A stretch of DNA of 64,000 nt from contig JAXHTS010000055.1 in NCBI GenBank assembly GCA_034190085.1, positions 10,117 through 74,116 of the forward strand, in the 5' to 3' direction. This DNA comes from Spirochaetota bacterium (lineage in GTDB: Bacteria; Spirochaetota; UBA4802; JAFGDQ01). Below the pieces are notes generated by a model, which saw only the letters and a program-made list of their open reading frames with translations, had not been told where the DNA came from and did no database searches. This document shows positions 1 through 64,000 of the stretch, piece after piece (positions within the stretch are counted from its first letter, which is position 1; each line of letters opens with the position of its first letter). The position numbers and the translations under genes are program-made.

Positions 1-230
1 TCTAATACTGAATCCACCGATTCTTTTATGTCATGTGAGGCTACATAGACCTCAACCCTGTTGCAAGTTGAAATGCATACAGCCTCCTTTATCCCGCAAG
101 AGCACAGCCTTAGTAAAAATTCAGAAATATTTTCATTTGCCAGGGAGAAATGTTCCCTCATTTTGACTGGCGCAGTTTTATGGCTCATTCCAATCAGTAT
201 TATCTCGGGTATGCCATTTTGATTATCCAT
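1..230 (-). CDS. hemA: Glutamyl-tRNA reductase (HemA), N-terminal part; the gene runs off the 5' edge of the window
   Basis: The reverse complement of 1-230 translates to MDNQNGIPEIILIGMSHKTAPVKMREHF...ISTCNRVEVYVASHD. This contains the HemA N-terminal signature and the catalytic CNRxE(V/I)Y motif. The ATG at 230-228 lies 3 nt after the stop of the upstream ORF. Confidence 0.8.
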   Translation of the reverse strand, partial: MDNQNGIPEIILIGMSHKTAPVKMREHFSLANENISEFLLRLCSCGIKEAVCISTCNRVEVYVASHDIKESVDSVL

Positions 231-232
231 GA

Positions 233-1087
233 TTACCTTAAGCTGTGAAATCCTGAAGTAATATAAATATTGGTGAAGATGAACAAAAACATTAACAGAA
301 GGAAAAATGCGATATTGATGATGCTGATATTATGAGAGGCTATTCTCTTTATACGCCTTATCAAAAAAATGGTAAAAATTACGATCCAAGAAAAATATGT
401 GTGAAACTCCTTTGCGGTTCCGAGGGAAAGTGATTTATAACTAATAAATACCATCACAACACCAATTATAATGCCTACTGTTAGAAGTATCAAAGATCTC
501 GATATTGCCCAGGCATTAAAATTTTCAATTGTTTCTAGATTTGGCAATTGATATATCAACCTCATTGATCCCTTTTTCCGTAGTTGCCATTCCATAACAA
601 GATAGAGTATAGAGCCTACAAAGCTAAAAAAGAAGAATAATTCTCCAATTATTGTAATAAAGATATGAGCTGGCAATATATGCGATGTTAATACACTATA
701 ATCTGTTTCAACGGTAACCCTTCTTGTGGAATTGATAAATGGAATTGAGATGATAAGCATAATCGTAATAAAAGGAAAAGCAAGGGCCATAAAGGATCTC
801 CAATGGTGATGCCACCTAGAAAAATAGAGATAAAGGATTATCAGTATTAGTACAAATGATAGTATGTAGAAATAGCTCCATATGCTGGAAATGTTCTCCA
901 CAAAGCCGTCAATGGAGGAGGTATAGATCCTAATGAATCCAAGAATTATCAATAAAAATGCTGAAACAAAAAACAGATATTTTGTCTTATTAACATATTT
1001 CTCCTTTTTTGAATGCAATGATAGAATGCTAAAAAAAGAAGTTAAAATAAAGAGAATCAGGGTTAAAATAAACGCTAAGTTAAACAT
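233..1087 (-). CDS. Polytopic membrane protein, cytochrome c assembly (HemX/CcsA/YpjD-like) family
   Basis: 284 aa with about 8 predicted TM helices, sitting immediately upstream of hemA and probably co-transcribed with it (hemA-hemX-type linkage, order reversed relative to Bacillus). No WGxxWxWD motif is visible, so this is not a true CcsA. Confidence 0.45.
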   Translation of the reverse strand: MFNLAFILTLILFILTSFFSILSLHSKKEKYVNKTKYLFFVSAFLLIILGFIRIYTSSIDGFVENISSIWSYFYILSFVLILIILYLYFSRWHHHWRSFMALAFPFITIMLIISIPFINSTRRVTVETDYSVLTSHILPAHIFITIIGELFFFFSFVGSILYLVMEWQLRKKGSMRLIYQLPNLETIENFNAWAISRSLILLTVGIIIGVVMVFISYKSLSLGTAKEFHTYFSWIVIFTIFLIRRIKRIASHNISIINIAFFLLLMFLFIFTNIYITSGFHSLR

Positions 1088-1634
1088 AACTAACCTTTAA
1101 GGTGATTTATATTGATTTAATATTCGGTTAATGAATTTCACTTTCTCCTTCTACAATTATTGTAAATTGTTTCCATATATAATTTATATAATAGTACTTG
1201 GATATAAATGTCAATTTCTTTATAATACAATATCTCAAGATATGAAATATTCATATAAGTTGAATTATTCACAATATATATCTCTAATGATTACCCTCCA
1301 TGCCATGGATGAGGGTAATATAAAGGCTACTCGATTGATAATAAATATATATAGGATAAATAAACATATTTTCCTCTTACATTTTTTTCAAGCTAGCATT
1401 GAAAAAGAATGAAAATCCTTGAATATTATATCATATTTATTATATACTTTATCTTAATAAATTAATGTTTTGACAATGTAGAAGAATTATATTTGATTTT
1501 TCAACGCCTATTTTTTACTAAGTGTCAAGCTTTATTATTTAATAACTTAGGATTCGAGGGCTATCATGTATTTTTGAGTGCTGAATGCATCTATCTTGAA
1601 AATATTAATAAAAGAGTTATTAAGGAGGAAATAA

Positions 1635-2857
1635 TGCGGGTAATATATAAATCAATGACTATTCTAATACTATTTTTGTCGCAGGCCTTCCCCTTCACCG
1701 ACCAAACTACTACTGAAAGAATTATAAAGGAGAATAAAGATTTCATAAACTTTATGAATGTCTCAATAACAAACTTTGGTGATCAAGAAAGAACGAATCT
1801 ATTTAAAGAATTATATCTGATTCATTTTAATGCCTTTGTATCATACCTTCAGTCAGATTATAAAAACGCCTACAAAAAGCTCTATGACTCTCAGGAACGG
1901 CAATCTCTTTTATATTCATACATAGTCAAAAAGCTCTATTTAGATTCATCAAAAGAAATACTAGACAGCCTAGCCCCAATTATTATAAAATCAAAGAATA
2001 CAAGAGCAAGAAAGTATCTATCTTTAGGATATAGGGATAGAACTGTTGGGAGAAATAATTTTGTTTTTGGTGAAGCCTCAAATCCAAGGCTTCACTCAAA
2101 TAAGATCTATAAATATATAAAGGCAATCAAAAGGGTTAGGCGAGCAAAGAGATATGGATTTCTCGCACTCTGGGAATGTCAATCCGATGAGATGAAGAAG
2201 GAGATATATAACCATCTTATAACAAAGGAGAAGGGAGCTGGAAATCACTTTTTCAATAGATTTTTAATACAGGGTGATGATGAATTTCTGCAGGAGATAA
2301 ATAAAACCTATAAAGAACATAAGGAATCAATTGAGAACAAGAAAGAGACTCAAACACAAGGAATAGACCAAAAAGAAACACCTATGAAAGGGAGTATAAT
2401 AACTGCAGAGAGTAGAATTGAGAAGAGAGTCAGATTTCGTCAAGAGAAGACTACCGCAAACTATCTATTGAATTACGAATTCGACGGGGTTGATGACATG
2501 ACACGAAAATATATCAAGGATTATAATTTTAAGCTAATTCAAGCTACCTTTGAGGTATTAGCAACACATAAGGGTGACTCAAAGGATGAAATTGATTATA
2601 ATAGCTTTAAAATTCATCATATGGATAATTACATCCGTTTATCAAATAAATCTGCAATAGATACCTTTGCTGATTACCTGAAGGTTGATGAGGTGGTTGA
2701 AGCCCCATCTGAAGAGGTGGGGATAACAATGGATACCGGTCAGCCTGCACAAGAAAAAGATGAGATTGACAAAAAAGAGAATAAAAATATAGATGGAATT
2801 GAACAGATAGAGGCAAAAGAGACGAAAAAGGTTGGGGATAGTACAGAGAAGAAATAA
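1635..2857 (+). CDS. Hypothetical secreted Lys/Glu-rich protein
   Basis: The ORF runs 1493-2857, but a strong RBS (AAGGAGG at 1623-1629) precedes the ATG at 1635. The product begins MRVIYKSMTILILFLSQAFPF, a signal-peptide-like N-terminus, followed by a K/E-rich low-complexity region. No recognisable domain. Confidence 0.5.
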
Positions 2858-3322
2858 TACAATATACGTGATCATTCAATACATAAACTACAATTAGGCG
2901 TACAATATTTGGAAAATAGTTGAACATGATAGAAAGATCTGATCCTTTGTTGAAATAAATTTAAACAAGCTTTCAAACAATATTAATTGATGACTAATCG
3001 TTGGAGATATATAATAATAAATTTCTTTATGACACTAAGTCAATGAAGCCTTTCTTTATTCATTGTAATCTGACATCTTTTCTGATTGATAAATTTCTCT
3101 AGACAAAAACATTACGATATAACTGATTTTACTATGATTATGAAAAAGATTATATGGTATTTCATACTCTTTTATACTTTCCTTTTCTGGATACTAATCA
3201 TCCTTGATTGCCTTTATTGGTATATCAATTGATAATTGGAGAAATGCATTTCCAGCACTTACATTGAAAGAGTAAGAATATTTAAATAATACTTACTTTT
3301 AAACAATAGAGATAACAAAAAA

Positions 3323-4177
3323 ATGAAAGAAGTTGTCGAAAAAGTAAAAACATCAATTGAAAAGATGCCAGCTCTATCGCCTGTTATCAATAAGATCAAT
3401 GAGGTGGCGAATGATAAGGGCGCCTCAGCTCAAGACCTTACGGATGTTATTCAACTTGATCCTGTTCTAACCGCAAAGGTAATAAGGATGGTAAACTCTG
3501 CCTATTTTGGCTTATCCCAACAGATAAAGTCACTAAAACAGGCAGTGGTAATGTTGGGGATTAATACAATAAAAAATGTGGCTCTCTCCTCCTCATTTCT
3601 TAGCATAGTGAATCTGAAGGGTCAATCCAGCTTAGATGGAGAGGAATTCTGGCAACACTCCCTCGGGGTAGCAGTTGCTTCCAAGCTAATTGCCAGGCGC
3701 TTAGGTGTTGATGAGACCTATATTGAAGAGTATTTTATTGCAGGGCTGATTCATGATATCGGGAAAGTGCTAATAAACAATTTCTTTCCTGACGAGATGA
3801 ATGAGATACTCGCTGCTTCTTCCAAAAAGGATGAACCAATTGTTGAAATAGAAAAGAGAATAATGAAACTATCACATGAAGAGATTGGAATTGCCATTGG
3901 GAAAAAATGGAAATTTGAGAATGCCCTTCTATTTGCTGTAGGCAAACATCATCATCCTGTTTTACAGGGCAGTTCTGCTATCTTCTCAATGGTTGTCTCA
4001 GTGGCAGATACCTTTGTAAAGATTTTGAAGGTAGGCTTTAGTGGAAATTATAAAATTGAACCTGTTCCTGAAGAGGTCTGGAGCGCCATAAACCAGGATG
4101 AAGAATCAATCTTTTCAGCTTTGTCGACTATTAATGAAGAAATTGAAAAGGCTAAATTATTTCTTAAGCAGAAATGA
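3323..4177 (+). CDS. HDOD domain protein
   Basis: Contains the HD-related output domain pattern (...GLIHDIGKVLI..., ...HEEIGIAIGKKW...). Its stop overlaps the start of the next gene (ATGA at 4174-4177). Confidence 0.7.
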   Translation: MKEVVEKVKTSIEKMPALSPVINKINEVANDKGASAQDLTDVIQLDPVLTAKVIRMVNSAYFGLSQQIKSLKQAVVMLGINTIKNVALSSSFLSIVNLKGQSSLDGEEFWQHSLGVAVASKLIARRLGVDETYIEEYFIAGLIHDIGKVLINNFFPDEMNEILAASSKKDEPIVEIEKRIMKLSHEEIGIAIGKKWKFENALLFAVGKHHHPVLQGSSAIFSMVVSVADTFVKILKVGFSGNYKIEPVPEEVWSAINQDEESIFSALSTINEEIEKAKLFLKQK

Positions 4178-5052
4178 ATGGACTAAAAATAACATTTTGG
4201 GGGGTAAGAGGCTCCGTACCTGTACCTGGCCCATCCACAGTTAAGTACGGCGGTAATACTGCCTGCTTCGATTTGAAATCAGATGATGGAGATTGGATTA
4301 TCTTTGACGCAGGAACAGGCTTGAGGGTGCTTGGACAGTCTTTAGACCTATCGAAAAATTACGATATACATCTATTTATCTCACATCCTCATTGGGATCA
4401 TATTAATGGTTTTCCATTCTTCCCGCCTGTTTATATCCCTGGCAATAGGGTTACAATTTATGGTCCAGGAACCTTTGAATTATCCCTTGAAGATATAATT
4501 AATGGCCAGATGAAATATACCTACTTCCCAGTACGTACAGCAGAACTCAATGCAGAATTTAAGTATAAAGAATTGAAAGAAGAATCTTTTACACTTGGAA
4601 ATCTGTATGTGGAGACTCATATGCTCAATCACCCGGTTACATGCCTTGGCTATAAAATAAAATACAGGGATAAAGTCTTTGTTTACTTAGGAGACAATGA
4701 GCCATATTATAATGTATTCAACGATAATGATAACGAGGTGGATCACTTTGCCAAAGATATGAACAATAGACTGGCTGAATTTGTCAAAGGCGCTGATACC
4801 CTAATATCCGATGCTCAGTATATTCCATCTGAATATGAAAGCAAGAGGGGTTGGGGGCACAGCACAACCCATGACCTTGTAAACATGTCCATCAAGTCCG
4901 GTGTCAAAAAGATCTTCTTCTTCCATCACGAACCGATGAGAAGTGATAGGGAATTAGATTTTATTGTAGATCATTATAGAAAAAAGATAAAAGAAAAGGG
5001 ATATGATATTGAAATATATGCAGCTATGGAAAATGCGACCTACGATGTATAA
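4174..5052 (+). CDS. MBL-fold metallo-hydrolase
   Basis: HxHxDH zinc motif (SHPHWDHINGF) plus downstream conserved His/Asp residues. Translationally coupled to the HDOD gene by a 4-nt overlap. Confidence 0.75.
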   Translation: MNGLKITFWGVRGSVPVPGPSTVKYGGNTACFDLKSDDGDWIIFDAGTGLRVLGQSLDLSKNYDIHLFISHPHWDHINGFPFFPPVYIPGNRVTIYGPGTFELSLEDIINGQMKYTYFPVRTAELNAEFKYKELKEESFTLGNLYVETHMLNHPVTCLGYKIKYRDKVFVYLGDNEPYYNVFNDNDNEVDHFAKDMNNRLAEFVKGADTLISDAQYIPSEYESKRGWGHSTTHDLVNMSIKSGVKKIFFFHHEPMRSDRELDFIVDHYRKKIKEKGYDIEIYAAMENATYDV

Positions 5053-5168
5053 GTCAAATCCTCTCATTTTCAGCGATATTTATAAAAGTATAATTCATAC
5101 CTTCTTTCATATCCAATATTAACTGATAGTACAAATTATAATAATAAATAATACATGAAAATCATATA

Positions 5169-6758
5169 TTATTTTTCCCTCTCTTTATCCTTTAACGCAG
5201 CCTTTTTTATCTTAAATGTAGAGGTCATTGGGAATTCCTTCAAGATTTCCAGATGTCTTGGGTATTTATATTTTGCAACCTTCCCCTCAAGAAACATATG
5301 AATCTCCTCAAGCGTCAGTGTTTCCCCTTCCTTGAGAACGACAAATGCCTTGCCAACTTCAGCCCATTTTTTATCCGGAACACCAATTATGGCCACATCT
5401 GCAATTTTCGAATGGGCATAGAGTACTTTCTCAATTTCAGCCGGATACACATTCTCTCCACCACTACGGTACATGTCCTTGGCGCGGTCCACCAAATATA
5501 AAAAACCATCCTCATCCTTATATCCTAAATCTCCAGTATCAAGTACGCCATTATTCAATACCTCGTTAGTCTTATCCGGCAAATTCCAGTAACCACTCAT
5601 AACGCAGGGACCCTGAGCAAGCATTCTGCCGACTTGTCCCATCGGCACTTCTTTCCCATCTTCATCCGCTATCCAGATATTCGTAAAAAAGCCTGGCAAT
5701 CCCACAGAACCGATTTTACTCTGAACAAACTCTCTGGGAACCGTTGTCATTGCAGAATTTTCAGTTTGCCCAAAACCAACCTGCAAATGAATACCTCTTT
5801 TACTCAACTCTCTAAAAAGACTCGTCGGAGTTCGCTCTCCACCTCCAAGGGAGTATTTAACACTGGAGACATCAACCTCATCGAGTTTGCCAGTCTTTAG
5901 AATAAAATTCCACATTGTTGTCAATGCAAATACAATTGTAGCCCTGTATTTCTGTATATCTTCAGCAAACTGATTGGCATCAAAACCCCGCCTCATAATC
6001 ATAGGAATACCATTACACAGAGCGGGTGTAGCTACGATAAAAAGACCACCAGAATGGAATAGCGGCAATTGAGCTAGTATTATATCCTCTGAAGTTATAT
6101 CTATATATGATCTAATCTGAAATGTCTTAAAATAAGTCTGCCCATGCGATAGCACTGCCCCCTTTGGATTGCCCGTTGTCCCGGAGGTATATACAATAGA
6201 CAAGGGATCGTCTAACGATACGATACTTGGCCCGTGAAGTTCATCAGTAGAACCTTCCTTGATAGCATCATTATAATCTATCGCCCATTCAGGGCAAAGC
6301 GGTGTGTCAGAATTGCCGGATTTCAGATAAACATACCTCCCCTTTTCAACTTTTACTCTGCTGCGAATACTATCAATATTCATCGTAAATGAATCATGAA
6401 AGGCTAAAAGACGCGAACCACTATCATTTATCTGATATTCTAATTCCGGTCCCACCATACGCCAATTTAAAGGAACAAAAATTACACCAAGTTTAGCGCA
6501 TGCAAGGTATATTTCAAGAAATTCAGGACAATTCAACATTACAACTGCGATTCGATCACCCTTTTTGATTCCAATTTTATGCATATAATCTACAAAACGA
6601 TTAACACCCTGATCCAATGCCTTATATGTATACCTTTTATCTTCAAAAATAAATGCTGTCTTTTCAGGTGTTATTGCTGCTCTCTTACTTGATATATACC
6701 CTATATTCCAATTCATTTGAATTTCTCCTGTAAAAGTGTTATTTGTCTTAACTTCCAT
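5169..6758 (-). CDS. AMP-dependent acyl-CoA synthetase/ligase
   Basis: AMP-binding signature YTSGTTGNPKG and a GYG-containing motif (TGDLGYKDEDG); 529 aa. Confidence 0.85.
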   Translation of the reverse strand: MEVKTNNTFTGEIQMNWNIGYISSKRAAITPEKTAFIFEDKRYTYKALDQGVNRFVDYMHKIGIKKGDRIAVVMLNCPEFLEIYLACAKLGVIFVPLNWRMVGPELEYQINDSGSRLLAFHDSFTMNIDSIRSRVKVEKGRYVYLKSGNSDTPLCPEWAIDYNDAIKEGSTDELHGPSIVSLDDPLSIVYTSGTTGNPKGAVLSHGQTYFKTFQIRSYIDITSEDIILAQLPLFHSGGLFIVATPALCNGIPMIMRRGFDANQFAEDIQKYRATIVFALTTMWNFILKTGKLDEVDVSSVKYSLGGGERTPTSLFRELSKRGIHLQVGFGQTENSAMTTVPREFVQSKIGSVGLPGFFTNIWIADEDGKEVPMGQVGRMLAQGPCVMSGYWNLPDKTNEVLNNGVLDTGDLGYKDEDGFLYLVDRAKDMYRSGGENVYPAEIEKVLYAHSKIADVAIIGVPDKKWAEVGKAFVVLKEGETLTLEEIHMFLEGKVAKYKYPRHLEILKEFPMTSTFKIKKAALKDKEREK

Positions 6759-7056
6759 TTCTAATCATGTAGTATATCAATTTCTCAAAGACATTGCACC
6801 CTGGATAAGGGCTGTATTTAATAATAACGCATCCCTTTAGTTATTCAAGTATTTATTTCAATAAGACGAAAGGGTTATTTACTCTATCAAGAGTTCTATC
6901 AAACCCTTTTTCTTAATTTTTCTTCTATTACCATGCTTTTCTGTATTCTCAATTTTATAGATTATAATATTGTATCGCATGTATATTTTTTCATTATTAA
7001 TTCCCCAATCTAAATTATTTCTGTATTTCAATATTATTCAAAGGTATAAGACCTTA

Positions 7057-7479
7057 TTAGTTCTCAAAATCCTTATCTCCTCTTTTTACATTTTCTTTTA
7101 CCCAATAAACTATCTCTTCTAATGATGATCCTGGCTTGAAAATCTCTTTTATTCCAGCGTTTTTCAAAAGAGGAATATCATCCTCCGGAAAAATGCCTCC
7201 ACCACAGACAATAATGTCATCAGCCCCATTTTCCTTTAACAATTCAACGACTCTGGGAAAATGGTATTTATGAGCCCCAGCAAGACTTGATAAAGCGATC
7301 ATATCCACATCTTCTTGAATAGCAGCATCAACAATCTCATCCGGGCTTTGATGAAGACCAGTGTACACAACTTCATAACCAGCATCCCGATAAGCTTTAG
7401 CAATAATCTTTGCGCCCCGGTCATGCCCATCAAGTCCTGGCTTTGCCACTAATATTTTAATCCTTTTCATGTTTGTCAT
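7057..7479 (-). CDS. Methylmalonyl-CoA mutase, B12-binding (small, C-terminal-domain) subunit
   Basis: Cobalamin-binding motif [25 protein letters not shown] (DxHxxG ... GG); 140 aa. Confidence 0.85.
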
Positions 7480-7538
7480 CTTATCCTATCCTTATATAAA
7501 TGATAACACTAATTATATTTCAACATCCCTGCATTGAG

Positions 7539-9224
7539 CTAAAATATACCTGGATCCCTGTATTCTCCAAAAACCTTTCTGAATATATCACACATCTCTT
7601 GAAGGGTGGCATAACTTCTCACTGCATCCAGAAGGGGTTCCATCACATTCTGATTCCCAGAAGAAGCCTCACCTAATTTTTCAAGACTTTCCTTTACACT
7701 TGAATTATCTCGACTATCTTTAATACGATTTGTTTTTTCTATCTGCAATCTCTCCAAGTTCTCATCTATTTCCTGAATCTCAACTGGTAATTCTTTTCCT
7801 GATATATACTTATTTACTCCAACTACAATCTTGTTTCTCTCATCTATCTGTTTCTGGTATAGATAGGCCGCATCGGAAATCATCTTCTGAGGATAATTAT
7901 TTTCAATTGCAGCGAGCATTCCGCCCATGTCATCTATTTTTTGTATAATGGCCAGAGCCTCCTCCTCCATTTGATCGGTCAATCTTTCAACAAAATATGA
8001 TCCTCCAAGTGGGTCAATGGTATTTGCAACTCCTGACTCATCAGCAATAATCTGCTGAGTTCTTAGCGCTATTGTTACAGCCTCTTCTGTTGGAAGGGAT
8101 AGCACTTCATCCAGTGAGTTGGTATGGAGAGACTGGGTTCCACCCATTACAGCAGCCAAGGCTTGAAGTGTGGTCCTTATGATATTGTTATATGGTTGTT
8201 GTGCAGTTAATGAGCAGCCAGCTGTCTGTGTATGAAATCTCATCCAACATGATCTGGGATTTTTTGCTCCAAATCTATCCTTCATAATTTTTGCCCAAAT
8301 TCTTCTCGCTGCGCGGAATTTGGCAACCTCTTCAAAAAAATCAAGATGTGAGTTAAAGAAAAAAGAAAAACGTGGCGCAAACTCATCCACATCTAATCCA
8401 CGGTCCATGGCAGCCTGCGTGTATGCGATTCCATCAGCTAGGGTAAAGGCAAGTTCTTGAACAGCAGTGGAACCAGCTTCCCTTATATGATATCCACTGA
8501 TACTAATTGTATTCCATAATGGAACTTCCTTCACCCCATATTCTACTGTATCAGTTATGAGACGCATAGAGGCTATAGGTGGACACATAAAGGTTTTTTG
8601 CGCAATAAACTCCTTTAGCATGTCATTTTGAATTGTGCCGCCTATCCGCTTTTTATCAATACCCCTCTTTTCAGCCATAACAATATACATCGCCCAGATC
8701 ACAGGAGCTGGCGGATTGATAGTCATGGATGTGGTTATCTTATCAATAGGAAGACCTTCAAATAGGTTTTCCATATCCTTGAGGGTATCGATTGCCACAC
8801 CGCATTTTCCGCATTCACCTACGGCCTTCGACGAGTCCGAATCGTAACCCATAAGTGTAGGCATATCGAATGCAGTGGAAAGGCCGGTCTGCCCCTCATT
8901 TACAAGAAGATGAAATCTCCTATTTGTATCCTCTGCCGACCCTAAACCAGCAAACATCCTCATTGTCCAGATACGCCCCCTGTACATTGATGGCTGCACC
9001 CCCCTTGTGAAGGGATATTCTCCTGGGAAACCTATATCTCGGACAAAGTCATTATCCATCAAATCTATTGGTGAATAGGTTCTATTGATATCTTGATCCG
9101 ATACTGTAGAAAATCTCTCAAGCCTTTCAGGCCTTTTGCTAAGAACTTTATTCAGCTTTACTGTCCATTTTTCATAAGCCCTTTTAATGTCTTCAAATGG
9201 ATTCTGGTTTGATCTCAAATTCAT
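7539..9224 (-). CDS. Methylmalonyl-CoA mutase, catalytic (N-terminal-domain) large subunit
   Basis: Conserved MCM TIM-barrel motifs (FTRGVQPSMYRGRIWTMRMFAGLGSAEDTNRRFHLLVNEGQTGLSTAFDMPT). Split arrangement with the downstream B12 subunit. Confidence 0.85.
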   Translation of the reverse strand: MNLRSNQNPFEDIKRAYEKWTVKLNKVLSKRPERLERFSTVSDQDINRTYSPIDLMDNDFVRDIGFPGEYPFTRGVQPSMYRGRIWTMRMFAGLGSAEDTNRRFHLLVNEGQTGLSTAFDMPTLMGYDSDSSKAVGECGKCGVAIDTLKDMENLFEGLPIDKITTSMTINPPAPVIWAMYIVMAEKRGIDKKRIGGTIQNDMLKEFIAQKTFMCPPIASMRLITDTVEYGVKEVPLWNTISISGYHIREAGSTAVQELAFTLADGIAYTQAAMDRGLDVDEFAPRFSFFFNSHLDFFEEVAKFRAARRIWAKIMKDRFGAKNPRSCWMRFHTQTAGCSLTAQQPYNNIIRTTLQALAAVMGGTQSLHTNSLDEVLSLPTEEAVTIALRTQQIIADESGVANTIDPLGGSYFVERLTDQMEEEALAIIQKIDDMGGMLAAIENNYPQKMISDAAYLYQKQIDERNKIVVGVNKYISGKELPVEIQEIDENLERLQIEKTNRIKDSRDNSSVKESLEKLGEASSGNQNVMEPLLDAVRSYATLQEMCDIFRKVFGEYRDPGIF

Positions 9225-9599
9225 AAACTCCCTCCAAATTTCTGTTCAGTTCATTAATGATTCTATTAATGAACAACTGTATTAATGATAATTATGCTTA
9301 TTTCACAAAACGATATTATGAGAAACGATTCATCCCCCACGAGCATCCTTCATATCAATCTCTTGGGAGAATCTTTATGTAATATAGATACCAAGCCCGA
9401 TTAGATGTGTGATAGATAATATCAATTCATTTTTTAAAAGTATTTTTTATAATTTTTGATGAAAATAACTCTATAAGCAACCGAATCACTTGAAAAAACA
9501 ACATAGCTTTATTTTAAGGAGATAAAAAAAAAAAGGAAGTTGAGTGATTGATTAATGATAGCTGGCTGAAATGCCTAGGTTTCTTAAATCTTGGTGTCA

Positions 9600-10322
9600 T
9601 CAAGTATATAGCCTTTTTGCAATAGAGAGTGTTTCTTGAGCCTCCTCAACGGATGCTATTCCTAATGCAACACCAGATATCTTATTCTGGCTGGTCAAAT
9701 ATTGCAAAGCCTCAAGGGGATCTAATCTCCCAGCTGCAAGAGCCTTTTTGGCGATTACGATCTTAGGGGTATTGCATATAATGTCAAGTGTGCTTTTACT
9801 GTCCTTTCCCATAAACCTGCCAATCTTATTTATAGGGGCAAGGTAGGTTGAAATATCAAGTTTGGAATCATCAAGAAAGGGGATTGTTGTTGCAGGATTG
9901 TGAGTAGCGCATCCAGGAATAAAATCATATCTTCTGATACTTTCTATAATCTCTTTAATGAGTGATAGCCTTCGTGAATCTGAAATCCTGGCATGAATGT
10001 ATATAATATCACTGTTGAGTTCTTCAGCATATCTGAGTTCCTCTTCCCAATCCTCAATTCCTATAACAAGAGATGAATATATCCTTTGAGTGGATATTTG
10101 CGATACTTTTAATACAGCATCCACAATCTTTCTATAAGCAATTACGTTTACAGCGTTAATCCCCATTTCCAATGATTTTAGTATAATATTAATCATATTT
10201 TCAGGCTTATTATACAGATTACTGTAATAATTAAGAGCGCGTGAATCGAACTGTCCAGCCCCTAGGAATGGGGAGGTTCCAAGTGATATCTTTGGAAATT
10301 CAATATTATCAATCTTAATCAT
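9600..10322 (-). CDS. Hypothetical protein (no confident family)
   Basis: 240 aa ORF with coherent coding statistics and no recognisable motif. Confidence 0.45.
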   Translation of the reverse strand: MIKIDNIEFPKISLGTSPFLGAGQFDSRALNYYSNLYNKPENMINIILKSLEMGINAVNVIAYRKIVDAVLKVSQISTQRIYSSLVIGIEDWEEELRYAEELNSDIIYIHARISDSRRLSLIKEIIESIRRYDFIPGCATHNPATTIPFLDDSKLDISTYLAPINKIGRFMGKDSKSTLDIICNTPKIVIAKKALAAGRLDPLEALQYLTSQNKISGVALGIASVEEAQETLSIAKRLYT

Positions 10323-10502
10323 GATTGTTATAGACAGAGATTATGGAAAAATAGATCATTATAATATAGACACTAATTACAGACAATTATAGCAAGAAAT
10401 TGGAAGCAAAACGATCAAAACTATTTATGCAAGGGCGTAATTTATAAATTGATTTCAAAACATTTGCAGATTGTATAACTAAATCCTGTGCTGCAATCCA
10501 TT

Positions 10503-11747
10503 CTACATATCACTCTTATCACTAATTCCAACTGCTCTATCCAATTCATTTTGTAGATCAGGGGGGAGACCCTCAATCTCAACATTTAAGAATCCACGCA
10601 CAATAGTTGCCGTGGCCTCTTCCTCGCTTAATCCTCTAGCCATCAGATATTCGACCTCCTCACGCGCGATCTTGCCCACTGCCGCCTCATGAGAGAGATC
10701 AATATCCTCTTTATAGCCCTCCAGCTCAGGTATGGCATGAATCACACCATCATCGGAAAGGATCAATCCCTTACACTCAAGATGTGCCTTTATTCCAGGA
10801 ACCTCCCCAATGATATGACCGCGCGCAATAATCTTCCCGCCCATGGTAATAGCGCGGGAAATTATCTCTGCCCGAGATCCCTTGGCCTTTAAAAAGATCC
10901 TCGAGCCAACATCGAGCTCTGATCCGGGTGTCGCAACCAAAATGGAATTATATCTTGCAGTAGAATTCTCTCCAATCAAATATGTAACAGGATACATCTG
11001 CAGACTATTTACTGGCTGCATACATACATAATTAGACAGAAAGAGCCCTCCCTCCTCTACAATGGTTGCGCTTCGAGGACGCACTGCTACCTCCTCCGCC
11101 CAATTATGAATCATAGTAAATGTAAGCTTTGCATTCTTTTTCACATAAAACTCTGAGATGCCCACATGAAGGCCTGATTTCACATGTGGAGCCACAGCAC
11201 ATCCAGTAATGATATGCAATTCTGAATTCTCCTCTGCTATGACAATATTATGGACATCCTGAATTAGCTTATCCTCATCCAAATATAAACATGCCTGTAG
11301 AGGATATACGGATTTTGTTCCTGGAAGGGATCTTATGAAATAGCCGTTTTCCTGATGCAGTTCCGCTCTGGAGGTGTATTTATCCATATCAACTGCCACT
11401 GCTCTCCACCAATAATCCTCCATCCAATCATACTTCTCTCTGGCATTATTAATTTCCAATATCTCCATCCCCTCTTGAGAGGTGCTGCAATGAAGGACAG
11501 AATGGTCCTTCTGAACGAAGGTACCCGATCTATTCTGTTCCGTTATGTCCACACCCGCTCTTAGCAATTGTTCCTTCTCAGTGGAAGAGAGTTTAGATAA
11601 ATCATCCAAATATTGATGTTCTACTGTGGTATCTATATAATCATCTACTAGAATATCACTGCCATAAGTAGCCACTTTATCTTTTGCCCCTTCTGCAAGG
11701 TTAACATTATCTTCCTTTTCAGCATGTTGAATCTTCCTTTTACTCAT
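10503..11747 (-). CDS. Fe-S cluster assembly protein, SufB/SufD family
   Basis: 414 aa with the C-terminal SufBD beta-helix region, located directly downstream of sufC. Ends with a TAG stop, which shows TAG is a normal stop in this genome. Confidence 0.75.
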   Translation of the reverse strand: MSKRKIQHAEKEDNVNLAEGAKDKVATYGSDILVDDYIDTTVEHQYLDDLSKLSSTEKEQLLRAGVDITEQNRSGTFVQKDHSVLHCSTSQEGMEILEINNAREKYDWMEDYWWRAVAVDMDKYTSRAELHQENGYFIRSLPGTKSVYPLQACLYLDEDKLIQDVHNIVIAEENSELHIITGCAVAPHVKSGLHVGISEFYVKKNAKLTFTMIHNWAEEVAVRPRSATIVEEGGLFLSNYVCMQPVNSLQMYPVTYLIGENSTARYNSILVATPGSELDVGSRIFLKAKGSRAEIISRAITMGGKIIARGHIIGEVPGIKAHLECKGLILSDDGVIHAIPELEGYKEDIDLSHEAAVGKIAREEVEYLMARGLSEEEATATIVRGFLNVEIEGLPPDLQNELDRAVGISDKSDM

Positions 11748-11853
11748 AATTACCTTCCAATTTTCTAAAATAACTTATGTTAAACCACATTATAGATATT
11801 TTCACTTAGCATCATCTTAATATGAACAATCATAGATTAAACAGATACAAGGT

Positions 11854-12621
11854 TTATGATGCACATTTAACACACTCATTATATCCCTCCTCCTTGATAC
11901 ACTTGAGCATTTCGCGTGGATTCCCGCTACAACTCAATCTTCCATTCATAAGAACATGTCCTTTATCAACATCAAGGTAATCAAGGATATAGCCCGTATG
12001 AGTAATTATCAATCCTGACTTTTGCCTCTCCTTCTTACATTCCTGAAGCGATTTCCCTTCCTGATGCTTTAGGCCTCTCTGCAAAAGCTCTTCAATCACA
12101 CCACTTATTAAAGCAATGTTTTCCAGATCAACCCCGGATTCTGGTTCATCAAGCAAGAGAAGTTCCGGGTCCTGAGCCATTAACTGTAAAAGCTCTGATC
12201 GCTTAATCTCACCTCCAGAGAAACCGTCATTCAAATCCCGATCCATGAATTCATTAAAATTAAGCTGTCCGATCATGGGATTTACGTCCTTCTCTCCTCT
12301 AACGCAAATATCGAGCATCTGTTTCATCTTAACACCCTTGATGGTTGGAGGTCGCTGAAAGGAAAGGCCAATACCCATCTTCGCCCTCTCATTCAATGAT
12401 GAGTTGTTTATCTTTTTGCCATGAAACTTAATCTTGCCACCTGTTACCTTATAGCCTGGGAAACCCATGATGGACATAAGCAGGGTCGTCTTACCAGAAC
12501 CATTAGGGCCAAAGAGCACATGAATCTCCCCAGGATTAATATTTAATGAAACTTGATGTAAAATTTCTCTACCATTTACCTCAACCTTTAAATCTTCAAT
12601 ATTTAACATCCTAACCTCCAA
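11854..12621 (-). CDS. sufC: Fe-S cluster assembly ATPase SufC
   Basis: Walker A (GPNGSGKTTL), ABC signature (FSGGEIKRSELL) and Walker B (LLLLDEPESGVD). The C-terminal tail is unusually Cys-rich (CSGNPREMLKCIKEEGYNECVKC). Confidence 0.85.
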   Translation of the reverse strand: MEVRMLNIEDLKVEVNGREILHQVSLNINPGEIHVLFGPNGSGKTTLLMSIMGFPGYKVTGGKIKFHGKKINNSSLNERAKMGIGLSFQRPPTIKGVKMKQMLDICVRGEKDVNPMIGQLNFNEFMDRDLNDGFSGGEIKRSELLQLMAQDPELLLLDEPESGVDLENIALISGVIEELLQRGLKHQEGKSLQECKKERQKSGLIITHTGYILDYLDVDKGHVLMNGRLSCSGNPREMLKCIKEEGYNECVKCAS

Positions 12622-13055
12622 AAATCACACATCTCAATTCTATTTATTTCAAATAAATATATTACACAATAGTCTCAAATCCTTCATAAATAAAAATTTG
12701 CATGATATCATCTATCTATTATAAAGCACATTAATTGCAAGTAAAATAATACCGCTTTTTTTCATAACATAACATTACAAAGATCAATGCTAATTTTTCG
12801 CTTGACCTTTATATTATTATGTTTTACTTATTTCAAGCAAAATGTACATATTTCCCTCAACCTATTGAGGATGAAATTTATATTAGAGATGGTTAAAAAT
12901 ATCAAGAATATTCCACATTCTGCCATGAAAGTGTATAATTACATTTCGTGGTACATATGGCAATAAACTACATAATTTTATGTCCCTCCTTCCAATCGTT
13001 TCGATAAGTAAAAGATAATAATTATATGTATCAGCGATAAGATATAAAAATAAAA

Positions 13056-13841
13056 TTGACAATGAAATACAATATGAAAAGGACATCCTCATTTGCAATC
13101 ACATCAATAATAATTTTAATATTGAGCTTTTCTAAAGCATCCGCTCACAAATCCACTAGACCAATACTATACCCCTATGGCACAATAGGTAATAACAGAC
13201 CCTGCTTCATCTGGAAGGATATATATAACCAACGGGATAAAATACACAATGTAAAATATAGAATCACAATCAAAACAAATGAGGATAAAGAAATAAGACC
13301 GATCTTATTCACACCCAATCTCTATTATAAATCTTTTTATGTATTTGAATTCCCCGAACATCTGCCAAATGATGATTATACTTACACCATTGAACGGATT
13401 GTTGATAATAAATCAATCAATTCGAAACATTTTCACTATCTTAATTATCCAATAATTGAAAAATTTATAATTAATACAGATGAGTTGAATGAATCGGACA
13501 ATCTAACACCTCAAGATCTCATAAAATATCTCCAAACAGATAAATACAACAGACTAATAAATGGTTACAACTTCATTTTCTTCGGAACTAGCGGTATTGT
13601 CACCTTTGGAATAGGTATGTTATTCCTTAAAGTGATAGACCTAGGACTAATCAGCAATATTATAACAGTGATATCCTTCACCTCTTCCGCCATCGGCATA
13701 TCTGCTGCAGGGTATTATGGATATAAGTATATAGATGGGAAGAGAGAACTTCATAGAATTGTTGAACTCGACAAAGGGATTTCATTAAATGGCGACATCA
13801 ATAATGATAATATTGATATTGAAATTGAACTCACCTTTTAA
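13056..13841 (+). CDS. Hypothetical exported/membrane-anchored protein
   Basis: N-terminal signal peptide and two C-terminal hydrophobic segments; no domain recognised. Confidence 0.45.
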   Translation: MTMKYNMKRTSSFAITSIIILILSFSKASAHKSTRPILYPYGTIGNNRPCFIWKDIYNQRDKIHNVKYRITIKTNEDKEIRPILFTPNLYYKSFYVFEFPEHLPNDDYTYTIERIVDNKSINSKHFHYLNYPIIEKFIINTDELNESDNLTPQDLIKYLQTDKYNRLINGYNFIFFGTSGIVTFGIGMLFLKVIDLGLISNIITVISFTSSAIGISAAGYYGYKYIDGKRELHRIVELDKGISLNGDINNDNIDIEIELTF

Positions 13842-13995
13842 TATTGTATATATCCCAACTTCTATGTGAAATATATGCTAAAAGTATTCAAAGATATAAT
13901 GAAATGAATATCAATCTCAACATCAATAGGAATGGACGCTTTTTCAGCCATTAACTGTTGAGAAAATGCGATAACTGATAAATAACCATTATTCA

Positions 13996-16900
13996 ATGAA
14001 ATTAGAAACAATATCCGAACTATTCATCAAGTCTCAAGAGATGAAGGAATTCTTCCAAGAGGAAGCCCAAGGGAAGATATCAATAGAGGGTATTACACCA
14101 AGCGCCTTTCCGCTCATCATCTCAACGATTTTCAACTACTCTCCGAACCAAATGCTGGTTTTAACCAAAAACCCACAAAAGATGCAGGAACTATATACCG
14201 ATATTACCTGCTTTGTTAAGCCTGAATGCGCCTTTATGCTTCCTCCTTGGGAGACCCTACCCTATGAATTCGTATCCCCCTCAGAGAAGGTAGAAAGGGA
14301 GAGAATAACCTCCCTCTATAGGCTGATTCAAGGCAGGCCAGTGATTGTGATTACAACTGTTGAATCTCTAATTAGAAAGATCCCTGAAAAGAAATTCCTC
14401 ATCAATAAGGGAGTCACCCTGAATATTCAAGAGGAATATCCATTTGATGATATATTAGAGCAACTCGTTTATTATGGATATACACGGGAATATAAGGTGG
14501 AGTCATTTGGGCAATTCTCAGTCAAAGGGGGAATTATAGATATATTCCTTCCCTCTTACCAAAACCCTGTAAGGCTTGATTTCTTTGGTGACACCCTAGA
14601 CTCGATTCGAGAATTTGATCCTGAGAGCCAATTGTCCTATGTAAAGCATGAGTCTGTTACTATATATCCGAGAAGAGAATTAATACTCTCAAATAGTGAA
14701 AATGAAAGGTTTATAAAATTATTCGATAAAGCAAGTGCAAAGGGATTAGGGATCCCAGAGATAGTCAAAAAAAACTTTGAAGGATATGGAGAGATAATCT
14801 CAAGAATAAATGGAATTGAAGACATATTTCCATTTGTAATAAAAGCTGATACACTCCTTTCATATCTAAGGAATGATGCCAGAATTTTCTTTATTGAGAC
14901 CTCAGAACTTATATCTCAAAAAGAACTTATAGAGAATACCTTTCATCAATTATATGAACGAAAAGCAGGGGGCGCTTTTTTATCCCCGCCAGATATGCTT
15001 CTATCAAATACCGTCTTTGATGAAGCCAAATCCAGATCAACAGAGCTTCAGGTATTTCTCACAACGCCAAAATCCCTTCAATGGAGGATCAGGGGAATTC
15101 CGAATTTTCATGGAAGAATAAAAAACATAAGGGAAGAGATATCAAAAAAGATACTCAATAACTGGATGATCGTCTTATGCACAGCATTTGAGGGTCAGGC
15201 AAGAAGGCTCCTTGATCTGTTTAGCGAATTTCAGCCCAATAGTAATTTTGAAATGATAGATGAGTCAGAGCAGTTAAACATTCTAATTTCACCACTGCAA
15301 AGTGGATTTGAGTTAGGCTCAAAAAAAATACTAATAATTACTGACAATGAAATATTTGGAAAAAAATATAGGAAAAGAACGCATTTTAAAAGAAAAGGAT
15401 CAAGACCAATTGAATCCTTCCTCGATCTTGAAGTTGGTGACTATGTTGTTCATATTAACCATGGCATCGGCATATTCAAAGGCATAGAAAGGATGTCAGC
15501 GGGTGGCGTGGAGCGGGACTTCCTGATGATTGACTATGCTGATGGAGATAAACTATATGTATCGCTTGATCAGATTACATTGGTCCAGAGGTATGCAGGC
15601 CTTGATGGGAAGCAACCCAGAATAGACTCTCTGGGTAAAAAATCAGCCTGGAACAGGATCAAGGAAAGAGTAGCGGAATCTGTAGAGGAGACAGCCAAGG
15701 ACCTAATAGATATCTATTCAAAGAGAAAATCCCTAAAGGGATTCCAATATCCGCCCGATACGCTCTGGCAGGAAGAGTTTGAATCAAAATTTGAGTTTGA
15801 GGAAACCGCAGATCAGATTTCAGCTATTGAGGACGTGAAAGACGACATGGAAATCCCTCAGCCTATGGAGCGACTAATCTGCGGTGATGTTGGTTTTGGA
15901 AAGACCGAGATTGCCGTTAGGGCAGCCTTTAAAGGAGTAATGGCAGGGAAGCAGGTTGCTATTCTTGTTCCCACTACAGTGCTTGCCATGCAGCACTTCT
16001 CAACATTCAGAAAAAGATTTTCCGATTATCCCATCAATATTGATATGATCTCAAGGTTCAGAACCAGAACCGACATTATAAAAATTAGACAAAAAATTGC
16101 AAAGGGTGAAATAGATATTATCATCGGCACACATGCCTTACTCTCTAAGGCCATATCCTTTAAAAATTTAGGCCTTCTCGTCATTGATGAAGAACAGAGG
16201 TTTGGTGTTAGACATAAGGAACAGATAAAAAAAATGAGACTCCTTGTAGATGTACTTATTTTATCTGCAACACCAATTCCCAGAACACTCCATATGGCTA
16301 TAGCCGGGATTAGAGATCTTTCAATAATCACAACTCCACCTGAAAACCGACAGTCTATTGACACCTATGTTCTTGAGGATAATCCTGAAATAACGAGGAT
16401 GGCAATACTTAGAGAAATCGAGAGAGGAGGACAGGTCTTCTATGTTCACAATAGGGTTCAGACCATAGAGGCAAAGGCGAGAATGCTGAGGGAACTAGTG
16501 CCAGAGACATCCTTTTGTATTGCACATGGGCAGATGAATGAGCATATGCTGGAAGATGTGATGATTGAATTCTTAAATGGCAAGAATGACGTTCTAATCA
16601 GCACCTCCATTATTGAATCCGGTCTCGATATGCCCAACGTTAACACTATTATCATTGATAGGGCTGATACATTTGGTCTCTCTCAATTATATCAACTGAA
16701 GGGAAGAGTCGGCAGATCAATGACAAAAGCATATGCATACCTATTTTATCCAAAGCATATCCCTCTCTCTGAGGTTGCTCAAAAAAGACTTCAGGTGATA
16801 TCTGAATACTCAGATTTAGGAGGCGGTTTTAAAATAGCCATGAAGGATTTGGAGATCAGGGGATCCGGAAATATCCTTGGGAGGGAACAATCCGGTAATA

Positions 16901-17421
16901 TCATGGAGGTGGGTTTTGATCTATATTGTCAGATGCTTGAAGAAGCGGTGATAAGACTCAAGGGGGATAATCCAAAAAGCATATTTAGAACACCTGTATT
17001 TATTAAATCCAATTTTTATATTCCTGAAAGCTATATGCATGACGAAAGACAAAAAATTGAGTTCTATAAAAGATTTGAATCATGTGAATTATTAGAAGAG
17101 GTAGAGCAACTGGAGGAGGAACTGATTGATAGATTTGGTTCCCCCCCTAATCAGGTAAAAATCCTTATCTATTTAGAGAAGATAAGAGCAATAGCATCAT
17201 CACTCATGATAGATGAAATATTGGAAGATTCTAAGGCAATAAAAGTCAGAATTTCAAAAGATTCTTCAATAGATTCCACAAAAATCATATCAATGATAAA
17301 AAAGGATAAAAGACTATCTGTAGATCCTTCAGATAAAGAGATTCTATTATTTGCGCCTGTGGAAACCGATGAGGAAAAAAAGCTAATAGAAATAAAAAAA
17401 TGGTTGCAACAAATCTCCTGA
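13996..17421 (+). CDS. mfd: Transcription-repair coupling factor Mfd
   Basis: 1141 aa with superfamily-2 helicase motifs (GDVGFGKTEIA, DEEQRFGV, SATPIPRT) and the overall Mfd architecture. Confidence 0.9.
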   Translation: MKLETISELFIKSQEMKEFFQEEAQGKISIEGITPSAFPLIISTIFNYSPNQMLVLTKNPQKMQELYTDITCFVKPECAFMLPPWETLPYEFVSPSEKVERERITSLYRLIQGRPVIVITTVESLIRKIPEKKFLINKGVTLNIQEEYPFDDILEQLVYYGYTREYKVESFGQFSVKGGIIDIFLPSYQNPVRLDFFGDTLDSIREFDPESQLSYVKHESVTIYPRRELILSNSENERFIKLFDKASAKGLGIPEIVKKNFEGYGEIISRINGIEDIFPFVIKADTLLSYLRNDARIFFIETSELISQKELIENTFHQLYERKAGGAFLSPPDMLLSNTVFDEAKSRSTELQVFLTTPKSLQWRIRGIPNFHGRIKNIREEISKKILNNWMIVLCTAFEGQARRLLDLFSEFQPNSNFEMIDESEQLNILISPLQSGFELGSKKILIITDNEIFGKKYRKRTHFKRKGSRPIESFLDLEVGDYVVHINHGIGIFKGIERMSAGGVERDFLMIDYADGDKLYVSLDQITLVQRYAGLDGKQPRIDSLGKKSAWNRIKERVAESVEETAKDLIDIYSKRKSLKGFQYPPDTLWQEEFESKFEFEETADQISAIEDVKDDMEIPQPMERLICGDVGFGKTEIAVRAAFKGVMAGKQVAILVPTTVLAMQHFSTFRKRFSDYPINIDMISRFRTRTDIIKIRQKIAKGEIDIIIGTHALLSKAISFKNLGLLVIDEEQRFGVRHKEQIKKMRLLVDVLILSATPIPRTLHMAIAGIRDLSIITTPPENRQSIDTYVLEDNPEITRMAILREIERGGQVFYVHNRVQTIEAKARMLRELVPETSFCIAHGQMNEHMLEDVMIEFLNGKNDVLISTSIIESGLDMPNVNTIIIDRADTFGLSQLYQLKGRVGRSMTKAYAYLFYPKHIPLSEVAQKRLQVISEYSDLGGGFKIAMKDLEIRGSGNILGREQSGNIMEVGFDLYCQMLEEAVIRLKGDNPKSIFRTPVFIKSNFYIPESYMHDERQKIEFYKRFESCELLEEVEQLEEELIDRFGSPPNQVKILIYLEKIRAIASSLMIDEILEDSKAIKVRISKDSSIDSTKIISMIKKDKRLSVDPSDKEILLFAPVETDEEKKLIEIKKWLQQIS

Positions 17422-17677
17422 CATGTGAGCTTATATCTTCAATACCTATTAAAAATTGACTCTTTATTATTCTTGCTAGCCTAACTTCTATTAATATATA
17501 TAATTGAAGATTGAATGTACAATCATAATTTAACAACAAAGGAATGAGTTTATTATATCGGAAAAGATAATATTAATTTTAACTACCCTGATCCACTTAG
17601 GATGATAAAATAATAACATTCTACCTCCCGATTAACTGATAGATGATCAAATTTGTATAACATAAAGGATAATATAT

Positions 17678-18331
17678 ATGAAAATGAGAAGTAATATTTG
17701 TATTTTCTCCCTGATCCTTTTATCCTGTACCTTCTTTTCATGCAAGAAGCGATTTCATGGAGATTGGATAGCAAAAATTGATGGCAATACAGTAACGCTT
17801 GATGAATTAAATACTTTCTATTATGCACAGCAGAAATCGCTATATAACATAACCAAAGAAGAGATCGATAAACTTGCATTAGATCCTGCAGCAATCGAGA
17901 AAAATCCTACCCTAAATAAACAGGAATTTCTTGAACAGCTTATCAGACAACGACTTGTCTACAACAAAGCTGTAGAAGACGACATTTTAAAGAACATGGA
18001 GGTTGAAGCCCTTGCACAAATGGCCAAGGAGGCTGTGGTGGTTGGCTATTATGTCAGGGAAAAATTTAATGATGAAATTGCTGTTAACGATGATGAGGTT
18101 GAAAAAATATACTCGAGCAAGAGGAGCAAATTTAAGGGCGTTCCTATTGAACAGGCAGAATTATATATAAAGCAACAGCTATTTCAACAGAAGTTGCAGA
18201 TGAAAATAAGAGAACTTGTTGAAAATCTTAGAGAACAAAGCAGAATTGAAAAAAATGCAATGCTATTGAGTGAAGGAGAAGGTCAAGAAGTGATAGAATC
18301 AATTAAATCATCAGCAGAAAAAACCAAATAA
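17678..18331 (+). CDS. Periplasmic lipoprotein, SurA N-terminal-domain-like chaperone
   Basis: Lipoprotein-type signal (LLSCTFFSC). The helical Q/E/K-rich domain resembles the N-terminal domain of SurA/PpiD. Family assignment is tentative. Confidence 0.4.
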   Translation: MKMRSNICIFSLILLSCTFFSCKKRFHGDWIAKIDGNTVTLDELNTFYYAQQKSLYNITKEEIDKLALDPAAIEKNPTLNKQEFLEQLIRQRLVYNKAVEDDILKNMEVEALAQMAKEAVVVGYYVREKFNDEIAVNDDEVEKIYSSKRSKFKGVPIEQAELYIKQQLFQQKLQMKIRELVENLREQSRIEKNAMLLSEGEGQEVIESIKSSAEKTK

Positions 18332-18389
18332 TCCTGGTGACAATCAGAGTCAATTATTCACGCCTGAGGTAAACTTAAATTAAAGACTC

Positions 18390-18866
18390 CTAACAAAAGG
18401 TTTTCGATATCCAATCACCGATGTAATGACTCAGCAATATGACTAACGATGCAATAATAAGATGCTCTGCAATCACCCTCCAATGATTGACCTTCTGTGA
18501 TGTTGCCATCCTATAACTTAAAATGCTAAGAATCGATAATCCCCATATTATGCTGAACACTATTGCTATAGAAAACTCAAAGAGCAAAATCGGCACAACA
18601 AATGATAATGCACATATAAACTTAAAAATAAAAGTTGATACTGTTGCTTCCCATATCTCTCGTGAGCTGTGTCTGTTTTCAAATTCATCGGATATATGAA
18701 TGCCCAAAGCATCCGAGAAAGCATCAGATATTGCTATTATCAATATTCCTCCAATTACAGCAAGTCTAGATTTAGTACCGGAATGTAGACCTACTATTAA
18801 GCCAAGCGTTGTGATTATTCCAGATGTTAATCCGAAACTAAATCCCCTCTTTAACGAATGTTTCAT
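18390..18866 (-). CDS. Small membrane protein, VIT1/CCC1 (DUF125)-like family
   Basis: FGLTSGIITTLGLIVGL-type glycine-rich TM segments; 158 aa. Confidence 0.5.
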   Translation of the reverse strand: MKHSLKRGFSFGLTSGIITTLGLIVGLHSGTKSRLAVIGGILIIAISDAFSDALGIHISDEFENRHSSREIWEATVSTFIFKFICALSFVVPILLFEFSIAIVFSIIWGLSILSILSYRMATSQKVNHWRVIAEHLIIASLVILLSHYIGDWISKTFC

Positions 18867-18897
18867 TATAAGCCTACAATAATCTCATGCTTGGACA

Positions 18898-19596
18898 TTA
18901 GATGGAAGACCTAATAGCCTCAGGATCCTGCTCCTCAATTACATCTACAACCGCCTTAGCCCATCTCCTCTTGGTTACTGCAAAGGCAGGCTGTGCTTTC
19001 TTGGCCATAAAGGATGCAAACTCCATAGCCGCTGAAATGAGTTCTTCCCTTGGTAAAGCCTGGCGCGCCCATCCTATGTCCACTGCCTCAGCGCCGCCAT
19101 AGCGCTTGGCAGTCCAAGCCATTTCCCTGAAAAGCCTCTTCCCAAGGCCATGCTCGCAGATAGCTATCATGCCTGGCCAAAATGGAATATTGATATCCAT
19201 TTCAGGAAAGCATACCCATCCACGATCTTCCCTCATAATCCTAAAGTCAAATCCGGAGGACCAGATCGCTCCCATACCAAAGGCATGCCCATTGATTGCC
19301 CCGATCAGTGGTTTTGGAAAAATTGCAGTATCCCTGAGCAGATGGCTAATATCATAGAGGAAATCAATTACTATATTATGATCCTGTTGGTTCATCCAAT
19401 CAAGGTCTAAACCGTTGCAAAAAAATTTTTCATGTGCTCCTGTTATAACAAGCGCCTTAGCATATCCATTATTTGCGATCTCTGCTAGAGCTTGTCTGAT
19501 TTCTTTAGTAAAGTCTCCAGAAAACCGATTCTCTACATTATGATCCATGATGAGCAGGGCCACATCCTCCTGGATATCCCATTTTACCCATTCCAT
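18898..19596 (-). CDS. Enoyl-CoA hydratase/isomerase (crotonase) family protein
   Basis: Crotonase-fold motifs (ITGAHEKFFCNGLDL, INGHAFGMGA). Its 5' end overlaps the 3' end of the upstream HD-GYP gene by 13 nt. Confidence 0.75.
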   Translation of the reverse strand: MEWVKWDIQEDVALLIMDHNVENRFSGDFTKEIRQALAEIANNGYAKALVITGAHEKFFCNGLDLDWMNQQDHNIVIDFLYDISHLLRDTAIFPKPLIGAINGHAFGMGAIWSSGFDFRIMREDRGWVCFPEMDINIPFWPGMIAICEHGLGKRLFREMAWTAKRYGGAEAVDIGWARQALPREELISAAMEFASFMAKKAQPAFAVTKRRWAKAVVDVIEEQDPEAIRSSI

Positions 19597-21473
19597 TGTA
19601 ATTTCGAATCCCCTTTCTCTTTATAGTGTTCCGTTGAAAGCATATTCCCATTCTTAATTCCGTTTACAAAAGAAAACATTTTTTCCTTAAATAAAATACA
19701 GCAGGCATCAACAACAATGGGATCATAATACACACCCCTATATTTGGATATCTCTTCAATGGCTTTGTCAATTCCAAGCGCAGGGCGATAGGGACGATGA
19801 GAGGAGATTGCTTCCACTACATCTGCCACTGTCAATATTTTTCCAGCAAGATGGATATCCTCATCCTTGAGGCCCTGTGGATATCCAGAACCATCAATTC
19901 TTTCATGATGTTGATAAACAATATCTGCCACTGGCCATGGAAAATCAATTTCCTTTAATATTTCATATGCGATTTTAGGATGCATTTTAATCAGATTAAA
20001 CTCGATCTCAGTTAGACGCCCTGGTTTACTGAGGATCTCTGCTGGTATATTCACTTTACCCAGATCATGAATTGTGCCTGCCATACGAATACCATCAATC
20101 TCATCGCTGTTAAGCCCAATTTCCTGAGCTAGAGCCCTTGCAAGGTTAGCTACCCTCTGTTGATGACCTGCAGTATAAGGATCTCGCACCTCAACAGTTG
20201 ACACCATCGCATGAATCACTCCACCCATTGCCTTACGGAGCCTATCTAGGGCTTTTTCCAATTCCTTTTCAGACTGCATAAGTTCTTCAATATCTCTATA
20301 AATACAATAATTACCCACCTTCTTACTATTAACCATTATTGGACAAGCGAATATTGAAACATTTATCAGTTGACCATCTTTGCATTTTCTAACAGATTCT
20401 TTTTTAGCCACGCCTTCAGAAAGGATTGTACGGGAAAGGGATTTCGCTTCATCCTTAAGATCATCTGGTACTATAGGATCGCAAATATATTTATTTTTAA
20501 CTTCATCACTTGAGTATTTAAAGAGATTTTCAAAACTTCTGTTGGCATCAACTATCTTATTCTGATTATCCAGAATCAAAATAGCTTCCGGAGAATTATT
20601 AAACAATTGTTTGAAAAAGGCTTTTTGAAGTTTCAACGATTCTTCTGTTCGTATCTGTTTGCTTATATTCCGCGCAATACCATAGGTTCCTAAGAATATC
20701 TTATCCTTATCATCTATCAATCTGTCGTAAAAGCCCTTTGCCTTTAATTCAATTGTAATATATTTCTCTCTTCTCTTTGTGTGTGAGAAATTTTCATTAT
20801 TTACTTTAAGACGTAAGTGTATAGACTTTGATTCTCGGTTACTAGTTCTTCTCTCAAAAAAAGTATATTTAGCCTTTTCCAAATCTTCGGGATAAATAAT
20901 TGTTGAATAATGCTTTCCAATTAGATGTTCTTGATCATATCCAAGTATTTTTAAAGAATCGTTAACAAAAGTAAAAACCCCCTCACTATCGAGGTTATAG
21001 ATGACATCCATAGAATTTTGCACAAGGCATTGATATCGCCTTTCTGATTTCTCTAATCTATCTTGATTGATCTCAAGCTCCTTTAATAATCGCTTTTGAA
21101 TCAATGCATTCTCAAACCTCTTTGGTATCTCATCCTTGTTGAAGGATTTTGTTATGAAATCATGAGCGCCATGTTTATAGCATTGGATCGTTTTTTCAAT
21201 GGAATCCTCTCCTGTAAGAATTATAATCATCGTATTTGGGGTATAGTTCATTGAGAAGTTCATAACCTGTAAGACATTCATATCAGGCAGGTCTACATCC
21301 AGTAATATAAAATCATAATTCTTTTCCTTTAACTGCTCAATTGCCTCCTTCCCATTATTGGTGAGTTGTATTTTATAATTCAGCTTATTTAATAGAAATT
21401 CTATAATATTACTGATTCCAGGATCAACAGATACAATCAGAATATTTAATGCATAGTTCGCTTTTTCTATCAT
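19584..21473 (-). CDS. Response regulator with REC, PAS and HD-GYP domains (putative c-di-GMP phosphodiesterase)
   Basis: N-terminal receiver domain with a phosphoacceptor-type Asp context (ILLDVDLPDMNV), a central PAS region, and a C-terminal HD-GYP domain (HDLGK, HHERIDGSGYP). Confidence 0.85.
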   Translation of the reverse strand: MIEKANYALNILIVSVDPGISNIIEFLLNKLNYKIQLTNNGKEAIEQLKEKNYDFILLDVDLPDMNVLQVMNFSMNYTPNTMIIILTGEDSIEKTIQCYKHGAHDFITKSFNKDEIPKRFENALIQKRLLKELEINQDRLEKSERRYQCLVQNSMDVIYNLDSEGVFTFVNDSLKILGYDQEHLIGKHYSTIIYPEDLEKAKYTFFERRTSNRESKSIHLRLKVNNENFSHTKRREKYITIELKAKGFYDRLIDDKDKIFLGTYGIARNISKQIRTEESLKLQKAFFKQLFNNSPEAILILDNQNKIVDANRSFENLFKYSSDEVKNKYICDPIVPDDLKDEAKSLSRTILSEGVAKKESVRKCKDGQLINVSIFACPIMVNSKKVGNYCIYRDIEELMQSEKELEKALDRLRKAMGGVIHAMVSTVEVRDPYTAGHQQRVANLARALAQEIGLNSDEIDGIRMAGTIHDLGKVNIPAEILSKPGRLTEIEFNLIKMHPKIAYEILKEIDFPWPVADIVYQHHERIDGSGYPQGLKDEDIHLAGKILTVADVVEAISSHRPYRPALGIDKAIEEISKYRGVYYDPIVVDACCILFKEKMFSFVNGIKNGNMLSTEHYKEKGDSKLQWNG

Positions 21474-21685
21474 TTAAATGATATCTCCATATCAAGCTTA
21501 GACAGTAAGCAGTATAATCCAATTAGTATATGGAAAAGATATTATTAGAAGAAGGTACTTAATGAAGTATTCTTGTATAGTAAACATATACAAGGAATAA
21601 ACCATCATCCCACATTCAGCATGAAAGCAGATCTATTCCTTCTTAATAAAGCCATTTCTTCACTCACCAAAGGAGTAACTATCCA

Positions 21686-23629
21686 TTACTGCATATTATA
21701 AATAATATTTTTATTCTTGTTGCTTTTAGGTAACGCCGCTTCAGCAATAGATGCTTTTCGCGGTTCCCAAAAACTGTCCTGCAAGTTTAACAGAGACGAT
21801 TTATCTTTGTTTATATCATTAGCGAAAGTGAACCTCTTTTCCACAAAAAGTTTAATACATGCATCAACAGCTTTTGGATCATAATATACCCCCCTATATC
21901 TGGATATTTCATTAAGGGCCTTATCAATTCCTAAAGCCGGACGATAGGGACGATGTGAAGCGATAGCTTCCACCACATCAGCTACGGTTAGGATTTTGCC
22001 TGCTAATAAAATCTTATTACCCTTTAATCCCTTAGGGTATCCCGAACCATCAATTCTCTCATGATGCTGATATACTATCTCGGCTATTGGCCAGGGAAGA
22101 TCGATCTCCTTTAGTATATGGTATCCAATTTCAGGATGCATCTTGATCAGATTAAACTCTATATCTGCTAAACAACCCGGCTTGCTGAGAATCTCAGCAG
22201 GAATATTTACTTTACCTAAATCATGAAGAGTACCTGCCATGCTGACACTATCAATCTCGCATTTAGGAACCCCCATCTCTTTAGCTATGGCTCGTGCCAG
22301 GTCAGCAACTCTCTGTTGATGACCTGCAGTATATGGATCCCGAACCTCAACAGTGGAAACCATTGCATGTATAATTCCACCAGTAGCCTTTCTCAGCTTC
22401 TCCATAGTATTTCCCAATCTATTTTCAAAACTCCTAAGTGGAGTAAGATTTTTATATATGCCATATACTCCAATCTGCTTATTTTCAAAAGTAATTGGAT
22501 GATTAAATATTAAAACATTGAATTGACTGCCATCTTTTGATTTTCTGGAGGTCTCTTTTCTAACAATCTTCATTGAGTGAGAAGAGCGAGATAATGATTT
22601 TGCTTCATTTACTAGACCATCCGGCACAATCAGGTCAGTAATATTGCAACCCTTGAGTTCTCTGAGAGAATATTTGAATAGATTTACAAAGCTTTGGCTT
22701 GCATCGATTATCCTATCAGCATTATCCAGAATTACTATCGCCTCCTGTAAATTATTGAATAATTGTCTATAATAGGCTTTTTGTAACCTTAACGCCTTTT
22801 GTATCTGAATATGTCCGCTAATATTTCTAGCAACACCATAGGTTCCCAAAAATAGCTTCTCTTTCCTATCAACTGATCTATCATATACGCCTTTAGCCTT
22901 AAATTCTATTGTAATTAATTGCTTTAGTTTAATGCTACTATCATCATCCCCATAGGTCATTATTCTTAGCATATTACGCTGCGCCTTGCGATTGATAGTT
23001 CTTCTTTCATGAAAAGCGTGTTTAGCCTTCTCTAAATCATCTGGATAAATTATTGTTGAATAATGCTTTCCCAATAACTGATGATAATCATAACCTAAAA
23101 TATCTTTTGAAGAATCGTTAATAAATGTAAATTTCCCCTCATAATCCAGCGTATATATAATATCCTGGGATTCCTGAATCATGTTATGATATCGCTTTTC
23201 AGAGGCCTCCAACCTCTCCTTCATCTTTTTCAATTCTTTCTCCATATCTTTTTGAGCAAGGGCGTTCTCAACTCTTCTATGGATTTCTTCCTTCTCAAAG
23301 GGTTTCTGTATGTAATCATAAGCTCCTTGATTAAGACATTCAATAGTTTTATCGAAGGAGCTATCCCCTGTCAGAATAATTATTAAGGAATTGGGGGTTT
23401 GATCTTTGGCAAATGAGAGAACCTGAAGGACATTCATATCAGTTAGATTCACATCCAATAATATAAGATCATAATTCTTCTCCCTTAATTGCTCAATAGC
23501 CTCGGTACCACTGTTTGTTAACTGTATTTTATAGTTCAGATTATTCAATAGAACTTCAATAATGTTACAAATGCCTGGATCAACAGTGACAATTAAAATA
23601 TTGGGTGTATGTATCTCTTTTGTGACCAT
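21686..23629 (-). CDS. Response regulator with REC, PAS and HD-GYP domains (tandem paralog)
   Basis: Same architecture and motifs (ILLDVNLTDMNV, HDLGKVNIPAEILSKPG, HHERIDGSGYPKG). By eye about 60% identical to the downstream copy. Confidence 0.85.
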   Translation of the reverse strand: MVTKEIHTPNILIVTVDPGICNIIEVLLNNLNYKIQLTNSGTEAIEQLREKNYDLILLDVNLTDMNVLQVLSFAKDQTPNSLIIILTGDSSFDKTIECLNQGAYDYIQKPFEKEEIHRRVENALAQKDMEKELKKMKERLEASEKRYHNMIQESQDIIYTLDYEGKFTFINDSSKDILGYDYHQLLGKHYSTIIYPDDLEKAKHAFHERRTINRKAQRNMLRIMTYGDDDSSIKLKQLITIEFKAKGVYDRSVDRKEKLFLGTYGVARNISGHIQIQKALRLQKAYYRQLFNNLQEAIVILDNADRIIDASQSFVNLFKYSLRELKGCNITDLIVPDGLVNEAKSLSRSSHSMKIVRKETSRKSKDGSQFNVLIFNHPITFENKQIGVYGIYKNLTPLRSFENRLGNTMEKLRKATGGIIHAMVSTVEVRDPYTAGHQQRVADLARAIAKEMGVPKCEIDSVSMAGTLHDLGKVNIPAEILSKPGCLADIEFNLIKMHPEIGYHILKEIDLPWPIAEIVYQHHERIDGSGYPKGLKGNKILLAGKILTVADVVEAIASHRPYRPALGIDKALNEISRYRGVYYDPKAVDACIKLFVEKRFTFANDINKDKSSLLNLQDSFWEPRKASIAEAALPKSNKNKNIIYNMQ

Positions 23630-24319
23630 AAAAATGCAGTCTTTATCACATATATAATTTACTGATATTCACTTTTACTTAAAACAATCCTAATTTTAGT
23701 TAAAATCTTATTCTCTTATAAATATGTATACATATAGACATATTTCATTACTTTATATATCGATCTAAATCAAAAAAACCATTAATTATAAAGGGATATT
23801 CTGTTACTTTTATTAATTTGATACCATTTAAGCTCTTCATATCTGAAGTTATGCTAACTGATATAATTATGTAATATTCCTTTTGATTGATGTTATATTC
23901 ATATAATTATTATTTTTCTTGACAACATTGACATACATCTTAGTTTAATTAAAGTTTTTCATTTACGTACAGCTATCTGATAAATATAAATGGATAGCCC
24001 TGTTTTCAATACTATAAAGTTCTATTGTAATGTATGCAATGATTGTTGGATATCTATTGTAGTATAACAATTAGTAAATGTAAAACTGTTTATTAGATTA
24101 TTTTATGAAATTGCGTATCCTCTAGTATTATCAAGTATGTTGATTTAATCTATTATCAATTTTTATACAATTCCAATTAGACACTGCGGCAATCAACAAC
24201 CCAATAATTTAATGCATATAGTGTATATGTAATAAAGATGATATTTTTTATGGTATGGGTAAGTATACCATGAAATATTAAGAGGATATGAAAAAAATTA
24301 AGGAAAAGGGGTAATTATT

Positions 24320-25597
24320 ATGCCAATTACAAAAGGGCCATTAAATGGCATTCGCGTACTGGATTTAACTCAGGCTCATGCTGGACCATTTGGAACCATG
24401 CTGTTAGGCGATTTGGGGGCTGAAATTATTAAATTAGAACCACCTCCCGGAGAGCTTATGAGAATGGGTAATCCGGAGGTTACTATTTCACACTATTACA
24501 TGATAGGTCTTAATAGGAATAAGAAGGGTTTAGCCCTAAACTTAAAGGGCGAATTGGGCAAAAAGACATTTTATGAACTAGTCAAAGAATCTGATATTGT
24601 ATTTTCCAACTATCGCGCCGATGTTCCCAAAAGACAGGGTACTGACTTTGAGACTCTCTCAAAAATAAATCCAAGGATTATTCGCTGCAACATCTCCGGG
24701 TATGGAGACACAGGCCCTTACATCGGTTATCCGGCCTATGATATTATCGCCTGTGGGCATAGCGGGATACTGAGTGTATCTGGCGAGCCTGGAGAGGGCC
24801 CATTAATACCCGGCGGCATAGCTCTGGCTGATATGATGGGAGGAATATGCGGAACCTTGTCTATATTAGCTGCTCTGGTTAAGAGAAATAATGACGGAAA
24901 GGGTATGGAATTAAATGTAAACCTATTGGATGGGCTTTTAGTCATGCAGCAGGTTATGTTTCAAAACTATTTTCTAATGGGGAATGAGCCAGGTTTTCAG
25001 GGCCGAAGGCATACAGTAGGGGCTGGATATGGAATATATAACACAAAGGATGGATATATTACATTAGCCTCACTTGATCAGGATAAGGTATTAAAGCTTA
25101 TCGGTCTTGAATGGGTAATTGAAGATCCAAGATTTAAAAATATTATCGATAGGCTTACCAATAAAGATGAACTTGATAAGTGTTTTGAGGATGCTCTTAT
25201 CAAGAAGACGACAGATGAGTGGCTTAAGATCCTACGTGATGAGAATGATATTGCATGTGGACCAGTGCTGAATTTTGAACAGATTCTCAAGGATCCACAG
25301 GTTATGGAAAACGAAATGATCATTGAGATGGAACTTAAGGGCGAAAAATACAAAACCATCGGATCGTTATTTAGATTTTTCAATAAAGCAGGAGAATCTC
25401 TAATAGCTGGAGATCCAGAACCACCGCCTGATTTAAACGAACATATAGATGAGATTTTAAAGAATGTTTTGGATTATTCGGCTGAGCAGATAAACGAGGT
25501 TAAGGCAGAAAATGAAGCAACCATGTCTAAGATAAAAGAGCGTCAATACAAAATAGATATGGCTCATGAAGATGATTTGGCTGAAAATAATGAATAG
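24320..25597 (+). CDS. CoA-transferase family III (CaiB/BaiF/Frc-type), paralog 1
   Basis: N-terminal GIRVLDLTQAHAGPFGTMLLGDLGAEIIKLEPP, which is the characteristic family-III N-terminus. Confidence 0.85.
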   Translation: MPITKGPLNGIRVLDLTQAHAGPFGTMLLGDLGAEIIKLEPPPGELMRMGNPEVTISHYYMIGLNRNKKGLALNLKGELGKKTFYELVKESDIVFSNYRADVPKRQGTDFETLSKINPRIIRCNISGYGDTGPYIGYPAYDIIACGHSGILSVSGEPGEGPLIPGGIALADMMGGICGTLSILAALVKRNNDGKGMELNVNLLDGLLVMQQVMFQNYFLMGNEPGFQGRRHTVGAGYGIYNTKDGYITLASLDQDKVLKLIGLEWVIEDPRFKNIIDRLTNKDELDKCFEDALIKKTTDEWLKILRDENDIACGPVLNFEQILKDPQVMENEMIIEMELKGEKYKTIGSLFRFFNKAGESLIAGDPEPPPDLNEHIDEILKNVLDYSAEQINEVKAENEATMSKIKERQYKIDMAHEDDLAENNE

Positions 25598-25682
25598 ACA
25601 TATAATTATATATGCATAGCTGATTATTCAAAAGCTAATTATGTGAAATTAACACATTTATAAAGGAAGAGGAGGATTATAT

Positions 25683-26903
25683 ATGGCGATAACGAAAGGA
25701 CCATTAAGCGGTATTAGAATTATTGATATGAGTCAGGCTCATGCAGGCCCATTTGGCACTATGCTTCTGGGGGATCTGGGTGCAGAAATTATTAAGTTAG
25801 AGTCACCAATTGGTGATATGCTTCGTATGGGTGATCCAAAGGTAACAATACTAAACTACTACATCTTATCCCTGAATCGAAACAAGAAGAGCCTTGTATT
25901 GGATCTTGGAAGTAAACATGGCAAACAGGCATTTTATGATCTGGTAAAAAAATCTGATGTTGTTTATTCCAACTTCAGGGCTGATGTCCCTAAAAGACAG
26001 GGTTCTGATTTCGACACACTTGAAGAAATAAATCCCAACATAATCCGCTGCAATATATCGGGGTATGGCCCTACTGGCCCCTATATAGGTTATCCATCCT
26101 ATGACATCATTGCATGCGGTCATAGCGGGATACTGAGCATCTCAGGTGATCCTAAGGTAAATAAACCGGTTATACCTGGGGGCATTGCAATGGCTGATAT
26201 GATGGGAGGAATATATGGGGTAATGTCCGTATTAGCAGCTTTAATCAATAGAGCTAAGGATAAAGAGGGACTAAGGGTTGAGGTTAATCTTTTGGATTCG
26301 CTTTTACTCATGCAAAAGGCTATTTTTCAACACTATTTTTCATTTAATCAGGTTCCATCTTTTCAGGGCAGAAGGCATACTATGTTGCCTACATATGGTG
26401 TTTTTGAGACAAGTGATGGTTATTTAACAATAGGTCCCAGCGATGAAAGTCTATTATTAAGGCTTGCAGGTCTAGAATGGATGTTAGAAGATCCTAAGTT
26501 CAACAATACGGTTAACAGAATATTAAACGGACAGGAATTTACACCACTCTTTGAAGAGGCGATACGCAAAAAGACAACAGCTGAGTGGGTTAAAATTTTC
26601 CGCGATGAAAATGACATTGCCTCTGGACCGGTATTAAATTACGAGCAGGTTGCCAATGACCCTCAGGTTTCGCACAATAATATGATAAAGGAGATGGAAA
26701 TCAAGGGTGAAAAATATAAAACCATAGGCACATTTTTTAAGATGCCAGGTGTGATTCAAGGCGAGCCTGAAACGGCTCCTGATCTGGGGGAACACACAGA
26801 AGAGATACTGAAAAACATCCTGGGGTATTCTGATGATTTGATAAAGGAGATTAAGGCTGAAAACGAAGCAGCGATTCCTAGATTACAATCCAGAAAAAAA
26901 TAA
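25683..26903 (+). CDS. CoA-transferase family III, paralog 2 (divergent)
   Basis: Same N-terminal signature (GIRIIDMSQAHAGPFGTMLLGDLGAEIIKLESP). Good RBS GGAGGA upstream of the ATG. Confidence 0.85.
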   Translation: MAITKGPLSGIRIIDMSQAHAGPFGTMLLGDLGAEIIKLESPIGDMLRMGDPKVTILNYYILSLNRNKKSLVLDLGSKHGKQAFYDLVKKSDVVYSNFRADVPKRQGSDFDTLEEINPNIIRCNISGYGPTGPYIGYPSYDIIACGHSGILSISGDPKVNKPVIPGGIAMADMMGGIYGVMSVLAALINRAKDKEGLRVEVNLLDSLLLMQKAIFQHYFSFNQVPSFQGRRHTMLPTYGVFETSDGYLTIGPSDESLLLRLAGLEWMLEDPKFNNTVNRILNGQEFTPLFEEAIRKKTTAEWVKIFRDENDIASGPVLNYEQVANDPQVSHNNMIKEMEIKGEKYKTIGTFFKMPGVIQGEPETAPDLGEHTEEILKNILGYSDDLIKEIKAENEAAIPRLQSRKK

Positions 26904-27082
26904 GATAATGAATGTAAACTCATTAATTTATTATAGAATGATTGGCTCTCCTATACTTGTTTATAATGAAGAGATTGACATCTATACCATTGATTTATGA
27001 TTTCTCTTCATTAATAATCAGGTATGTGGGTATTTTTATCCAACATATTGTAAATGTTCAATTATTTTAAGGAGTATTGCAT

Positions 27083-28378
27083 ATGTCAATTACAAAGGGA
27101 CCGTTAAATGGCATAAGAATCATAGATATGACCCAGGCACATGCTGGACCATTCGGAACAATGCTTTTGGGTGACCTTGGAGCTGAAATTATCAAGTTGG
27201 AACCTCCTACAGGTGAACTTATGAGACTGGGCAATCCAAAGGTATCGGTTACCCATTATTATATGATAGGGCTTAATCGAAACAAGAAGGGTTTAGCATT
27301 GGACCTAAAGGGAGAAATTGGGAAAAAGACCTTTTATGATCTTGTAAAAAAAGCTGATGTTGTCTATTCCAACTACCGAGCTGATGTTCCCAAAAGACAG
27401 GGAACTGACTTTGAGACACTCTCAAAAATAAATCCAAGGATTATCCGCTGTAATATATCTGGATATGGGGACACAGGACCATATATAGGCTATCCAGCAT
27501 TCGATATTATCGCATGTGGACATAGCGGGATATTGAGTATCTCCGGTGAACCCGGCGAAGGCCCATTAATACCAGGCGGCATAGCGCTGGCCGATATGAT
27601 GGGCGGCATATGCGGCACAATGTCTGTATTGGCTGCCCTGATTAAGAGAAACAATGATGGAAAGGGTATGGAGTTAAATGTAAATCTATTGGATGGCCTG
27701 TTAGTGATGCAGCAGGTCATGTTTCAAAACTATTTTCTTACGGGTAATGAGCCAGGATTTCAGGGCCGAAGGCATACAATCAGCGCTGGATATGGGATTT
27801 ACGACACAAAAGATGGTTACATAACATTGGCATCAATTGATCAGGATAAAGTCTTACGGCTTATTGATCTTGAGTGGGTAATTGATGATCCGCGATTTAA
27901 AAATATTATAGACAGGCTAGCTAATAAAGATGAGCTCGATAAATGCTTTGAGGAGGCTCTTCGTAAAAGGACAACAGAAGAATGGTTAAAAATCCTTCGT
28001 GATGAGAATGATATAGCCTGCGGGCCTGTGCTAAATTACGAGCAAATCCTTAATGATCCACAGGTACAGCAAAATAAAATGATTATTGAAATAGCAATGG
28101 GTGAAGAAAGGTATAAGACAGTAGGCTCATTATTTAGGATGTCAAATAGATCAGGACAATCGATAATAGAGGGAGAACCGGATCCACCACCGGATCTGAA
28201 CCAACACGCAGATATAATATTAAGGGATCTGTTGAATTACTCTGATGAGCAAATAAAAAAAATAGCAGAAGAGAATGAAGCGGCTATTCCGAGGTTAGAG
28301 GAACGTCTATACGGAGGTGATGCTGAGGAGACTCAGAAGGCATTCAACATTTCAGAGACAACGGATATTAAGCTTTAA
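27083..28378 (+). CDS. CoA-transferase family III, paralog 3
   Basis: The ORF track starts at a TTG (27077), but the RBS GGAG at 27071-27074 followed by the ATG at 27083 gives MSITKGPLNGIRIIDMTQAHAGPFG. Very similar to paralog 1. Confidence 0.85.
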   Translation: MSITKGPLNGIRIIDMTQAHAGPFGTMLLGDLGAEIIKLEPPTGELMRLGNPKVSVTHYYMIGLNRNKKGLALDLKGEIGKKTFYDLVKKADVVYSNYRADVPKRQGTDFETLSKINPRIIRCNISGYGDTGPYIGYPAFDIIACGHSGILSISGEPGEGPLIPGGIALADMMGGICGTMSVLAALIKRNNDGKGMELNVNLLDGLLVMQQVMFQNYFLTGNEPGFQGRRHTISAGYGIYDTKDGYITLASIDQDKVLRLIDLEWVIDDPRFKNIIDRLANKDELDKCFEEALRKRTTEEWLKILRDENDIACGPVLNYEQILNDPQVQQNKMIIEIAMGEERYKTVGSLFRMSNRSGQSIIEGEPDPPPDLNQHADIILRDLLNYSDEQIKKIAEENEAAIPRLEERLYGGDAEETQKAFNISETTDIKL

Positions 28379-28438
28379 GGCATAATTAACATTCATCCTC
28401 AGCACTTATCAATTCTTCCCCACTTCACGAGACTACTC

Positions 28439-28485
28439 ATCTATCGCTTCAATTAGAATAATCTTCTGTAATTGAAGCGATAGAT
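28439..28485. other. Long imperfect inverted repeat (about 20-bp stem) between convergent genes
   Basis: Arms ATCTATCGCTTCAATT(AGAA) / (TTCT)GTAATTGAAGCGATAGAT, sitting between the stop of CoA-transferase 3 (28378) and the stop of the cytochrome gene (28522). There is no clear U-tract on either strand. Confidence 0.5.
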
Positions 28486-28521
28486 TTAACCCTAAGCTAA
28501 AGCAAAAAGTCGCCACCAGAG

Positions 28522-30627
28522 TCAGAATGTACGCCTACCAGTCACATAGTTGCTGCCATTTACCACACCGCTGGATGGATCGATCAGCCAGCTATCATCC
28601 CCGCCATGGAAATGACACTTGCTACATGGGATATTAGTATTCCCTGTGTCTGTGTTATGACAATTTGAATTATTACATGGTGAAGTATCATATGGAGCAT
28701 CATCAAGGCCGCCATTGCTGTGATGGATACTCCAGAGTGATTGTTGGTGACACTTTTGGCACAGTGGCTGCAAGTCCTTAGGAGATCCTATCGTAATAGG
28801 GCCAACCACCGCCCCATTAACTTCACCTCTGATCAACATATCGCTGGATGATCCATGTGGTTCGTGGCAATCGGTACAGGAAAGAACAAGTCCTGAAGCT
28901 GTCCAGGGGCGGCTTTGATACGGTTCAAGTAAGTCAGCAGCCATCGAGTTAGTGGCAGGATTTATACCGTGCTTATCTCCACCCGACTCGCCTCCGGAGG
29001 TTGCCCAATCAATGGGTGTGTTTAAAAGATTATACGGGGGCACACTCATATCAGTCACATGACAATCCTGACAGAGTGTCGCATAGTCTGTCAGGTTTGA
29101 GCCGTCTGTTGTGCCAGAGCCATCCGGTTCATAATCCCCTCCACCGAAAAGATAAGGAGCCTGATAGTAGTCCGTATAACCGCTCATTCTCTCACCCGCA
29201 TCGTCACCCCACAATATCTCACCAACAACCGAACTGCCATGATTGCTTGGCAATGTCATGGGCCAGCCTCTGACACCGTCAGCGTGCGGATCCCTTTGCG
29301 CTGCGTGTGGATTGTGACATGCGTCACAGGGATTAGAATCGGCCGTGAATCCCCATTTTCCTGTAATAAAGGTGAGTATATCGTTAAGATTGTGCGATGA
29401 AGTATTCGAAAAGGCCTCCTTTACGTCATCTACAGTATCATCCGTCCAGCCTCCCGCTCGATAGCTATAGCTGTACTGCTTTACCATACCCGCTTGAACC
29501 GGGCTATCTCCTGTATCCCTATGACAATGAAAGCAGAAATTTTCAGTCTGGCTGCTCCCGTTCATAGGCGCAAATAGCATGAATTCATTTGCAGGATCAG
29601 CGGCAAGGTCGTGACAATGAAGACAATCCCCTCTATCATAGCCTGTACTCGATCTATTTATTCCATAATCATCGGTGTTTCCATGAGCGGAAGTAGTATA
29701 TCCGGCAATATCATTATGACAATCTGAACAGTTAAAGGCGCTGATATCACTATGACAGGAGAAACAGGATACAAGTGTATTGCTCCCTGTAAAATCCTCG
29801 CCATGGCATCCGGCACAATCATTAGGCAGAGTATGTGATGCTCCATGCTGCCATCCACCTCCAGCCTCCTCATGATGGCAAATGCCGCAATCTCTATCCT
29901 GATCACCCTTGCCGTTCAAATCCTCGCCGTGACACTCTTTGCAGTTATTGGGATCTCCAGCATAAGCATCACCATGCGAACCTGTCCATCCAGCATGATG
30001 ACAATCCGCGCATGATTCAATTGATCCACCATGACACCCTTTGCAGGATTCTGGATTTTCGTTAAATGCCTCATTATGAGGACCATTCCAATCATGATGA
30101 CACTCTGTACATGAGATGACTGCAGAATTGTCATTTATCTCACTATTGTGACAACCATTGCATGTGTTAAGACTTGAAATCGACTCACTTCCATGCTCCT
30201 CCATCCAATTATCGCTTCCTGCACCGTGATGACATGAAAAACAAGCTGCCTCTACAAGACCACCCTCAAGATCCTGTCCATGACATCCCATGCAAGTGCT
30301 TGGATTTTCAATAAACCCGCTTCCATGTTGTGGATTTTCAGGCGCCCCCCAATCGTGATGACATGATACACAGGAAACACCTGATTGTCCTCCATTCAAA
30401 TCATCGCCGTGACAAGCCATACAATTTTCTGAATTCAACACAAACATATCGTCGTGTTGAGGATTATCGCTCATCCACTCAATCTCTGAATGATAATGAT
30501 CTTCTATCAATCCATCTGGCAGAGATTCTGTACACCCGATGAATATAGTTATGCAAAATACCAAGGAAAGGAAGGCTTTAGTAATAGTTGAATGAATCAT
30601 TTCATTTTTTTCACATTTAATTATGTT
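28522..30627 (-). CDS. Multihaem c-type cytochrome lipoprotein (about 20 CxxCH sites)
   Basis: 20 CxxCH motifs counted, plus one CxxxxCH. The probable start is an internal Met (MIHSTITKAFLSLVFCITIFIGC) with the lipobox FIGC; the ORF track extends to 30699. The N-terminal half is built from repeated CxxCHG...CxxCHH dihaem units. Confidence 0.85.
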   Translation of the reverse strand, partial: NIIKCEKNEMIHSTITKAFLSLVFCITIFIGCTESLPDGLIEDHYHSEIEWMSDNPQHDDMFVLNSENCMACHGDDLNGGQSGVSCVSCHHDWGAPENPQHGSGFIENPSTCMGCHGQDLEGGLVEAACFSCHHGAGSDNWMEEHGSESISSLNTCNGCHNSEINDNSAVISCTECHHDWNGPHNEAFNENPESCKGCHGGSIESCADCHHAGWTGSHGDAYAGDPNNCKECHGEDLNGKGDQDRDCGICHHEEAGGGWQHGASHTLPNDCAGCHGEDFTGSNTLVSCFSCHSDISAFNCSDCHNDIAGYTTSAHGNTDDYGINRSSTGYDRGDCLHCHDLAADPANEFMLFAPMNGSSQTENFCFHCHRDTGDSPVQAGMVKQYSYSYRAGGWTDDTVDDVKEAFSNTSSHNLNDILTFITGKWGFTADSNPCDACHNPHAAQRDPHADGVRGWPMTLPSNHGSSVVGEILWGDDAGERMSGYTDYYQAPYLFGGGDYEPDGSGTTDGSNLTDYATLCQDCHVTDMSVPPYNLLNTPIDWATSGGESGGDKHGINPATNSMAADLLEPYQSRPWTASGLVLSCTDCHEPHGSSSDMLIRGEVNGAVVGPITIGSPKDLQPLCQKCHQQSLWSIHHSNGGLDDAPYDTSPCNNSNCHNTDTGNTNIPCSKCHFHGGDDSWLIDPSSGVVNGSNYVTGRRTF

Positions 30628-30934
30628 GATTCTTCTCATGATTACCCTTCCTATACTAATGGAATTGAAATTCCTCCTGATCAATATCTGGCATGGCAAT
30701 ATTAAAGCACCATGTTAAAATAAGCATAAAAATGGTGGAAGTCAAATATAGAAGTTGCTTTATGGACAAGAAAAGGTAATTCGAATAGTATTATGAAGTT
30801 TAATGGTATTTTGAGCAATATTTTTTAATTCTAAAGGGAATAACTATCATCAGATGCTTCGATTTGCCTTACCGCTTTGGATTAGGGATGAACGATACTA
30901 TGCTAATATTTGATATAGAAAGGTAAAGTGATCA

Positions 30935-32398
30935 TTATAAAATATCATCATGGCAATCAATACACTCGAAATCATCAGCATCAGGATGACAAGTGGCACA
31001 TTCAATTAGTGTATTACCTCCATCCAGGTTTTCACCGTGGCATGTTCTACAAGTATCCGGAGATATATGAAACCCTCCATGCTGCCATCCACCCCCAGGC
31101 TCCTCATGATGACAACCGATTACATCACAAGATTTGTTGACAAGCCCTCCATCAAGATCCTGTCCATGACAACCCTTGCAGATTCTTGACTCCTGAGGGT
31201 ATTTAACACCATGAGTTGTCCCATCCCAGTCGTTATGATGGTGACAAAATGTACATGAGACTAATGTGTCGCCTCCATTCAGGTCATTGCCGTGACACTC
31301 CTTACAATTGTCAGGATTATCCGCAAAAGCCTCCCCATGAGTGCCTTCCCAACCGCTATGATGACAGGGAGCACAAGATTCATTCACCGAGCCTCCCTTT
31401 AGATCCTGTCCATGACAGCCCTGGCAGATACCAGAGTCCTGTAAATATTTAACGCCATGAGTTGTCCCATCCCAGTCGTTATGATGATGACAAATAGTAC
31501 AAGAGACTTGCGCTAAACCTCCATTCAGACCACTGCCATGACATGCCATGCAGACCTCATGCTTCTGTATATATTCAACACCATGCTGTGGGTCTTCAGG
31601 ATCACCCCAGACATGATGACAATATAAACACGAATGTTCTGAATCGCCAGGCCTTAGCCCAAAATCTTCCCCATGACAATCCTTGCAACTGTCAGGATTC
31701 TCTGTAAAAGCCTTACCATGCTCCGTTGTATCATTACTCCAGTCTGAGTGATGACAGGACAAGCAGGAAAATTTTACTGGCCCTCCAATAATATCACTAC
31801 CGTGACAGCCATCACATACATCTCCTTCTGCTGAATAATCATCTCCATGCTCCTCTAACCAATTGCTATTCCCTTCACCATGATGACAGGAGAGACAGGG
31901 TAGCTTAATGATCCCCCCCTTCAGGTCTTGCCCATGACATCCAAAACAAACCATCGATTTATCTATAAACTCGTCTCCATGCTGGGGATCGCTAGGCATT
32001 CCCCATGGGTGATGACAGTCTATGCATGACACCCCTGATTGACCACCATCAAAATCCTCCCCATGACAGGATATGCAATTGTAGGGATTTTCATTGAACT
32101 TTTCACCATGCACAGAATCTTCACCTCCCCATTCCATTGAAGTATGGTAACGACTTCCATCTAATCCATCCGGAAGAGATTCAGTCTGACACCCGATAAG
32201 GATGTAAGCAGATATTATAAAAATTGCAGTATAAATTGATGCTCTGCTAAAGAAGCAATAGATAGATAATAAAAAATATTTTTTAAGGTTATTGTTACTG
32301 CATCGAAATTTCAATAGATTACACAGGATTAATTTATTATTAATTTGCACTAAATTAATCCATGATGGAAGGGTTATTCTATCTCTCATTTCTCTCAC
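30935..32398 (-). CDS. Multihaem c-type cytochrome lipoprotein (about 18-19 haem sites), tandem dihaem repeats
   Basis: 18 CxxCH motifs plus one CxxxxCH (CDVIGCHH), arranged as about nine CxxCHG / CxxCHH pairs. A lipoprotein-like signal (YILIGC) is present. The true start codon is uncertain and may be a TTG or GTG inside the annotated N-terminus. Confidence 0.8.
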   Translation of the reverse strand: MREMRDRITLPSWINLVQINNKLILCNLLKFRCSNNNLKKYFLLSIYCFFSRASIYTAIFIISAYILIGCQTESLPDGLDGSRYHTSMEWGGEDSVHGEKFNENPYNCISCHGEDFDGGQSGVSCIDCHHPWGMPSDPQHGDEFIDKSMVCFGCHGQDLKGGIIKLPCLSCHHGEGNSNWLEEHGDDYSAEGDVCDGCHGSDIIGGPVKFSCLSCHHSDWSNDTTEHGKAFTENPDSCKDCHGEDFGLRPGDSEHSCLYCHHVWGDPEDPQHGVEYIQKHEVCMACHGSGLNGGLAQVSCTICHHHNDWDGTTHGVKYLQDSGICQGCHGQDLKGGSVNESCAPCHHSGWEGTHGEAFADNPDNCKECHGNDLNGGDTLVSCTFCHHHNDWDGTTHGVKYPQESRICKGCHGQDLDGGLVNKSCDVIGCHHEEPGGGWQHGGFHISPDTCRTCHGENLDGGNTLIECATCHPDADDFECIDCHDDIL

Positions 32399-32889
32399 CT
32401 GATATAAAATTTAGAGTGAAGGTTACCTTGGTTATTATTTATAATTTATTGAAATAATTTATAATTTCAGAGCTAACATTGACGTGACTCATTGTTAACA
32501 AGATAATTAATAGCACAAACATACGTCAATCTAATTTTATAAATTAATGAAAAACATAAATATACATCCTCATCCAGCTTCACATAAACTGTTTAAGATG
32601 AACTTTGTCATAGAGAACTAAAAGCTTATAGTTTATATAATTCTATTTGTGGCTATTCAAAAAATTGTGTAGATAGTAATAATGAAACTTCTCAAATAGC
32701 GCCATCATCCCCCCCTTTAACGGCGATTATGGCACTTCCCTTAGTATTTAATGGAAATCTACACAATATTGGATTAAAATTGAGGTGTATTATTGTATTT
32801 TTCGATCAAATTGAAGAAAGTGTACTATATCTTTCTCCAGCCTTGAAGTAGAGGGGCATTACCTCCCCTGAAAGGCATAATTCAGAAAA

Positions 32890-33114
32890 TTATTTTCCAC
32901 ATTTCGTACATGAATTACATGAGGAGCCCCCTGAACAGGAGCTATCACCAAAGGATGTGTCTCCACCCTTAGTCATAAAACCCAATCCGCCGGTAATCAA
33001 CCGCTTAATCATACCATTGCAGTCAGGACACTCTTCAAGAGGATCGTCCTTAATTCCCTGATAAAAGTCAAAACGTCCATTACAGGATGAACACATATAT
33101 TCGTATGTTGGCAT
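32890..33114 (-). CDS. FmdB-family zinc-ribbon protein
   Basis: MPTYEYMCSSCNGRF...CPDCNG matches the FmdB/CxxC...CxxC zinc-ribbon pattern, with a Gly/Ser/Cys-rich tail. Confidence 0.7.
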   Translation of the reverse strand: MPTYEYMCSSCNGRFDFYQGIKDDPLEECPDCNGMIKRLITGGLGFMTKGGDTSFGDSSCSGGSSCNSCTKCGK

Positions 33115-33348
33115 ATATTCCCCGCTTAATTATGATTTAGTAATATAAGCATTCTGTTAACTTACTTATTGATAGAAAATAGATCTAACCTACAAGATGA
33201 ATTCCTCAGAAACTCCTATATTATAAGATATAGTCCTATTAAATGGAGTTACTATTTTATTATGATAAAATTACAATTTTTTCAAGCTTTTTTCAATTCA
33301 ATAAACAAGAACCAATAGGAATGAATATGATATTATCTTAAAGAATGA

Positions 33349-34491
33349 TTAAAAGCGACCGGCTCTATGAGCGCTCTTGTGTATACTATCATATATAAAA
33401 ATAAATCGCTCTCTCAGTTCATCAATTCCTATTCTTTTTATAGCGGAGCCAATTATGGGATAGGGGTACCTATTCATGATGAATTCCCTTACACCGCAAT
33501 TTTGTAGAGAATCTATCTTATTAAAAAACATAATATTAGGCTTGTTCAGGCATTCAAGTGCCAACAATTCGTTCTCAACAGTTTTAATATTATTTTCTAT
33601 GTCTCTTGAAGTTATATCGATCAGGTGAATCAAGAAATCCGCATTTTGAATCTCTTCCAATGTTGATTTGAATGACTCTATCAGGTTAGCTGGCAAATTT
33701 CGAATAAATCCAATAGTATCTGTGAGCAATATCTTTTTCCCATGATCAAGGAATACCGTTCTTGTGAAGGCGTCCAATGTTGCAAAGAGCCTATTTTCAA
33801 CAAATAGATCATCCTTGGCAAGTACATTTATCAAAGTGGATTTGCCTGCATTGGTATATCCAACTACTGCCCCCAATATTTCACTGGATCTTGATTTTCG
33901 GATAAGGCTTCTATGTTCAGCTATCTTTCTTAATTCCCTATCCAACTTTGATATTCTTCTCAGTATATGCCTTCTATCAGTTTCAATCATCTTTTCGCCA
34001 GGGCCTCTAGTTCCGATTCCTCCACCCAGTCTGGACAAGGCGCCGCCAAGTCCCTTTATTCTTGGTAGAATATACTTCAACTGTGCCAATTCAACCTGTA
34101 TTTTTGCCTCAGCGCTTCTCGCCCTCTGAGCAAATATATCCAATATCACCTCAGTCCTTCCTATAATCCTGCATTTCAGCAATTCCTCAAGATTTCTAAC
34201 CTGAGCAGGCCTTATTTTATTCAAATCGAATACAATCAGGCGTATTCCCTCCCTGATTACAATATCCTTAAGCTTGTCAAGATACCCCTTGCCAATGATA
34301 TGGGCAGGATCAATTTTCTTCCTCTTAATAATTGTTGATTCAATAATAACCGCTCCAGCAGTAGACACTAGGAGATCAAGTTCTGCAAGGGAATCCTCAA
34401 CAGCCTTAATATCCTGACCATCTGTCACTATGCCTATTAGAAAGGCCTTTTCGTCAACAGATGACGGAATTCTATTTACCGATGCATCCAT
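33349..34491 (-). CDS. hflX: GTPase HflX
   Basis: HflX N-terminal domain plus G-domain (VGYTNAGKSTL, DTIGF, NKID). Confidence 0.85.
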   Translation of the reverse strand: MDASVNRIPSSVDEKAFLIGIVTDGQDIKAVEDSLAELDLLVSTAGAVIIESTIIKRKKIDPAHIIGKGYLDKLKDIVIREGIRLIVFDLNKIRPAQVRNLEELLKCRIIGRTEVILDIFAQRARSAEAKIQVELAQLKYILPRIKGLGGALSRLGGGIGTRGPGEKMIETDRRHILRRISKLDRELRKIAEHRSLIRKSRSSEILGAVVGYTNAGKSTLINVLAKDDLFVENRLFATLDAFTRTVFLDHGKKILLTDTIGFIRNLPANLIESFKSTLEEIQNADFLIHLIDITSRDIENNIKTVENELLALECLNKPNIMFFNKIDSLQNCGVREFIMNRYPYPIIGSAIKRIGIDELRERFIFIYDSIHKSAHRAGRF

Positions 34492-34984
34492 TCAATATCA
34501 ACTTACAACCTACAGTAATTTTATTCTCACTAAACCAGCCCTTATTTACCTCCAAGACATATTGCGCGGGCAAAAGGGAGGGATAAATGATCGAAGTATC
34601 CAATGGTTTCATATAGTATATCTCATTTATAACACCATAACGGTTTATAAATGCTATATCAAGTGGTATAAATGTATCCTTCATCCAAAAGTTGCGTTTT
34701 TCTTCTTTTCTGAAAACAAACAACATGCCGCTATTCTTTTTGAGCATTTTGCGAAACATTAAACCCCTTTTTCTGCTTTCAAATGAATCAGCAATCTCAA
34801 CCCTTAAAAATACAGGCTCGTTATTATTATTGATTATTGAGATATTACAAAACCTATTTTGCTGAGCGATTGTGCTATTAGATAAAAAAAGCACAAAAAA
34901 CGTCAAATAAACTATTTTAATGAAGGATTTTAACGATAATCGAGGTCTCTCTGGAATGCAGTGAGGATATACTAAAAATTTCAT
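34472..34984 (-). CDS. DUF192 family secreted protein
   Basis: Signal peptide followed by the DUF192 pattern (RGLMFR...GMLFVF...FWMKDTFIPLDIAF...YVLEVNKG). Its 3' end overlaps the hflX start by 20 nt. Confidence 0.6.
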   Translation of the reverse strand: MKFLVYPHCIPERPRLSLKSFIKIVYLTFFVLFLSNSTIAQQNRFCNISIINNNNEPVFLRVEIADSFESRKRGLMFRKMLKKNSGMLFVFRKEEKRNFWMKDTFIPLDIAFINRYGVINEIYYMKPLDTSIIYPSLLPAQYVLEVNKGWFSENKITVGCKLILNGCIGK

Positions 34985-35019
34985 CCTTAAATATTGACAT
35001 TCATGTGAATTGGAGATAT

Positions 35020-35781
35020 TTAGAATTCATCATTATACTCAATCTTAATGATCCTGTTAGCGCGGTCCTGCTTTTGCAGCAATATAGCAAACTCAATTCC
35101 AAGGTGATTGAGATATGTATATCTTAAACCAATATTCAATAACCATTCATCAGGCCTTGAGAAATCATAGTATATTCTCTCGCCCTCTGATTTGAAAATA
35201 ATAGATTCCCCCAGTGGAATGTCAATCGAAATATAATATGATGAGTTTTCAGGAATATAATCGGGTTGTGTAGGCACCCTCATCCCAAAATGAATATGCT
35301 GTTCATCAAATAGCAGGTAAATGGGTTTTGTTATTACAAAGTATGGGCCATATATCATTCTATTCAACTCGTTCTGGTAGTTAGTAGTCTTCCCTTCCCT
35401 TCCAATATAAAAGGAATCGTAACCTATTGCAAAAGAAACAGGAAAGGGTTCCCACCCATCTGATATTTTCAGTTTAGCAATCACTCCTGGAACATTCGGC
35501 TCAGCATTATCCTTGCCTATGGCGTTTTGTATATCCAGAGAAACCCCAAAGAAGATATTATCATGAATGCCAATAAATGTCTTTAATTCAACCCCGCCAT
35601 TATCATACCCAAGAAAGGATACCTGATAGGTTCCCCTGTCAATTGTATAGGCAGTGGGTGTATCAATGACTCTAGTGTTTCTTATATATGATGCATCAAG
35701 GGAAATACTGGAACAAATGAATATAATGATTGATAATAAATATAAAATAGGTTTCTTCATATTCATTGGTCTTGATTTCAT
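35020..35781 (-). CDS. Hypothetical secreted protein, probable outer-membrane beta-barrel
   Basis: Signal peptide, alternating hydrophobic beta-strand pattern, and a C-terminal aromatic residue (...EYNDEF). Confidence 0.45.
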   Translation of the reverse strand: MKSRPMNMKKPILYLLSIIIFICSSISLDASYIRNTRVIDTPTAYTIDRGTYQVSFLGYDNGGVELKTFIGIHDNIFFGVSLDIQNAIGKDNAEPNVPGVIAKLKISDGWEPFPVSFAIGYDSFYIGREGKTTNYQNELNRMIYGPYFVITKPIYLLFDEQHIHFGMRVPTQPDYIPENSSYYISIDIPLGESIIFKSEGERIYYDFSRPDEWLLNIGLRYTYLNHLGIEFAILLQKQDRANRIIKIEYNDEF

Positions 35782-37453
35782 GTATACCGAACCATCTCTG
35801 ATATTGTATTGGAAAGAAGAATAGATCCCTCTTCCCTCAACATTGGCTGAGAGAAGATGATCTTTTCACAAATCAAACAAAAGATATTAAAACTTGCCTT
35901 CTCGGAGATTGATGTGCAAGGCTTATATATATTATCGGATTTTTTTTCATCTGAAATAAAAAAATCTCAAGATTAGATGATTAAATCTTATAAAATATAT
36001 AATCATCAGTATTGACGGTGAGAATCACATTATTGATGGAAAAATTTCCAATTTAACTGAAAAGCTACATCTATATGTCAAATTTACTGATAGCAAAATG
36101 GTAAAAATCATACAAATGAAAAGGTAGTGGCATGTGTAATCTTCTGAGAGAGTTTATACCTAGCGGAAAGGAAGTTGGACAACGAAGGGTCTGAATAATC
36201 ACTAAACAATGGTTTGTGACTGCTGAAAAAGTAGACAATAAATACAGTTATCCACACTCTCATGCCTGCGTTATGAGGTTCCTGTATTCGCAGTGGAGAC
36301 ACCACTGTCCCCCCTGGGTATGTAGGAGTCTTTATTAAATAGAATCATTATGCGATTTAAGCATTCTCAAAACCTGCCCCTGTACATACAGGTGAATGAC
36401 TTCTATGAATGATAAAAATTAACCCATCTCAATCCCTAACTTGATGAGCAGTTAGGATGGTTTTTAAAACTTTAATAAATTTTATTTGACAAATATTGAT
36501 ATATCAAATATATAACATTCAATGTTTTATAAAAGCTAATCAATTTTGCATCTTCAACATTTTACAACTATAAATATCCAATCAACAATACCTAATTCCC
36601 ATTATCTATGATAATAATAGTGGTTATCAACAATTTCCTTTATGACTAGTCACTCTCCCCCTTCTTCTTTGAAAAGGGGTAAAGATAGGTTATTCTGATA
36701 GTTTTACAATAAGACATAATCCAGATTTCCTTGAGTTGAAAACAACATTAAACGTGCATTGCGATTCCATCCTTTCGACTCTCGGCTAAAAATAAAGGTA
36801 AGGGATTTATTCAACGCTTATTTCAGTAAAGTTTAATAAATATAGAAAGATCTGAAGTCTCAGAAGACTTTTTCCATCTCCCTTCCCAAGTGGAGCAGGC
36901 GTTATGCGCATTTGAAATGTACATCAATATGGAAATATTATTTTCTTTTCTTAACTTAGCCTAGTTGAGTGCAAACATTTATCCCCAATGATATAATGAA
37001 AAGAAATAAAGATGGACTAATTATCAGATGAATATGGATTGGATAATTAAACTCCACTTCTATAATATTTTTCTTGTATTATCGCTGATATGAGTTATAC
37101 TACAAAGGTTTCAATAATTTTGTAATAACCAAATTATCATTAAGCTCTATTTCAGCAAACATAGATAGCTCTTAATTATATTCAATTTAGCATGAATACT
37201 TTATGGATATCAAATGAGTAGTTTTAAATCTATCCATAACAGGATGACAAAACATTAAGCGGATCTAATAAATCTCCCATCAGGAATTTTAAATATAATA
37301 TAATTTCCAATGAAAAATTGGAATAACCTTTATTAAAAAGGAGGTGAAAAGATTATAGATTTTGCATGATCTAGAACCGAATAAATAAAGGTTTTCTTTA
37401 ACAAAAAGATATCAGCAAAATATATTAATAAAAAATCATTTCGGAGGTATAGG

Positions 37454-38884
37454 ATGAGAAACAAAATACTACTTGTATATTGTTTTGTATTGATCATGGC
37501 AGTTGTTCAGAACACACTTTTGGCTCAGGATATTGAAAAATAGCGCTATCACATATCTGGGTTTATGCAGACCATATATATACAAATTGATCCTGCTGCT
37601 GAAGAGAGTATGATGGAAACTATACAAACAAATTCAAACAAAAATGGTGCATTCATGCAGAGCGATCTGAATCTCTATTTTACCTTCTTTATCGATGAAG
37701 GCTGGAAGGCCTTTAGTGAAGTTGCCTTCCTTTACACACCAACAAGAGAATTAAATGTAGAGCCTGAGACAACCCAGGTCATAGACTCCACTACTGGCGA
37801 GGTAACCCTATATTCAACTGGAAATATGATCGGAACGCCCTATGATACATCTTACATGACCCCAACATTCTCACTTTCTAAATATGGCGCAATTGAAATT
37901 GAACGCGCATATATTGAATGGAACAAACTGTCCTATGCTAATCTACGCTTTGGTCGCTATTTCACCCCCTTGGGGATATGGCAGCGCTATCATGGAGCGC
38001 CAGTCGTAACAAGCGTGCGCCTCCCTATAATGGTAGTTTCAGCATTGGGAGGAACCGGGATGCCAACGTCCAAAACAGGGGTAGAGTTACTTGGGAAAGT
38101 TGATATTGCAGACACATTAATCGAGTATGCTGCCTATGTAGAGAATGGCATATCCGAGGCTGATGCGCTATATGATGACAATGCAAATAAGGCTGTTGGT
38201 GGGTTCCTAAATTTTAAGCTTCCAACAATCGCTGGCAGAATAGATGTTGAGTTTGGCGGCTCAGGTTATTATGGCAAGCGAACACATATCTCGCAAAAAA
38301 CCTATTTGTTGGCTATAGGGACATCAGACCTATTGGATTCAACTAATCTAAATAATATTGTTGTAACAATGGATTATGATCCTTCACAAGATGAATACGC
38401 CGCTGAGCAATGGGACACAATGGCACTGGCTCATCTTAAACTCTCCATAGCATCACTACCCCTTGATGGCACCTTCATCCTACAGGCTGAAGGTGTGCAT
38501 CAAGGGAGTGACAGGGATGATGATAGTAGAATTGTAAATTCAGTTCACGGCTATAGTGTACAGGAAGATGATATGAAGTATTACTCCTATTACGGACAGG
38601 TGGAATATCAATTCTATGGTAAACTTACTCCCTATTTTAGATATGAAATTACTAATCGAGATACTGATATAGCACAGGATAAGATATTAACCAAAAATTC
38701 AACAATGTATGTAACAGGTCTAAATTATAAGCCAAGGCCAAAGGTTGCCATAAAGGCGGAAACTATTATTGCTGATCTGGATAGCGACGTTGGCAACATG
38801 GCTAATCGTTGGGATCCAACAAAAGATGAAAAGATGAATAATGATATGATTATCTATATGGGATCAATATCAGTAGCTTTTTAA
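37454..38884 (+). pseudogene. Outer-membrane beta-barrel protein (OprO/P-like porin family?), array copy 1, with an in-frame TAG inside the signal peptide
   Basis: A good RBS (GGAGGT) plus the ATG at 37454 encodes the signal peptide MRNKILLVYCFVLIMAVVQNTLLAQDIEK. An in-frame TAG follows at 37541-37543, and the same frame then continues as RYHISGFMQTIYIQ..., which aligns with copies 2-4. The intact ORF resumes only at the Met at 37565 and lacks a signal peptide. Confidence 0.6.
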
Positions 38885-38904
38885 TTCTAAAGGGAGGTTT
38901 AAAC

Positions 38905-39339
38905 ATGAAGAAGAAAAGTATAAAGAGTCACTTAATATTATCTCTTATCCTTTTGGCAGGGACATTCACCATAGGACTGCATGAGGCTCCTGCTCAGGAT
39001 GACGTTGTTGTGATAGCGAATAATAGCAAGGGCTCGCTTAATGCTAGTCAGATAAAACGCATCTTTAATGGTGATGTTACCAACTGGCCTGATGGAGGTG
39101 CTGTCAAGGTTTTGCTGAACAGCAATCCCGGCATAACAGAGCAATTCTGCTCAAAGTACTTAAACACAACGCCTTCCAAACTGGATTCGTCATGGGTAAA
39201 AAAGAGCATACGGGACGGCACACCTACCCCGCGCAAGGTTGCCAGCAATGTAATAGTTACCATGGTGAGCAACTCGCCAAAGTTTATAGGATTTGTCAAA
39301 AGGTCAGAGGCGGGCTCCTCTGTAAAAATTATTGATTGA
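38905..39339 (+). CDS. Small secreted protein resembling a partial PstS/PBP-like domain (array partner S1)
   Basis: Signal peptide, then QIKRIFNGDVTNWPDGG, which resembles the (L/I)xxIFxGxITNW hinge motif of PstS-family periplasmic binding proteins. At 144 aa it is about half the size of a full PBP. It lies 20 nt downstream of the large gene. Confidence 0.6.
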   Translation: MKKKSIKSHLILSLILLAGTFTIGLHEAPAQDDVVVIANNSKGSLNASQIKRIFNGDVTNWPDGGAVKVLLNSNPGITEQFCSKYLNTTPSKLDSSWVKKSIRDGTPTPRKVASNVIVTMVSNSPKFIGFVKRSEAGSSVKIID

Positions 39340-39445
39340 TGTATTGTTGGAATATGGAGCTAGGAAATCACATTCTTCATGTGAATATCCAATGCACTAT
39401 AAATAATAGCTTAAAGCAATAAACTACAAAATTTGGAGGTAATTT

Positions 39446-40885
39446 ATGATGATGAAGCATTTACTATTATTGGTCAGCATAGTACAGCTTATCATTAGCA
39501 CCCACAGTATGCTTTTTGCTCAATTGATGATGGAAGAGGAGAAACGATTTCATATATCCGGATTTATGCAGACCATATACATACAATTAGATGTAGAGTC
39601 AGAAAATAGCATGTTAGAATCAGTCCAAACAAATGCAAACGAAAATGGAGCATTTGTGCAGAGTGATCTAAATCTTTATTTTAGCTTCTTCATCGATGAG
39701 GGCTGGAAGGCCTTCAGTGAGGTTGCCTTCTGTTACAAGCCAACTGGAGAACTTGATATAGAGCCAGAGACAACCCAGGTAATAGACTCCACTACTGGCC
39801 AGGTAACCATTTATTCTACAGGAAATATGATTGGGACGCCTTATGACACTTCATACATGACCCCAACATTCTCACTTTCTAAATATGGCGCAATTGAAAT
39901 TGAACGCGCATATATTGAATGGAACAAACTGTCCTATGCTAATCTACGCTTTGGTCGATATTTTACCCCCTTTGGGATATGGCAGCGCGATCATGGAGCG
40001 CCAATCGTAACAAGCGCGCGGCTCCCTTTAATGGTAGTCCCGACATTAGGAACAACCGGAATGCCTAAAGCGCAGACAGGTGTGGAGCTACTTGGATCAA
40101 TTGATGTTGCAGACACATTAATAGAGTATGCTGCCTATGTGGGGAATGGGATATCAGAAGCTGAAGCGCTATATGATGACAATTCAAATAAGGCAGTTGG
40201 TGGATTTCTAAACTTTAAACTTCCAACAATCGCTGACAGAATAGATATTGAGTTTGGCGGTTCAGGATATTATGGCAAGCGAACATATATCTCTCAGAAA
40301 ACCTATTTATTGGATATAGGAACATCAGACCTATTGGATTCAACTAATCCAAATAATATTGTTGTAACCATGGATTATGATCCCTCACAAGATGAATACA
40401 CAGCTAAGCAATGGGACACAATGGCACTGGCCCATCTTAAACTCTCCATAGCATCACTACCCCTTGATGGCACATTCATCCTACAGGCTGAAGGTGTGCA
40501 TCAATGGAGTGACAAGGACGATGATATTAGAATTGTAGACTCAGTTCACGGCTATAATATACAGGAAGATGATATGAAGTACTACTCCTATTACGGACAG
40601 GTGGAATATCAATTCTATGGTAAACTTACTCCCTATTTTAGGTATGAGACTACTAATAAAGATACTGATATAGCACAGGAGAAGATAATGTCTGAACAGA
40701 CATACATGTATGTAGTAGGTATCAATTACAAGCCAAGACCAAAGATTGCGATTAAGGCAGAAGCTAATATCGTAGATATGGAAACCGACACTGCCAACAT
40801 GGCCAATTATCTGGATCCTACAAAAGATGAAAAAATAAATAATGATATGACTGTATATGTTGCGTCAATATCAGTAGCTTTTTAA
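39446..40885 (+). CDS. Outer-membrane beta-barrel protein (OprO/P-like?), array copy 2
   Basis: Signal peptide (MMMKHLLLLVSIVQLII...AQ). Paralogous to copies 1, 3 and 4 and ends in ISVAF. RBS TTGGAGG upstream. Confidence 0.7.
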   Translation: MMMKHLLLLVSIVQLIISTHSMLFAQLMMEEEKRFHISGFMQTIYIQLDVESENSMLESVQTNANENGAFVQSDLNLYFSFFIDEGWKAFSEVAFCYKPTGELDIEPETTQVIDSTTGQVTIYSTGNMIGTPYDTSYMTPTFSLSKYGAIEIERAYIEWNKLSYANLRFGRYFTPFGIWQRDHGAPIVTSARLPLMVVPTLGTTGMPKAQTGVELLGSIDVADTLIEYAAYVGNGISEAEALYDDNSNKAVGGFLNFKLPTIADRIDIEFGGSGYYGKRTYISQKTYLLDIGTSDLLDSTNPNNIVVTMDYDPSQDEYTAKQWDTMALAHLKLSIASLPLDGTFILQAEGVHQWSDKDDDIRIVDSVHGYNIQEDDMKYYSYYGQVEYQFYGKLTPYFRYETTNKDTDIAQEKIMSEQTYMYVVGINYKPRPKIAIKAEANIVDMETDTANMANYLDPTKDEKINNDMTVYVASISVAF

Positions 40886-40903
40886 TGCTAAGGGAGGGTT
40901 AAC

Positions 40904-41338
40904 ATGAAAAAGAAAAGTCTATTTAATTACTTAGTTCTTACTCTAATCCTTCTTACAGGAACATTCATCATAGGAGTGCATGAGACTCCTGCACAGGATG
41001 ATGTTGTTGTGATAGTAAACAATAGCAAGGGCTCGCTTAGTGCCAGTCAGATAAAGCGCATCTTTACTGGCGATGTCACCAACTGGCCTGACGGAGGCAC
41101 TGTTAAGGTTTTGCTGAACAGCAACGCCGGCGTAACAGAACAATTTTGCTCAAAGTACCTTAACACTACGCCTTCCAAACTGGATTCGTCATGGGTAAAG
41201 AAGAGTATACGAGATGGTACTCCAACACCACGCAAGGTTGCCAGCAATGTAATAGTAACCATGGTGAGCAATTCGCCCAAGTTTATCGGATTTGTTAAGA
41301 GGTCAGAGGCAGGCTCCTCTGTGAAAATTATTGACTAA
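40904..41338 (+). CDS. Small PstS-like secreted protein (S2)
   Basis: Paralog of S1; the C-terminal 65 aa are identical. Confidence 0.6.
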   Translation: MKKKSLFNYLVLTLILLTGTFIIGVHETPAQDDVVVIVNNSKGSLSASQIKRIFTGDVTNWPDGGTVKVLLNSNAGVTEQFCSKYLNTTPSKLDSSWVKKSIRDGTPTPRKVASNVIVTMVSNSPKFIGFVKRSEAGSSVKIID

Positions 41339-41452
41339 TGTGTAGGGGGAATAAGGAGTTAGGAAATTCATGATTTATCATTTGAATATCCTATACTCTT
41401 AAATCTAAATAGCTTTAAGCAAAAAAAATTACAAATTTTGGAGGAAATTTAG

Positions 41453-42883
41453 ATGAAAAAGTATTTTCTTTTATTAGTATATGGATTGTTTCTCACCTTA
41501 GGCATTCAGGGGATGCTTTTTGCACAGTTTATGGAAGAGGAGAAACGGTTTCACATCTCCGGGTTTATGCAGACAGTCTATATGGACATCAATTTTGATT
41601 CCGATGAAAATATGATGTCTGCCTTAGCGCCACAGCTAAATGATAACGGATATTTTGTACAGAGTGATCTCAATATCTATTTTACATTCTTTGTTGATGA
41701 TGGATGGAAGGCTTTTAGCGAAATAGCATTTCGATACACACCCACTGGGAATATTACAATTGAGCCAGAGACAACCCAGGTAGTAGATGAAACTACTGGC
41801 GAGGTAACCCTGTATTCAACGGGAAACATGATAGGAACCCCCTTCGATTCATCCTATATGACGCCCACATTTTCGCTATCCAAGTATGGTTCAATAGATA
41901 TTGAACGAGCCTATATAGAGTGGAATGAATTGTCTTATGCTAATCTCCGCTTCGGACGTTTCTTTACCCCCTTTGGGATATGGCAGCGTGATCATGGCGC
42001 TCCTATTCTCACGAGTATACGACTCCCAATGCTAGTACAGCCGCCATTGCCAGGATTGGGAATGCCCAAGGCACAGACAGGCGTTGAGCTTGTTGGAACA
42101 ATGGATGCTGGCACATTGATTGAATACATGGCATATGTAGGGAATGGTATATCTAATGCTGATGCGTTATATGATAATAATAAGAATAAAGGGGTAGGAG
42201 CCTTTTTGAATATCAAGTTACCCACAATTGCTGATAAGATCGATCTTGAATTGGGAGGTTCAGGGTATTATGGCAAGACAACACATATATCCCAAAAAAC
42301 CTATTTGTTGGATATAGGCACATCTGATCTCTTGGATTCTACTAATCCCAATAACATTGTTGTTACCATGGACTACGATCCATCACAAGATAAGTATACT
42401 ACCAAACAGTGGGATACAATCGCCCTTGCACACCTGAAATTAAGCATTAGTTCGCTACCCTTTGACGGCACATTCGTCTTACAGGCTGAAGGGCTGCACC
42501 AATGGATGGACAAAGATGACGATCCTAGAATTGTAGATTTAGTTCATGGCTATGCCGTTCAGGAGGATGACGCTAAGTATTATACCTATTATGGTCAGGT
42601 TGAATACCAATTCTATGGCAAAATTGCTCCCTATTTTAGATATGAAATAATGTCTCTAGATAGTGATATAGCACAAAATGTTGTTTTACTGGAAAATTCG
42701 ACCATGTATACAATGGGGATAAGCTTTAAGCCCAAACCAAGAATAGCAATTAAGATCGAAAGTATAATAGTTGATATTGAAACTGATTTCGGCAACATGG
42801 CCAACCTATCGGATCCGACCAAGGATGTAAAAATGAACAATGACATGATATATTATTTGGCTGGAATCTCAGTTGCATTTTAA
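41453..42883 (+). CDS. Outer-membrane beta-barrel protein (OprO/P-like?), array copy 3
   Basis: Signal peptide, paralog, C-terminal ...ISVAF. RBS TTGGAGG upstream. Confidence 0.7.
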   Translation: MKKYFLLLVYGLFLTLGIQGMLFAQFMEEEKRFHISGFMQTVYMDINFDSDENMMSALAPQLNDNGYFVQSDLNIYFTFFVDDGWKAFSEIAFRYTPTGNITIEPETTQVVDETTGEVTLYSTGNMIGTPFDSSYMTPTFSLSKYGSIDIERAYIEWNELSYANLRFGRFFTPFGIWQRDHGAPILTSIRLPMLVQPPLPGLGMPKAQTGVELVGTMDAGTLIEYMAYVGNGISNADALYDNNKNKGVGAFLNIKLPTIADKIDLELGGSGYYGKTTHISQKTYLLDIGTSDLLDSTNPNNIVVTMDYDPSQDKYTTKQWDTIALAHLKLSISSLPFDGTFVLQAEGLHQWMDKDDDPRIVDLVHGYAVQEDDAKYYTYYGQVEYQFYGKIAPYFRYEIMSLDSDIAQNVVLLENSTMYTMGISFKPKPRIAIKIESIIVDIETDFGNMANLSDPTKDVKMNNDMIYYLAGISVAF

Positions 42884-42896
42884 TTAAGGAGGTAAC

Positions 42897-43331
42897 ATGA
42901 AAAATACAAATAGAATTACTCGTCTTCTCTTAATATTAGTTATGATGGCAGGAACCTTCATATTAGGATTGCATGAGGTTCCTGCTCAGGATGATGTTGT
43001 TGTGATAGCGAATAACAGCAAGGGCTCGCTTAGCGCTAGTCAGATAAAACGCATCTTTAATGGTGATGTTACCAACTGGCCTGACGGGGGCGCTGTCAAG
43101 GTTTTGCTGAACAACAACTCTGGCATAACAGAGCAATTCTGCTCAAAATATTTAAACACTACGCCTTCCAAACTGGATTCGTCATGGGTAAAAAAAAGCA
43201 TACGGGACGGTACTCCAACACCTCGCAAGGTTGCCAGCAATGTAATAGTAACCATGGTGAGCAACTCACCCAAGTTTATCGGATTCGTTAAGAGGTCAGA
43301 GGCGGGCTCCTCTGTGAAAATTATTGACTAA
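42897..43331 (+). CDS. Small PstS-like secreted protein (S3)
   Basis: Paralog of S1 and S2. Confidence 0.6.
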   Translation: MKNTNRITRLLLILVMMAGTFILGLHEVPAQDDVVVIANNSKGSLSASQIKRIFNGDVTNWPDGGAVKVLLNNNSGITEQFCSKYLNTTPSKLDSSWVKKSIRDGTPTPRKVASNVIVTMVSNSPKFIGFVKRSEAGSSVKIID

Positions 43332-43420
43332 CGGTAATGAAAACCTAAAGATTTAGGGATTTATGAATCTTCATTTAAATACCCTATGCTCTTAAAACCA
43401 TAACTTGGAGGAAATATTAT

Positions 43421-44848
43421 ATGAAAATCTTATTTGGTCTAATCGTATTGCTGCTTACTTTAAGCACTCAAAGCATGCTTTATGCTCAGTATATAGAAGA
43501 AGAAAACCGATATCACATCACTGGTTTTCTTCAGACAGTTTATATAGATTTTGATTTCGATTCAGATGATAATATGCTATCTTCCATATCGCCATCACAA
43601 AATGATAATGGCAATTTCGTACAGAGTGATCTCAATCTATATTTTACATTTTTCGTTGATAAGGGTTGGAAGGCCTTTAGCGAAATTACCTTTCGTTACT
43701 CACCGACTGGAGAAATTGAAAAGGAACCAGAGACTACCCAGGTAGTAGATGATTCTACTGGCGAGGTGACCCTGTATTCAACGGGCAATATGATAGGAAC
43801 CCCCTTTGATTCATCCTATATGACACCCACCTTTTCTCTCTCCAAGTACGGTTCAATAGACATTGAACGCGCCTACATTGAGTGGAATGAATTATCCTAT
43901 GCCAATCTGCGTTTCGGACGATATTTTACTCCCTTTGGAATATGGCAGCGTGATCATGGCGCCCCCATTCTCACCAGCATAAGACTTCCCATGCTGGTGC
44001 AGGCACCAATTATAGGAATTGGGATGCCAAAGGCGCAGACAGGTGTTGAGCTTGTTGGGTCAATGGATGTAGCAGGCACATTATTTGAATACATGGCCTA
44101 TGTCGGGAACGGTATATCAAATGCTGATGCCTTATACGATGATAATAAGAATAAGGCGGCAGGTGGTTTTTTAAATATTAAGCTCCCCACAATCGCAGAT
44201 AAAATTGATCTTGAATTTGGGGGTTCAGGGTATTATGGCAAAACTACAATAATATCCCAAAAAACTTATCTGTTGGATATCGGTACATCTGATCTCTTGG
44301 ATTCAACTAATCCTAATAACATTGTTGTAACCATGGACTATGACCCATCAAAGGATGAATACACTAAAAAACAATGGGATACAATCGCCCTTGCGCACCT
44401 GAAACTCAGCATAGGTTCACTGCCCTTTGACGGCACCTTCATTTTACAAACTGAAGGGCTGTACCAATGGATGGACAAAGACAACGATAATAGAATTGTT
44501 AATTCAGTTCATGGCTATCCTGTACAGGAAGATGATGCCAAGTATTACACCTATTATGGTCAGGTTGAATACCAATTTTATAACAAAATAGCCCCATATT
44601 TTAGATATGAATATATGGCCATGGATACTGACATATCGCAAACTTCAATAATAATTGAATCATCGAATATATATATTATTGGGATGAACTTTAAGCCCAA
44701 GCCAAGAATAGCAATAAAGGTTGAATGTGATATAGTAGATATGGAATCTGATGTCGGCAACATGGCCAATCTATTAGACCCGACCAAGGATGTTAAAAGG
44801 AACAATGACATGGTCATATATATGGCCGGGATATCAGTTGCATTTTAA
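43421..44848 (+). CDS. Outer-membrane beta-barrel protein (OprO/P-like?), array copy 4 (no small partner)
   Basis: Signal peptide, paralog, C-terminal ...ISVAF. Followed by a palindrome rather than an S gene. Confidence 0.7.
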   Translation: MKILFGLIVLLLTLSTQSMLYAQYIEEENRYHITGFLQTVYIDFDFDSDDNMLSSISPSQNDNGNFVQSDLNLYFTFFVDKGWKAFSEITFRYSPTGEIEKEPETTQVVDDSTGEVTLYSTGNMIGTPFDSSYMTPTFSLSKYGSIDIERAYIEWNELSYANLRFGRYFTPFGIWQRDHGAPILTSIRLPMLVQAPIIGIGMPKAQTGVELVGSMDVAGTLFEYMAYVGNGISNADALYDDNKNKAAGGFLNIKLPTIADKIDLEFGGSGYYGKTTIISQKTYLLDIGTSDLLDSTNPNNIVVTMDYDPSKDEYTKKQWDTIALAHLKLSIGSLPFDGTFILQTEGLYQWMDKDNDNRIVNSVHGYPVQEDDAKYYTYYGQVEYQFYNKIAPYFRYEYMAMDTDISQTSIIIESSNIYIIGMNFKPKPRIAIKVECDIVDMESDVGNMANLLDPTKDVKRNNDMVIYMAGISVAF

Positions 44849-44865
44849 TAAAGACAACCAGATAA

Positions 44866-44899
44866 GCAATAGTGATTAATTCGAATTAATCACTATTGC
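44866..44899. other. Perfect palindrome (about 16-bp arms, TTCGAA centre) downstream of the array; terminator-like
   Basis: GCAATAGTGATTAATTCGAATTAATCACTATTGC. Confidence 0.5.
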
Positions 44900-45663
44900 T
44901 TAGTTCTAATCCTACTGGCAGGAAAATTATTTATTGGATTGCAGGATAACGAGGTTAAGAATTCTTGTTGATTTTAGTTTTATTTTTATTGGCTTAACTG
45001 TATACTTTATCAAAATAGAATTTAACTTAATCAAGTTAACTGAGTTTTCAGCAATATTTAATAATACTGATAAATCACGCTTATGCATCAAGGTGATTAT
45101 AATATTATTGATATTGACAATAGTCAATTATCTATAATAAAATTAAATTTTATTAGAAGAAGTGTTACTGTGGATACTATACTATATTTTTATAATTTCA
45201 TTACCCCCTAAATATACTAAATCAATAATAAATGTTACATTGTGAACATTAAACCTTCCTCAAGCTTTATTGGAGAATTCACAGATACAACAAAGTAATT
45301 CTAAAACATTCGCATTTATTTTATCTATAAATTTTATGATAAAATTTATATAAAAGTCCTATTGAAATGATCAGATAGCATCTCCAGTATCCGTGGTTGT
45401 TTCATGAATATATATTAAATTACTTGTGATTCTTTATTTTAAATAATAATGAATCACATACTATAAATTTGTATAATTATAACATCTCAAAAATTACCAT
45501 AATCCCCACCAGCTACTGGGTTTATGGTAATTTCCCTGCAATTTATTGAGAACTTACTTGTATTTTTTTTTTTACTATAAAAATTACTTGTAACTATTTA
45601 AAATTTAGTGCATTATAAATTATACAAATTAAGCAATATAATCTATTATTTAGGTATAAAAAC

Positions 45664-47394
45664 ATGAGCATCTCGTTAAATATGTTTAAAAAAATGAGAA
45701 TTAAGGCGAAACTCTTTTTTGCTTTTATTCTCATTCTTCTGCCAGCCACTATTATATTGAGTGTTGGCGCATACGTCTCACACATTAACTCGAGACATGC
45801 ACTATTAGTCAAAGAGACAAATTTACCAAATGCCCTATTATTTATTGATATTGAAAAAGATGTAATCATGATTCAAGATTGGCTCACGAATGTAGCCTTA
45901 ACAAGGGGAGCAAAGGGCTATGATCAAGGTTTTGATGAAGCCCAAAAGCATTATAACAGTGCGATCAATAATGTTGACAAATTGATCGAAAAGTTCCAAA
46001 ACACACCTGATGAGTTGAAAGAGATTGAGCAGATGAAGGCGAATCTTAAAAATTATTATGATGTTGGCAATGAAGTGGCCCATGCCTATCTTGAAGGCGG
46101 CTCAGAAGCGGGCAATGCGATGCTGGACGTCTTTGTTGTTGTTCGCGATAAGTTAAATAACATACTGAGCAGGTACCGAGATAATCAAACTCAAGAATTG
46201 ATAAACACAATTGGGAATATCCAAAAGGATCTGGATAACACAAAAATTACTAATATAATATTTGTATTTGCATTCTTTCTCTTTGGCTTTATAATCGTTC
46301 TTTTTATGGCAAACAAGATAGTTCGCCCAATAATTTCGGTTAATACAAAGCTTAATGATATATCAAACATTGATGGCGACTTAACCGCTAAACTCTTAAT
46401 TGAATCAAAGGATGAGTTAGGAGAGATGGCTAAATCCTTCAACACCTTTGTAGATAAGATCAGAAACGTTATCAAAGAGGTAAAGGATTTCTCAAAAAAT
46501 CTGGCCACCTCCTCTACAGGTATTGCGAAAGTTACAGATACCTTTTCAATGAATATCCAAAGCCAGGCAGCCTCCTCGGAAGAAATTCATTCAACAATTG
46601 AACAAATTTCCGCAAGCATGGATTTAATCTCTAACAGGGCTGGAGATCAATTCCAGCAGATGAATTCATTAATAGAACAGATGCAGGGCCTCTCTAAAAT
46701 TATAACTAATATGAGTAGGCGGATTGGAGAGGCGATGTCCTTAGTTGAAGATATTTCATCATCTGCAAAATCAGGGAGTAGTTATCTTGACTATATGAAT
46801 GAAAGCATGAATAAGATTAGCAACAGTTCCTCGAAAATAACAGACATCGTTAACATCATCAATGATATTTCTGATAAAATAAATCTATTGTCGCTAAATG
46901 CTGCCATTGAAGCTGCGAGAGCAGGTGATGCTGGAAGAGGTTTTGCGGTTGTTGCTGATGAAATATCAAAGTTGGCTGATCAAACGGCCGTTAGCATCAA
47001 AGACATAGACCAATTAGTAACAACCAATGATAAAGAGATAACTAAGGGAATGAAAAACGTTACAGATACAGTAAATATAATTAGCAAAATAATTAATGGA
47101 GTCAAATCCATTAATGAGATGATGAATAATATCTCTACAGATATGACAAACCAATTGGAAAGGAATGATTCTGTTAATAATGAAGCTATCAACGTAAAAA
47201 ATAAATCTGAAGAGATCAGATACGCAACTGAAGAACTAAAAATAGCTGTTGACGAAATCTCCAAGTCCATATCAACCATTACTGAATCAACACAGATTAC
47301 TTCTACTGGAGCGGAGAACATCGCGACAAATACTAAACAAGCATCTGAAATGACAGAAAATCTTAATAAATTAGTGGACTTCTTTAAAACATAG
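45664..47394 (+). CDS. Methyl-accepting chemotaxis protein
   Basis: N-terminal TM, a periplasmic/four-helix region, a second TM, a HAMP domain, and the MCP signalling domain ([26 protein letters not shown]). The start is probably the Met at about 45685. Confidence 0.85.
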
Positions 47395-47556
47395 CTTTAC
47401 TGATTTAAATCTTCCTCAGATATATTCGGACATCATCCAAATTATAATAAACATGACATGGGTTGTTTATCATCCCCTTTGGATTATATAATTATGCTCA
47501 TAAGGGAATTTCTTCAATGAGCAATTTATTACTAAAAGTTAATCAAATATTTATCT

Positions 47557-48126
47557 CTAGGTAATGACTCTTAGAATCTGAGGCTCCTTTCTCGAGGGTA
47601 TGCTTGGTATCTCTTTAGGATAACCTAATATAATCGGCGCTACTATTTTATGACCCTCAGGCAATCCGATCTCTTCTAAAAGGTCATGGGCTCTGATATC
47701 AGCGCCCAGATTGATCCAGCATGTCCCCAATCCCCTCGCACTAGCAGACAACATGAAATAGCATGCCGCAAGTGTACAATCTACATAGGTTGACCTATGA
47801 TTATTAGCACCCACAATCATGATAAGGCTTGGAGAGTTATAGAAGACATTAAAATTTTTATCCTTAAGTATACCCTCATACTTTTTGGAAGGAGATGTTG
47901 GATCTTTTTCAATAGAGGAAAGGATATTCTTTTTACTATCATCAGAGAGTCTCTTAATTAAATCTTGATTATTGACAATAATAAATTTCCAGGGTTGCCC
48001 ATTGCCTGAGCTTGGAGCCAGACAGCTATCCTTTATAATATCCATTATTAAATTTTGAGGAACAGTTCTTTCCTCAAAATCTCTAATGGATCGTCTAATA
48101 ATTAACAGATCAAAAAAATCAGACAT
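47557..48126 (-). CDS. Nitroreductase family protein
   Basis: Nitroreductase fold pattern (RRSIRDF...P.NLIMDII..A.LAPSSGN.QPW). Confidence 0.7.
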   Translation of the reverse strand: MSDFFDLLIIRRSIRDFEERTVPQNLIMDIIKDSCLAPSSGNGQPWKFIIVNNQDLIKRLSDDSKKNILSSIEKDPTSPSKKYEGILKDKNFNVFYNSPSLIMIVGANNHRSTYVDCTLAACYFMLSASARGLGTCWINLGADIRAHDLLEEIGLPEGHKIVAPIILGYPKEIPSIPSRKEPQILRVIT

Positions 48127-48521
48127 TCATTCCCTCCTTATTTCATAATATATCTTAATAAGAAACTATATCTCAGATTCTTGAGGATAACCTGCAAAAA
48201 TAAGCTTTCACAATGCCATCCGAAGTGGGAGATAGCACCATAGTCACCTTTTATTGGAAAGTAATCCAAAAAATAATAATTCAAAACAAAAAATCATTGA
48301 TTGATAAATGTCTTTGTTTACTTTAGGTCATAAGCTTGAAACTTGGTAAATATTTCGGTTTTATATTTATTGACTTATATTTAATATCATTGCTCAAATA
48401 ATGAACACTATTATACCGAGTCTTAATAATGTAAACCCACTCTTTTTCTCGAAAGCGATAATATTAACTTTCAGGCTTATGCAAATATTTTTAAATTACT
48501 AATAGGAATTTGGAGGATTAT

Positions 48522-49616
48522 ATGTTTGGTTTTTCAATGTCAGAAGAACAAGCAATAATGAGAGATACCATTCAGAGCTTTGTCAAGGACAATATTCTTG
48601 ATAATGCTCATGATATGGATGAAAATGGTGAAATAGATGAAAATTATCTCCAAAAGGCATGGGAGCTTGGCATCTCTATTTCGCCAGTTCCGGAAGAATA
48701 TGGTGGATATGGAATGCAGCACTCTCCAATAATGAATGCTATTGTTCTAGAAGAATTGGCTAGCGGGGAGATGGCTTTTGCCGTAGCGGCTACCCTACCA
48801 TCGTTATTTATTCAACCTCTTCTGGAGATGGGAACAGATGCACAGAAGAAGAAATACCTTCCAGAATGCTGCGGTGAATCATTTAAGCCCTTCACCCTTG
48901 GGATAAATGAGCCCCATTTTGGTTTTGATGTTGTCAATCTTAAGACTACGGCTTCGAAAAAGAATGGTTCCTATATTCTAAATGGAAAAAAATGTTTTGT
49001 CCCCTTTGGAGCCGAATCATCACATATGATGATTGCAGCCAATAATAATGGCAAGAATGATCTATTTATTGTAAGTAAGGATAATCCAGGATTAAAGATT
49101 GGTGAAAGAGAGAAGAATCTTGGGCTATATTGCTTACGGACATATGAGATAGATCTCGATAATTGCGAAGTGCCTGCGGAAGACCTTCTTGGTGGTGATA
49201 ATGGTTGTGATTTCGATAAAGTGATTCAAAAATCGAGAGTCGCCATGTCTGCGATTGGAACTGGCATAAGCAGAGCATCATTTGAATATTCAAGAGACTA
49301 TGCAAAGGAGCGTGTTCAATTTGGAGAGCCGATTGCCCATAGACAGGCAATTGCCTTTATGATAGCTGAGATGGCATATGAAGTTGATGCAATGAGACTA
49401 ATGACATGGCAGGCAGCCTCAAGACTTGAGGCAGGCAAGGATGCGAAGAGGGAATCCTATTTAGCCAAGTTCTATGTAGGAGAAAAAACTATGTTTGTAG
49501 TTGATTCTGGTGTTCAGATATTAGGAGGTCATGGATTCATTAGAGACCATCCGGTTGAGAGATATTACCGAAATGGTCGAGGAATAGCTATAATTGAAGC
49601 ATTAGCAATTGTATAA
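48522..49616 (+). CDS. Acyl-CoA dehydrogenase family protein (partner A)
   Basis: C-terminal ACAD helical domain (YAKERVQFGEPI...QILGGHGF). The RBS GGAGGA precedes the ATG at 48522; the ORF track extends to 48510. Confidence 0.7.
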   Translation: MFGFSMSEEQAIMRDTIQSFVKDNILDNAHDMDENGEIDENYLQKAWELGISISPVPEEYGGYGMQHSPIMNAIVLEELASGEMAFAVAATLPSLFIQPLLEMGTDAQKKKYLPECCGESFKPFTLGINEPHFGFDVVNLKTTASKKNGSYILNGKKCFVPFGAESSHMMIAANNNGKNDLFIVSKDNPGLKIGEREKNLGLYCLRTYEIDLDNCEVPAEDLLGGDNGCDFDKVIQKSRVAMSAIGTGISRASFEYSRDYAKERVQFGEPIAHRQAIAFMIAEMAYEVDAMRLMTWQAASRLEAGKDAKRESYLAKFYVGEKTMFVVDSGVQILGGHGFIRDHPVERYYRNGRGIAIIEALAIV

Positions 49617-49629
49617 AGGAGGCATAAGG

Positions 49630-50835
49630 ATGATAGGACTAGAATTACCAGATAATTTAATTGAAATGAAAAAAAACATGAACAACCTTGCCAAGGATGT
49701 TCTAAGACCCATAGCTCGAAAGTATGATGAGCAGGAGCATGTTTACCCAAAGGAATTAGATGTATTCCGTGGAATGACAGGAGCAATGGGAGGTGGCGCT
49801 AAAAAGGACAAAGGATCAGGAGAAAAGAAAGCTCCGCCACCTGAAGGTGTTATTGGTCAGAATATGAATGTAATGATTGCTGTTGAAGAGATGGGCTGGG
49901 GTGATTGCGGTCTTATGCTTACATTCCCTGGTGCTGGTCTTGGAAATGCTGCAATTGATGCTGTGGCTACTGAAGAGCAGTTGGAGCGTTTTGGGAAAAA
50001 ATGGGCTGCTATGGCTATCACAGAGGCTGGTTCCGGTTCCGATTCAGGCTCAATTACAACAACTGCAAAGCTTGAGGGTGATGAGTGGGTTCTCAATGGC
50101 GAAAAAATATTCGTTACTTGCGCAGATCGCTGTGAGGTAGTTGTTGTTTGGGCAACTGTTGATAGAAGCGCCGGCAAAGCGGGTATAAAATCCTTTGTTG
50201 TTGAAAAGGGAACCCCTGGATTTGAGCTGGATCATCTTGAAGATAAACTCGGAATGCGAGCATCGGATACAGGAACAATGGTCCTTAATGATTGCCGAAT
50301 ACCAAAGAATAATATTCTGGGAAGCGCTGAGGTTGTTCAGAGCAAGAGCACCGCAGGCTTTAAGGGGGTTATGAAAACCTTTGATAACACCAGGCCTATG
50401 GTAGGAATAATGGCAACCGGAGTTGCAAGGGCTGGGGTCGATTTGACCAGAGAAAAGATGAAAGAGAATGGGATCGCTTTAGATTACAATGAAAATGTTA
50501 ATAACATATCCAGCATGCAGAGGGAATTTTATCTTATGGAAGCGAATCTCGAGGCAATGCGCCTTCTTGCATGGAGAGCAGCATGGATGGCTGACAATAA
50601 ATTAGCCAATAGCCTTGAAGCATCCATGTGCAAGGCCAAGGGCGGACGCGATGGGACTAGAATAACTCACAAGTGTTGTGAACTTCTTGGTCCCATGGGT
50701 TTTTCCCAGAAAGAACTTGCTGAAAAATGGATGAGGGATTGTAAAATTTTAGATATATTTGAAGGAACCGGGCAAATCCAACATCTTGTTGTTGCACGAA
50801 ATGTCTTAGGATTATCAAGCAAGGAGTTAAAATAA
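49630..50835 (+). CDS. Acyl-CoA dehydrogenase family protein (partner B)
   Basis: ACAD middle beta-domain and C-terminal domain (ITEAGSGSD, ...IFEGTGQIQHLVVAR). The RBS AAGGAGG precedes the ATG at 49630, which is 13 nt after the stop of partner A. Confidence 0.75.
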   Translation: MIGLELPDNLIEMKKNMNNLAKDVLRPIARKYDEQEHVYPKELDVFRGMTGAMGGGAKKDKGSGEKKAPPPEGVIGQNMNVMIAVEEMGWGDCGLMLTFPGAGLGNAAIDAVATEEQLERFGKKWAAMAITEAGSGSDSGSITTTAKLEGDEWVLNGEKIFVTCADRCEVVVVWATVDRSAGKAGIKSFVVEKGTPGFELDHLEDKLGMRASDTGTMVLNDCRIPKNNILGSAEVVQSKSTAGFKGVMKTFDNTRPMVGIMATGVARAGVDLTREKMKENGIALDYNENVNNISSMQREFYLMEANLEAMRLLAWRAAWMADNKLANSLEASMCKAKGGRDGTRITHKCCELLGPMGFSQKELAEKWMRDCKILDIFEGTGQIQHLVVARNVLGLSSKELK

Positions 50836-50927
50836 TAAACTTGGATTGTTCACAGTATTTATATACATAAATCCGGTTTGATTTATCAAGTAGATTCACT
50901 CAATAATCGAGTAAGAGGTAACATATC

Positions 50928-50972
50928 CAAAGGGGTTATTTGAAAAATTAAAATATCAAATAACCCCTTTTG
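50928..50972 (+). terminator. Rho-independent terminator after the ACAD pair
   Basis: AAAGGGGTTATTTGA-(12 nt loop)-TCAAATAACCCCTTT followed by TTTGT: a 15-bp perfect stem plus U-tract. Confidence 0.7.
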
Positions 50973-51463
50973 TAATAATCTATCCAGTGATTATTACAAA
51001 AGAATAAAGGTTATTTCATTTATATCAAATTTCAATATAATTTTTATGATAAGTACTATATAAATGGTATAGGGGTACTCTATTCCTCCCTCCAGACTCG
51101 GATTATGCTTCTTTATGAGAAATAACTTTTTATATTATATAATTAAAAAAATGTTGTTTTTTTTCTCGTTAATTCTGTTTATAATCAGAACACAAATGAT
51201 TAAATCTATATCATTGCCATAATTCATAATATAAATTTTGTTGTTTATTACAAAATAATACCATAATGCACAGAATAGACCTCTATAAGGTCGCCAACTC
51301 AACTTGGTCATTTTAGCGTACTGAATTTCTAAAAATGATTAAAATCTGTATTCATTGAAATTAACTTCGATATTTAGCGCTAAAATTCTATCCCCGTTAA
51401 AAAGGTGGAATCCAAGGAAGTTCTATTTTTTCAGATAAAAATCAATAGTAAATAATAATAAAC

Positions 51464-54400
51464 ATGAAGTTAGTGGGCAAATTCAGCTATCCCGATATCT
51501 TTCAAAGAAGAGTGATCTATTTTAATACTCTATTCACCTTTATTACTATTGGGATTATTTACTCAAATATCACTCTCTCATTAAAATACTACTTTCTATA
51601 TCAACCCATTGCAAAAATTGTCCTTCTCTTGGGACTTTTAGGCCTCTTTTGGGGTATTTTTCTATGTAGAATAATATTCATAAGGATCAAAAAAACAAGA
51701 CCAGTCTATATACTCTCTGATCTCCTTTTTGTTATGCTCTCATTTTTATTTATATTCAGAAATATAATTATACCTTATAAGCCGGAGGTTCTTATTCATC
51801 TTTTTTTCGAGTCAATATACATCATTCCCTTAATCATATTCTCAATAGCTTTTATGGTTGGCATCAAGGTAAACTACTTTTTAAAGATTTTATGCGGAGA
51901 TTTTGTTGATGATGAGGAAGGTTCAATACTATTTCCATTATTAATTATCATAGGTATAATATCTGGAATTCTTATTGTAACACTATTTAATCATTTTAAT
52001 CATATAGATCGAAATTATGTCTATGGAATCTTATTATTACTAATTTTTTCTACAATTTTTATTATTAAGCTCCAATATCATGCCTCTCATGTATTCGAGA
52101 ATGAATTGGAAGGGCATGACAAGTTAGAATCCAATAAACCTGAAAACGGTAGAAGAGATGATATATTCTTCAAATATTTAAACTTTTCGTATATAATAGT
52201 CTATTTGTTTCTTGGTATTGAAAGCATTATAAAATACTATGGAAACGCTCCTTATCTCAAAACAGCCTATCTGAGTATTACTCTTTTCTCAATATTTATC
52301 GGTTTTATTATTGGAAGAATATCTCGAAAGGCATTTGGATTTATCTATGTTGAAATGATTTACCCGGCATCATTTCTGTTTTTCCTGATTCTATTAATTA
52401 AATTTAATAATCAAATTCCCTTTTATATGGGCATTCTACTTTTTGCCCCAGCATCACTCATTTTCGGCTTCTCACTCTATCATACGATTAAGCACGTTAT
52501 ATCACATTATGGACACATTAATAAATATAACATTATTAATATATCCCTATTCTTATTACCAATAATGATACTCATCTCCCTGAATATTATTGATATAACA
52601 AATACTTTGTATTATGCCCTTCTAATTACACTTATTTTTATGAATATAATCTTTCCAGGTATTTACTTATTACAGAGTAAAACGAAGGTGTACAAGAAGG
52701 CTATCTACATTCTGCTTTCACTAATAGTAATACCCCTGATTTTTCTACAATACTTCTCTTTCAATATTAATATCGATAATAATCTATATATCAATCAAAC
52801 AACTGGCCTTAATGATGTAAAAAAAATTAATGCCAACAATGAATTCATTGAAGATACTGCTAATGTATATACTAATGGATTGAAGATTTTTACAGCTTCA
52901 GATAGCATAATAAAAAACATGAAACGCGCATTGGTACTAATTTCCATGTATTTAAACGAAAAGGATAGAATCCTATTTATCAATGGGTATAACAAATTTT
53001 TTAAAAATCCAATAATTGAATATTATAATAATCCATATTGCCTCGATTACATACCAGAAGGATATATGGGAATCCAACAGAAATTATTATCCGATATAGA
53101 AACAAATTCAGCAAAAAAGTCAGATATCCTCCTTTACTTAAAACAGAGTGAGTCACCCTTTAACATAATCGTAGACATTCCAAATCTCCTTGATCAATGC
53201 ATAAATCCCTTCAGATTCTCTGAGGAATATTACAATATTATAACAAAGAATTTAACCCAAGACGGGATATTGATACAAATATATGATCTAAAAAATTGCA
53301 GATCAGATTTATTACAAACCTCGCTTCTAAACCTTAATAATACTTACGAATATGGGATAGGATTTTTCTTCTCCCAATATCTTGTTGTTCTGGTATCCCG
53401 AAGTGACAAAACCTTTAAAATAACCTGGAAAAATATTGCAGGGATCAATAAACTTATAAAAACTCGTAAGTTTTCAAATCTCTTTTATAGTAACATTCAT
53501 CTCTTATCACACCTCTTCTTTACAGATATTGATGAAATTAAAGATTATTTAAAATCTGATAAGATGAAAGCCTTCTTCTTTAATTATGAAAAGGCATATG
53601 TACTAGATGAGACCTTTCATAGTAAATATATATCTAATAATTATAAATTTTTAAAACTTATTGAAGATAATAAGAGAAATAATCTATTTATTAAATTCAT
53701 GAAGGAAAAAATTAAAAATGATTACACTTTTCTAACTAAATTAAAGGAAACTGAACTATTCTATACCAATGATCAATTCGAGAAAGAGATAGCATATCTC
53801 TTAAAACTTAAAAGAATCGTTGAGAAAAGATCATACTTAAAAAGATATATTTCTAAAAAATTATCACTAAAAGAAAAATATTATTACAGATCAGCATTGA
53901 AATATGAAAAAGGGAAGGAATGGGAGAGAGCTGAAACTCTATATAAAGCTATTCTTGCAATAAATAAGGACAATTTTAACGCAAACTACAGGCTGGGGAA
54001 ACTCTGTATAACCCTTCAGAATCTCGATGAATCATTCCTATATCTACAACACACTATGAAATTGAGAAAGAATGATCCAAAGGTTTTATATCAGATGGGA
54101 GTACTTCTCTTCTCAAGAGATAGACCAAAGGACGCGCTTGTATATTTAGAAAGAGCTAAAGAACTTAAAGGTGGAAATCCTTCACTCTTTCTATATACAG
54201 GGCTTTGTCATGAAAAACTTGGGGATCTGGATAAGGCAAAGTTGTATTACGAAAAAGCATCTACCTCAGATCCAAACGATATTGAGATTGCATCAAATCT
54301 GAAAAGGGTTGAGGGTGAGATTAATGCAAAAAAAGAAAGATGGAAACCCAGAAAATTAAGCAATCAAACAGAAGTTGAGGAGGGGGAGAATATACCCCTT

Positions 54401-54469
54401 CCAATCAATGAATCTGCAATAGAAGTTCGGAATCAAAATGAGAAAAAAAACCCTACTAAGAATAAGTAA
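51464..54469 (+). CDS. Large polytopic membrane protein with a C-terminal TPR-repeat domain
   Basis: About 12 or more TM helices in the first ~430 aa, a soluble middle domain, and a TPR-like C-terminus (KAILAINKDNFNANYRLG..., LYQMGVLLFSRDRPKDALVYLERA..., LFLYTGLCHEKLGDLDKAKLYYEKA...). Confidence 0.6.
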   Translation: MKLVGKFSYPDIFQRRVIYFNTLFTFITIGIIYSNITLSLKYYFLYQPIAKIVLLLGLLGLFWGIFLCRIIFIRIKKTRPVYILSDLLFVMLSFLFIFRNIIIPYKPEVLIHLFFESIYIIPLIIFSIAFMVGIKVNYFLKILCGDFVDDEEGSILFPLLIIIGIISGILIVTLFNHFNHIDRNYVYGILLLLIFSTIFIIKLQYHASHVFENELEGHDKLESNKPENGRRDDIFFKYLNFSYIIVYLFLGIESIIKYYGNAPYLKTAYLSITLFSIFIGFIIGRISRKAFGFIYVEMIYPASFLFFLILLIKFNNQIPFYMGILLFAPASLIFGFSLYHTIKHVISHYGHINKYNIINISLFLLPIMILISLNIIDITNTLYYALLITLIFMNIIFPGIYLLQSKTKVYKKAIYILLSLIVIPLIFLQYFSFNINIDNNLYINQTTGLNDVKKINANNEFIEDTANVYTNGLKIFTASDSIIKNMKRALVLISMYLNEKDRILFINGYNKFFKNPIIEYYNNPYCLDYIPEGYMGIQQKLLSDIETNSAKKSDILLYLKQSESPFNIIVDIPNLLDQCINPFRFSEEYYNIITKNLTQDGILIQIYDLKNCRSDLLQTSLLNLNNTYEYGIGFFFSQYLVVLVSRSDKTFKITWKNIAGINKLIKTRKFSNLFYSNIHLLSHLFFTDIDEIKDYLKSDKMKAFFFNYEKAYVLDETFHSKYISNNYKFLKLIEDNKRNNLFIKFMKEKIKNDYTFLTKLKETELFYTNDQFEKEIAYLLKLKRIVEKRSYLKRYISKKLSLKEKYYYRSALKYEKGKEWERAETLYKAILAINKDNFNANYRLGKLCITLQNLDESFLYLQHTMKLRKNDPKVLYQMGVLLFSRDRPKDALVYLERAKELKGGNPSLFLYTGLCHEKLGDLDKAKLYYEKASTSDPNDIEIASNLKRVEGEINAKKERWKPRKLSNQTEVEEGENIPLPINESAIEVRNQNEKKNPTKNK

Positions 54470-54499
54470 AATTGCACTATTATAATTAGATGAGGTCTT

Positions 54500-56197
54500 A
54501 TGAACGGTTGGAGTACTACAATAACAATCCTTGGAGGACTGGGGCTCTTTCTATTTGGCATGAAGATAATGAGTGAATCACTTCAGAAATCGGCAGGAGA
54601 TCGTCTTAGGATAATATTAGGAAAGGCTACCAGCAACAGATTTGTTGGAGTTATAGTAGGCACTACTGTAACCAGCATTATTCAGTCATCCAGCGCTACT
54701 ACTGTAATGCTGGTCAGTTTTGTAACTGCAGGTTTGATCAGTTTACAACAATCTATTGGAATTATGTTTGGGGCCAATATCGGCACAACCTTCACAGGAT
54801 GGCTTGTTGCTATTTTGGGTTTTAAGGTCAAGGTTGCAACCTTTGCTCTTCCTGCTATAGCTATAGGCTTTTTCTTAAGATTTGCAAATAAAGAAAACCT
54901 AAAATATTGGGGAGAATTTTTCCTTGGTTTTGGATTACTATTTCTTGGTTTAAATTATATAAGTGGAGCTGTTAATGATTTAAGGAATTCAGAGCAAGTC
55001 ATGAATGTTATGTCTAAATATAGCGCTGATACAATCTTTTCAGCAATAATTGTAGTGCTTATCGGCGCTGTCATTACAATAATTATACAATCATCTAGCG
55101 CTACAATGGCCATGACAATGGCACTAGCTGTAAATGGACTAATAGATTTCCAAACATCATGCGCCTTAATCCTTGGTGAAAACATTGGCACAACAGTAAC
55201 CGCTCAAATTGCATCAATTGGGACAACTCCAGACGCAAGGAGATGCGCATGGGCTCATCTTCTATTTAATACCTTTGGAGTATTGTGGATTTTGCTTCTT
55301 TTTCATTACTTCTTTATACCGTTAGTAGACTGGATTATACCTGGTGATCCTTACTCATCCGATATCATAGAAAGATCTACCTCAATTGCAGATCATATGG
55401 CAGCGTTTCATACAATCTTTAATGTTACAAATACACTTTTATTCTTGCCTTTTGTCCATATACTCACATGGTTCGCGAACAAGATGGTTCCTGAAGGTAA
55501 AGCGGATCAGAGGGAAGAATTTTTTCATCTAAAATATATATCAACAACCATAATGTCTACCCCTTCAATAAACATAAATCAGGCTCGACAAGAGATAAAA
55601 AGAATGATTGAAATAATAATTGATATGTTTGATAAGGTAATGAATATCTCCAGAAATCCTGATATTAAACTTGGAACTGTGGTTGAAGAGATACAGAAAA
55701 AAGAAGAAATCATAGACCTTTTAGAAAAGGAGATATCAACCTTTTTAGTTAAAGTCTCTCAACACAGTATCTCAGAGGAACATAGTCATGAAATCTCCAT
55801 GATGCTTCATACAGTAAATGAACTTGAAAGGATAGGCGACCATTGTGAGATACTTTTAAAGTTACTTAGACGAAAATATGAAACTAAATTAAATTTCTCA
55901 GAAAGAGCATATCAGGAGATAGGGGAAATATCAGGAAAGGTAAAGGAATTTCTTGATCTGTTATATAAGAGCATTACTTCATCTGCTTCAAATATTTTAC
56001 TTGAGGCCAGTGTTATAGAAAACAGAATAGACGAACTCAGAATGGAGATGAGGAAAAGGCATATTCAGAGATTGAATGAAGGAGCTTGTGATGTTCAGTC
56101 AGGACTCATATTTTTAGATATGCTTACAAGCTTTGAAAAGATTGGAGATCATTCCTTAAATGTAGCAGAAGGATTATCAGGATCAAGAATATTTTGA
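54500..56197 (+). CDS. Na+/Pi-cotransporter family protein (NptA-like) with a PhoU-like C-terminal domain
   Basis: Duplicated Na_Pi_cotrans motifs (QSSSATTVMLVSFV..., QSSSATMAMTMALA...) and a C-terminal helical PhoU-like region (ERIGDHCE..., EKIGDHSLN). Confidence 0.8.
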   Translation: MNGWSTTITILGGLGLFLFGMKIMSESLQKSAGDRLRIILGKATSNRFVGVIVGTTVTSIIQSSSATTVMLVSFVTAGLISLQQSIGIMFGANIGTTFTGWLVAILGFKVKVATFALPAIAIGFFLRFANKENLKYWGEFFLGFGLLFLGLNYISGAVNDLRNSEQVMNVMSKYSADTIFSAIIVVLIGAVITIIIQSSSATMAMTMALAVNGLIDFQTSCALILGENIGTTVTAQIASIGTTPDARRCAWAHLLFNTFGVLWILLLFHYFFIPLVDWIIPGDPYSSDIIERSTSIADHMAAFHTIFNVTNTLLFLPFVHILTWFANKMVPEGKADQREEFFHLKYISTTIMSTPSININQARQEIKRMIEIIIDMFDKVMNISRNPDIKLGTVVEEIQKKEEIIDLLEKEISTFLVKVSQHSISEEHSHEISMMLHTVNELERIGDHCEILLKLLRRKYETKLNFSERAYQEIGEISGKVKEFLDLLYKSITSSASNILLEASVIENRIDELRMEMRKRHIQRLNEGACDVQSGLIFLDMLTSFEKIGDHSLNVAEGLSGSRIF

Positions 56198-56554
56198 CAC
56201 CTCTAATTCCTCAACTCATTGTCTAATATAAATTTAAAAGAGTCATCACTTAACTTAAAGAACAGGGGCTTTCGGTTATTGTTGAGCTTATAATTTAAAT
56301 TGTCCAAAAGGCAATAGAGGCCCATAGAAGAAAATAAATTGTACTTCCTTTTTTACCTCCTCTACACCCTTTTGTACTTCAACTTATTGCTTAGCTTTCA
56401 GCAGCAATTGACTTTTCCCATAATTGATTTGATTCCTCCGGATCAATTGCTGATAATTTCTATTCCTAAAAAATCAGTTTGGAGGAGACGAAATGTATGA
56501 TTGAGTATGTAGGAACAATTGGAATAGGATAAACCCTCATAGAGTATACCCTTA

Positions 56555-57295
56555 ATGGATACAAAAGGAATAATCGAGCCCTATACAGCCATTTCATCTG
56601 TATATGATCATCTACTTAAGCATGTAGATTATGATAGTTGGTATTACTATATTCGTTCCATAATGCTAAAACACATCGAGTCTCCCAAAAGAATACTTGA
56701 ACTGGGTTGTGGAACAGGGAGGTTTGGTGTAAAATTCTCTAGAGATAATTTTTTAATCTATGGGATGGATAAATCCATCGATATGCTTAGGATTGCGAAA
56801 CTGAGAGCCTTTAAGGGCTTCCACATTTTCTGTGGAGATATGACGAATTTTCACCTCTCAAAACCCTTTGATTTTATCTTCTCTGTACATGATACAATGA
56901 ATTATCTTATTCAGTACAAAGATATTAGAATGGTTCTTAGTTCTGTAAAAAAGATCATGCATGAAAGCAGCGTATTTTTATTTGATATAACAACTGAGTA
57001 TAATATAAAAAAATATTTCGATAAAAAAACATTGAAATATAAAATCAAAGATATGGGAATAGAATGGAGCAATAAATATGATGCAAGAGAAAAACTTATA
57101 TACTCATATCTAAAACTTAATAAGAACAGTGGTGTTGAAGTCACTGAGAGGCATAAACAACGAATCTATACAGTAGATGAGATGCAGGGTTTAATCGAAC
57201 AGGAAAATTTTCACATAATAGACGTATTTGGCGATTATTCATTCTCCCCAGTAAAGCGGGATACAATAATGATCAATTTTATAATAAAAAAATGA
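56555..57295 (+). CDS. Class I SAM-dependent methyltransferase
   Basis: Motif I ILELGCGTGRF and motif post-I (GMDKS). Confidence 0.7.
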   Translation: MDTKGIIEPYTAISSVYDHLLKHVDYDSWYYYIRSIMLKHIESPKRILELGCGTGRFGVKFSRDNFLIYGMDKSIDMLRIAKLRAFKGFHIFCGDMTNFHLSKPFDFIFSVHDTMNYLIQYKDIRMVLSSVKKIMHESSVFLFDITTEYNIKKYFDKKTLKYKIKDMGIEWSNKYDAREKLIYSYLKLNKNSGVEVTERHKQRIYTVDEMQGLIEQENFHIIDVFGDYSFSPVKRDTIMINFIIKK

Positions 57296-57310
57296 TTCTA
57301 TAATGAAAAT

Positions 57311-57952
57311 CTAGTCTATACCATATACCCCCTTTAGGGGAGTGAATGTGCAGAAATCATGGAATGTAATCTTGAACATCTGATCAGATTCTTCATCGCC
57401 TTCATTTCTCAATATTGTTATCTGTTGCTGATGAACTGGCCCCATTGGAAAGACAATTAATCCCTTATCTTTAATATGTTCAATCAATGTTATTGGCCTT
57501 CGACTACATGCAGCCCAAATGATAACTGCGTCAAAAATTCCCATTCCTTTGTCGAATCTGGCGCCATCCCCATAAAAGACCCTCACATTATCTATTTTTA
57601 ATTGTTTCAATCTCTCCTTTGCCTTCCCTGCTAACCTTTCATGATATTCAACAGTTACTATCTCTTGCACCAAAGAGGAAAGAATAGCTGTTGAATAACC
57701 GGAACCGGTGCCAATCTCAAGTATTCGAAATTTTTTTTTAGGTGAGAGATAGCTTATCATCTTCAAGAGAGTAATTAAGGGGTCACTCATCTCTCCAAAC
57801 CCAATTGGAATAGATTCATTTGTATAATAGTTTTTCTTGAATATTGGATCGAAGAAATCTTTCTGCTCAAAATTCATAAAAGCATGAATAACATTCTGCT
57901 TTATCTTATCACTCTTTATTATCGAAAGAAATTGTTCCTTTGCTCTATTCAT
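57311..57952 (-). CDS. pcm: Protein-L-isoaspartate O-methyltransferase
   Basis: PIMT motifs (ILEIGTGSGYSTAIL, VTVEYHERL, FDAVIIWAA). Confidence 0.75.
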   Translation of the reverse strand: MNRAKEQFLSIIKSDKIKQNVIHAFMNFEQKDFFDPIFKKNYYTNESIPIGFGEMSDPLITLLKMISYLSPKKKFRILEIGTGSGYSTAILSSLVQEIVTVEYHERLAGKAKERLKQLKIDNVRVFYGDGARFDKGMGIFDAVIIWAACSRRPITLIEHIKDKGLIVFPMGPVHQQQITILRNEGDEESDQMFKITFHDFCTFTPLKGVYGID

Positions 57953-58145
57953 CTCAATATCACTTATCTAAATTATATTTGGCAAACATATTAACGATTG
58001 AGACTTATCCTAACATAACACAAGAGGATTAAAGAGGTTGAGAAGATAAACTCTAACTACCCATAATTTACATAAAAACGCACTTATGGTCAAAGGGATG
58101 CTGAAATAAACATTTAAATTTATACCAAATGAATATAATGATCAT

Positions 58146-59516
58146 TTATACTGGACGGGTAGAAGACTCAATTGGAATAGCTTCTTCGTAACTGTGAATA
58201 GTGTCTAAATCGTCAAATTTAGTGTATTTCTCCCAAAACTTCAATTCAACATTCCCTATCGGACCATTTCTATGTTTTGATATCATGAGTTCAGCTCTTC
58301 CCTTTTTATCGGTCTCCTTCTTGACCCTCTCCTCACGATAGATAAAAATAACAACATCAGCGTCCTGCTCAATTGATCCGGATTCTCTGAGGTCAGATAG
58401 CTGTGGCCTCTGATCGATTCTTGCTTCTACAGCCCTGGAGAGTTGAGATAAAGCTAATACAGGGACTGATAACTCTCTTGCAAGTTGCTTCAGGGCTCTA
58501 GAGATCTCAGCTATCTGCAAATGCCTCTCTGTTTTAATTGAGCTAGTAATAAGCTGAAGATAGTCAACAACAATAAGACCAAGACTCTCCCTTTGGGCCA
58601 TCCTTCTTGCCTTGGCCCTTAGCTCAAATATACTTACTGCAGGAGTATCATCAATATAGATTGGTGTTTTTTCGAGTTTTCCAGAAACGGAAAAAAGTTT
58701 ATTAAATTCATCAGAACTGATATGACCAGTCCGAACCCTTTGGGAGTCTATCATTGCTTCAATACATAGAAGTCGAAGCCCCAATTGCGTAGCCGGCATC
58801 TCCAGTGAAAAAAAAAGAACAGCTCCCATCTCTTTAAGCGCTATATGATTGGCCATATTAAGGGCTAGTGAAGTCTTACCCATTGATGGTCTGCTAGCAA
58901 CAATAATTAAATCTGATTTGTGTAAACCAGATAATATAACATCAAGGTCTGCAAAACCTGTGGGGATTCCAGTAATAGGCTTTTTCGTCTCGTACATCTT
59001 TCTAATATCAACCATGGTCTCATTCAAGATATCGTCAATACTCTTCAAGTCTGACGTTATCCGCCGCTCAGTTACCCTAAAAACATCATGCTCCACCTCA
59101 TCGATGAGCTCATCTGTATCCCTTGCCATATCGTAGCATTTCTCAACTACATCAGTAGATACAGCGATCAGCCTTCGACGAAGGCTCAACTCCTTGACTC
59201 TTTTGGCATAATACTCGGCATTAACTGATGTAGAAGCGGAGCGGTAGAGTTCAACAATTGCAGGATCCCCCCCAATCTTATCAAAACGATTAAGATCTGA
59301 CAATTGCTGCTTTAGGGTAATAAGGTCTACAGGAAGATTTCTTCTCTCCAACTCAATAATGGCCTCATAGATAATCCTATGCCTGTCGAGATAAAAATCC
59401 CCGGCACTGAGAATTCCAGTGACCTTTAATAGCGCATCTTTATTCATAAGGATTGATGCCAAGCAGGATGTTTCAGCGTCAAGATCCTGCGGTGGAAGAT
59501 TGCCTACATCCATCAA
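58146..59516 (-). CDS. dnaB: Replicative DNA helicase DnaB
   Basis: DnaB N-terminal domain, Walker A (SRPSMGKTSLALN), Walker B (GLIVVDYLQL), and an RecA-like C-terminus. Confidence 0.9.
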   Translation of the reverse strand: MMDVGNLPPQDLDAETSCLASILMNKDALLKVTGILSAGDFYLDRHRIIYEAIIELERRNLPVDLITLKQQLSDLNRFDKIGGDPAIVELYRSASTSVNAEYYAKRVKELSLRRRLIAVSTDVVEKCYDMARDTDELIDEVEHDVFRVTERRITSDLKSIDDILNETMVDIRKMYETKKPITGIPTGFADLDVILSGLHKSDLIIVASRPSMGKTSLALNMANHIALKEMGAVLFFSLEMPATQLGLRLLCIEAMIDSQRVRTGHISSDEFNKLFSVSGKLEKTPIYIDDTPAVSIFELRAKARRMAQRESLGLIVVDYLQLITSSIKTERHLQIAEISRALKQLARELSVPVLALSQLSRAVEARIDQRPQLSDLRESGSIEQDADVVIFIYREERVKKETDKKGRAELMISKHRNGPIGNVELKFWEKYTKFDDLDTIHSYEEAIPIESSTRPV

Positions 59517-59960
59517 TCACTCCTTATCAACAATAATTGCGACCTTTGCTGTAAAACCTTCATCCAGTTTTATTGGCACCTCATATCTGCCAATATGCTT
59601 TATTGGTTCAACAAGTTGTATCTTCCTTTTATCGATCTCATATCCAAGTTCCTTAAGCTTTTTAGCGATATCAATTGAAGTTACTGAACCAAATAGCTTG
59701 CCTTCTTCCCCTACCTGAGCATTCATTGATACCTCAATGCCGGTTAGGGATTCAGCCAACTTCTCAATACGATTTCTCCTCTTCTCCTTTTTCCTTCTGA
59801 TCAACCGTTTCTGATGCTCCATGGCCTTCTTGCTTACCTCGTTGGATAGAATAACCAACTTCTTCGGTAGCAGATAATTCCTTGCATAACCATCAGACAC
59901 CTCTTTGATATCACCGGCTTCTCCTAAATATTGAATGTCTTGTTGAAGGATAACTTTCAT
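59517..59960 (-). CDS. rplI: 50S ribosomal protein L9
   Basis: Begins MKVILQQDIQYLGEAGDIKEVSDGYARNYLLPKKL, with the start at the Met at 59960. Adjacent to dnaB, as in many genomes. Confidence 0.9.
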   Translation of the reverse strand: MKVILQQDIQYLGEAGDIKEVSDGYARNYLLPKKLVILSNEVSKKAMEHQKRLIRRKKEKRRNRIEKLAESLTGIEVSMNAQVGEEGKLFGSVTSIDIAKKLKELGYEIDKRKIQLVEPIKHIGRYEVPIKLDEGFTAKVAIIVDKE

Positions 59961-60127
59961 TGTTAACTCCATTTAAATGTTATATAATATGTTATTATCC
60001 CTTACGGGGGGTAAAATCTCATCCCTATACAAAGCGGATAATGTCAAAATTATTTATCACAATCAATGCTATTTGGATTAAATACATACCCAGCAAAGGT
60101 GTTAATTTGCATATATTCCTCGATCAA

Positions 60128-61012
60128 TTATTGGCCTTCATCCTTTACCATCAACTTTCTGAAATCTAACCATAGATCGAAGACACCCATACTTGATAAA
60201 ATAACAGAAAAAAACAGTATATACTCAATACCTAAAAGAAAAATAATAATAAATAAAACAGACAACAAAAAAATGGGAATCCCCTTTTTAATCAAAAAAA
60301 ATTTTATTATACCAATTCCCTGAATAAGATACAGGACAGACATCGCTAAGGAGACATTCAAAGAAATAACAAAGAGAATATTATTCTCCTCCCTCTTTAA
60401 TAATAGGACAACCAACCATCCTAGAATAAAAATAAAAACAGAATAGTCATGAAGTCTATAATACTCTACATCCTTCACACCTATGTCAATATCTGACTGA
60501 TATCGAATGAAGAAAAACTTGATTAGATAAAAACAAAACCCAGCAATAAAGATTGAATTTAGAAAATATGTAAAAGGGATTATATCACGCACTATTTCCA
60601 ACAAATCATCAAATCTGTTTTGCATTACCTCAACTTCACTCTGTGAAATATTAGGAGTTTGACCAATAAGCTCAATAAATTTATCTTTTGAATTTGCGAA
60701 TAGATCGATATTCTTATATATCTTTAGGATATAGTAGTTTGATGATAGTATAATTGTCAGTAAAAGAGAGGATAACAATATATAAGACTGTAATGATCTC
60801 TTATGCCGAAAAGTAATACCTGCAGAAACACCAATAGTGATTGGATATAAAACAAAAGGAAGATAATCATTATCAATTATAACAATTAGAAGAATAAATC
60901 CAATAGCAATATACAATAATATGAGCTCATTTCTAGACCACTTAAAGGAAAGGATTGCTGATCCAATTAATAAAAAAAATCCTATTAATATGAATATGAA
61001 TATTGATACCAC
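60128..61012 (-). CDS. DUF2232 (YybS-like) membrane protein
   Basis: Polytopic membrane protein in the conserved rpsR-yybS-rplI position. Confidence 0.5.
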   Translation of the reverse strand: MVSIFIFILIGFFLLIGSAILSFKWSRNELILLYIAIGFILLIVIIDNDYLPFVLYPITIGVSAGITFRHKRSLQSYILLSSLLLTIILSSNYYILKIYKNIDLFANSKDKFIELIGQTPNISQSEVEVMQNRFDDLLEIVRDIIPFTYFLNSIFIAGFCFYLIKFFFIRYQSDIDIGVKDVEYYRLHDYSVFIFILGWLVVLLLKREENNILFVISLNVSLAMSVLYLIQGIGIIKFFLIKKGIPIFLLSVLFIIIFLLGIEYILFFSVILSSMGVFDLWLDFRKLMVKDEGQ

Positions 61013-61017
61013 ATTTC

Positions 61018-61515
61018 CTATTTAACTACAAATGGTAAGAGAGCTAGAATTCTTGCACGTTTTATTGCCGTGGCGAGGGATCTTTGATGCTTTGCGCATG
61101 TTCCAGTAATTCTCCGTGGAAGGATTTTCCCTCTTTCTGTAATAAATCTTTCCAGTATATCAGGATTTCTATAATGAATTACAATATCAGTATTTTGACA
61201 AAAACGGCAACCCCTTCTTCTGAATCTCGAAAACCCATGCGTCCTTTTCCTATTATCCTGATAACGCGCTGGCCTCCTGTTACTACTCGGAACACTTTTC
61301 GAATTCTGCTCATTTTCAGAGGGTTTAGTAATAGACGGTATTGAAGTCTCTTCACTTTCTCCTTGTGTATCCGCTACACTAATTGAGGTTGAATTCATGC
61401 TTTGCACTTCGTCTGTATTATCCTCACCCTTCAACTCATCACTGGATGAAGCTTTTTCAGTCTCACTCTTTATATTATCTTCACTCATTTCAACTCCTAA
61501 ATTAAATGAACTCAA
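61018..61515 (-). CDS. rpsR: 30S ribosomal protein S18 with a long acidic/Ser-rich N-terminal extension of about 90 aa
   Basis: The C-terminal ~75 aa form a canonical S18 ([62 protein letters not shown]). The ORF starts 11 nt after the ssb stop, which would imply the extended form is expressed. Confidence 0.8.
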
Positions 61516-61526
61516 GTATTATCTCT

Positions 61527-61979
61527 TTAGAAAGGTACATCCTCATCAGAAAATGGATTTTCATTAAATGCATGCGATGAAACATTATTTGATGGCTGGG
61601 TGGAATTTTCCACAAAATCATCAATTACATTATCATCAACTGTTGACTTAGAATCCAAAAATTGAAAATTTTCAACCACTATTTCAACAGTTGAACGCTT
61701 ATTGCCATCCTTATCATCCCATGAACGCTGTTGCAGTCGACCCTCAATGCCAATTCTACGGCCCTTCTTGCAATATTCAACGATTATCTCTCCCAATTTA
61801 CTCCAAGCAATACAATTGAAAAAATTAACTTCCTCCCTCTTTTCACCAGATGAGGTAGTGTATGATCTATTGTTTGCAATAGAAAAATTAGCTACCGGAG
61901 ATCCTGTTTGTGTATATCTCAATTCTGGATCTCTCCCTAATCTACCTATTAACATTACCCTATTCAAATCCCTAGGCAT
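61527..61979 (-). CDS. ssb: Single-stranded DNA-binding protein
   Basis: OB-fold N-terminus (VMLIGRLGRDPELRYTQTGSPVANFSIA) and an acidic C-terminal tail ending DEDVPF. Confidence 0.9.
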   Translation of the reverse strand: MPRDLNRVMLIGRLGRDPELRYTQTGSPVANFSIANNRSYTTSSGEKREEVNFFNCIAWSKLGEIIVEYCKKGRRIGIEGRLQQRSWDDKDGNKRSTVEIVVENFQFLDSKSTVDDNVIDDFVENSTQPSNNVSSHAFNENPFSDEDVPF

Positions 61980-61999
61980 CTTAATCCTCCATAATATGA

Positions 62000-62317
62000 T
62001 TAAGCAGATTTTTTCTCCTTAAACCTAATAAAAAGATACCGCAAGATGTCATTTTCTAGCTTAAAATTCGCTTTAACTCTATCTATAGCACTGGGTTTTG
62101 ACTCAATACACATAAAAAGGTAGTAACCCTCACTCTCATTGTCAATAGAATAAGCAAGCTTTTTAATATCCCAACTATCTTCAGATAGAACCGATACCTC
62201 GTGCTTCTGTAGAATCTGATTAACTCGATCCTTCACTGTCTCAACTGAGTCTGATATTCTTAAAATAATTGTTAGCTCATAAGTCACAGTAACTTCTCCT
62301 CTATATAGATAATACAC
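62000..62317 (-). CDS. rpsF: 30S ribosomal protein S6
   Basis: YELTIILRISDSVETV... is an S6-like N-terminus. Located at the head of the rpsF-ssb-rpsR operon. The true start may be internal or non-ATG. Confidence 0.75.
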   Translation of the reverse strand: MYYLYRGEVTVTYELTIILRISDSVETVKDRVNQILQKHEVSVLSEDSWDIKKLAYSIDNESEGYYLFMCIESKPSAIDRVKANFKLENDILRYLFIRFKEKKSA

Positions 62318-62558
62318 AATATTGATTTACAGCTATAAATGTCAATATATATTAATAATATATCCCCAAGTGCTCATTTTTTTTCAACAACTATTTTTTA
62401 CAACATTTTAAATAGTATTAAAAAAGAGATAAAATATAACCATTACAGCAAAAAGCGATTCGAACCTCAACCACATTCATTGTTCTATTTGGGCTATGAT
62501 CTAATATATTAATATCATTCAGAATTAGAATTACTGACACCTTAGCTGCTAAATTACA

Positions 62559-63002
62559 CTATTTAACAAGTAAAGTGCCATCCTCGAGCAAAATGTCAAA
62601 TATATACGAATTTCTTGCCAAGTTTAACGGTGTATATATAACCAATTGCCCCTTATACTCAAAGAGGTCGCCTTTCTGTAGAGTCTTCAGGTATTCATCA
62701 TTACTTGTATAGATATATAAGCGGATATTAAGACTCACGGCATCACTATCAATAAGCACTATCCTATACTGCCTATTAAATCTCTGTAATACGTCGACTG
62801 ATTCAACAAATCCCTTGCCTCGAAAGAGCTTGTTAAGTTCATCGTCTAAGAAATAGTCTCGCTTAATTGGGATTATTTCTGCTAATTTAGAATAATACTC
62901 CTTGTTAAGCGCAACGGGTTCCGTTTTTTTATCATTATTCTGAGAGAATAATGATAAAGTCAGCATAAATAGTATTATTGTTGCACTTCCCAGAGACTTC
63001 AT
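62559..63002 (-). CDS. Hypothetical secreted protein
   Basis: Signal peptide (MKSLGSATIILFMLTLSLFSQ); no domain recognised. Confidence 0.45.
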   Translation of the reverse strand: MKSLGSATIILFMLTLSLFSQNNDKKTEPVALNKEYYSKLAEIIPIKRDYFLDDELNKLFRGKGFVESVDVLQRFNRQYRIVLIDSDAVSLNIRLYIYTSNDEYLKTLQKGDLFEYKGQLVIYTPLNLARNSYIFDILLEDGTLLVK

Positions 63003-63025
63003 ATTCCTATTGTTCCTCAAGATAA

Positions 63026-64000
63026 TTAGTTAAGCATATCCGATCCTAAATTGTTAATAAACTCTATTTTATATAACCTTGAGTCTCTATAAATAGCCAT
63101 TTGTATAATCCTGCATCTAGACTTATAAAATACATTGACAAATTTTTCAAGTGTAGAAACATCTATTTTATTCAAGGATATGACTGAATCACCCCGCTTT
63201 AAGCCATTCTGATAGGCTATCCCCATTGGAGATAGATATGAAACAACGACATCCCCGGTTTTTGCATTCTCATCAAGCTCAATACCATAGATGGAAAAGA
63301 GACGCTTGAGTCTTCTCTGAATATTCTGATGAATACTCTTTTCTCTAAGTATCAGACAAAAATCATATAGCTCCCCATCCCTTGAAGTAGTAATCTTCAG
63401 CTTGGCTCCAACAGGTTTATTCCCTACTGCCTTTATTAACTCCGCTATATTTAAAATTCTATCCCCATCAACCTCCTTTACAATATCACCCTTACATATT
63501 CCAGCCATATCAGCAGGAGAGCCCCTGATAACTGATATCACCTCAACAAAGCCATTGCCATGCGTATTATGTATTCTCCTATCTCTGGCTAAAAATCCAA
63601 GCCATCCCCTACGAACCCGTCCATATTTAATTAACTCATGACAAACCTGTTCAACAATATTTGATGGAATCGCAAAACTAATGCCCTGATAACCACCTGA
63701 AATTGTTCGTATTGCAGTGTTGATCCCCACCAATTTACCATACAGATTGACCAATGGTCCGCCTGAATTCCCTGGATTGATAGGGACATCAGTCTGAATA
63801 AAATCTTCAATATCAGCGAAGCCTATATCATTTCTACCTTTCGATGATACAATCCCAGAGGTGATAGACTGCCTCAACCCAAATGGACTCCCTATTGCTA
63901 GCACCCATTCTCCTTCTAATAGATTGGAGGAATCCTCAAAGACAATCGGGGTTATTGAAATATTTTCAACATCCTCTATTTTAAGCAAGGCTAAATCAGT
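63026..64000 (-). CDS. HtrA/DegP-family serine protease, C-terminal part (protease Ser motif plus PDZ domains); the N-terminus lies beyond the window
   Basis: Catalytic serine motif [20 protein letters not shown], followed by PDZ-like regions (GWLGF..., [21 protein letters not shown]). The ORF is open at the window edge. Confidence 0.75.

What the first reader, a model, noticed from the sequence alone, without database searches (positions are those of the whole stretch)
28522..32398. Two adjacent lipoprotein multihaem cytochromes built from a repeated ~40-aa dihaem module
The 487-aa protein consists almost entirely of about nine tandem units of the form ENPxxCxxCHGxDLxGG...SCxxCHHxxxW...HG; the CxxCH motifs alternate between CxxCHG and CxxCHH. 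The 725-aa protein starts with five of the same units and then switches to a different, sparser C-terminal region with ten more haems. Together they provide 18-19 and about 20 haem sites. Both carry lipobox signals (ILIGC and FIGC), so they are predicted to be membrane-anchored on the outer face. Polymerised dihaem or trihaem modules of this kind are typical of extracellular or periplasmic electron conduits in metal-reducing and syntrophic bacteria. These two genes sit immediately beside a triplicated CoA-transferase cluster.
Basis: partly seen in the sequence, partly recalled or inferred. Interest (0 to 1): 0.65.

Follow-up and report, generated by a model that had tools for sequence, protein, structure and literature searches.

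The report
Lipid-anchored multihaem cytochromes from di-haem repeats
Two neighbouring genes of an uncultured spirochaete encode exported, probably lipid-anchored proteins with 19 and 21 haem-binding sites, built from a repeated two-haem unit; they are most likely molecular electron wires, an unusual variant of a well-known protein class and not a new kind of system.

Summary
Both ORFs are intact. A has 18 CxxCH plus one CX4CH; B has 20 plus one. No other ORF in the 64 kb has even two such motifs. A contains 8, and B 5, copies of a ~43-aa module in which only eight residues are invariant: two CxxCH and two extra His, which fits two bis-His haems per module. A ends in a 3-haem cap. B runs through the same 3-haem junction into a ~390-aa octahaem head. 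Two independent read-set assemblies match the window exactly, except for 218 nt of A between two 32-nt exact repeats.

New findings:
- The module is widespread in uncultured phyla: 1058 cluster representatives, with up to 30 copies per protein. It has no dedicated Pfam model among the hits, and no PDB chain matches it beyond motif level.
- B's head belongs to a family of stand-alone secreted octahaem proteins. In five loci these sit in gene clusters with OmcS-like nanowire cytochromes, directly adjacent in four.
- Module arrays tend to carry lipoboxes; stand-alone heads do not.

The cytochrome genes converge on the CoA-transferase genes, so no operon link exists. NCBI already calls B a "cytochrome c3 family protein". 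Best reading: non-catalytic, membrane-tethered haem wires. Localisation, partners and haem loading are untested.

The parts
30935..32389 (-). Gene A: 484-aa (longest ORF 487 aa, to 32398) head-less multihaem cytochrome with 19 haem sites
   Evidence: ORF. Motif counts. ATG with AGGTGA Shine-Dalgarno. The same start is used by the Logan gene call.
32189..32200 (-). Gene A lipobox L-I-G-C (Cys = ORF residue 70), followed by the conserved linker QTESLPDGL
   Evidence: The C-T/Q-x-S/P-L-x-D/N-G-L linker is shared with B and its homologues.
31079..32104 (-). Gene A array of 8 di-haem modules (ORF residues 99-440). Module 8 has CX4CHH in place of CxxCHH.
   Evidence: AF2 of modules 1-4 gave pLDDT 77.7.
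30938..31078 (-). Gene A 3-haem cap (CRTCHG..CATCHP..CIDCH), homologous to B's junction
31126..31508 (.). Recent two-module (246-nt) internal duplication in A. The copies 31126-31262 and 31372-31508 are 82% identical and contain a 32-nt exact repeat (31209-31240 / 31455-31486), which is where short-read assemblies break.
28522..30639 (-). Gene B: 705-aa (longest ORF 725 aa, to 30699) multihaem cytochrome with 21 haem sites; identical to database protein P0001, 'cytochrome c3 family protein [Spirochaetota bacterium]'
30532..30543 (-). Gene B lipobox F-I-G-C (Cys = ORF residue 56), followed by TESLPDGL
29845..30450 (-). Gene B array of 5 di-haem modules (ORF residues 84-285)
29695..29844 (-). 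Gene B 3-haem junction (CAGCHG..CFSCHS..CSDCH)
28525..29694 (-). Gene B octahaem head (ORF residues 336-725; 7 CxxCH plus CX4CH; ends GRRTF). It is 42-44% identical to stand-alone ~420-450-aa octahaem proteins.
   Evidence: AF2 pLDDT is 70-90 in this part.

Best explanation
A and B are paralogous (57% identity over 275 aa), exported, N-terminally lipid-anchored multihaem c-type cytochromes. They most likely act as non-catalytic electron wires.

Proposed anatomy and mechanism:
- Each ~43-aa module would carry two covalently bound haems. Each haem is ligated by the His of its own CxxCH and by one of the two extra invariant His: the second H of CHH, and the H of the closing HG.
- Tandem modules would form one continuous chain of closely packed bis-His haems. 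Electrons would hop along this chain.
- The lipid anchor holds one end at a membrane, and the number of modules sets the reach. By analogy with solved multihaem wires (about 0.8-1 nm per haem, recalled from memory), 19 haems would span roughly 15-19 nm.
- A ends in a 3-haem cap. In B, the same 3-haem unit joins the stalk to an octahaem head, which is the likely docking or terminal transfer site.
- Relatives of the head are free secreted proteins encoded in clusters with OmcS-like filament cytochromes in other phyla. The system therefore most likely serves periplasmic-to-extracellular electron transfer.

Shown here: motifs, repeat architecture, invariant ligand set, signals, homology, gene neighbourhoods of relatives, and sequence integrity.

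Inferred: haem attachment, haem packing, cellular location, direction of electron flow, and partners.
For: Motifs and ligands:
- Motif counts and alternation.
- Eight invariant residues per module, namely 2 CxxCH plus 2 His.
- A has 42 His for 19 sites; B has 48 His for 21 sites.

Family scores:
- Pfam Cytochrome_C7 is above cut-off for both proteins.
- Class III cytochrome c is above cut-off for A.
- Cytochrom_c3_2 and Paired_CXXCH_1 are above cut-off for B.

Structure prediction:
- AF2 of four modules gave mean pLDDT 77.7.
- B's head gave pLDDT 70-90.

Distribution of the module:
- The module profile finds 1058 proteins at E<=1e-3, with up to 30 copies per protein.
- Named members come from Latescibacterota, Marinimicrobia and Deltaproteobacteria MAGs.
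- Module number ranges from 1 to 10 among the closer homologues, with different C-terminal ends such as a Golvesin_C head or no head.
- A itself carries a recent two-module duplication.

Anchoring:
- A strict lipobox pattern matches at least 30 of 63 array proteins but only 3 of 104 non-array proteins.
- The linker after the lipobox Cys is conserved.

The head:
- It has 8 conserved haem sites and 11 conserved non-motif His (B keeps 10).
- It has no CxxCK motif.

Gene neighbourhoods of stand-alone heads:
- Each lies in a cluster with an OmcS-like gene in five loci (L003, L004, L007, L008, L009), directly adjacent in four.
- Four of these (L003, L004, L008, L009) carry the large multihaem genes (26 and 15 CxxCH in L003).
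- Three (L003, L004, L008) carry a peptidyl-prolyl isomerase gene.
- NHL-repeat genes occur in L003 and L007.
- The L003 OmcS-like protein hits OmcS (6ef8) at E = 1.1e-10.

Native origin: GC3 of both genes is within the host range, so they are native rather than recently acquired.
Against: - No haem has been observed. AF2 predicts apo-protein only, and no coordinates were available to check ligand geometry.
- Foldseek against the PDB found no structural neighbour for either model.
- The window has no OmcS-like gene, no porin-cytochrome partner and no clear cytochrome c maturation genes. The one PF01578/CcsB-like protein scores below cut-off.
- A close array-plus-head homologue also stands alone among housekeeping genes.
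- Gene A is absent as a full protein from the public protein collection.
- With its best start, A's leader is unusually long, at 66 residues before the Cys.
- B's lipobox has Phe at position -3.
- The head profile shows weak local similarity to NrfA nitrite reductases (E about 7e-6), so a catalytic role is not excluded.
Confidence: 0.6

Rival explanations
1. B is an enzyme. The octahaem head would be a catalytic reductase or oxidase for a soluble substrate (nitrite, sulfite, tetrathionate, hydroxylamine, or metal or metalloid oxyanions), and the module array would only feed it electrons. A would be an accessory donor.
For: - Octahaem catalytic families exist (established knowledge).
- The head profile has weak local hits to NrfA nitrite reductases (E about 7e-6).
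- There are weak hits to the selenite/tellurite ExtN and ExtO models.
Against: - There is no CxxCK or other special ligand motif.
- The head has 11 conserved non-motif His for 8 haems, so every haem can be bis-His.
- The NrfA and ExtN scores are at motif level and far below the family cut-offs (22 bits against 200).
- Relatives lie beside OmcS-like filament cytochromes, not beside quinol dehydrogenase or enzyme partners.
Confidence: 0.12
2. The proteins are periplasmic electron stores or redox buffers ('capacitors') tethered to a membrane. They would not reach any extracellular acceptor or partner.
For: - Haem density is high and there is no obvious catalytic site.
- No outer-membrane porin partner lies next to the genes.
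Against: - The head family is associated with OmcS-like extracellular filament clusters elsewhere.
- Some arrays are fused to a Golvesin_C domain.
- An elongated, length-variable array suggests reach more than storage.
Confidence: 0.15
3. The repeats are DnaJ-like CxxCxGxG zinc fingers, not haem sites.
For: - Pfam DnaJ_CXXCXGXG gives 24.5 bits for A.
- There are PDB sequence hits to DnaJ zinc-finger domains.
Against: - The DnaJ score is below the cut-off (24.5 against 32.7).
- Every CxxC is followed by His, and two more His are invariant.
- The proteins carry export signals.
- Cytochrome models score above their cut-offs.
- Homologues are annotated as cytochromes.
Confidence: 0.01
4. Gene A is an assembly artefact or a decaying 5' duplicate of a B-like gene, that is, a pseudogene.
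For: - A is not present as a full protein in the 5.8-billion-cluster collection.
- Short-read contigs break inside it.
- A stops exactly where B's head would begin.
Against: - The ORF is intact, and all 19 sites and all module ligand residues are preserved.
- It has a good Shine-Dalgarno sequence and ATG.
- Independent contigs are identical to the window on both sides of a simple 32-nt repeat.
- Head-less module arrays recur in other organisms.
- The spacer downstream of A shows no similarity to head sequences.
Confidence: 0.04

Closest known systems
Polymerised c7/c3-type multihaem cytochromes (for example the Geobacter dodecahaem GSU1996 built of c7 domains, or the Desulfovibrio 16-haem Hmc built of c3 domains)
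   Same: - Tandem small haem-binding units form one long chain of bis-His haems.
- Pfam Cytochrome_C7 and Class III models score above cut-off.
- The CxxCHH motif, in which the second His ligates a neighbouring haem, is a c3 hallmark (recalled from memory).
- The Hmc C-terminus is a weak PDB hit of the module profile.
   Different: - The unit here is a ~43-aa di-haem module, not a 3- or 4-haem domain.
- No structural match could be obtained.
- These proteins have a lipid anchor, which is not a feature recalled for those soluble periplasmic proteins (memory).
- B has a large non-repetitive head.
Proteins with the Geobacter CxxxxCH...CXXCH domain (PF09698 / TIGR01904)
   Same: - Repeated two-haem units occur in large uncharacterised cytochromes.
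- Several module-array proteins found with this module profile are named 'CxxxxCH/CxxCH domain-containing protein'.
- B ends in a CX4CH...CXXCH pair, and A's module 8 has CX4CH.
   Different: - Neither A nor B reaches the model at E<=1.
- In array proteins that do hit PF09698, the model matches only the C-terminal cap, not the array.
OmcS nanowire cytochrome and its companion (osc) gene cluster in Geobacter
   Same: - Stand-alone relatives of B's head are encoded in clusters with OmcS-like genes, directly adjacent in four of five loci, together with some or all of a peptidyl-prolyl isomerase, a 26-CxxCH cytochrome, a second large cytochrome and NHL-repeat proteins.
- This component set matches the osc operon as summarised in PMC13194489.
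- The head shares a doubled CXXCH unit with OmcS-like proteins (hhalign probability 97% over 43 columns).
   Different: - The head is not an OmcS homologue overall. OmcS is not hit by the head profile at E<=10.
- The head has eight haems where OmcS has six.
- No osc-like or OmcS-like gene lies in this window.
- B and the other 15 array-fused heads lack the His of the CxxCHxxH motif, which 94 of 102 stand-alone heads keep.
MtrA / MtrC / MtrF decahaem cytochromes of Shewanella
   Same: - They are electron conduits made of a linear or staggered haem chain.
- MtrC is a surface lipoprotein (memory).
- MtrF and MtrA are the best cytochrome hits of the module and head profiles in the PDB.
   Different: - The hits are at motif level only (22-31 bits).
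- The DmsE/MtrA family model scores 12.5 bits against a cut-off of 192.
- No porin partner gene is present.

Membership tests
c-type (covalently haem-binding) cytochromes | CxxCH (or CXnCH) haem attachment motifs in an exported protein | tested here: met
   A has 18+1 motifs and B has 20+1. Both have N-terminal hydrophobic leaders.
c-type (covalently haem-binding) cytochromes | Haem actually attached; maturation system (Ccm or Ccs) present in the organism | not testable with these tools
   Only one weak PF01578/CcsB-like ORF is in the window (26 and 40 bits, both below cut-off). The rest of the genome is not available.
Cytochrome c7/c3 superfamily (Pfam PF14522, PF02085, PF14537) | Whole-protein score at or above the curated cut-off | tested here: met
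   PF14522 gives 35.0 bits (A) and 40.3 bits (B) against 24.8. PF02085 gives 28.3 against 22.9 (A). PF14537 gives 29.3 against 25 (B).
Cytochrome c7/c3 superfamily (Pfam PF14522, PF02085, PF14537) | c3/c7-like three-dimensional fold | tested here: inconclusive
Paired_CXXCH_1 (PF09699 / TIGR01905) | Score at or above cut-off | tested here: met
   B scores 25.4 bits against the Pfam cut-off of 20.6, in the head. The NCBIfam version scores 21.5 against 25.2, which is below cut-off. A scores 14.2, so the feature is not met for A.
GSu_C4xC__C2xCH (PF09698 / TIGR01904) | Match to the domain model | tested here: not met
   No hit at E<=1 for A or B. The motif arrangement alone is present at B residues 675-696.
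OmcS family of filament-forming hexahaem cytochromes | Sequence homology to OmcS over its length; six haems | tested here: not met
   OmcS is not among the PDB hits of A, B or the head profile at E<=10. The only hhalign match to OmcS-like proteins is a local 43-column one.
osc-type (OmcS companion) gene cluster | Co-location with an OmcS-like gene, a peptidyl-prolyl isomerase, a ~26-haem cytochrome and NHL-repeat genes | tested here: not met
   None of these lies next to A or B or anywhere in the window. The feature is met only for stand-alone relatives of B's head in other phyla.
MtrA/DmsE decahaem family | NCBIfam TIGR03508 at or above 192 bits | tested here: not met
   12.5 bits.
Bacterial lipoproteins | Lipobox [LVI][ASTVI][GAS]C at the end of a signal peptide | tested here: met
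   A has L-I-G-C, which is canonical. B has F-I-G-C, with a non-canonical Phe at -3 that is tolerated in spirochaetal lipoboxes (recalled from memory). Both follow hydrophobic stretches. The Cys and the following linker are conserved in homologues. No dedicated predictor was available, and A's leader is unusually long.
Bacterial lipoproteins | Acylation of the Cys, and the final membrane or leaflet | not testable with these tools
   Needs biochemistry.
DnaJ cysteine-rich zinc-finger domain (PF00684) | Score at or above cut-off | tested here: not met
   24.5 bits against 32.7.

The most novel reading that the evidence does not exclude
The di-haem module array is a length-tunable, lipid-anchored conductive stalk. 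B's head, whose free relatives are encoded in clusters with OmcS-like filament cytochromes, would act as a cell-bound docking or charging adaptor for extracellular cytochrome wires or minerals. This would give a member of the Spirochaetota, a phylum with no described extracellular electron transfer machinery in the literature searched, a tethered alternative to secreted nanowires. All 16 array-fused heads have lost the His of the CxxCHxxH motif, which in OmcS ligates the neighbouring subunit's haem (recalled from memory). That loss would mark the switch from a polymerising or free form to a tethered form.
Probability: 0.12. Interest if true: 0.8.

Novelty: new variant of a known kind. Interest (0 to 1): 0.42.

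Why it matters
- If the proteins are loaded with haem and sit at the cell envelope, they would give an uncultured spirochaete a route for moving respiratory or fermentative electrons out of the cell. Its neighbouring genes point to acyl-CoA and fatty-acid type metabolism.
- More generally, the ~43-aa di-haem module is a compact, apparently uncurated building block. Many uncultured phyla use it to make cytochromes of very different lengths, with up to about 30 copies.
- B's head family is a recurrent but uncharacterised neighbour of OmcS-like nanowire genes. Both are concrete targets for structural work on how cells size and anchor haem wires.

Tried and rejected
- **PDB sequence searches** with A, B, the head profile and the module profile gave only motif-level hits: DnaJ zinc fingers, MtrA (entry 6r2q, whose chain name in the file is wrong), MtrF, NrfA and Hmc.
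- **AF2 of full-length B** left the repeat region below pLDDT 50. This was improved for A by building a repeat-window alignment.
- **PF09698/TIGR01904 membership** was rejected.
- **Global homology of the head to OmcS** was rejected.
- **A functional link to the CoA-transferases** was rejected because the genes are convergent and synteny is not conserved.
- **Recent horizontal transfer** as the cause of the local GC rise was rejected. GC3 is normal, and the rise is in GC2, so it reflects amino-acid composition.
- **Tandem-repeat collapse** was rejected. Trf finds no array, and the DNA copies are 60-82% identical.
- **Identifying the source genome** failed. It is not a species representative in genome contigs, and P0047 and P0121 have no contig on record.
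- **Literature.** The paper that defines the osc cluster (Shen et al. 2025) is not held. No held paper describes multihaem cytochromes in Spirochaetota or the sequencing runs.
- **RNA genes.** Rfam and tRNA scans of the window found nothing.


Full report

Both ORFs lie on the minus strand at the stated coordinates.
- A (30935..32398) has 18 CxxCH and one CX4CH (CDVIGCH).
- B (28522..30699) has 20 CxxCH and one CX4CH (CNNSNCH).
- The motifs alternate CxxCHG / CxxCHH at spacings of 17 and 23-27 residues.
- A six-frame scan shows that no other ORF in the 64 kb has even two CxxCH motifs, so this is not a composition effect.

Likely starts are as follows.
- A starts at ATG 32389, preceded by AGGTGA.
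- B starts at ATG 30639, preceded by GGAAGGG.
- Public gene calls use the same starts.

Logan contigs from two sequencing runs are identical to the window over 18522-31238 and 31457-37882. They break only at a 32-nt exact repeat inside gene A. That repeat lies within a two-module duplication whose copies are 82% identical. The single open point is therefore the copy number of one 246-nt unit. The genes are not frameshifted remnants.

**2. Anatomy**

I cut the proteins at the first motif of each pair. This gives 8 modules in A and 5 in B, each 34-45 aa.
- In the alignment only eight residues are invariant: C10, C13, H14, C27, C30, H31, H32 and H42. That is two CxxCH plus two more His.
- Two bis-His haems need exactly this set.
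- The proteins have His to spare: 42 for 19 sites in A, and 48 for 21 sites in B.

A1/B1, A2/B2 and A8/B5 look like positional counterparts. A's extra modules lie in the middle, where the recent duplication also sits.

A ends with a 3-haem cap (CRTCHG..CATCHP..CIDCH). It aligns with the junction CAGCHG..CFSCHS..CSDCH of B. B then continues into a ~390-aa region with 8 further sites, ending in GRRTF.

Both proteins have a lipobox: LIGC in A and FIGC in B. Both are followed by the same linker, (Q)TESLPDGL. Homologues share this Cys-plus-linker.

**3. Family evidence**
- Pfam Cytochrome_C7 is above its cut-off for both proteins. Class III cytochrome c is above cut-off for A. Cytochrom_c3_2 and Paired_CXXCH_1 are above cut-off for B.
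- The DnaJ zinc-finger model is below its cut-off.
- NCBIfam gives nothing near a cut-off.
- B is identical to a database protein named 'cytochrome c3 family protein [Spirochaetota bacterium]'.
- A is not in that collection as a full protein. The short-read contigs break inside it, which is the likely reason.

**4. The module is widespread**

A profile of the 13 modules was searched against 1.84 billion cluster representatives.

| E-value threshold | Proteins found |
|---|---|
| 1e-3 | 1058 |
| 1e-10 | 386 |
| 1e-30 | 93 |

- One protein has up to 30 matched stretches.
- Named examples come from Latescibacterota, Deltaproteobacteria and Marinimicrobia MAGs. Some are labelled 'CxxxxCH/CxxCH domain-containing protein'.
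- In those proteins PF09698 matches only the C-terminal cap, not the array. No dedicated Pfam model appeared among the hits to the module itself.
- More distant modules replace CHH with CH-x-GPSGHP or CH-xx-YPH, which still supplies the extra His.
- Among the closer homologues, module number runs from 1 to 10. C-terminal ends differ: B-type head, a Golvesin_C-containing head, a 'YYRTP'-ending head, or none.
- A strict lipobox pattern matches at least 30 of 63 array proteins but only 3 of 104 proteins without arrays.

**5. Structure**
- AF2 of mature B gave pLDDT 70-90 for the head but below 50 for most of the array.
- I then built an alignment of four-module windows taken from A, B and homologues. 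With it, modules 1-4 of A gave mean pLDDT 77.7, as short helices and loops.
- The repeats are therefore predicted to fold, but a c3/c7 fold is not demonstrated.
- By sequence profile, the nearest solved proteins are MtrF, MtrA, Hmc and NrfA, all at motif level only.

**6. B's head and its relatives**

More than 280 proteins match B, and most are stand-alone ~420-450-aa proteins covering only the head.
- They come from Nitrospirota, Thermodesulfobacteriota and Thermosulfurimonas.
- They have ordinary signal peptides and conserved ends...RRTF or GE.LF.
- The family has 8 conserved haem sites and 11 conserved non-motif His, and no CxxCK motif. This argues for electron transfer rather than catalysis.

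Gene neighbourhoods in five loci from different lineages:

| Locus | OmcS-like gene | Large multihaem genes | Peptidyl-prolyl isomerase | NHL-repeat gene |
|---|---|---|---|---|
| L003 | directly adjacent | yes (26 and 15 CxxCH) | yes | yes |
| L004 | directly adjacent | yes | yes | not seen |
| L007 | directly adjacent | not seen | not seen | yes |
| L008 | directly adjacent | yes | yes | not seen |
| L009 | about 3 kb away | yes | not seen | not seen |

- The OmcS-like proteins have 5 CxxCH. The L003 example hits OmcS (6ef8) at E = 1.1e-10.
- This is the component set of the Geobacter omcS-companion (osc) operon as summarised in PMC13194489. The primary paper could not be read.
- Two similar clusters (L010, L012) lack the head family, so it is an accessory member.
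- The head is not itself an OmcS homologue. It shares only a 43-column doubled-CXXCH unit with OmcS-like proteins.
- 94 of 102 stand-alone heads have CxxCHxxH at their first site, as OmcS does (CEGCHTMH). None of the 16 array-fused heads, B included, keeps that His.

**7. Context in the window**

The window is ordinary chromosome.
- It carries housekeeping genes: Mfd, DnaB, L9, S18, SSB and HflX.
- It also carries many acyl-CoA genes: methylmalonyl-CoA mutase, an acyl-CoA synthetase, enoyl-CoA hydratase, two acyl-CoA dehydrogenases and three family III CoA-transferases.

The cytochrome genes converge on the CoA-transferase genes. A close homologue of B sits among unrelated housekeeping genes. 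No operon or conserved synteny links them.

The local GC rise is in codon position 2, and GC3 is normal. It reflects Cys/His/Gly-rich composition, not recent transfer.

No OmcS-like gene or other multihaem cytochrome gene is in the window, and no porin-cytochrome partner gene lies beside A or B. The only candidate cytochrome maturation gene is below cut-off.

**8. Interpretation**

The best-supported reading is two paralogous, lipid-tethered, non-catalytic haem wires.
- The module array forms a stalk whose length evolves by module duplication.
- B's head is a terminal docking or transfer domain. A is a head-less version that keeps the junction haems.
- Confidence that these are modular multihaem cytochromes is about 0.9.
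- Confidence in the tethered electron-conduit role is about 0.6.

Rivals:
- A catalytic head: 0.12.
- A periplasmic electron store: 0.15.
- A pseudogene or assembly artefact for A: 0.04.
- Zinc fingers: 0.01.

**9. Novelty**

The class is well known, and B already carries a generic cytochrome name. The new elements are these.
- The specific di-haem module, which lacks its own curated model yet occurs in over a thousand protein clusters.
- Its fusion to a lipid anchor and to a head whose relatives accompany OmcS-like genes.
- Its presence in Spirochaetota. The searchable literature held no description of multihaem cytochromes for this phylum.

I rate it a new variant of a known kind, of moderate interest.

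Noticed in passing
window 37565-44848 (+): Four paralogous porin-like genes (439, 479, 476 and 475 aa; 71-83% identical; weak Porin_O_P / OMP beta-barrel hits) alternate with three 144-aa secreted PstS/PBP-like proteins (85-89% identical). This is a quadruplicated two-gene cassette.
   Followed up: partly
window 24320-28378 (+): Three tandem family III CoA-transferase paralogues (63-80% identical). They are convergent with cytochrome gene B and not in the same operon.
   Followed up: partly
window 19584-23629 (-): Two adjacent paralogous response regulators with REC, PAS and HD-GYP-type (HD_5) domains, 64% identical.
   Followed up: no
window 233-1087 (-): A 284-aa membrane protein with sub-threshold matches to Cytochrom_C_asm (26 bits) and CcsB (40 bits against a cut-off of 188). 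It is possibly a cytochrome c maturation or HemX-like protein, and is relevant to whether the organism can make c-type cytochromes.
   Followed up: partly
window 1493-2857 (+): A 454-aa protein matching the Leptospira OmpL37 adhesin family (133 bits, just under the 150 cut-off). This is consistent with a spirochaetal origin.
   Followed up: no
L003 400-12600; also L004, L007, L008, L009: Stand-alone relatives of B's head are accessory members of OmcS-like / osc-like nanowire gene clusters in Nitrospirota and Thermodesulfobacteriota. They end in a conserved ...RRTF or GE.LF with a terminal Phe, which is unexplained.
   Followed up: partly
alignment A1, column of B ORF residue 366: 94 of 102 stand-alone heads have CxxCHxxH at the first haem site (as in OmcS, CEGCHTMH), while all 16 array-fused heads, including B, lack that His.
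   Followed up: partly
P0044 (598 aa, head-family member): It carries a ~150-aa insertion with a Hint/intein-type Pfam hit (PF07591) just before the last haem motif. This looks like an intein inside a multihaem cytochrome gene.
   Followed up: no
P0170 (1832 aa), P0180 (1748 aa), P0169 (1063 aa): Giant module-array proteins with 17-30 matched di-haem modules (potentially 35-60 haems) from metagenomes, including Latescibacterota and Deltaproteobacteria MAGs.
   Followed up: no
window 30640-30934: An AT-rich spacer of about 295 nt lies between the stop of gene A and the start of gene B, with no predicted terminator. Whether the two genes are co-transcribed is open.
   Followed up: partly

What the first reader, a model, noticed from the sequence alone, without database searches (positions are those of the whole stretch)
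37450..44850. Four-fold tandem array of porin-like genes, each coupled to a half-size PstS-like binding protein
Four paralogous ~475-aa secreted proteins end in ...ISVAF; a C-terminal Phe is the usual outer-membrane beta-barrel signature. Their size and architecture are compatible with phosphate-selective OprO/P-type porins. Each of the first three is followed at 13-20 nt by a 144-aa secreted protein. That small protein carries an (L/I)KRIFxGDVTNW motif, which resembles the hinge motif of PstS-type binding proteins, but it is only about half the length of a PBP. Each unit has its own upstream region of about 100 nt with a conserved TTGGAGG RBS. The fourth large gene lacks a partner and is capped by a perfect palindrome. 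Conservation is asymmetric: the small genes are about 90% identical at nucleotide level and their C-terminal 65 aa are identical, whereas the large genes are mosaics of identical and divergent blocks. Copies 1 and 2 group together, as do copies 3 and 4. This looks like ongoing gene conversion or concerted evolution of a surface-exposed channel family with a dedicated periplasmic mini-binding partner. I do not know this pairing as a described system.
Basis: partly seen in the sequence, partly recalled or inferred. Interest (0 to 1): 0.75.

Follow-up and report, generated by a model that had tools for sequence, protein, structure and literature searches.

The report
Porin plus half-size binding-protein sensory cassette
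A spirochaete genome carries a tandem array of outer-membrane porin genes, each paired with a secreted one-lobe relative of the phosphate-binding protein PstS; in many bacteria this pair sits next to membrane receptors, so it is probably an undescribed way of feeding signals to chemotaxis and kinase pathways rather than a nutrient-uptake system.

Summary

- L1 has an in-frame TAG at codon 30, so it is a likely pseudogene.
- The S genes are 85-86% identical at nucleotide level, not about 90%.
- The identical S C-termini carry 14-21 synonymous differences, which indicates purifying selection rather than recent gene conversion. Only one significant conversion-like tract was found (L1/L2).

New findings:
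- An S gene follows an L gene, or the last L of a run (L-L-S in L022), in all eleven other Spirochaete-type cassettes recovered. S-like genes also follow unrelated small barrels in other phyla.
- No ABC transporter gene is adjacent to any pair.
- The neighbours are transmembrane signalling proteins. The periplasmic 4HB sensor domain of the window's MCP (45664-47394) recurs at 28-36% identity on an MCP, two histidine kinases and PP2C phosphatases beside L-S pairs elsewhere.

Best reading (about 0.45): a porin, a periplasmic co-receptor and a 4HB receptor form a sensory module with an unknown ligand. I found no description of this pairing.

The parts
37454..38884 (+). L1, porin paralogue with an in-frame TAG at 37541-37543 (codon 30); likely pseudogene. 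The rest of the frame is intact from 37544.
   Evidence: L-family HMM E 1.5e-177
38905..39339 (+). S1, 144-aa Sec-exported single-lobe PstS-fold protein
39355..39399 (+). Conserved stem-loop in the S-to-L spacer. Equivalent elements lie in the spacers 41339-41452 and 43332-43420. Coordinates are approximate.
   Evidence: 14 pairs, 4 with compensatory changes among only 3 sequences; weak
39446..40885 (+). L2, 479-aa, 16-strand OprP-like outer-membrane barrel (the copy that was modelled)
40904..41338 (+). S2 (the copy that was modelled)
41453..42883 (+). L3, 476 aa
42897..43331 (+). S3
43421..44848 (+). L4, 475 aa, terminal copy without an S partner
   Evidence: (no S remnant downstream)
44863..44902 (.). 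Perfect 20+20 nt palindrome. As RNA it forms a -25.8 kcal/mol hairpin (z -6.1) with no T-run; probable end of the transcript or a stabiliser.
45664..47394 (+). Methyl-accepting chemotaxis protein (4HB_MCP_1 sensor, HAMP, MCPsignal). Its periplasmic sensor domain belongs to the subfamily that recurs beside L-S pairs in other genomes. It is the proposed receptor partner.

Best explanation
The array encodes repeated two-gene cassettes.

Shown:
- L is a Sec-exported, 16-strand outer-membrane porin with the OprP fold. Its constriction loop L3 (RFGRYFTPFGIWQRDHGAP) is highly conserved.
- S is a Sec-exported periplasmic protein of 113 mature residues. It consists of a single alpha/beta lobe, equal to lobe II of a PstS-type binding protein.
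- L and S are co-transcribed: the gaps are 13-20 nt and each gene has its own GGAGG.

Inferred:
- The cassette is the input arm of a trans-envelope sensing pathway. L admits a still unknown solute across the outer membrane.
- S is basic (pI 9.7). It acts either as a homodimer or by docking onto a receptor, and serves as the periplasmic co-receptor.
- The signal then passes to an inner-membrane protein with a four-helix-bundle (4HB) periplasmic sensor. Here that protein is the MCP at 45664-47394, so the output would be chemotaxis. In other genomes the same sensor subfamily is fused to histidine kinases or PP2C phosphatases.
- The three S copies stay nearly identical because they must fit one common partner. 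The L copies diverge mainly in predicted surface loops L1, L7 and L8.
- The ligand is probably not orthophosphate bound in the PstS manner.
For: Folds:

Pairing:
- An S gene follows an L gene, or the last L of a run (L-L-S in L022), in all eleven other cassettes found: L001, L003 (two), L006 (two), L007, L008, L020, L022, L023, and on a further contig of this MAG, by locus tags only, SVZ03_05205-05225 (L,S,?,L,S).
- S-like genes also follow unrelated barrels of 377-387 aa in L012 and L021, and follow a cut-off upstream ORF that ends in a barrel-type ...DFVF in L016/L018.

Signalling neighbours:
- By BLASTP, the window MCP sensor domain is about 31% identical to MCP_L003 (whole-protein alignment, E 9e-72), 33% to HK_L003a (E 8e-22), and 35-36% to the SpoIIE phosphatases of L007 and L008 (E 1e-30 to 1e-35). 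Within the sensor-domain alignment A5 the identities are 29-35%. A second L003 kinase matches the A5 sensor profile at E 5.5e-67.
- That is three output types on one sensor subfamily (Pfam 4HB_MCP_1, 31.9 bits).
- L022, from the same organism, has L-L-S followed 25 nt later by a 4HB MCP.
- L005 has MCP then S-like; L020 has L-S-L then a HAMP-SpoIIE protein; L021 has a HAMP-GAF protein, then a barrel, then S-like; L015 has a kinase divergent from an S-S fusion.
- No ABC transporter gene is adjacent to any pair.

Selection and other clues:
- S is under strong purifying selection: dN 0.01-0.03 against dS 0.44-0.62.
- Tandem S-S fusions exist (P0058, P0061), which hints at dimerisation.

Precedent:
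- SBPs stimulate 4HB and HBM chemoreceptors and kinases, for example PstS with CtpL (PMC8050422).
- Single-domain SBP genes have been noted near MCP genes (PMC10805632).
Against: - No physical interaction was tested, and no complex could be modelled.
- Adjacency is not universal. L001 and L006 show no sensor in the DNA available, and L023 has a PilZ protein instead.
- Spirochaetes are rich in signalling genes, so some adjacency is expected by chance, and some loci are related (L007/L008).
- In the window the MCP is separated from L4 by a strong hairpin and 815 nt, and it has its own promoter-like site. It is therefore not in the same operon.
- A single lobe cannot close on a ligand the way a normal binding protein does, and isolated lobes of a ribose-binding protein do not bind ligand (PMC10601554).
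- The charges of the sensor domains are not consistently complementary to S (pI 5.0, 8.6, 4.9).
Confidence: 0.45

Rival explanations
1. Uptake only. L is a substrate-specific porin. S is a periplasmic binder or sink that captures the solute at the porin exit and hands it to an unlinked inner-membrane transporter. The neighbouring sensors are coincidental or merely co-regulated.
For: - The OprP-like fold and the conserved L3 constriction suggest a specific channel.
- Tight L-S coupling (13-20 nt gaps) with L:S of 1 or more fits a channel accessory.
- L is acidic and S is basic (pI 4.4 against 9.7), which is compatible with direct docking.
- A Na/Pi cotransporter-PhoU gene lies at 54500-56197.
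Against: - No transporter gene is adjacent to any of the pairs examined.
- The same sensor subfamily occurs on three different output domains beside L-S pairs, which is hard to ascribe to chance.
- S has one lobe and lacks most PstS ligand residues.
Confidence: 0.25
2. Envelope or surface-variation family. L is an abundant structural porin that diversifies under phage, predator or host pressure, which explains the arrays and pseudogenes. S is a periplasmic chaperone, plug or peptidoglycan tether for the barrel.
For: - The MAG has at least 9 L and 7 S genes in four loci.
- Nonsense-disrupted copies occur in two organisms.
- L divergence concentrates in predicted external loops L1, L7 and L8, while the barrel, L2, L3 and L5 are conserved.
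- S-like proteins are generally basic, with a median pI of 9.4.
Against: - This reading does not explain the recurrent 4HB-sensor neighbours.
- It does not explain why a PstS lobe would be recruited as a tether.
- The family is rare: 5 loci among 185,579 species representatives. That is not what one expects of a major structural porin.
Confidence: 0.15
3. A classical phosphate-scavenging pair: an OprO/OprP porin plus a PstS protein of the Pho regulon, merely miniaturised.
For: - The best fold and HMM matches are to OprP and to PstS.
- In P. aeruginosa, PstS also signals to the chemoreceptor CtpL.
Against: - In the HMM alignment the PstS lobe-II ligands R135, S139, G140 and T141 align with N72, G76, V/I77 and T78 of S. 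Only T141 is kept (the ligand numbering is from memory of E. coli PstS).
- Lobe I is missing entirely.
- Mature L has 65 D/E against 33 K/R, and its predicted lumen-facing strand residues include 17 acidic against 12 basic. That is unlike an arginine-ladder anion channel.
- There is no pstCAB or phoU next to the array.
Confidence: 0.08
4. An assembly artefact: fewer copies inflated by mis-assembly of strain variants.
For: - The window comes from a metagenome-assembled genome.
- The L1 stop codon could be a consensus error.
Against: - The copies differ by 14-29% at nucleotide level, with distinct spacers and signal peptides.
- L3 and L4 proteins are also present in independent Logan assemblies.
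- Similar multi-copy arrays occur in other genomes: L003, L006, L020, L022.
Confidence: 0.02

Closest known systems
OprP/OprO phosphate porin, PstS and the chemoreceptor CtpL of Pseudomonas aeruginosa
   Same: The protein families match at all three tiers: an OprP-fold porin, a PstS-fold periplasmic protein, and a helical-bundle chemoreceptor stimulated by a binding protein.
   Different: S is one lobe only and lacks most phosphate ligands. L is acidic and scores only at borderline in Porin_O_P. The genes are physically linked and multiplied here, whereas the Pseudomonas genes belong to the pst/Pho regulon. The sensor here is 4HB rather than HBM.
Chitoporin ChiP, chitooligosaccharide-binding protein CBP and sensor kinase ChiS of Vibrio
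   Different: CBP is a full two-lobe SBP that also feeds an ABC transporter. The families and the ligand are different.
Single-domain SBP RmSBP of Rhodothermus marinus (PDB 5Z6V)
   Same: It is a secreted protein made of a single SBP lobe, its function is unknown, and its genes are reported near MCP genes (PMC10805632).
   Different: It resembles a different SBP family, the amino-acid-binding SBPs. It does not appear among the PDB sequence hits or the listed structure hits of S. No porin partner has been reported for it.
Engineered halves of ribose-binding protein (Hoecker laboratory)
   Same: Isolated PBP lobes fold on their own and can reassemble into a binding-competent dimer (PMC10601554). 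The natural S-S fusions fit the same logic.
   Different: Those are laboratory constructs from a class I PBP. S is a natural, widespread lobe of the class II type.

Membership tests
Porin_O_P (OprO/OprP, PF07396) | Pfam HMM score at or above the gathering threshold (20.9 bits) | tested here: inconclusive
   L2 scores 24.8 and L3 21.2 (above threshold); L4 scores 16.9 (below). Only the C-terminal part matches (roughly the last quarter to third, about 340-460 of ~477 residues). One homologue instead matches BBP2 (PF07642) at 29.1 bits. NCBIfam gives no porin family hit.
Porin_O_P (OprO/OprP, PF07396) | 16-strand beta-barrel with the OprP fold and a C-terminal aromatic beta-signal | tested here: met
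Porin_O_P (OprO/OprP, PF07396) | Arginine ladder and lysine cluster lining the pore (anion/phosphate selectivity) | tested here: inconclusive
   I made a rough assignment of lumen-facing strand residues from the AF2 secondary structure. It gives 12 K/R against 17 D/E. Mature L2 has pI 4.4. No residue-level superposition on OprP was possible.
PstS-type phosphate-binding protein (PF12849 / TIGR02136) | Two-lobe architecture of about 250-340 aa | tested here: not met
   Mature S is 113 aa and forms one lobe. It aligns only to residues 101-216 of 1twy. Only about 110 residues of 236-372-residue targets are aligned.
PstS-type phosphate-binding protein (PF12849 / TIGR02136) | HMM score at threshold | tested here: not met
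   S1 scores 23.2 bits on PF12849 against a cutoff of 27, and 20.3 bits on TIGR02136 against a cutoff of 206.6.
PstS-type phosphate-binding protein (PF12849 / TIGR02136) | Phosphate-ligand residues of lobe II (Arg135, Ser139, Gly140, Thr141 in E. coli numbering) | tested here: not met
   In the HMM alignment to phosphate-binding proteins, sReDgSGT aligns with LNSNAGVT. This gives N72, G76, V/I77 and T78, so only Thr is kept. The ligand numbering is from memory.
PstS-type phosphate-binding protein (PF12849 / TIGR02136) | Encoded with pstCAB ABC transporter genes | tested here: not met
   There are no ABC transporter genes beside the array or beside any related pair.
Single-domain SBPs of the RmSBP type (5Z6V) | Sequence or structure similarity to RmSBP | tested here: not met
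SBP-dependent transmembrane receptors (Tar-MBP, CtpL-PstS, ChiS-CBP) | The periplasmic binding protein contacts the receptor's periplasmic sensor domain | not testable with these tools
   Only genomic linkage is shown: the same 4HB sensor subfamily occurs beside L-S pairs on MCP, histidine kinase and PP2C proteins.
4HB_MCP_1 sensor module (PF12729), for the neighbouring MCP | Pfam HMM at or above the gathering threshold, and a position between two transmembrane segments | tested here: met
   The score is 31.9 bits against a cutoff of 27, over residues 10-168. Hydrophobic segments flank the domain.

The most novel reading that the evidence does not exclude
The L-S pair is the visible tip of a widespread, undescribed trans-envelope sensing module. 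In it a natural single-lobe PstS-fold protein works as a homodimer or docks on a 4HB sensor. It relays either a porin-admitted solute or the state of the porin to chemoreceptors, histidine kinases and PP2C phosphatases. About 2,200 clusters at 50% identity match the S profile at E up to 0.001, and nearly all of the best 150 are 130-165 aa. This would also supply living examples of the single-lobe and tandem-lobe stages postulated for the origin of periplasmic binding proteins.
Probability: 0.3. Interest if true: 0.8.

Novelty: new variant of a known kind. Interest (0 to 1): 0.62.

Why it matters
- Binding-protein-dependent signalling is known only for full two-lobe SBPs borrowed from transporters. 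A dedicated one-lobe protein, genetically tied to its own porin and to interchangeable receptor outputs, would be a new input architecture for chemotaxis, two-component and PP2C pathways.
- It would give a function to a large family now annotated only as 'hypothetical' or 'phosphate ABC transporter substrate-binding protein'.
- It offers natural material (single lobes and S-S fusions) for the long-standing hypothesis that PBPs arose by duplication of a single lobe.
- It warns against annotating these genes as phosphate uptake components.

Tried and rejected
- **TAG recoding** as an explanation for the L1 stop. Rejected: TAG terminates 10 of 47 ORFs in the window. A second L gene with an in-frame TAG in another organism (L006) is read as a parallel pseudogene.
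- **RNA elements.** There are no tRNA genes and no Rfam hits, even at E up to 1, in 35700-45700.
- **A remnant of a fourth S gene** after L4, or of L/S genes in the 1.67-kb ORF-free region upstream. tblastn found nothing.
- **Collection scans with S patterns.** The genome scan found nothing and the metagenome scan found one locus that was already known. The L scan of 185,579 species found 5 loci.
- **afdb50 fold library.** Unavailable.
- **Profile comparison of L with the 377-aa barrel of L012.** E 0.09, aligning only the strand-5/L3 motif; inconclusive.
- **Charge complementarity between S and the sensor domains.** Inconsistent: pI 5.0, 8.6 and 4.9.
- **PDB profile search with the sensor domain.** No meaningful hit.
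- **Literature searches** for the pairing (PstS-like + porin; PBP_like_2 + porin; phosphate-selective porin + MCP + substrate-binding). Nothing relevant was found.
- **Context of P0012.** No record.


Full report
**Source and anatomy.** The window belongs to a metagenome-assembled Spirochaetota genome, locus tags SVZ03_11165-11195. ORF listing and direct reading confirm seven same-strand genes:
- L1 37454-38884, S1 38905-39339
- L2 39446-40885, S2 40904-41338
- L3 41453-42883, S3 42897-43331
- L4 43421-44848

The L-to-S gaps are 20, 18 and 13 nt, each with a GGAGG. The S-to-L spacers are 106, 114 and 89 nt, are alignable, and end in TTGGAGG. All L copies end in ISVAF. A perfect 20+20 nt palindrome lies at 44863-44902. 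As RNA it folds to -25.8 kcal/mol (z -6.1) and has no T-run.

**Corrections to the observation.**
- L1 reads MRNKILLVYCFVLIMAVVQNTLLAQDIEK*RYHISGF, with a TAG at 37541-37543 where the paralogues have Lys or Asn. TAG ends 10 of 47 ORFs in the window, so it is not recoded. L1 as assembled is a pseudogene or a consensus error. NCBI's 439-aa call lacks the signal peptide.
- The S genes are 85-86% identical at nucleotide level.
- The identical 65 C-terminal residues of S differ at 14-21 synonymous sites. For mature S, dS is 0.44-0.62 and dN is 0.012-0.027. This is purifying selection.
- A permutation test on runs of shared polymorphic sites finds one significant tract: L1 37855-37954 with L2 39856-39955, 29 sites, none of 2000 shuffles reaching it. 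No other tract is significant.
- L dS is 0.46 (L1/L2), 0.79 (L3/L4) and 2 or more between the two groups. All S pairs lie at 0.44-0.62 and do not follow the L tree. The S genes were therefore homogenised or replaced at some earlier time, but conversion is not 'ongoing' at a detectable level.

**What L is.**
- Pfam gives Porin_O_P at 24.8 bits (L2), 21.2 (L3) and 16.9 (L4), against a cutoff of 20.9. Only the C-terminal part matches, roughly the last quarter to third.
- An AF2 model built on 20 homologues (pLDDT 73) has 16 long strands, turns of 2-7 residues and a 35-residue L3 loop.
- The most conserved part of the family is strand 4 to L3: ERAYIEW...RFGRYFTPFGIWQRDHGAP.
- Mature L2 is acidic (pI 4.4; 65 D/E against 33 K/R). 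A rough assignment of lumen-facing strand residues gives 17 acidic against 12 basic. This does not look like OprP's arginine ladder, but no superposition was possible.
- Between the paralogues, amino-acid change concentrates in the signal peptide and the predicted loops L1, L7 and L8. L2, L3 (first half) and L5 are nearly invariant.

**What S is.**
- S has a typical signal peptide (…APA|QDD). The AF2 model (pLDDT 86) has a single alpha/beta lobe.
- A profile search of PDB sequences aligns S 30-143 to residues 101-216 of V. cholerae 1twy, which is lobe II.
- Pfam and NCBIfam scores are below threshold.
- In the HMM alignment the phosphate-binding loop sReDgSGT of PstS corresponds to LNSNAGVT in S. 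Of the lobe-II ligands Arg135, Ser139, Gly140 and Thr141 (numbering from memory of E. coli PstS), only Thr is kept.
- Mature S is basic, pI 9.7.

**How widespread.**
- The close S family is tiny, and L occurs in only 5 loci among 185,579 species representatives.
- An exhaustive profile search finds 2,215 cluster representatives at E up to 1e-3 and 99 at up to 1e-10. Almost all of the best 150 are 130-165 aa. They share the signature IFxG…G…F…W…P…IG(Y/F)…VK and are mostly basic, with a median pI of 9.4.
- Two of them are tandem S-S fusions (P0058 and P0061).
- Public names are 'hypothetical' or 'phosphate ABC transporter substrate-binding protein'.

**The pairing is conserved.** HMM scans of all fetched loci show an S gene directly after an L gene, or after the last L of a run (L-L-S in L022), in:
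- L001
- L003 (two pairs)
- L006 (two pairs; the second L also carries an in-frame TAG)
- L007 and L008
- L020 (L-S-L)
- L022 (L-L-S) and L023 (L-S)

L022 and L023 carry proteins with SVZ03 locus tags, so they come from the same organism. With SVZ03_05205-05225 (L,S,?,L,S), the MAG has at least 9 L and 7 S genes.

More distant S-like genes follow other secreted barrels. These are a 377-aa protein ending …RVGFTF (L012) and a 387-aa protein ending …SLTTVF (L021). In L016/L018 the S-like gene follows a cut-off upstream ORF that ends …SLDFVF.

**The neighbours point to signalling.**
- No ABC transporter gene is adjacent to any pair.
- The window's downstream gene is an MCP with HAMP and MCPsignal domains. 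Its periplasmic domain scores as 4HB_MCP_1 (31.9 bits).
- By BLASTP this MCP is about 31% identical to the MCP that precedes the first L-S pair of L003 (whole-protein alignment, E 9e-72) and 33% identical to the histidine kinase between the two L003 pairs (E 8e-22). It is 35-36% identical to the N-terminal domains of the SpoIIE/PP2C phosphatases that lie divergently upstream of L-S in L007 and L008 (E 1e-30 to 1e-35).
- Within the sensor-domain alignment A5 the identities are 29-35%.
- A second kinase 4 kb from the second L003 pair matches the A5 sensor profile at E 5.5e-67.
- One sensor subfamily, fused to three kinds of output and each time beside L-S, is the strongest functional clue.
- Further cases are:
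  - L022, L-L-S followed 25 nt later by a 4HB-HAMP MCP
  - L020, L-S-L followed by a HAMP-SpoIIE protein
  - L021, a HAMP-GAF protein, then a barrel, then S-like
  - L005 (Thalassotalea piscium), MCP then S-like, where the MCP matches the sensor profile at E 1e-6
  - L015, a CHASE3 kinase divergent from an S-S fusion
- Exceptions are L001 and L006 (no sensor in the DNA held), L023 (a PilZ protein) and L012 and L016 (no adjacent sensor).

**Interpretation.** Established knowledge is that full-size SBPs stimulate 4HB and HBM chemoreceptors and sensor kinases: MBP with Tar, PstS with CtpL, CBP with ChiS (reviewed in PMC8050422). Single-domain SBPs of another family have been noted near MCP genes, with unknown function (PMC10805632). 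Isolated PBP lobes fold and can reassemble (PMC10601554).

I therefore read L-S as the input arm of a porin, periplasmic co-receptor and 4HB-receptor pathway.
- Shown: the folds, the export signals, the gene coupling, the conservation of the pairing, the recurrence of the sensor subfamily, and the selection regime.
- Inferred: that S contacts the sensor (or dimerises, as the fusions suggest), that L supplies the ligand, and that the output here is chemotaxis.

Three near-identical S copies alongside divergent L copies and one MCP fit a shared partner for S. The ligand is unknown, and phosphate bound in the PstS manner is unlikely.

**Rivals.** I consider an uptake-only cassette (0.25), an envelope or surface-variation family with S as chaperone or tether (0.15), a genuine miniature OprP/PstS phosphate system (0.08) and an assembly artefact (0.02). 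The evidence for and against each is given in the Rival explanations section.

**Novelty.** The component folds are known, and the three-tier logic has precedents. A dedicated single-lobe PstS-fold protein genetically coupled to its own porin and to interchangeable 4HB receptors did not appear in eight full-text searches. I rate it a new variant of a known kind, with interest 0.62.

Noticed in passing
window 37541-37543: In-frame TAG in L1, directly after the signal peptide. The rest of the 1.3-kb frame is intact, and dN/dS against L2 is 0.26 (0.14 for L3/L4). This is either a recent inactivation or a MAG consensus error.
   Followed up: partly
L006 2574-2576: A second L gene in a single-cell genome of another Spirochaetota also has an in-frame TAG (…NLNLYF*FNP…). 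This suggests birth-and-death turnover in these arrays.
   Followed up: partly
window 35782-37453: A 1.67-kb AT-rich stretch upstream of the array has no ORF longer than 65 aa, no Rfam hit, and no remnant of L, S or MCP genes.
   Followed up: partly
window 39355-39399, with equivalents in 41339-41452 and 43332-43420: A conserved imperfect stem-loop lies in each S-to-L spacer. It could be a partial terminator, a processing site or an operator. Covariation support comes from only three sequences.
   Followed up: partly
window 35020-35781 (-): A 253-aa ORF with a signal-peptide-like N-terminus ends in …IEYNDEF and has no Pfam family. It may be another small outer-membrane barrel, divergent from the array.
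   Followed up: no
window 28522-30699 and 30935-32398 (-): Two large multihaem cytochrome c genes (Cytochrome_C7, c3 and paired CXXCH motifs) are unusual for a spirochaete and hint at extracellular or periplasmic electron transfer.
   Followed up: no
window 54500-56197 (+): A Na/Pi cotransporter fused to PhoU domains. It is the only phosphate-related gene in the window, about 10 kb from the array.
   Followed up: no
P0058 (L015 8001-8873) and P0061: Natural tandem fusions of two S-like lobes (290 and 258 aa). One lies divergent from a CHASE3-PAS histidine kinase. This is a Rosetta-stone hint that single lobes act as dimers.
   Followed up: partly
L020 3490-5046 and 5578-7128: Distant L homologues carry an N-terminal coiled-coil extension of about 100 residues, reminiscent of DcaP-type trimeric porins.
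   Followed up: no
window 45114-45143: The best sigma-70-like promoter match of the region (TTGACA, 18 nt, TAAAAT) lies between the palindrome and the MCP gene. This suggests that the MCP is transcribed separately from the array.
   Followed up: no

Follow-up and report, generated by a model that had tools for sequence, protein, structure and literature searches.

A premature in-frame TAG very probably makes the first gene of a four-copy tandem porin array in a Spirochaetota bacterium a young pseudogene

Analysis of the window (the whole stretch of 64,000 nucleotides from contig JAXHTS010000055.1 of the Spirochaetota MAG GCA_034190085.1) revealed four tandem porin paralogues, which extend from copy 1 (37454-38884) to copy 4 (43421-44848). 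Each of the four spans 475 to 479 aa, and all of them end in Phe. In units 1 to 3 of the array, the porin gene is followed after 13 to 20 nt on its 3' side by a small partner gene, the product of which has a signal peptide and a weak match to PBP_like_2 (PstS-type); unit 4 is without this partner. A Sec signal peptide is joined to the barrel in copies 2 to 4, whereas in copy 1 a TAG codon lies between the two. Three further paralogues with about 43% identity are encoded outside the array in the same MAG (locus tags SVZ03_*). A tblastn search with the family detected no degraded extra porin copy in the 1.67-kb gap upstream of the array or past copy 4. The features of the locus are listed in Table 1.

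Table 1. Features of the tandem porin array, in positions of the window
Feature	Position	Strand	Remarks
Shine-Dalgarno sequence GGAGG	37443..37447	+	6 nt 5' of the copy 1 ATG; GGAGG also precedes copies 2 to 4
29-codon ORF, signal peptide and 5 linker residues of copy 1, MRNKILLVYCFVLIMAVVQNTLLAQDIEK	37454..37540	+	LLAQ motif and layout common to copies 2 to 4 and the family
In-frame TAG, premature stop of copy 1	37541..37543	+	Sense in the paralogues; also present in Logan contig SRR24907504_28896
Rest of porin copy 1, 446 codons and TAA	37544..38884	+	Same frame, no other stop or frameshift
GenBank ORF SVZ03_11165 / MDY6934762.1, 439 aa	37565..38884	+	Starts within beta-strand 1, lacks the signal peptide
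144-aa PBP_like_2 partner of unit 1, intact	38905..39339	+	Strongly constrained
Porin copy 2, 479 aa, intact, closest paralogue of copy 1	39446..40885	+	PF07396 match; structural model
144-aa PBP_like_2 partner of unit 2	40904..41338	+	
Porin copy 3, 476 aa, intact	41453..42883	+	Logan contig L001 identical
144-aa PBP_like_2 partner of unit 3	42897..43331	+	
Porin copy 4, 475 aa, intact, no partner gene behind	43421..44848	+	

In the 1.67 kb upstream of the array (35782-37453), no ORF exceeds 65 aa, Rfam gave no match, and remnants of porin or PBP-like genes are absent. The locus tags on either side are SVZ03_11155 (a gene for 253 aa at 35020-35781) and SVZ03_11165 (copy 1); the skipped tag, SVZ03_11160, indicates an annotated feature in between. 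A promoter-like TTAACA-17-TATATT is positioned at 37398-37426, upstream of copy 1; a scan for promoter and terminator consensus sequences gave nothing above shuffled expectation. Comparison of the copy 1 flank and signal-peptide codons (37380-37540) with 39372-39530, 41380-41540, and 43350-43500 revealed hardly any relationship at the DNA level (14 to 55% identity), and the spacers before copies 2 and 3 are alike (45 to 75% identity). The region ahead of copy 1 is apparently that of the array as a whole. The DNA behind copy 4 (44849-45663) contains a perfect 38-bp palindrome at 44864-44901 (AAGCAATAGTGATTAATTCGAATTAATCACTATTGCTT) and then an AT-rich spacer of ~750 bp, which extends to a chemotaxis-receptor gene at 45664-47394.

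The Pfam scan was run on copy 2, to which copy 1 is 79% identical. Copy 2 matched PF07396 (Porin_O_P) with 24.8 bits at a gathering cut-off of 20.9, over residues 342-458 only, in the C-terminal third of the protein. The AlphaFold model of copy 2 is an all-beta barrel of moderate confidence (pLDDT 67, pTM 0.65), with low confidence in the loops, in which strand 1 comprises residues 35-50 (RFHISGFMQT...). Searching the PDB with this model by Foldseek retrieved porins only, namely, OmpT, MOMP, chitoporin, OprP (2o4v), OprO (4rjw), OmpF, and PorB, including 16-strand porins, with E values of about 1e-12 and TM scores of 0.45 to 0.69. A profile search of the PDB sequences with the porin family gave no match. 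The array porins resemble OprP/OprO (PF07396) and the 16-strand general porins in the Pfam pass of copy 2, the predicted barrel, the N-terminal signal peptide, and the C-terminal Phe. They differ from the solved porins in that the sequence identity is only 7 to 14% and the Pfam match is confined to the C-terminal third, and from OprP/OprO in that they are paired with a 144-aa PBP_like_2 gene, a pairing that is also found in a distant Spirochaetes MAG. Only 16 relatives were found by a word-indexed search of 5.8 billion proteins. A profile search performed without the word index returned 2,307 cluster representatives at E <= 1e-3, which indicates that the porin superfamily is broad.

The sequence at the start of copy 1, read directly, is ...ttcGGAGGtatagg ATG(37454) AGA AAC ... 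GAA AAA TAG(37541-37543) CGC TAT CAC ATA TCT GGG TTT ATG(37565) CAG.... The first-pass annotation had reported a good ribosome-binding site and an ATG at 37454 that opens a 29-aa signal-like ORF, followed in frame by a TAG at 37541-37543, and the sequence bears this out: 87 nt, or 29 codons, separate the ATG from the TAG, and GGAGG is in place ahead of the ATG. Translation of 37454-38884 in one frame yields 477 codons with one internal stop (MRNKILLVYCFVLIMAVVQNTLLAQDIEK-stop-RYHISGFMQT...SISVAF-stop). The translation across this stop reads MRNKILLVYCFVLIMAVVQNTLLAQDIEK-stop-RYHISGFMQTIYIQ...GSISVAF-stop. Beyond the TAG, 446 further codons follow in the same frame and end at TAA 38882-38884. 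A second stop or a frameshift was looked for along the 477 codons, and neither was found; the Shine-Dalgarno sequence, the ATG, and the signal-peptide ORF are intact. Homology to copies 2 to 4 resumes past the TAG, as had been proposed: this part can be aligned over its whole length with copies 2, 3, and 4 (79, 69, and 69% identity, respectively), and tblastn of copy 1 (37454-38881) against copy 2 gave 78.9% identity. In the DNA alignment, the paralogue codons opposite the TAG are GAG/GAA/AAA/AAC, all of them sense codons, within an E-E-(E)-K/N linker. In eight further homologues, this position is occupied by K, N, Q, E, or D. The ancestral codon at 37541-37543 was probably GAG, AAG, or CAG, each of which is one substitution away from TAG.

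The mechanically generated ORF list contains at copy 1 only the 439-aa ORF that starts at ATG 37565, and GenBank gives the same product as MDY6934762.1, a "hypothetical protein" of 439 aa with no pseudogene flag. MDY6934762.1 is an N-terminally shortened gene model caused by the premature stop. It is extremely unlikely that the GenBank model is right and that the 439-aa protein is functional, with the upstream 29-codon ORF as a separate leader peptide. The gene callers of NCBI and Logan both choose ATG 37565, and re-initiation is possible at a distance of 21 nt beyond a stop, which is where this ATG lies. However, no Shine-Dalgarno sequence precedes ATG 37565, and the product would begin within predicted strand 1 and, as the first-pass annotation had already stated, lack an export signal. 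All homologues from the word-indexed search are full-length (15 of 15), and in the 11 whose N termini were inspected (copies 2 to 4 and eight others) the N terminus is invariably a signal peptide. Moreover, the "leader" has a layout that is clearly homologous to that of the copy 2 to 4 signal peptides.

The same N-terminal layout is found in the four copies and in eight more distant members of the family. It consists of a signal peptide ending in ..[LF]-A-Q, an acidic linker of variable length, and the motif x-[RK]-[FLY]-x-[IL]-[ST]-G-F, which opens beta-strand 1 in the copy 2 model. The presence of this layout in all twelve sequences indicates that the alignment of copy 1 with its paralogues around the TAG is not due to chance. 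According to the (-3,-1) rule, by which the cleavage site was placed, cleavage of the copy 1 signal peptide probably follows LLA(24). The TAG would then correspond to about residue +6 of the mature protein, ~5 residues past the predicted cleavage site and directly before the conserved Arg. The stretch in which it would fall, the variable acidic linker just ahead of beta-strand 1, shows the lowest conservation in the protein. The initial placement of the TAG inside the signal peptide is therefore to be corrected: with the predicted cleavage site, the codon lies just after the signal peptide, in the linker.

The TAG was also examined in a second assembly. Logan contig SRR24907504_28896 (6,426 bp), which was reached via the neighboring 253-aa gene, aligned to 31457-37882 of the window with 0 mismatches and 0 gaps, the TAG included. 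It reads GAAAAATAGCGCTAT at the site and ...ggatattgaaaaaTAGcgctatcac... over the wider stretch. The gene call on this contig is a 106-aa partial product from ATG 37565. The contig ends where copies 1 and 2 become identical, as would be expected of a de Bruijn assembler. The Logan contigs for copies 3 and 4 are also identical to the window (L001 corresponds to copy 3). The presence of the same TAG in the second assembly argues against an assembly or consensus error; the first-pass annotation had listed a sequencing error as an alternative. SRR24907504 very probably fed the MAG too, so that this would be an independent assembly of the same data, in which bubble popping would hide a minority sense allele. 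Around the TAG, the 5' end of copy 1 shares 42 to 72% identity with the other units and is the most copy-specific segment of copy 1. Since this end is copy-specific and no other copy has a TAG, cross-copy chimerism cannot create the codon. A run of five A residues precedes the TAG; slippage there would shift the frame, yet the frame is unchanged. The repeats around the TAG are short matches at chance level, and no homopolymer or repeat that would point to slipped-strand phase variation was found. An assembler artefact as the source of the TAG is unlikely.

A wider form of this objection, in which the TAG either arose by error during sequencing or consensus building or is an allele of a minority or of a particular strain that became fixed in the MAG consensus while copy 1 is intact in most cells, is improbable. 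In its favor, the sequence comes from a MAG, the assembly of tandem paralogues is difficult, and the Logan contigs break within the porin array. When JGI metagenome contigs were scanned for the TAG site with the codon set to NNN, there were 0 matches, and thus no other copy of the site, and the contig from run SRR24907505 (L006) ends near window position 36481, ~1 kb short of the TAG. Nor did copy 2 retrieve a relative from the GTDB representative genomes. The literature search on runs SRR24907504 and SRR24907505 found no paper by accession, and a general search gave nothing relevant. Against this objection stand the agreement of two assemblers on the base, the flawless alignment over 6.4 kb, the exclusion of chimerism by the copy-specific 5' end, and a surplus of radical replacements in other parts of copy 1, which does not depend on the TAG base.

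The distribution of replacements among the four copies was compared at sites where the other three copies agree. Copy 1 has 26 such private replacements, and copies 2, 3, and 4 have 9, 15, and 15, respectively. Ten of those in copy 1 have a BLOSUM62 score below 0 (e.g., G98R, D179Y, G230E, P299L, and W351G), compared to one in each of the other copies. Eight private replacements of copy 1 are located in family-conserved columns, among them G98R, D179Y, Q207K, G230E, and W351G, compared to 0, 3, and 2 in copies 2, 3, and 4. The copy 1 excess was significant in a binomial test weighted by the share of terminal-branch dS (p = 4e-5), as was the contrast between the private replacements of copies 1 and 2 (26 versus 9, p = 0.006). 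Pairwise dN/dS was 0.255 for copies 1 and 2 and 0.14 for copies 3 and 4. Over the whole gene, polarised replacements (39 versus 25, p = 0.10) and the N/S contrast (Fisher p = 0.15) showed no significance, and the synonymous changes were symmetric (17 versus 20). The surplus of radical replacements in copy 1 suggests that constraint on this copy may be relaxed. Approximately 4.6% of random substitutions in copy 1 would create a stop. The ~17 excess replacements would correspond to ~2% neutral divergence since constraint was lost, over which ~1 to 2 stops would be expected. Alternatively, the excess at conserved sites could stem from a functional divergence of copy 1, or from gene conversion that homogenised copies 2 to 4. 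The presence of one stop, the absence of a frameshift, and the intact Shine-Dalgarno sequence, ATG, and signal-peptide ORF fit a young lesion.

The use of TAG as a terminator was analyzed in the 47 long ORFs of the window, 29 of which end in TAA, 10 in TAG (21%), and 8 in TGA. TAG-ended genes include those whose products match a Pfam family up to its last profile position, i.e., methylmalonyl-CoA mutase (512/512), SufBD (232/232), nitroreductase (167/167), and S18 (52/52). The claim of the first-pass annotation that TAG is a real stop in this genome, for which it had cited the SufBD gene (10503-11747, TAG-ended), agrees with these counts. No tRNA gene was found within the 64-kb window, and no Rfam family matched 35000-46000 at E <= 1, so no known recoding or regulatory RNA is present there. 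None of eleven other homologues, including six paralogues from the same genome, has a stop at the position of the copy 1 TAG. Because TAG is common as a stop, no tRNA or Rfam match was detected, and the compared homologues lack a stop at the corresponding codon, programmed recoding of the copy 1 TAG is not supported. Copy 1 resembles genes with programmed UAG recoding (by pyrrolysine or a suppressor) in having an in-frame UAG within an otherwise intact ORF. It differs from them in that its UAG is a normal stop codon and is not conserved, no tRNA is nearby, and the gene does not encode a methylamine methyltransferase. A UAG conserved among homologues and a rarity of UAG as a stop, which would be expected of such recoding, are both absent here, and no tRNA-CUA is encoded in the window.

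A leaky or recoded stop, at which readthrough by a near-cognate or suppressor tRNA or insertion of pyrrolysine would yield a full-length exported porin and the TAG would act as an expression throttle, is nevertheless conceivable, and several observations bear on it. Since homologues carry K, N, Q, E, or D at the linker position, whichever residue was inserted there would be tolerated. As the stop lies in a nonconserved linker, even rare readthrough would yield a normal protein, and the downstream ORF, the Shine-Dalgarno sequence, and the signal peptide are all intact. The base directly after the TAG is C, which in Escherichia coli provides a comparatively weak termination context. However, background readthrough of stops in bacteria is typically well below 1%. 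In addition, TAG ends conserved housekeeping genes here, the window contains no tRNA, the stop is not shared by the eleven other homologues, and constraint on copy 1 appears relaxed rather than maintained. Taken together, a leaky or recoded stop is very unlikely. It is likewise highly improbable that the TAG is maintained as a "leaky stop" or a reversible off-switch that keeps copy 1 silent. If it were, gene conversion from the neighboring copies or altered suppression could reactivate copy 1, which would give a free-living spirochaete a way to vary its porin repertoire.

The partner gene of unit 1 is intact and under tight constraint (dN 0.011 to 0.027 and dS 0.44 to 0.62 for the mature part). 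For every pair of partner genes, dS is 0.44 to 0.62, and the last ~65 residues are identical; dS between the porins of units 1/2 and 3/4 is about 2. This difference in dS indicates that either gene conversion has homogenised the partner genes or they are of more recent origin than the adjacent porins. The C-terminal block of the partner is nearly invariant also in homologues at 64 to 72% identity. The first-pass annotation had placed copy 1 in a recombining family; the homogenised appearance of the partner genes lends this weak support. The structure model of the 144-aa partner (pLDDT 48) was too poor for use. In a distant Spirochaetes MAG (JAFGBT010000025.1; L002, 8001-9918), a porin homologue with 35% identity is followed 10 nt downstream by a 144-aa gene. 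From these sequences, the porin and the small PBP-like gene look like a conserved two-gene module.

Altogether, the TAG is very probably a real nonsense mutation and copy 1 a nonfunctional paralogue, i.e., a young pseudogene in a four-copy tandem porin array. The pseudogene was one of the options named in the first-pass annotation, and it is favored by the recovery of the TAG in the second assembly together with the excess of radical replacements in copy 1. The term "fresh" used there is better replaced by "young," as the excess replacements suggest roughly 2% neutral divergence. In the proposed course of events, ribosomes would start at the intact GGAGG and ATG 37454 and terminate at the TAG, ending at 37543, and the 29-residue hydrophobic signal-like peptide would be discarded. 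Any re-initiation at ATG 37565 would produce a barrel protein that lacks both the signal peptide and the initial residues of strand 1; such a protein would be unable to reach or insert into the outer membrane. The loss of copy 1 would be tolerated because six paralogues remain, namely, three in tandem and three or more elsewhere in the genome. The unit 1 partner is translated from a start of its own and is still constrained; the ~1.3 kb of untranslated message may lower its expression via polarity.

Copy 1 is comparable to young pseudogenes in bacterial multigene families of outer-membrane proteins. As in those families, a single premature stop is found beside intact paralogues, the remainder of the ORF is open, the expression signals are intact, the gene is redundant, and gene callers report a shortened ORF. 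There is no difference in kind; copy 1 is located in an uncharacterised Spirochaetota MAG and is unflagged in GenBank. In this redundant family of tandem porins, copy 1 is most likely a nonsense pseudogene of the ordinary kind or, at the most, a null allele at strain level.

For the annotation, this means that SVZ03_11165 should be recorded as a pseudogene or as a 476-aa gene with an internal stop. Copy 1 also illustrates how gene callers mask nonsense pseudogenes as N-terminally shortened ORFs. Beyond annotation, the stop is of little importance. The number of functional porins counted in this MAG should be lowered by one. Separately from the TAG finding, the array, with four porin-fold genes, three of which have a PBP-like partner, would be a sensible object for functional studies of solute uptake in Spirochaetota.
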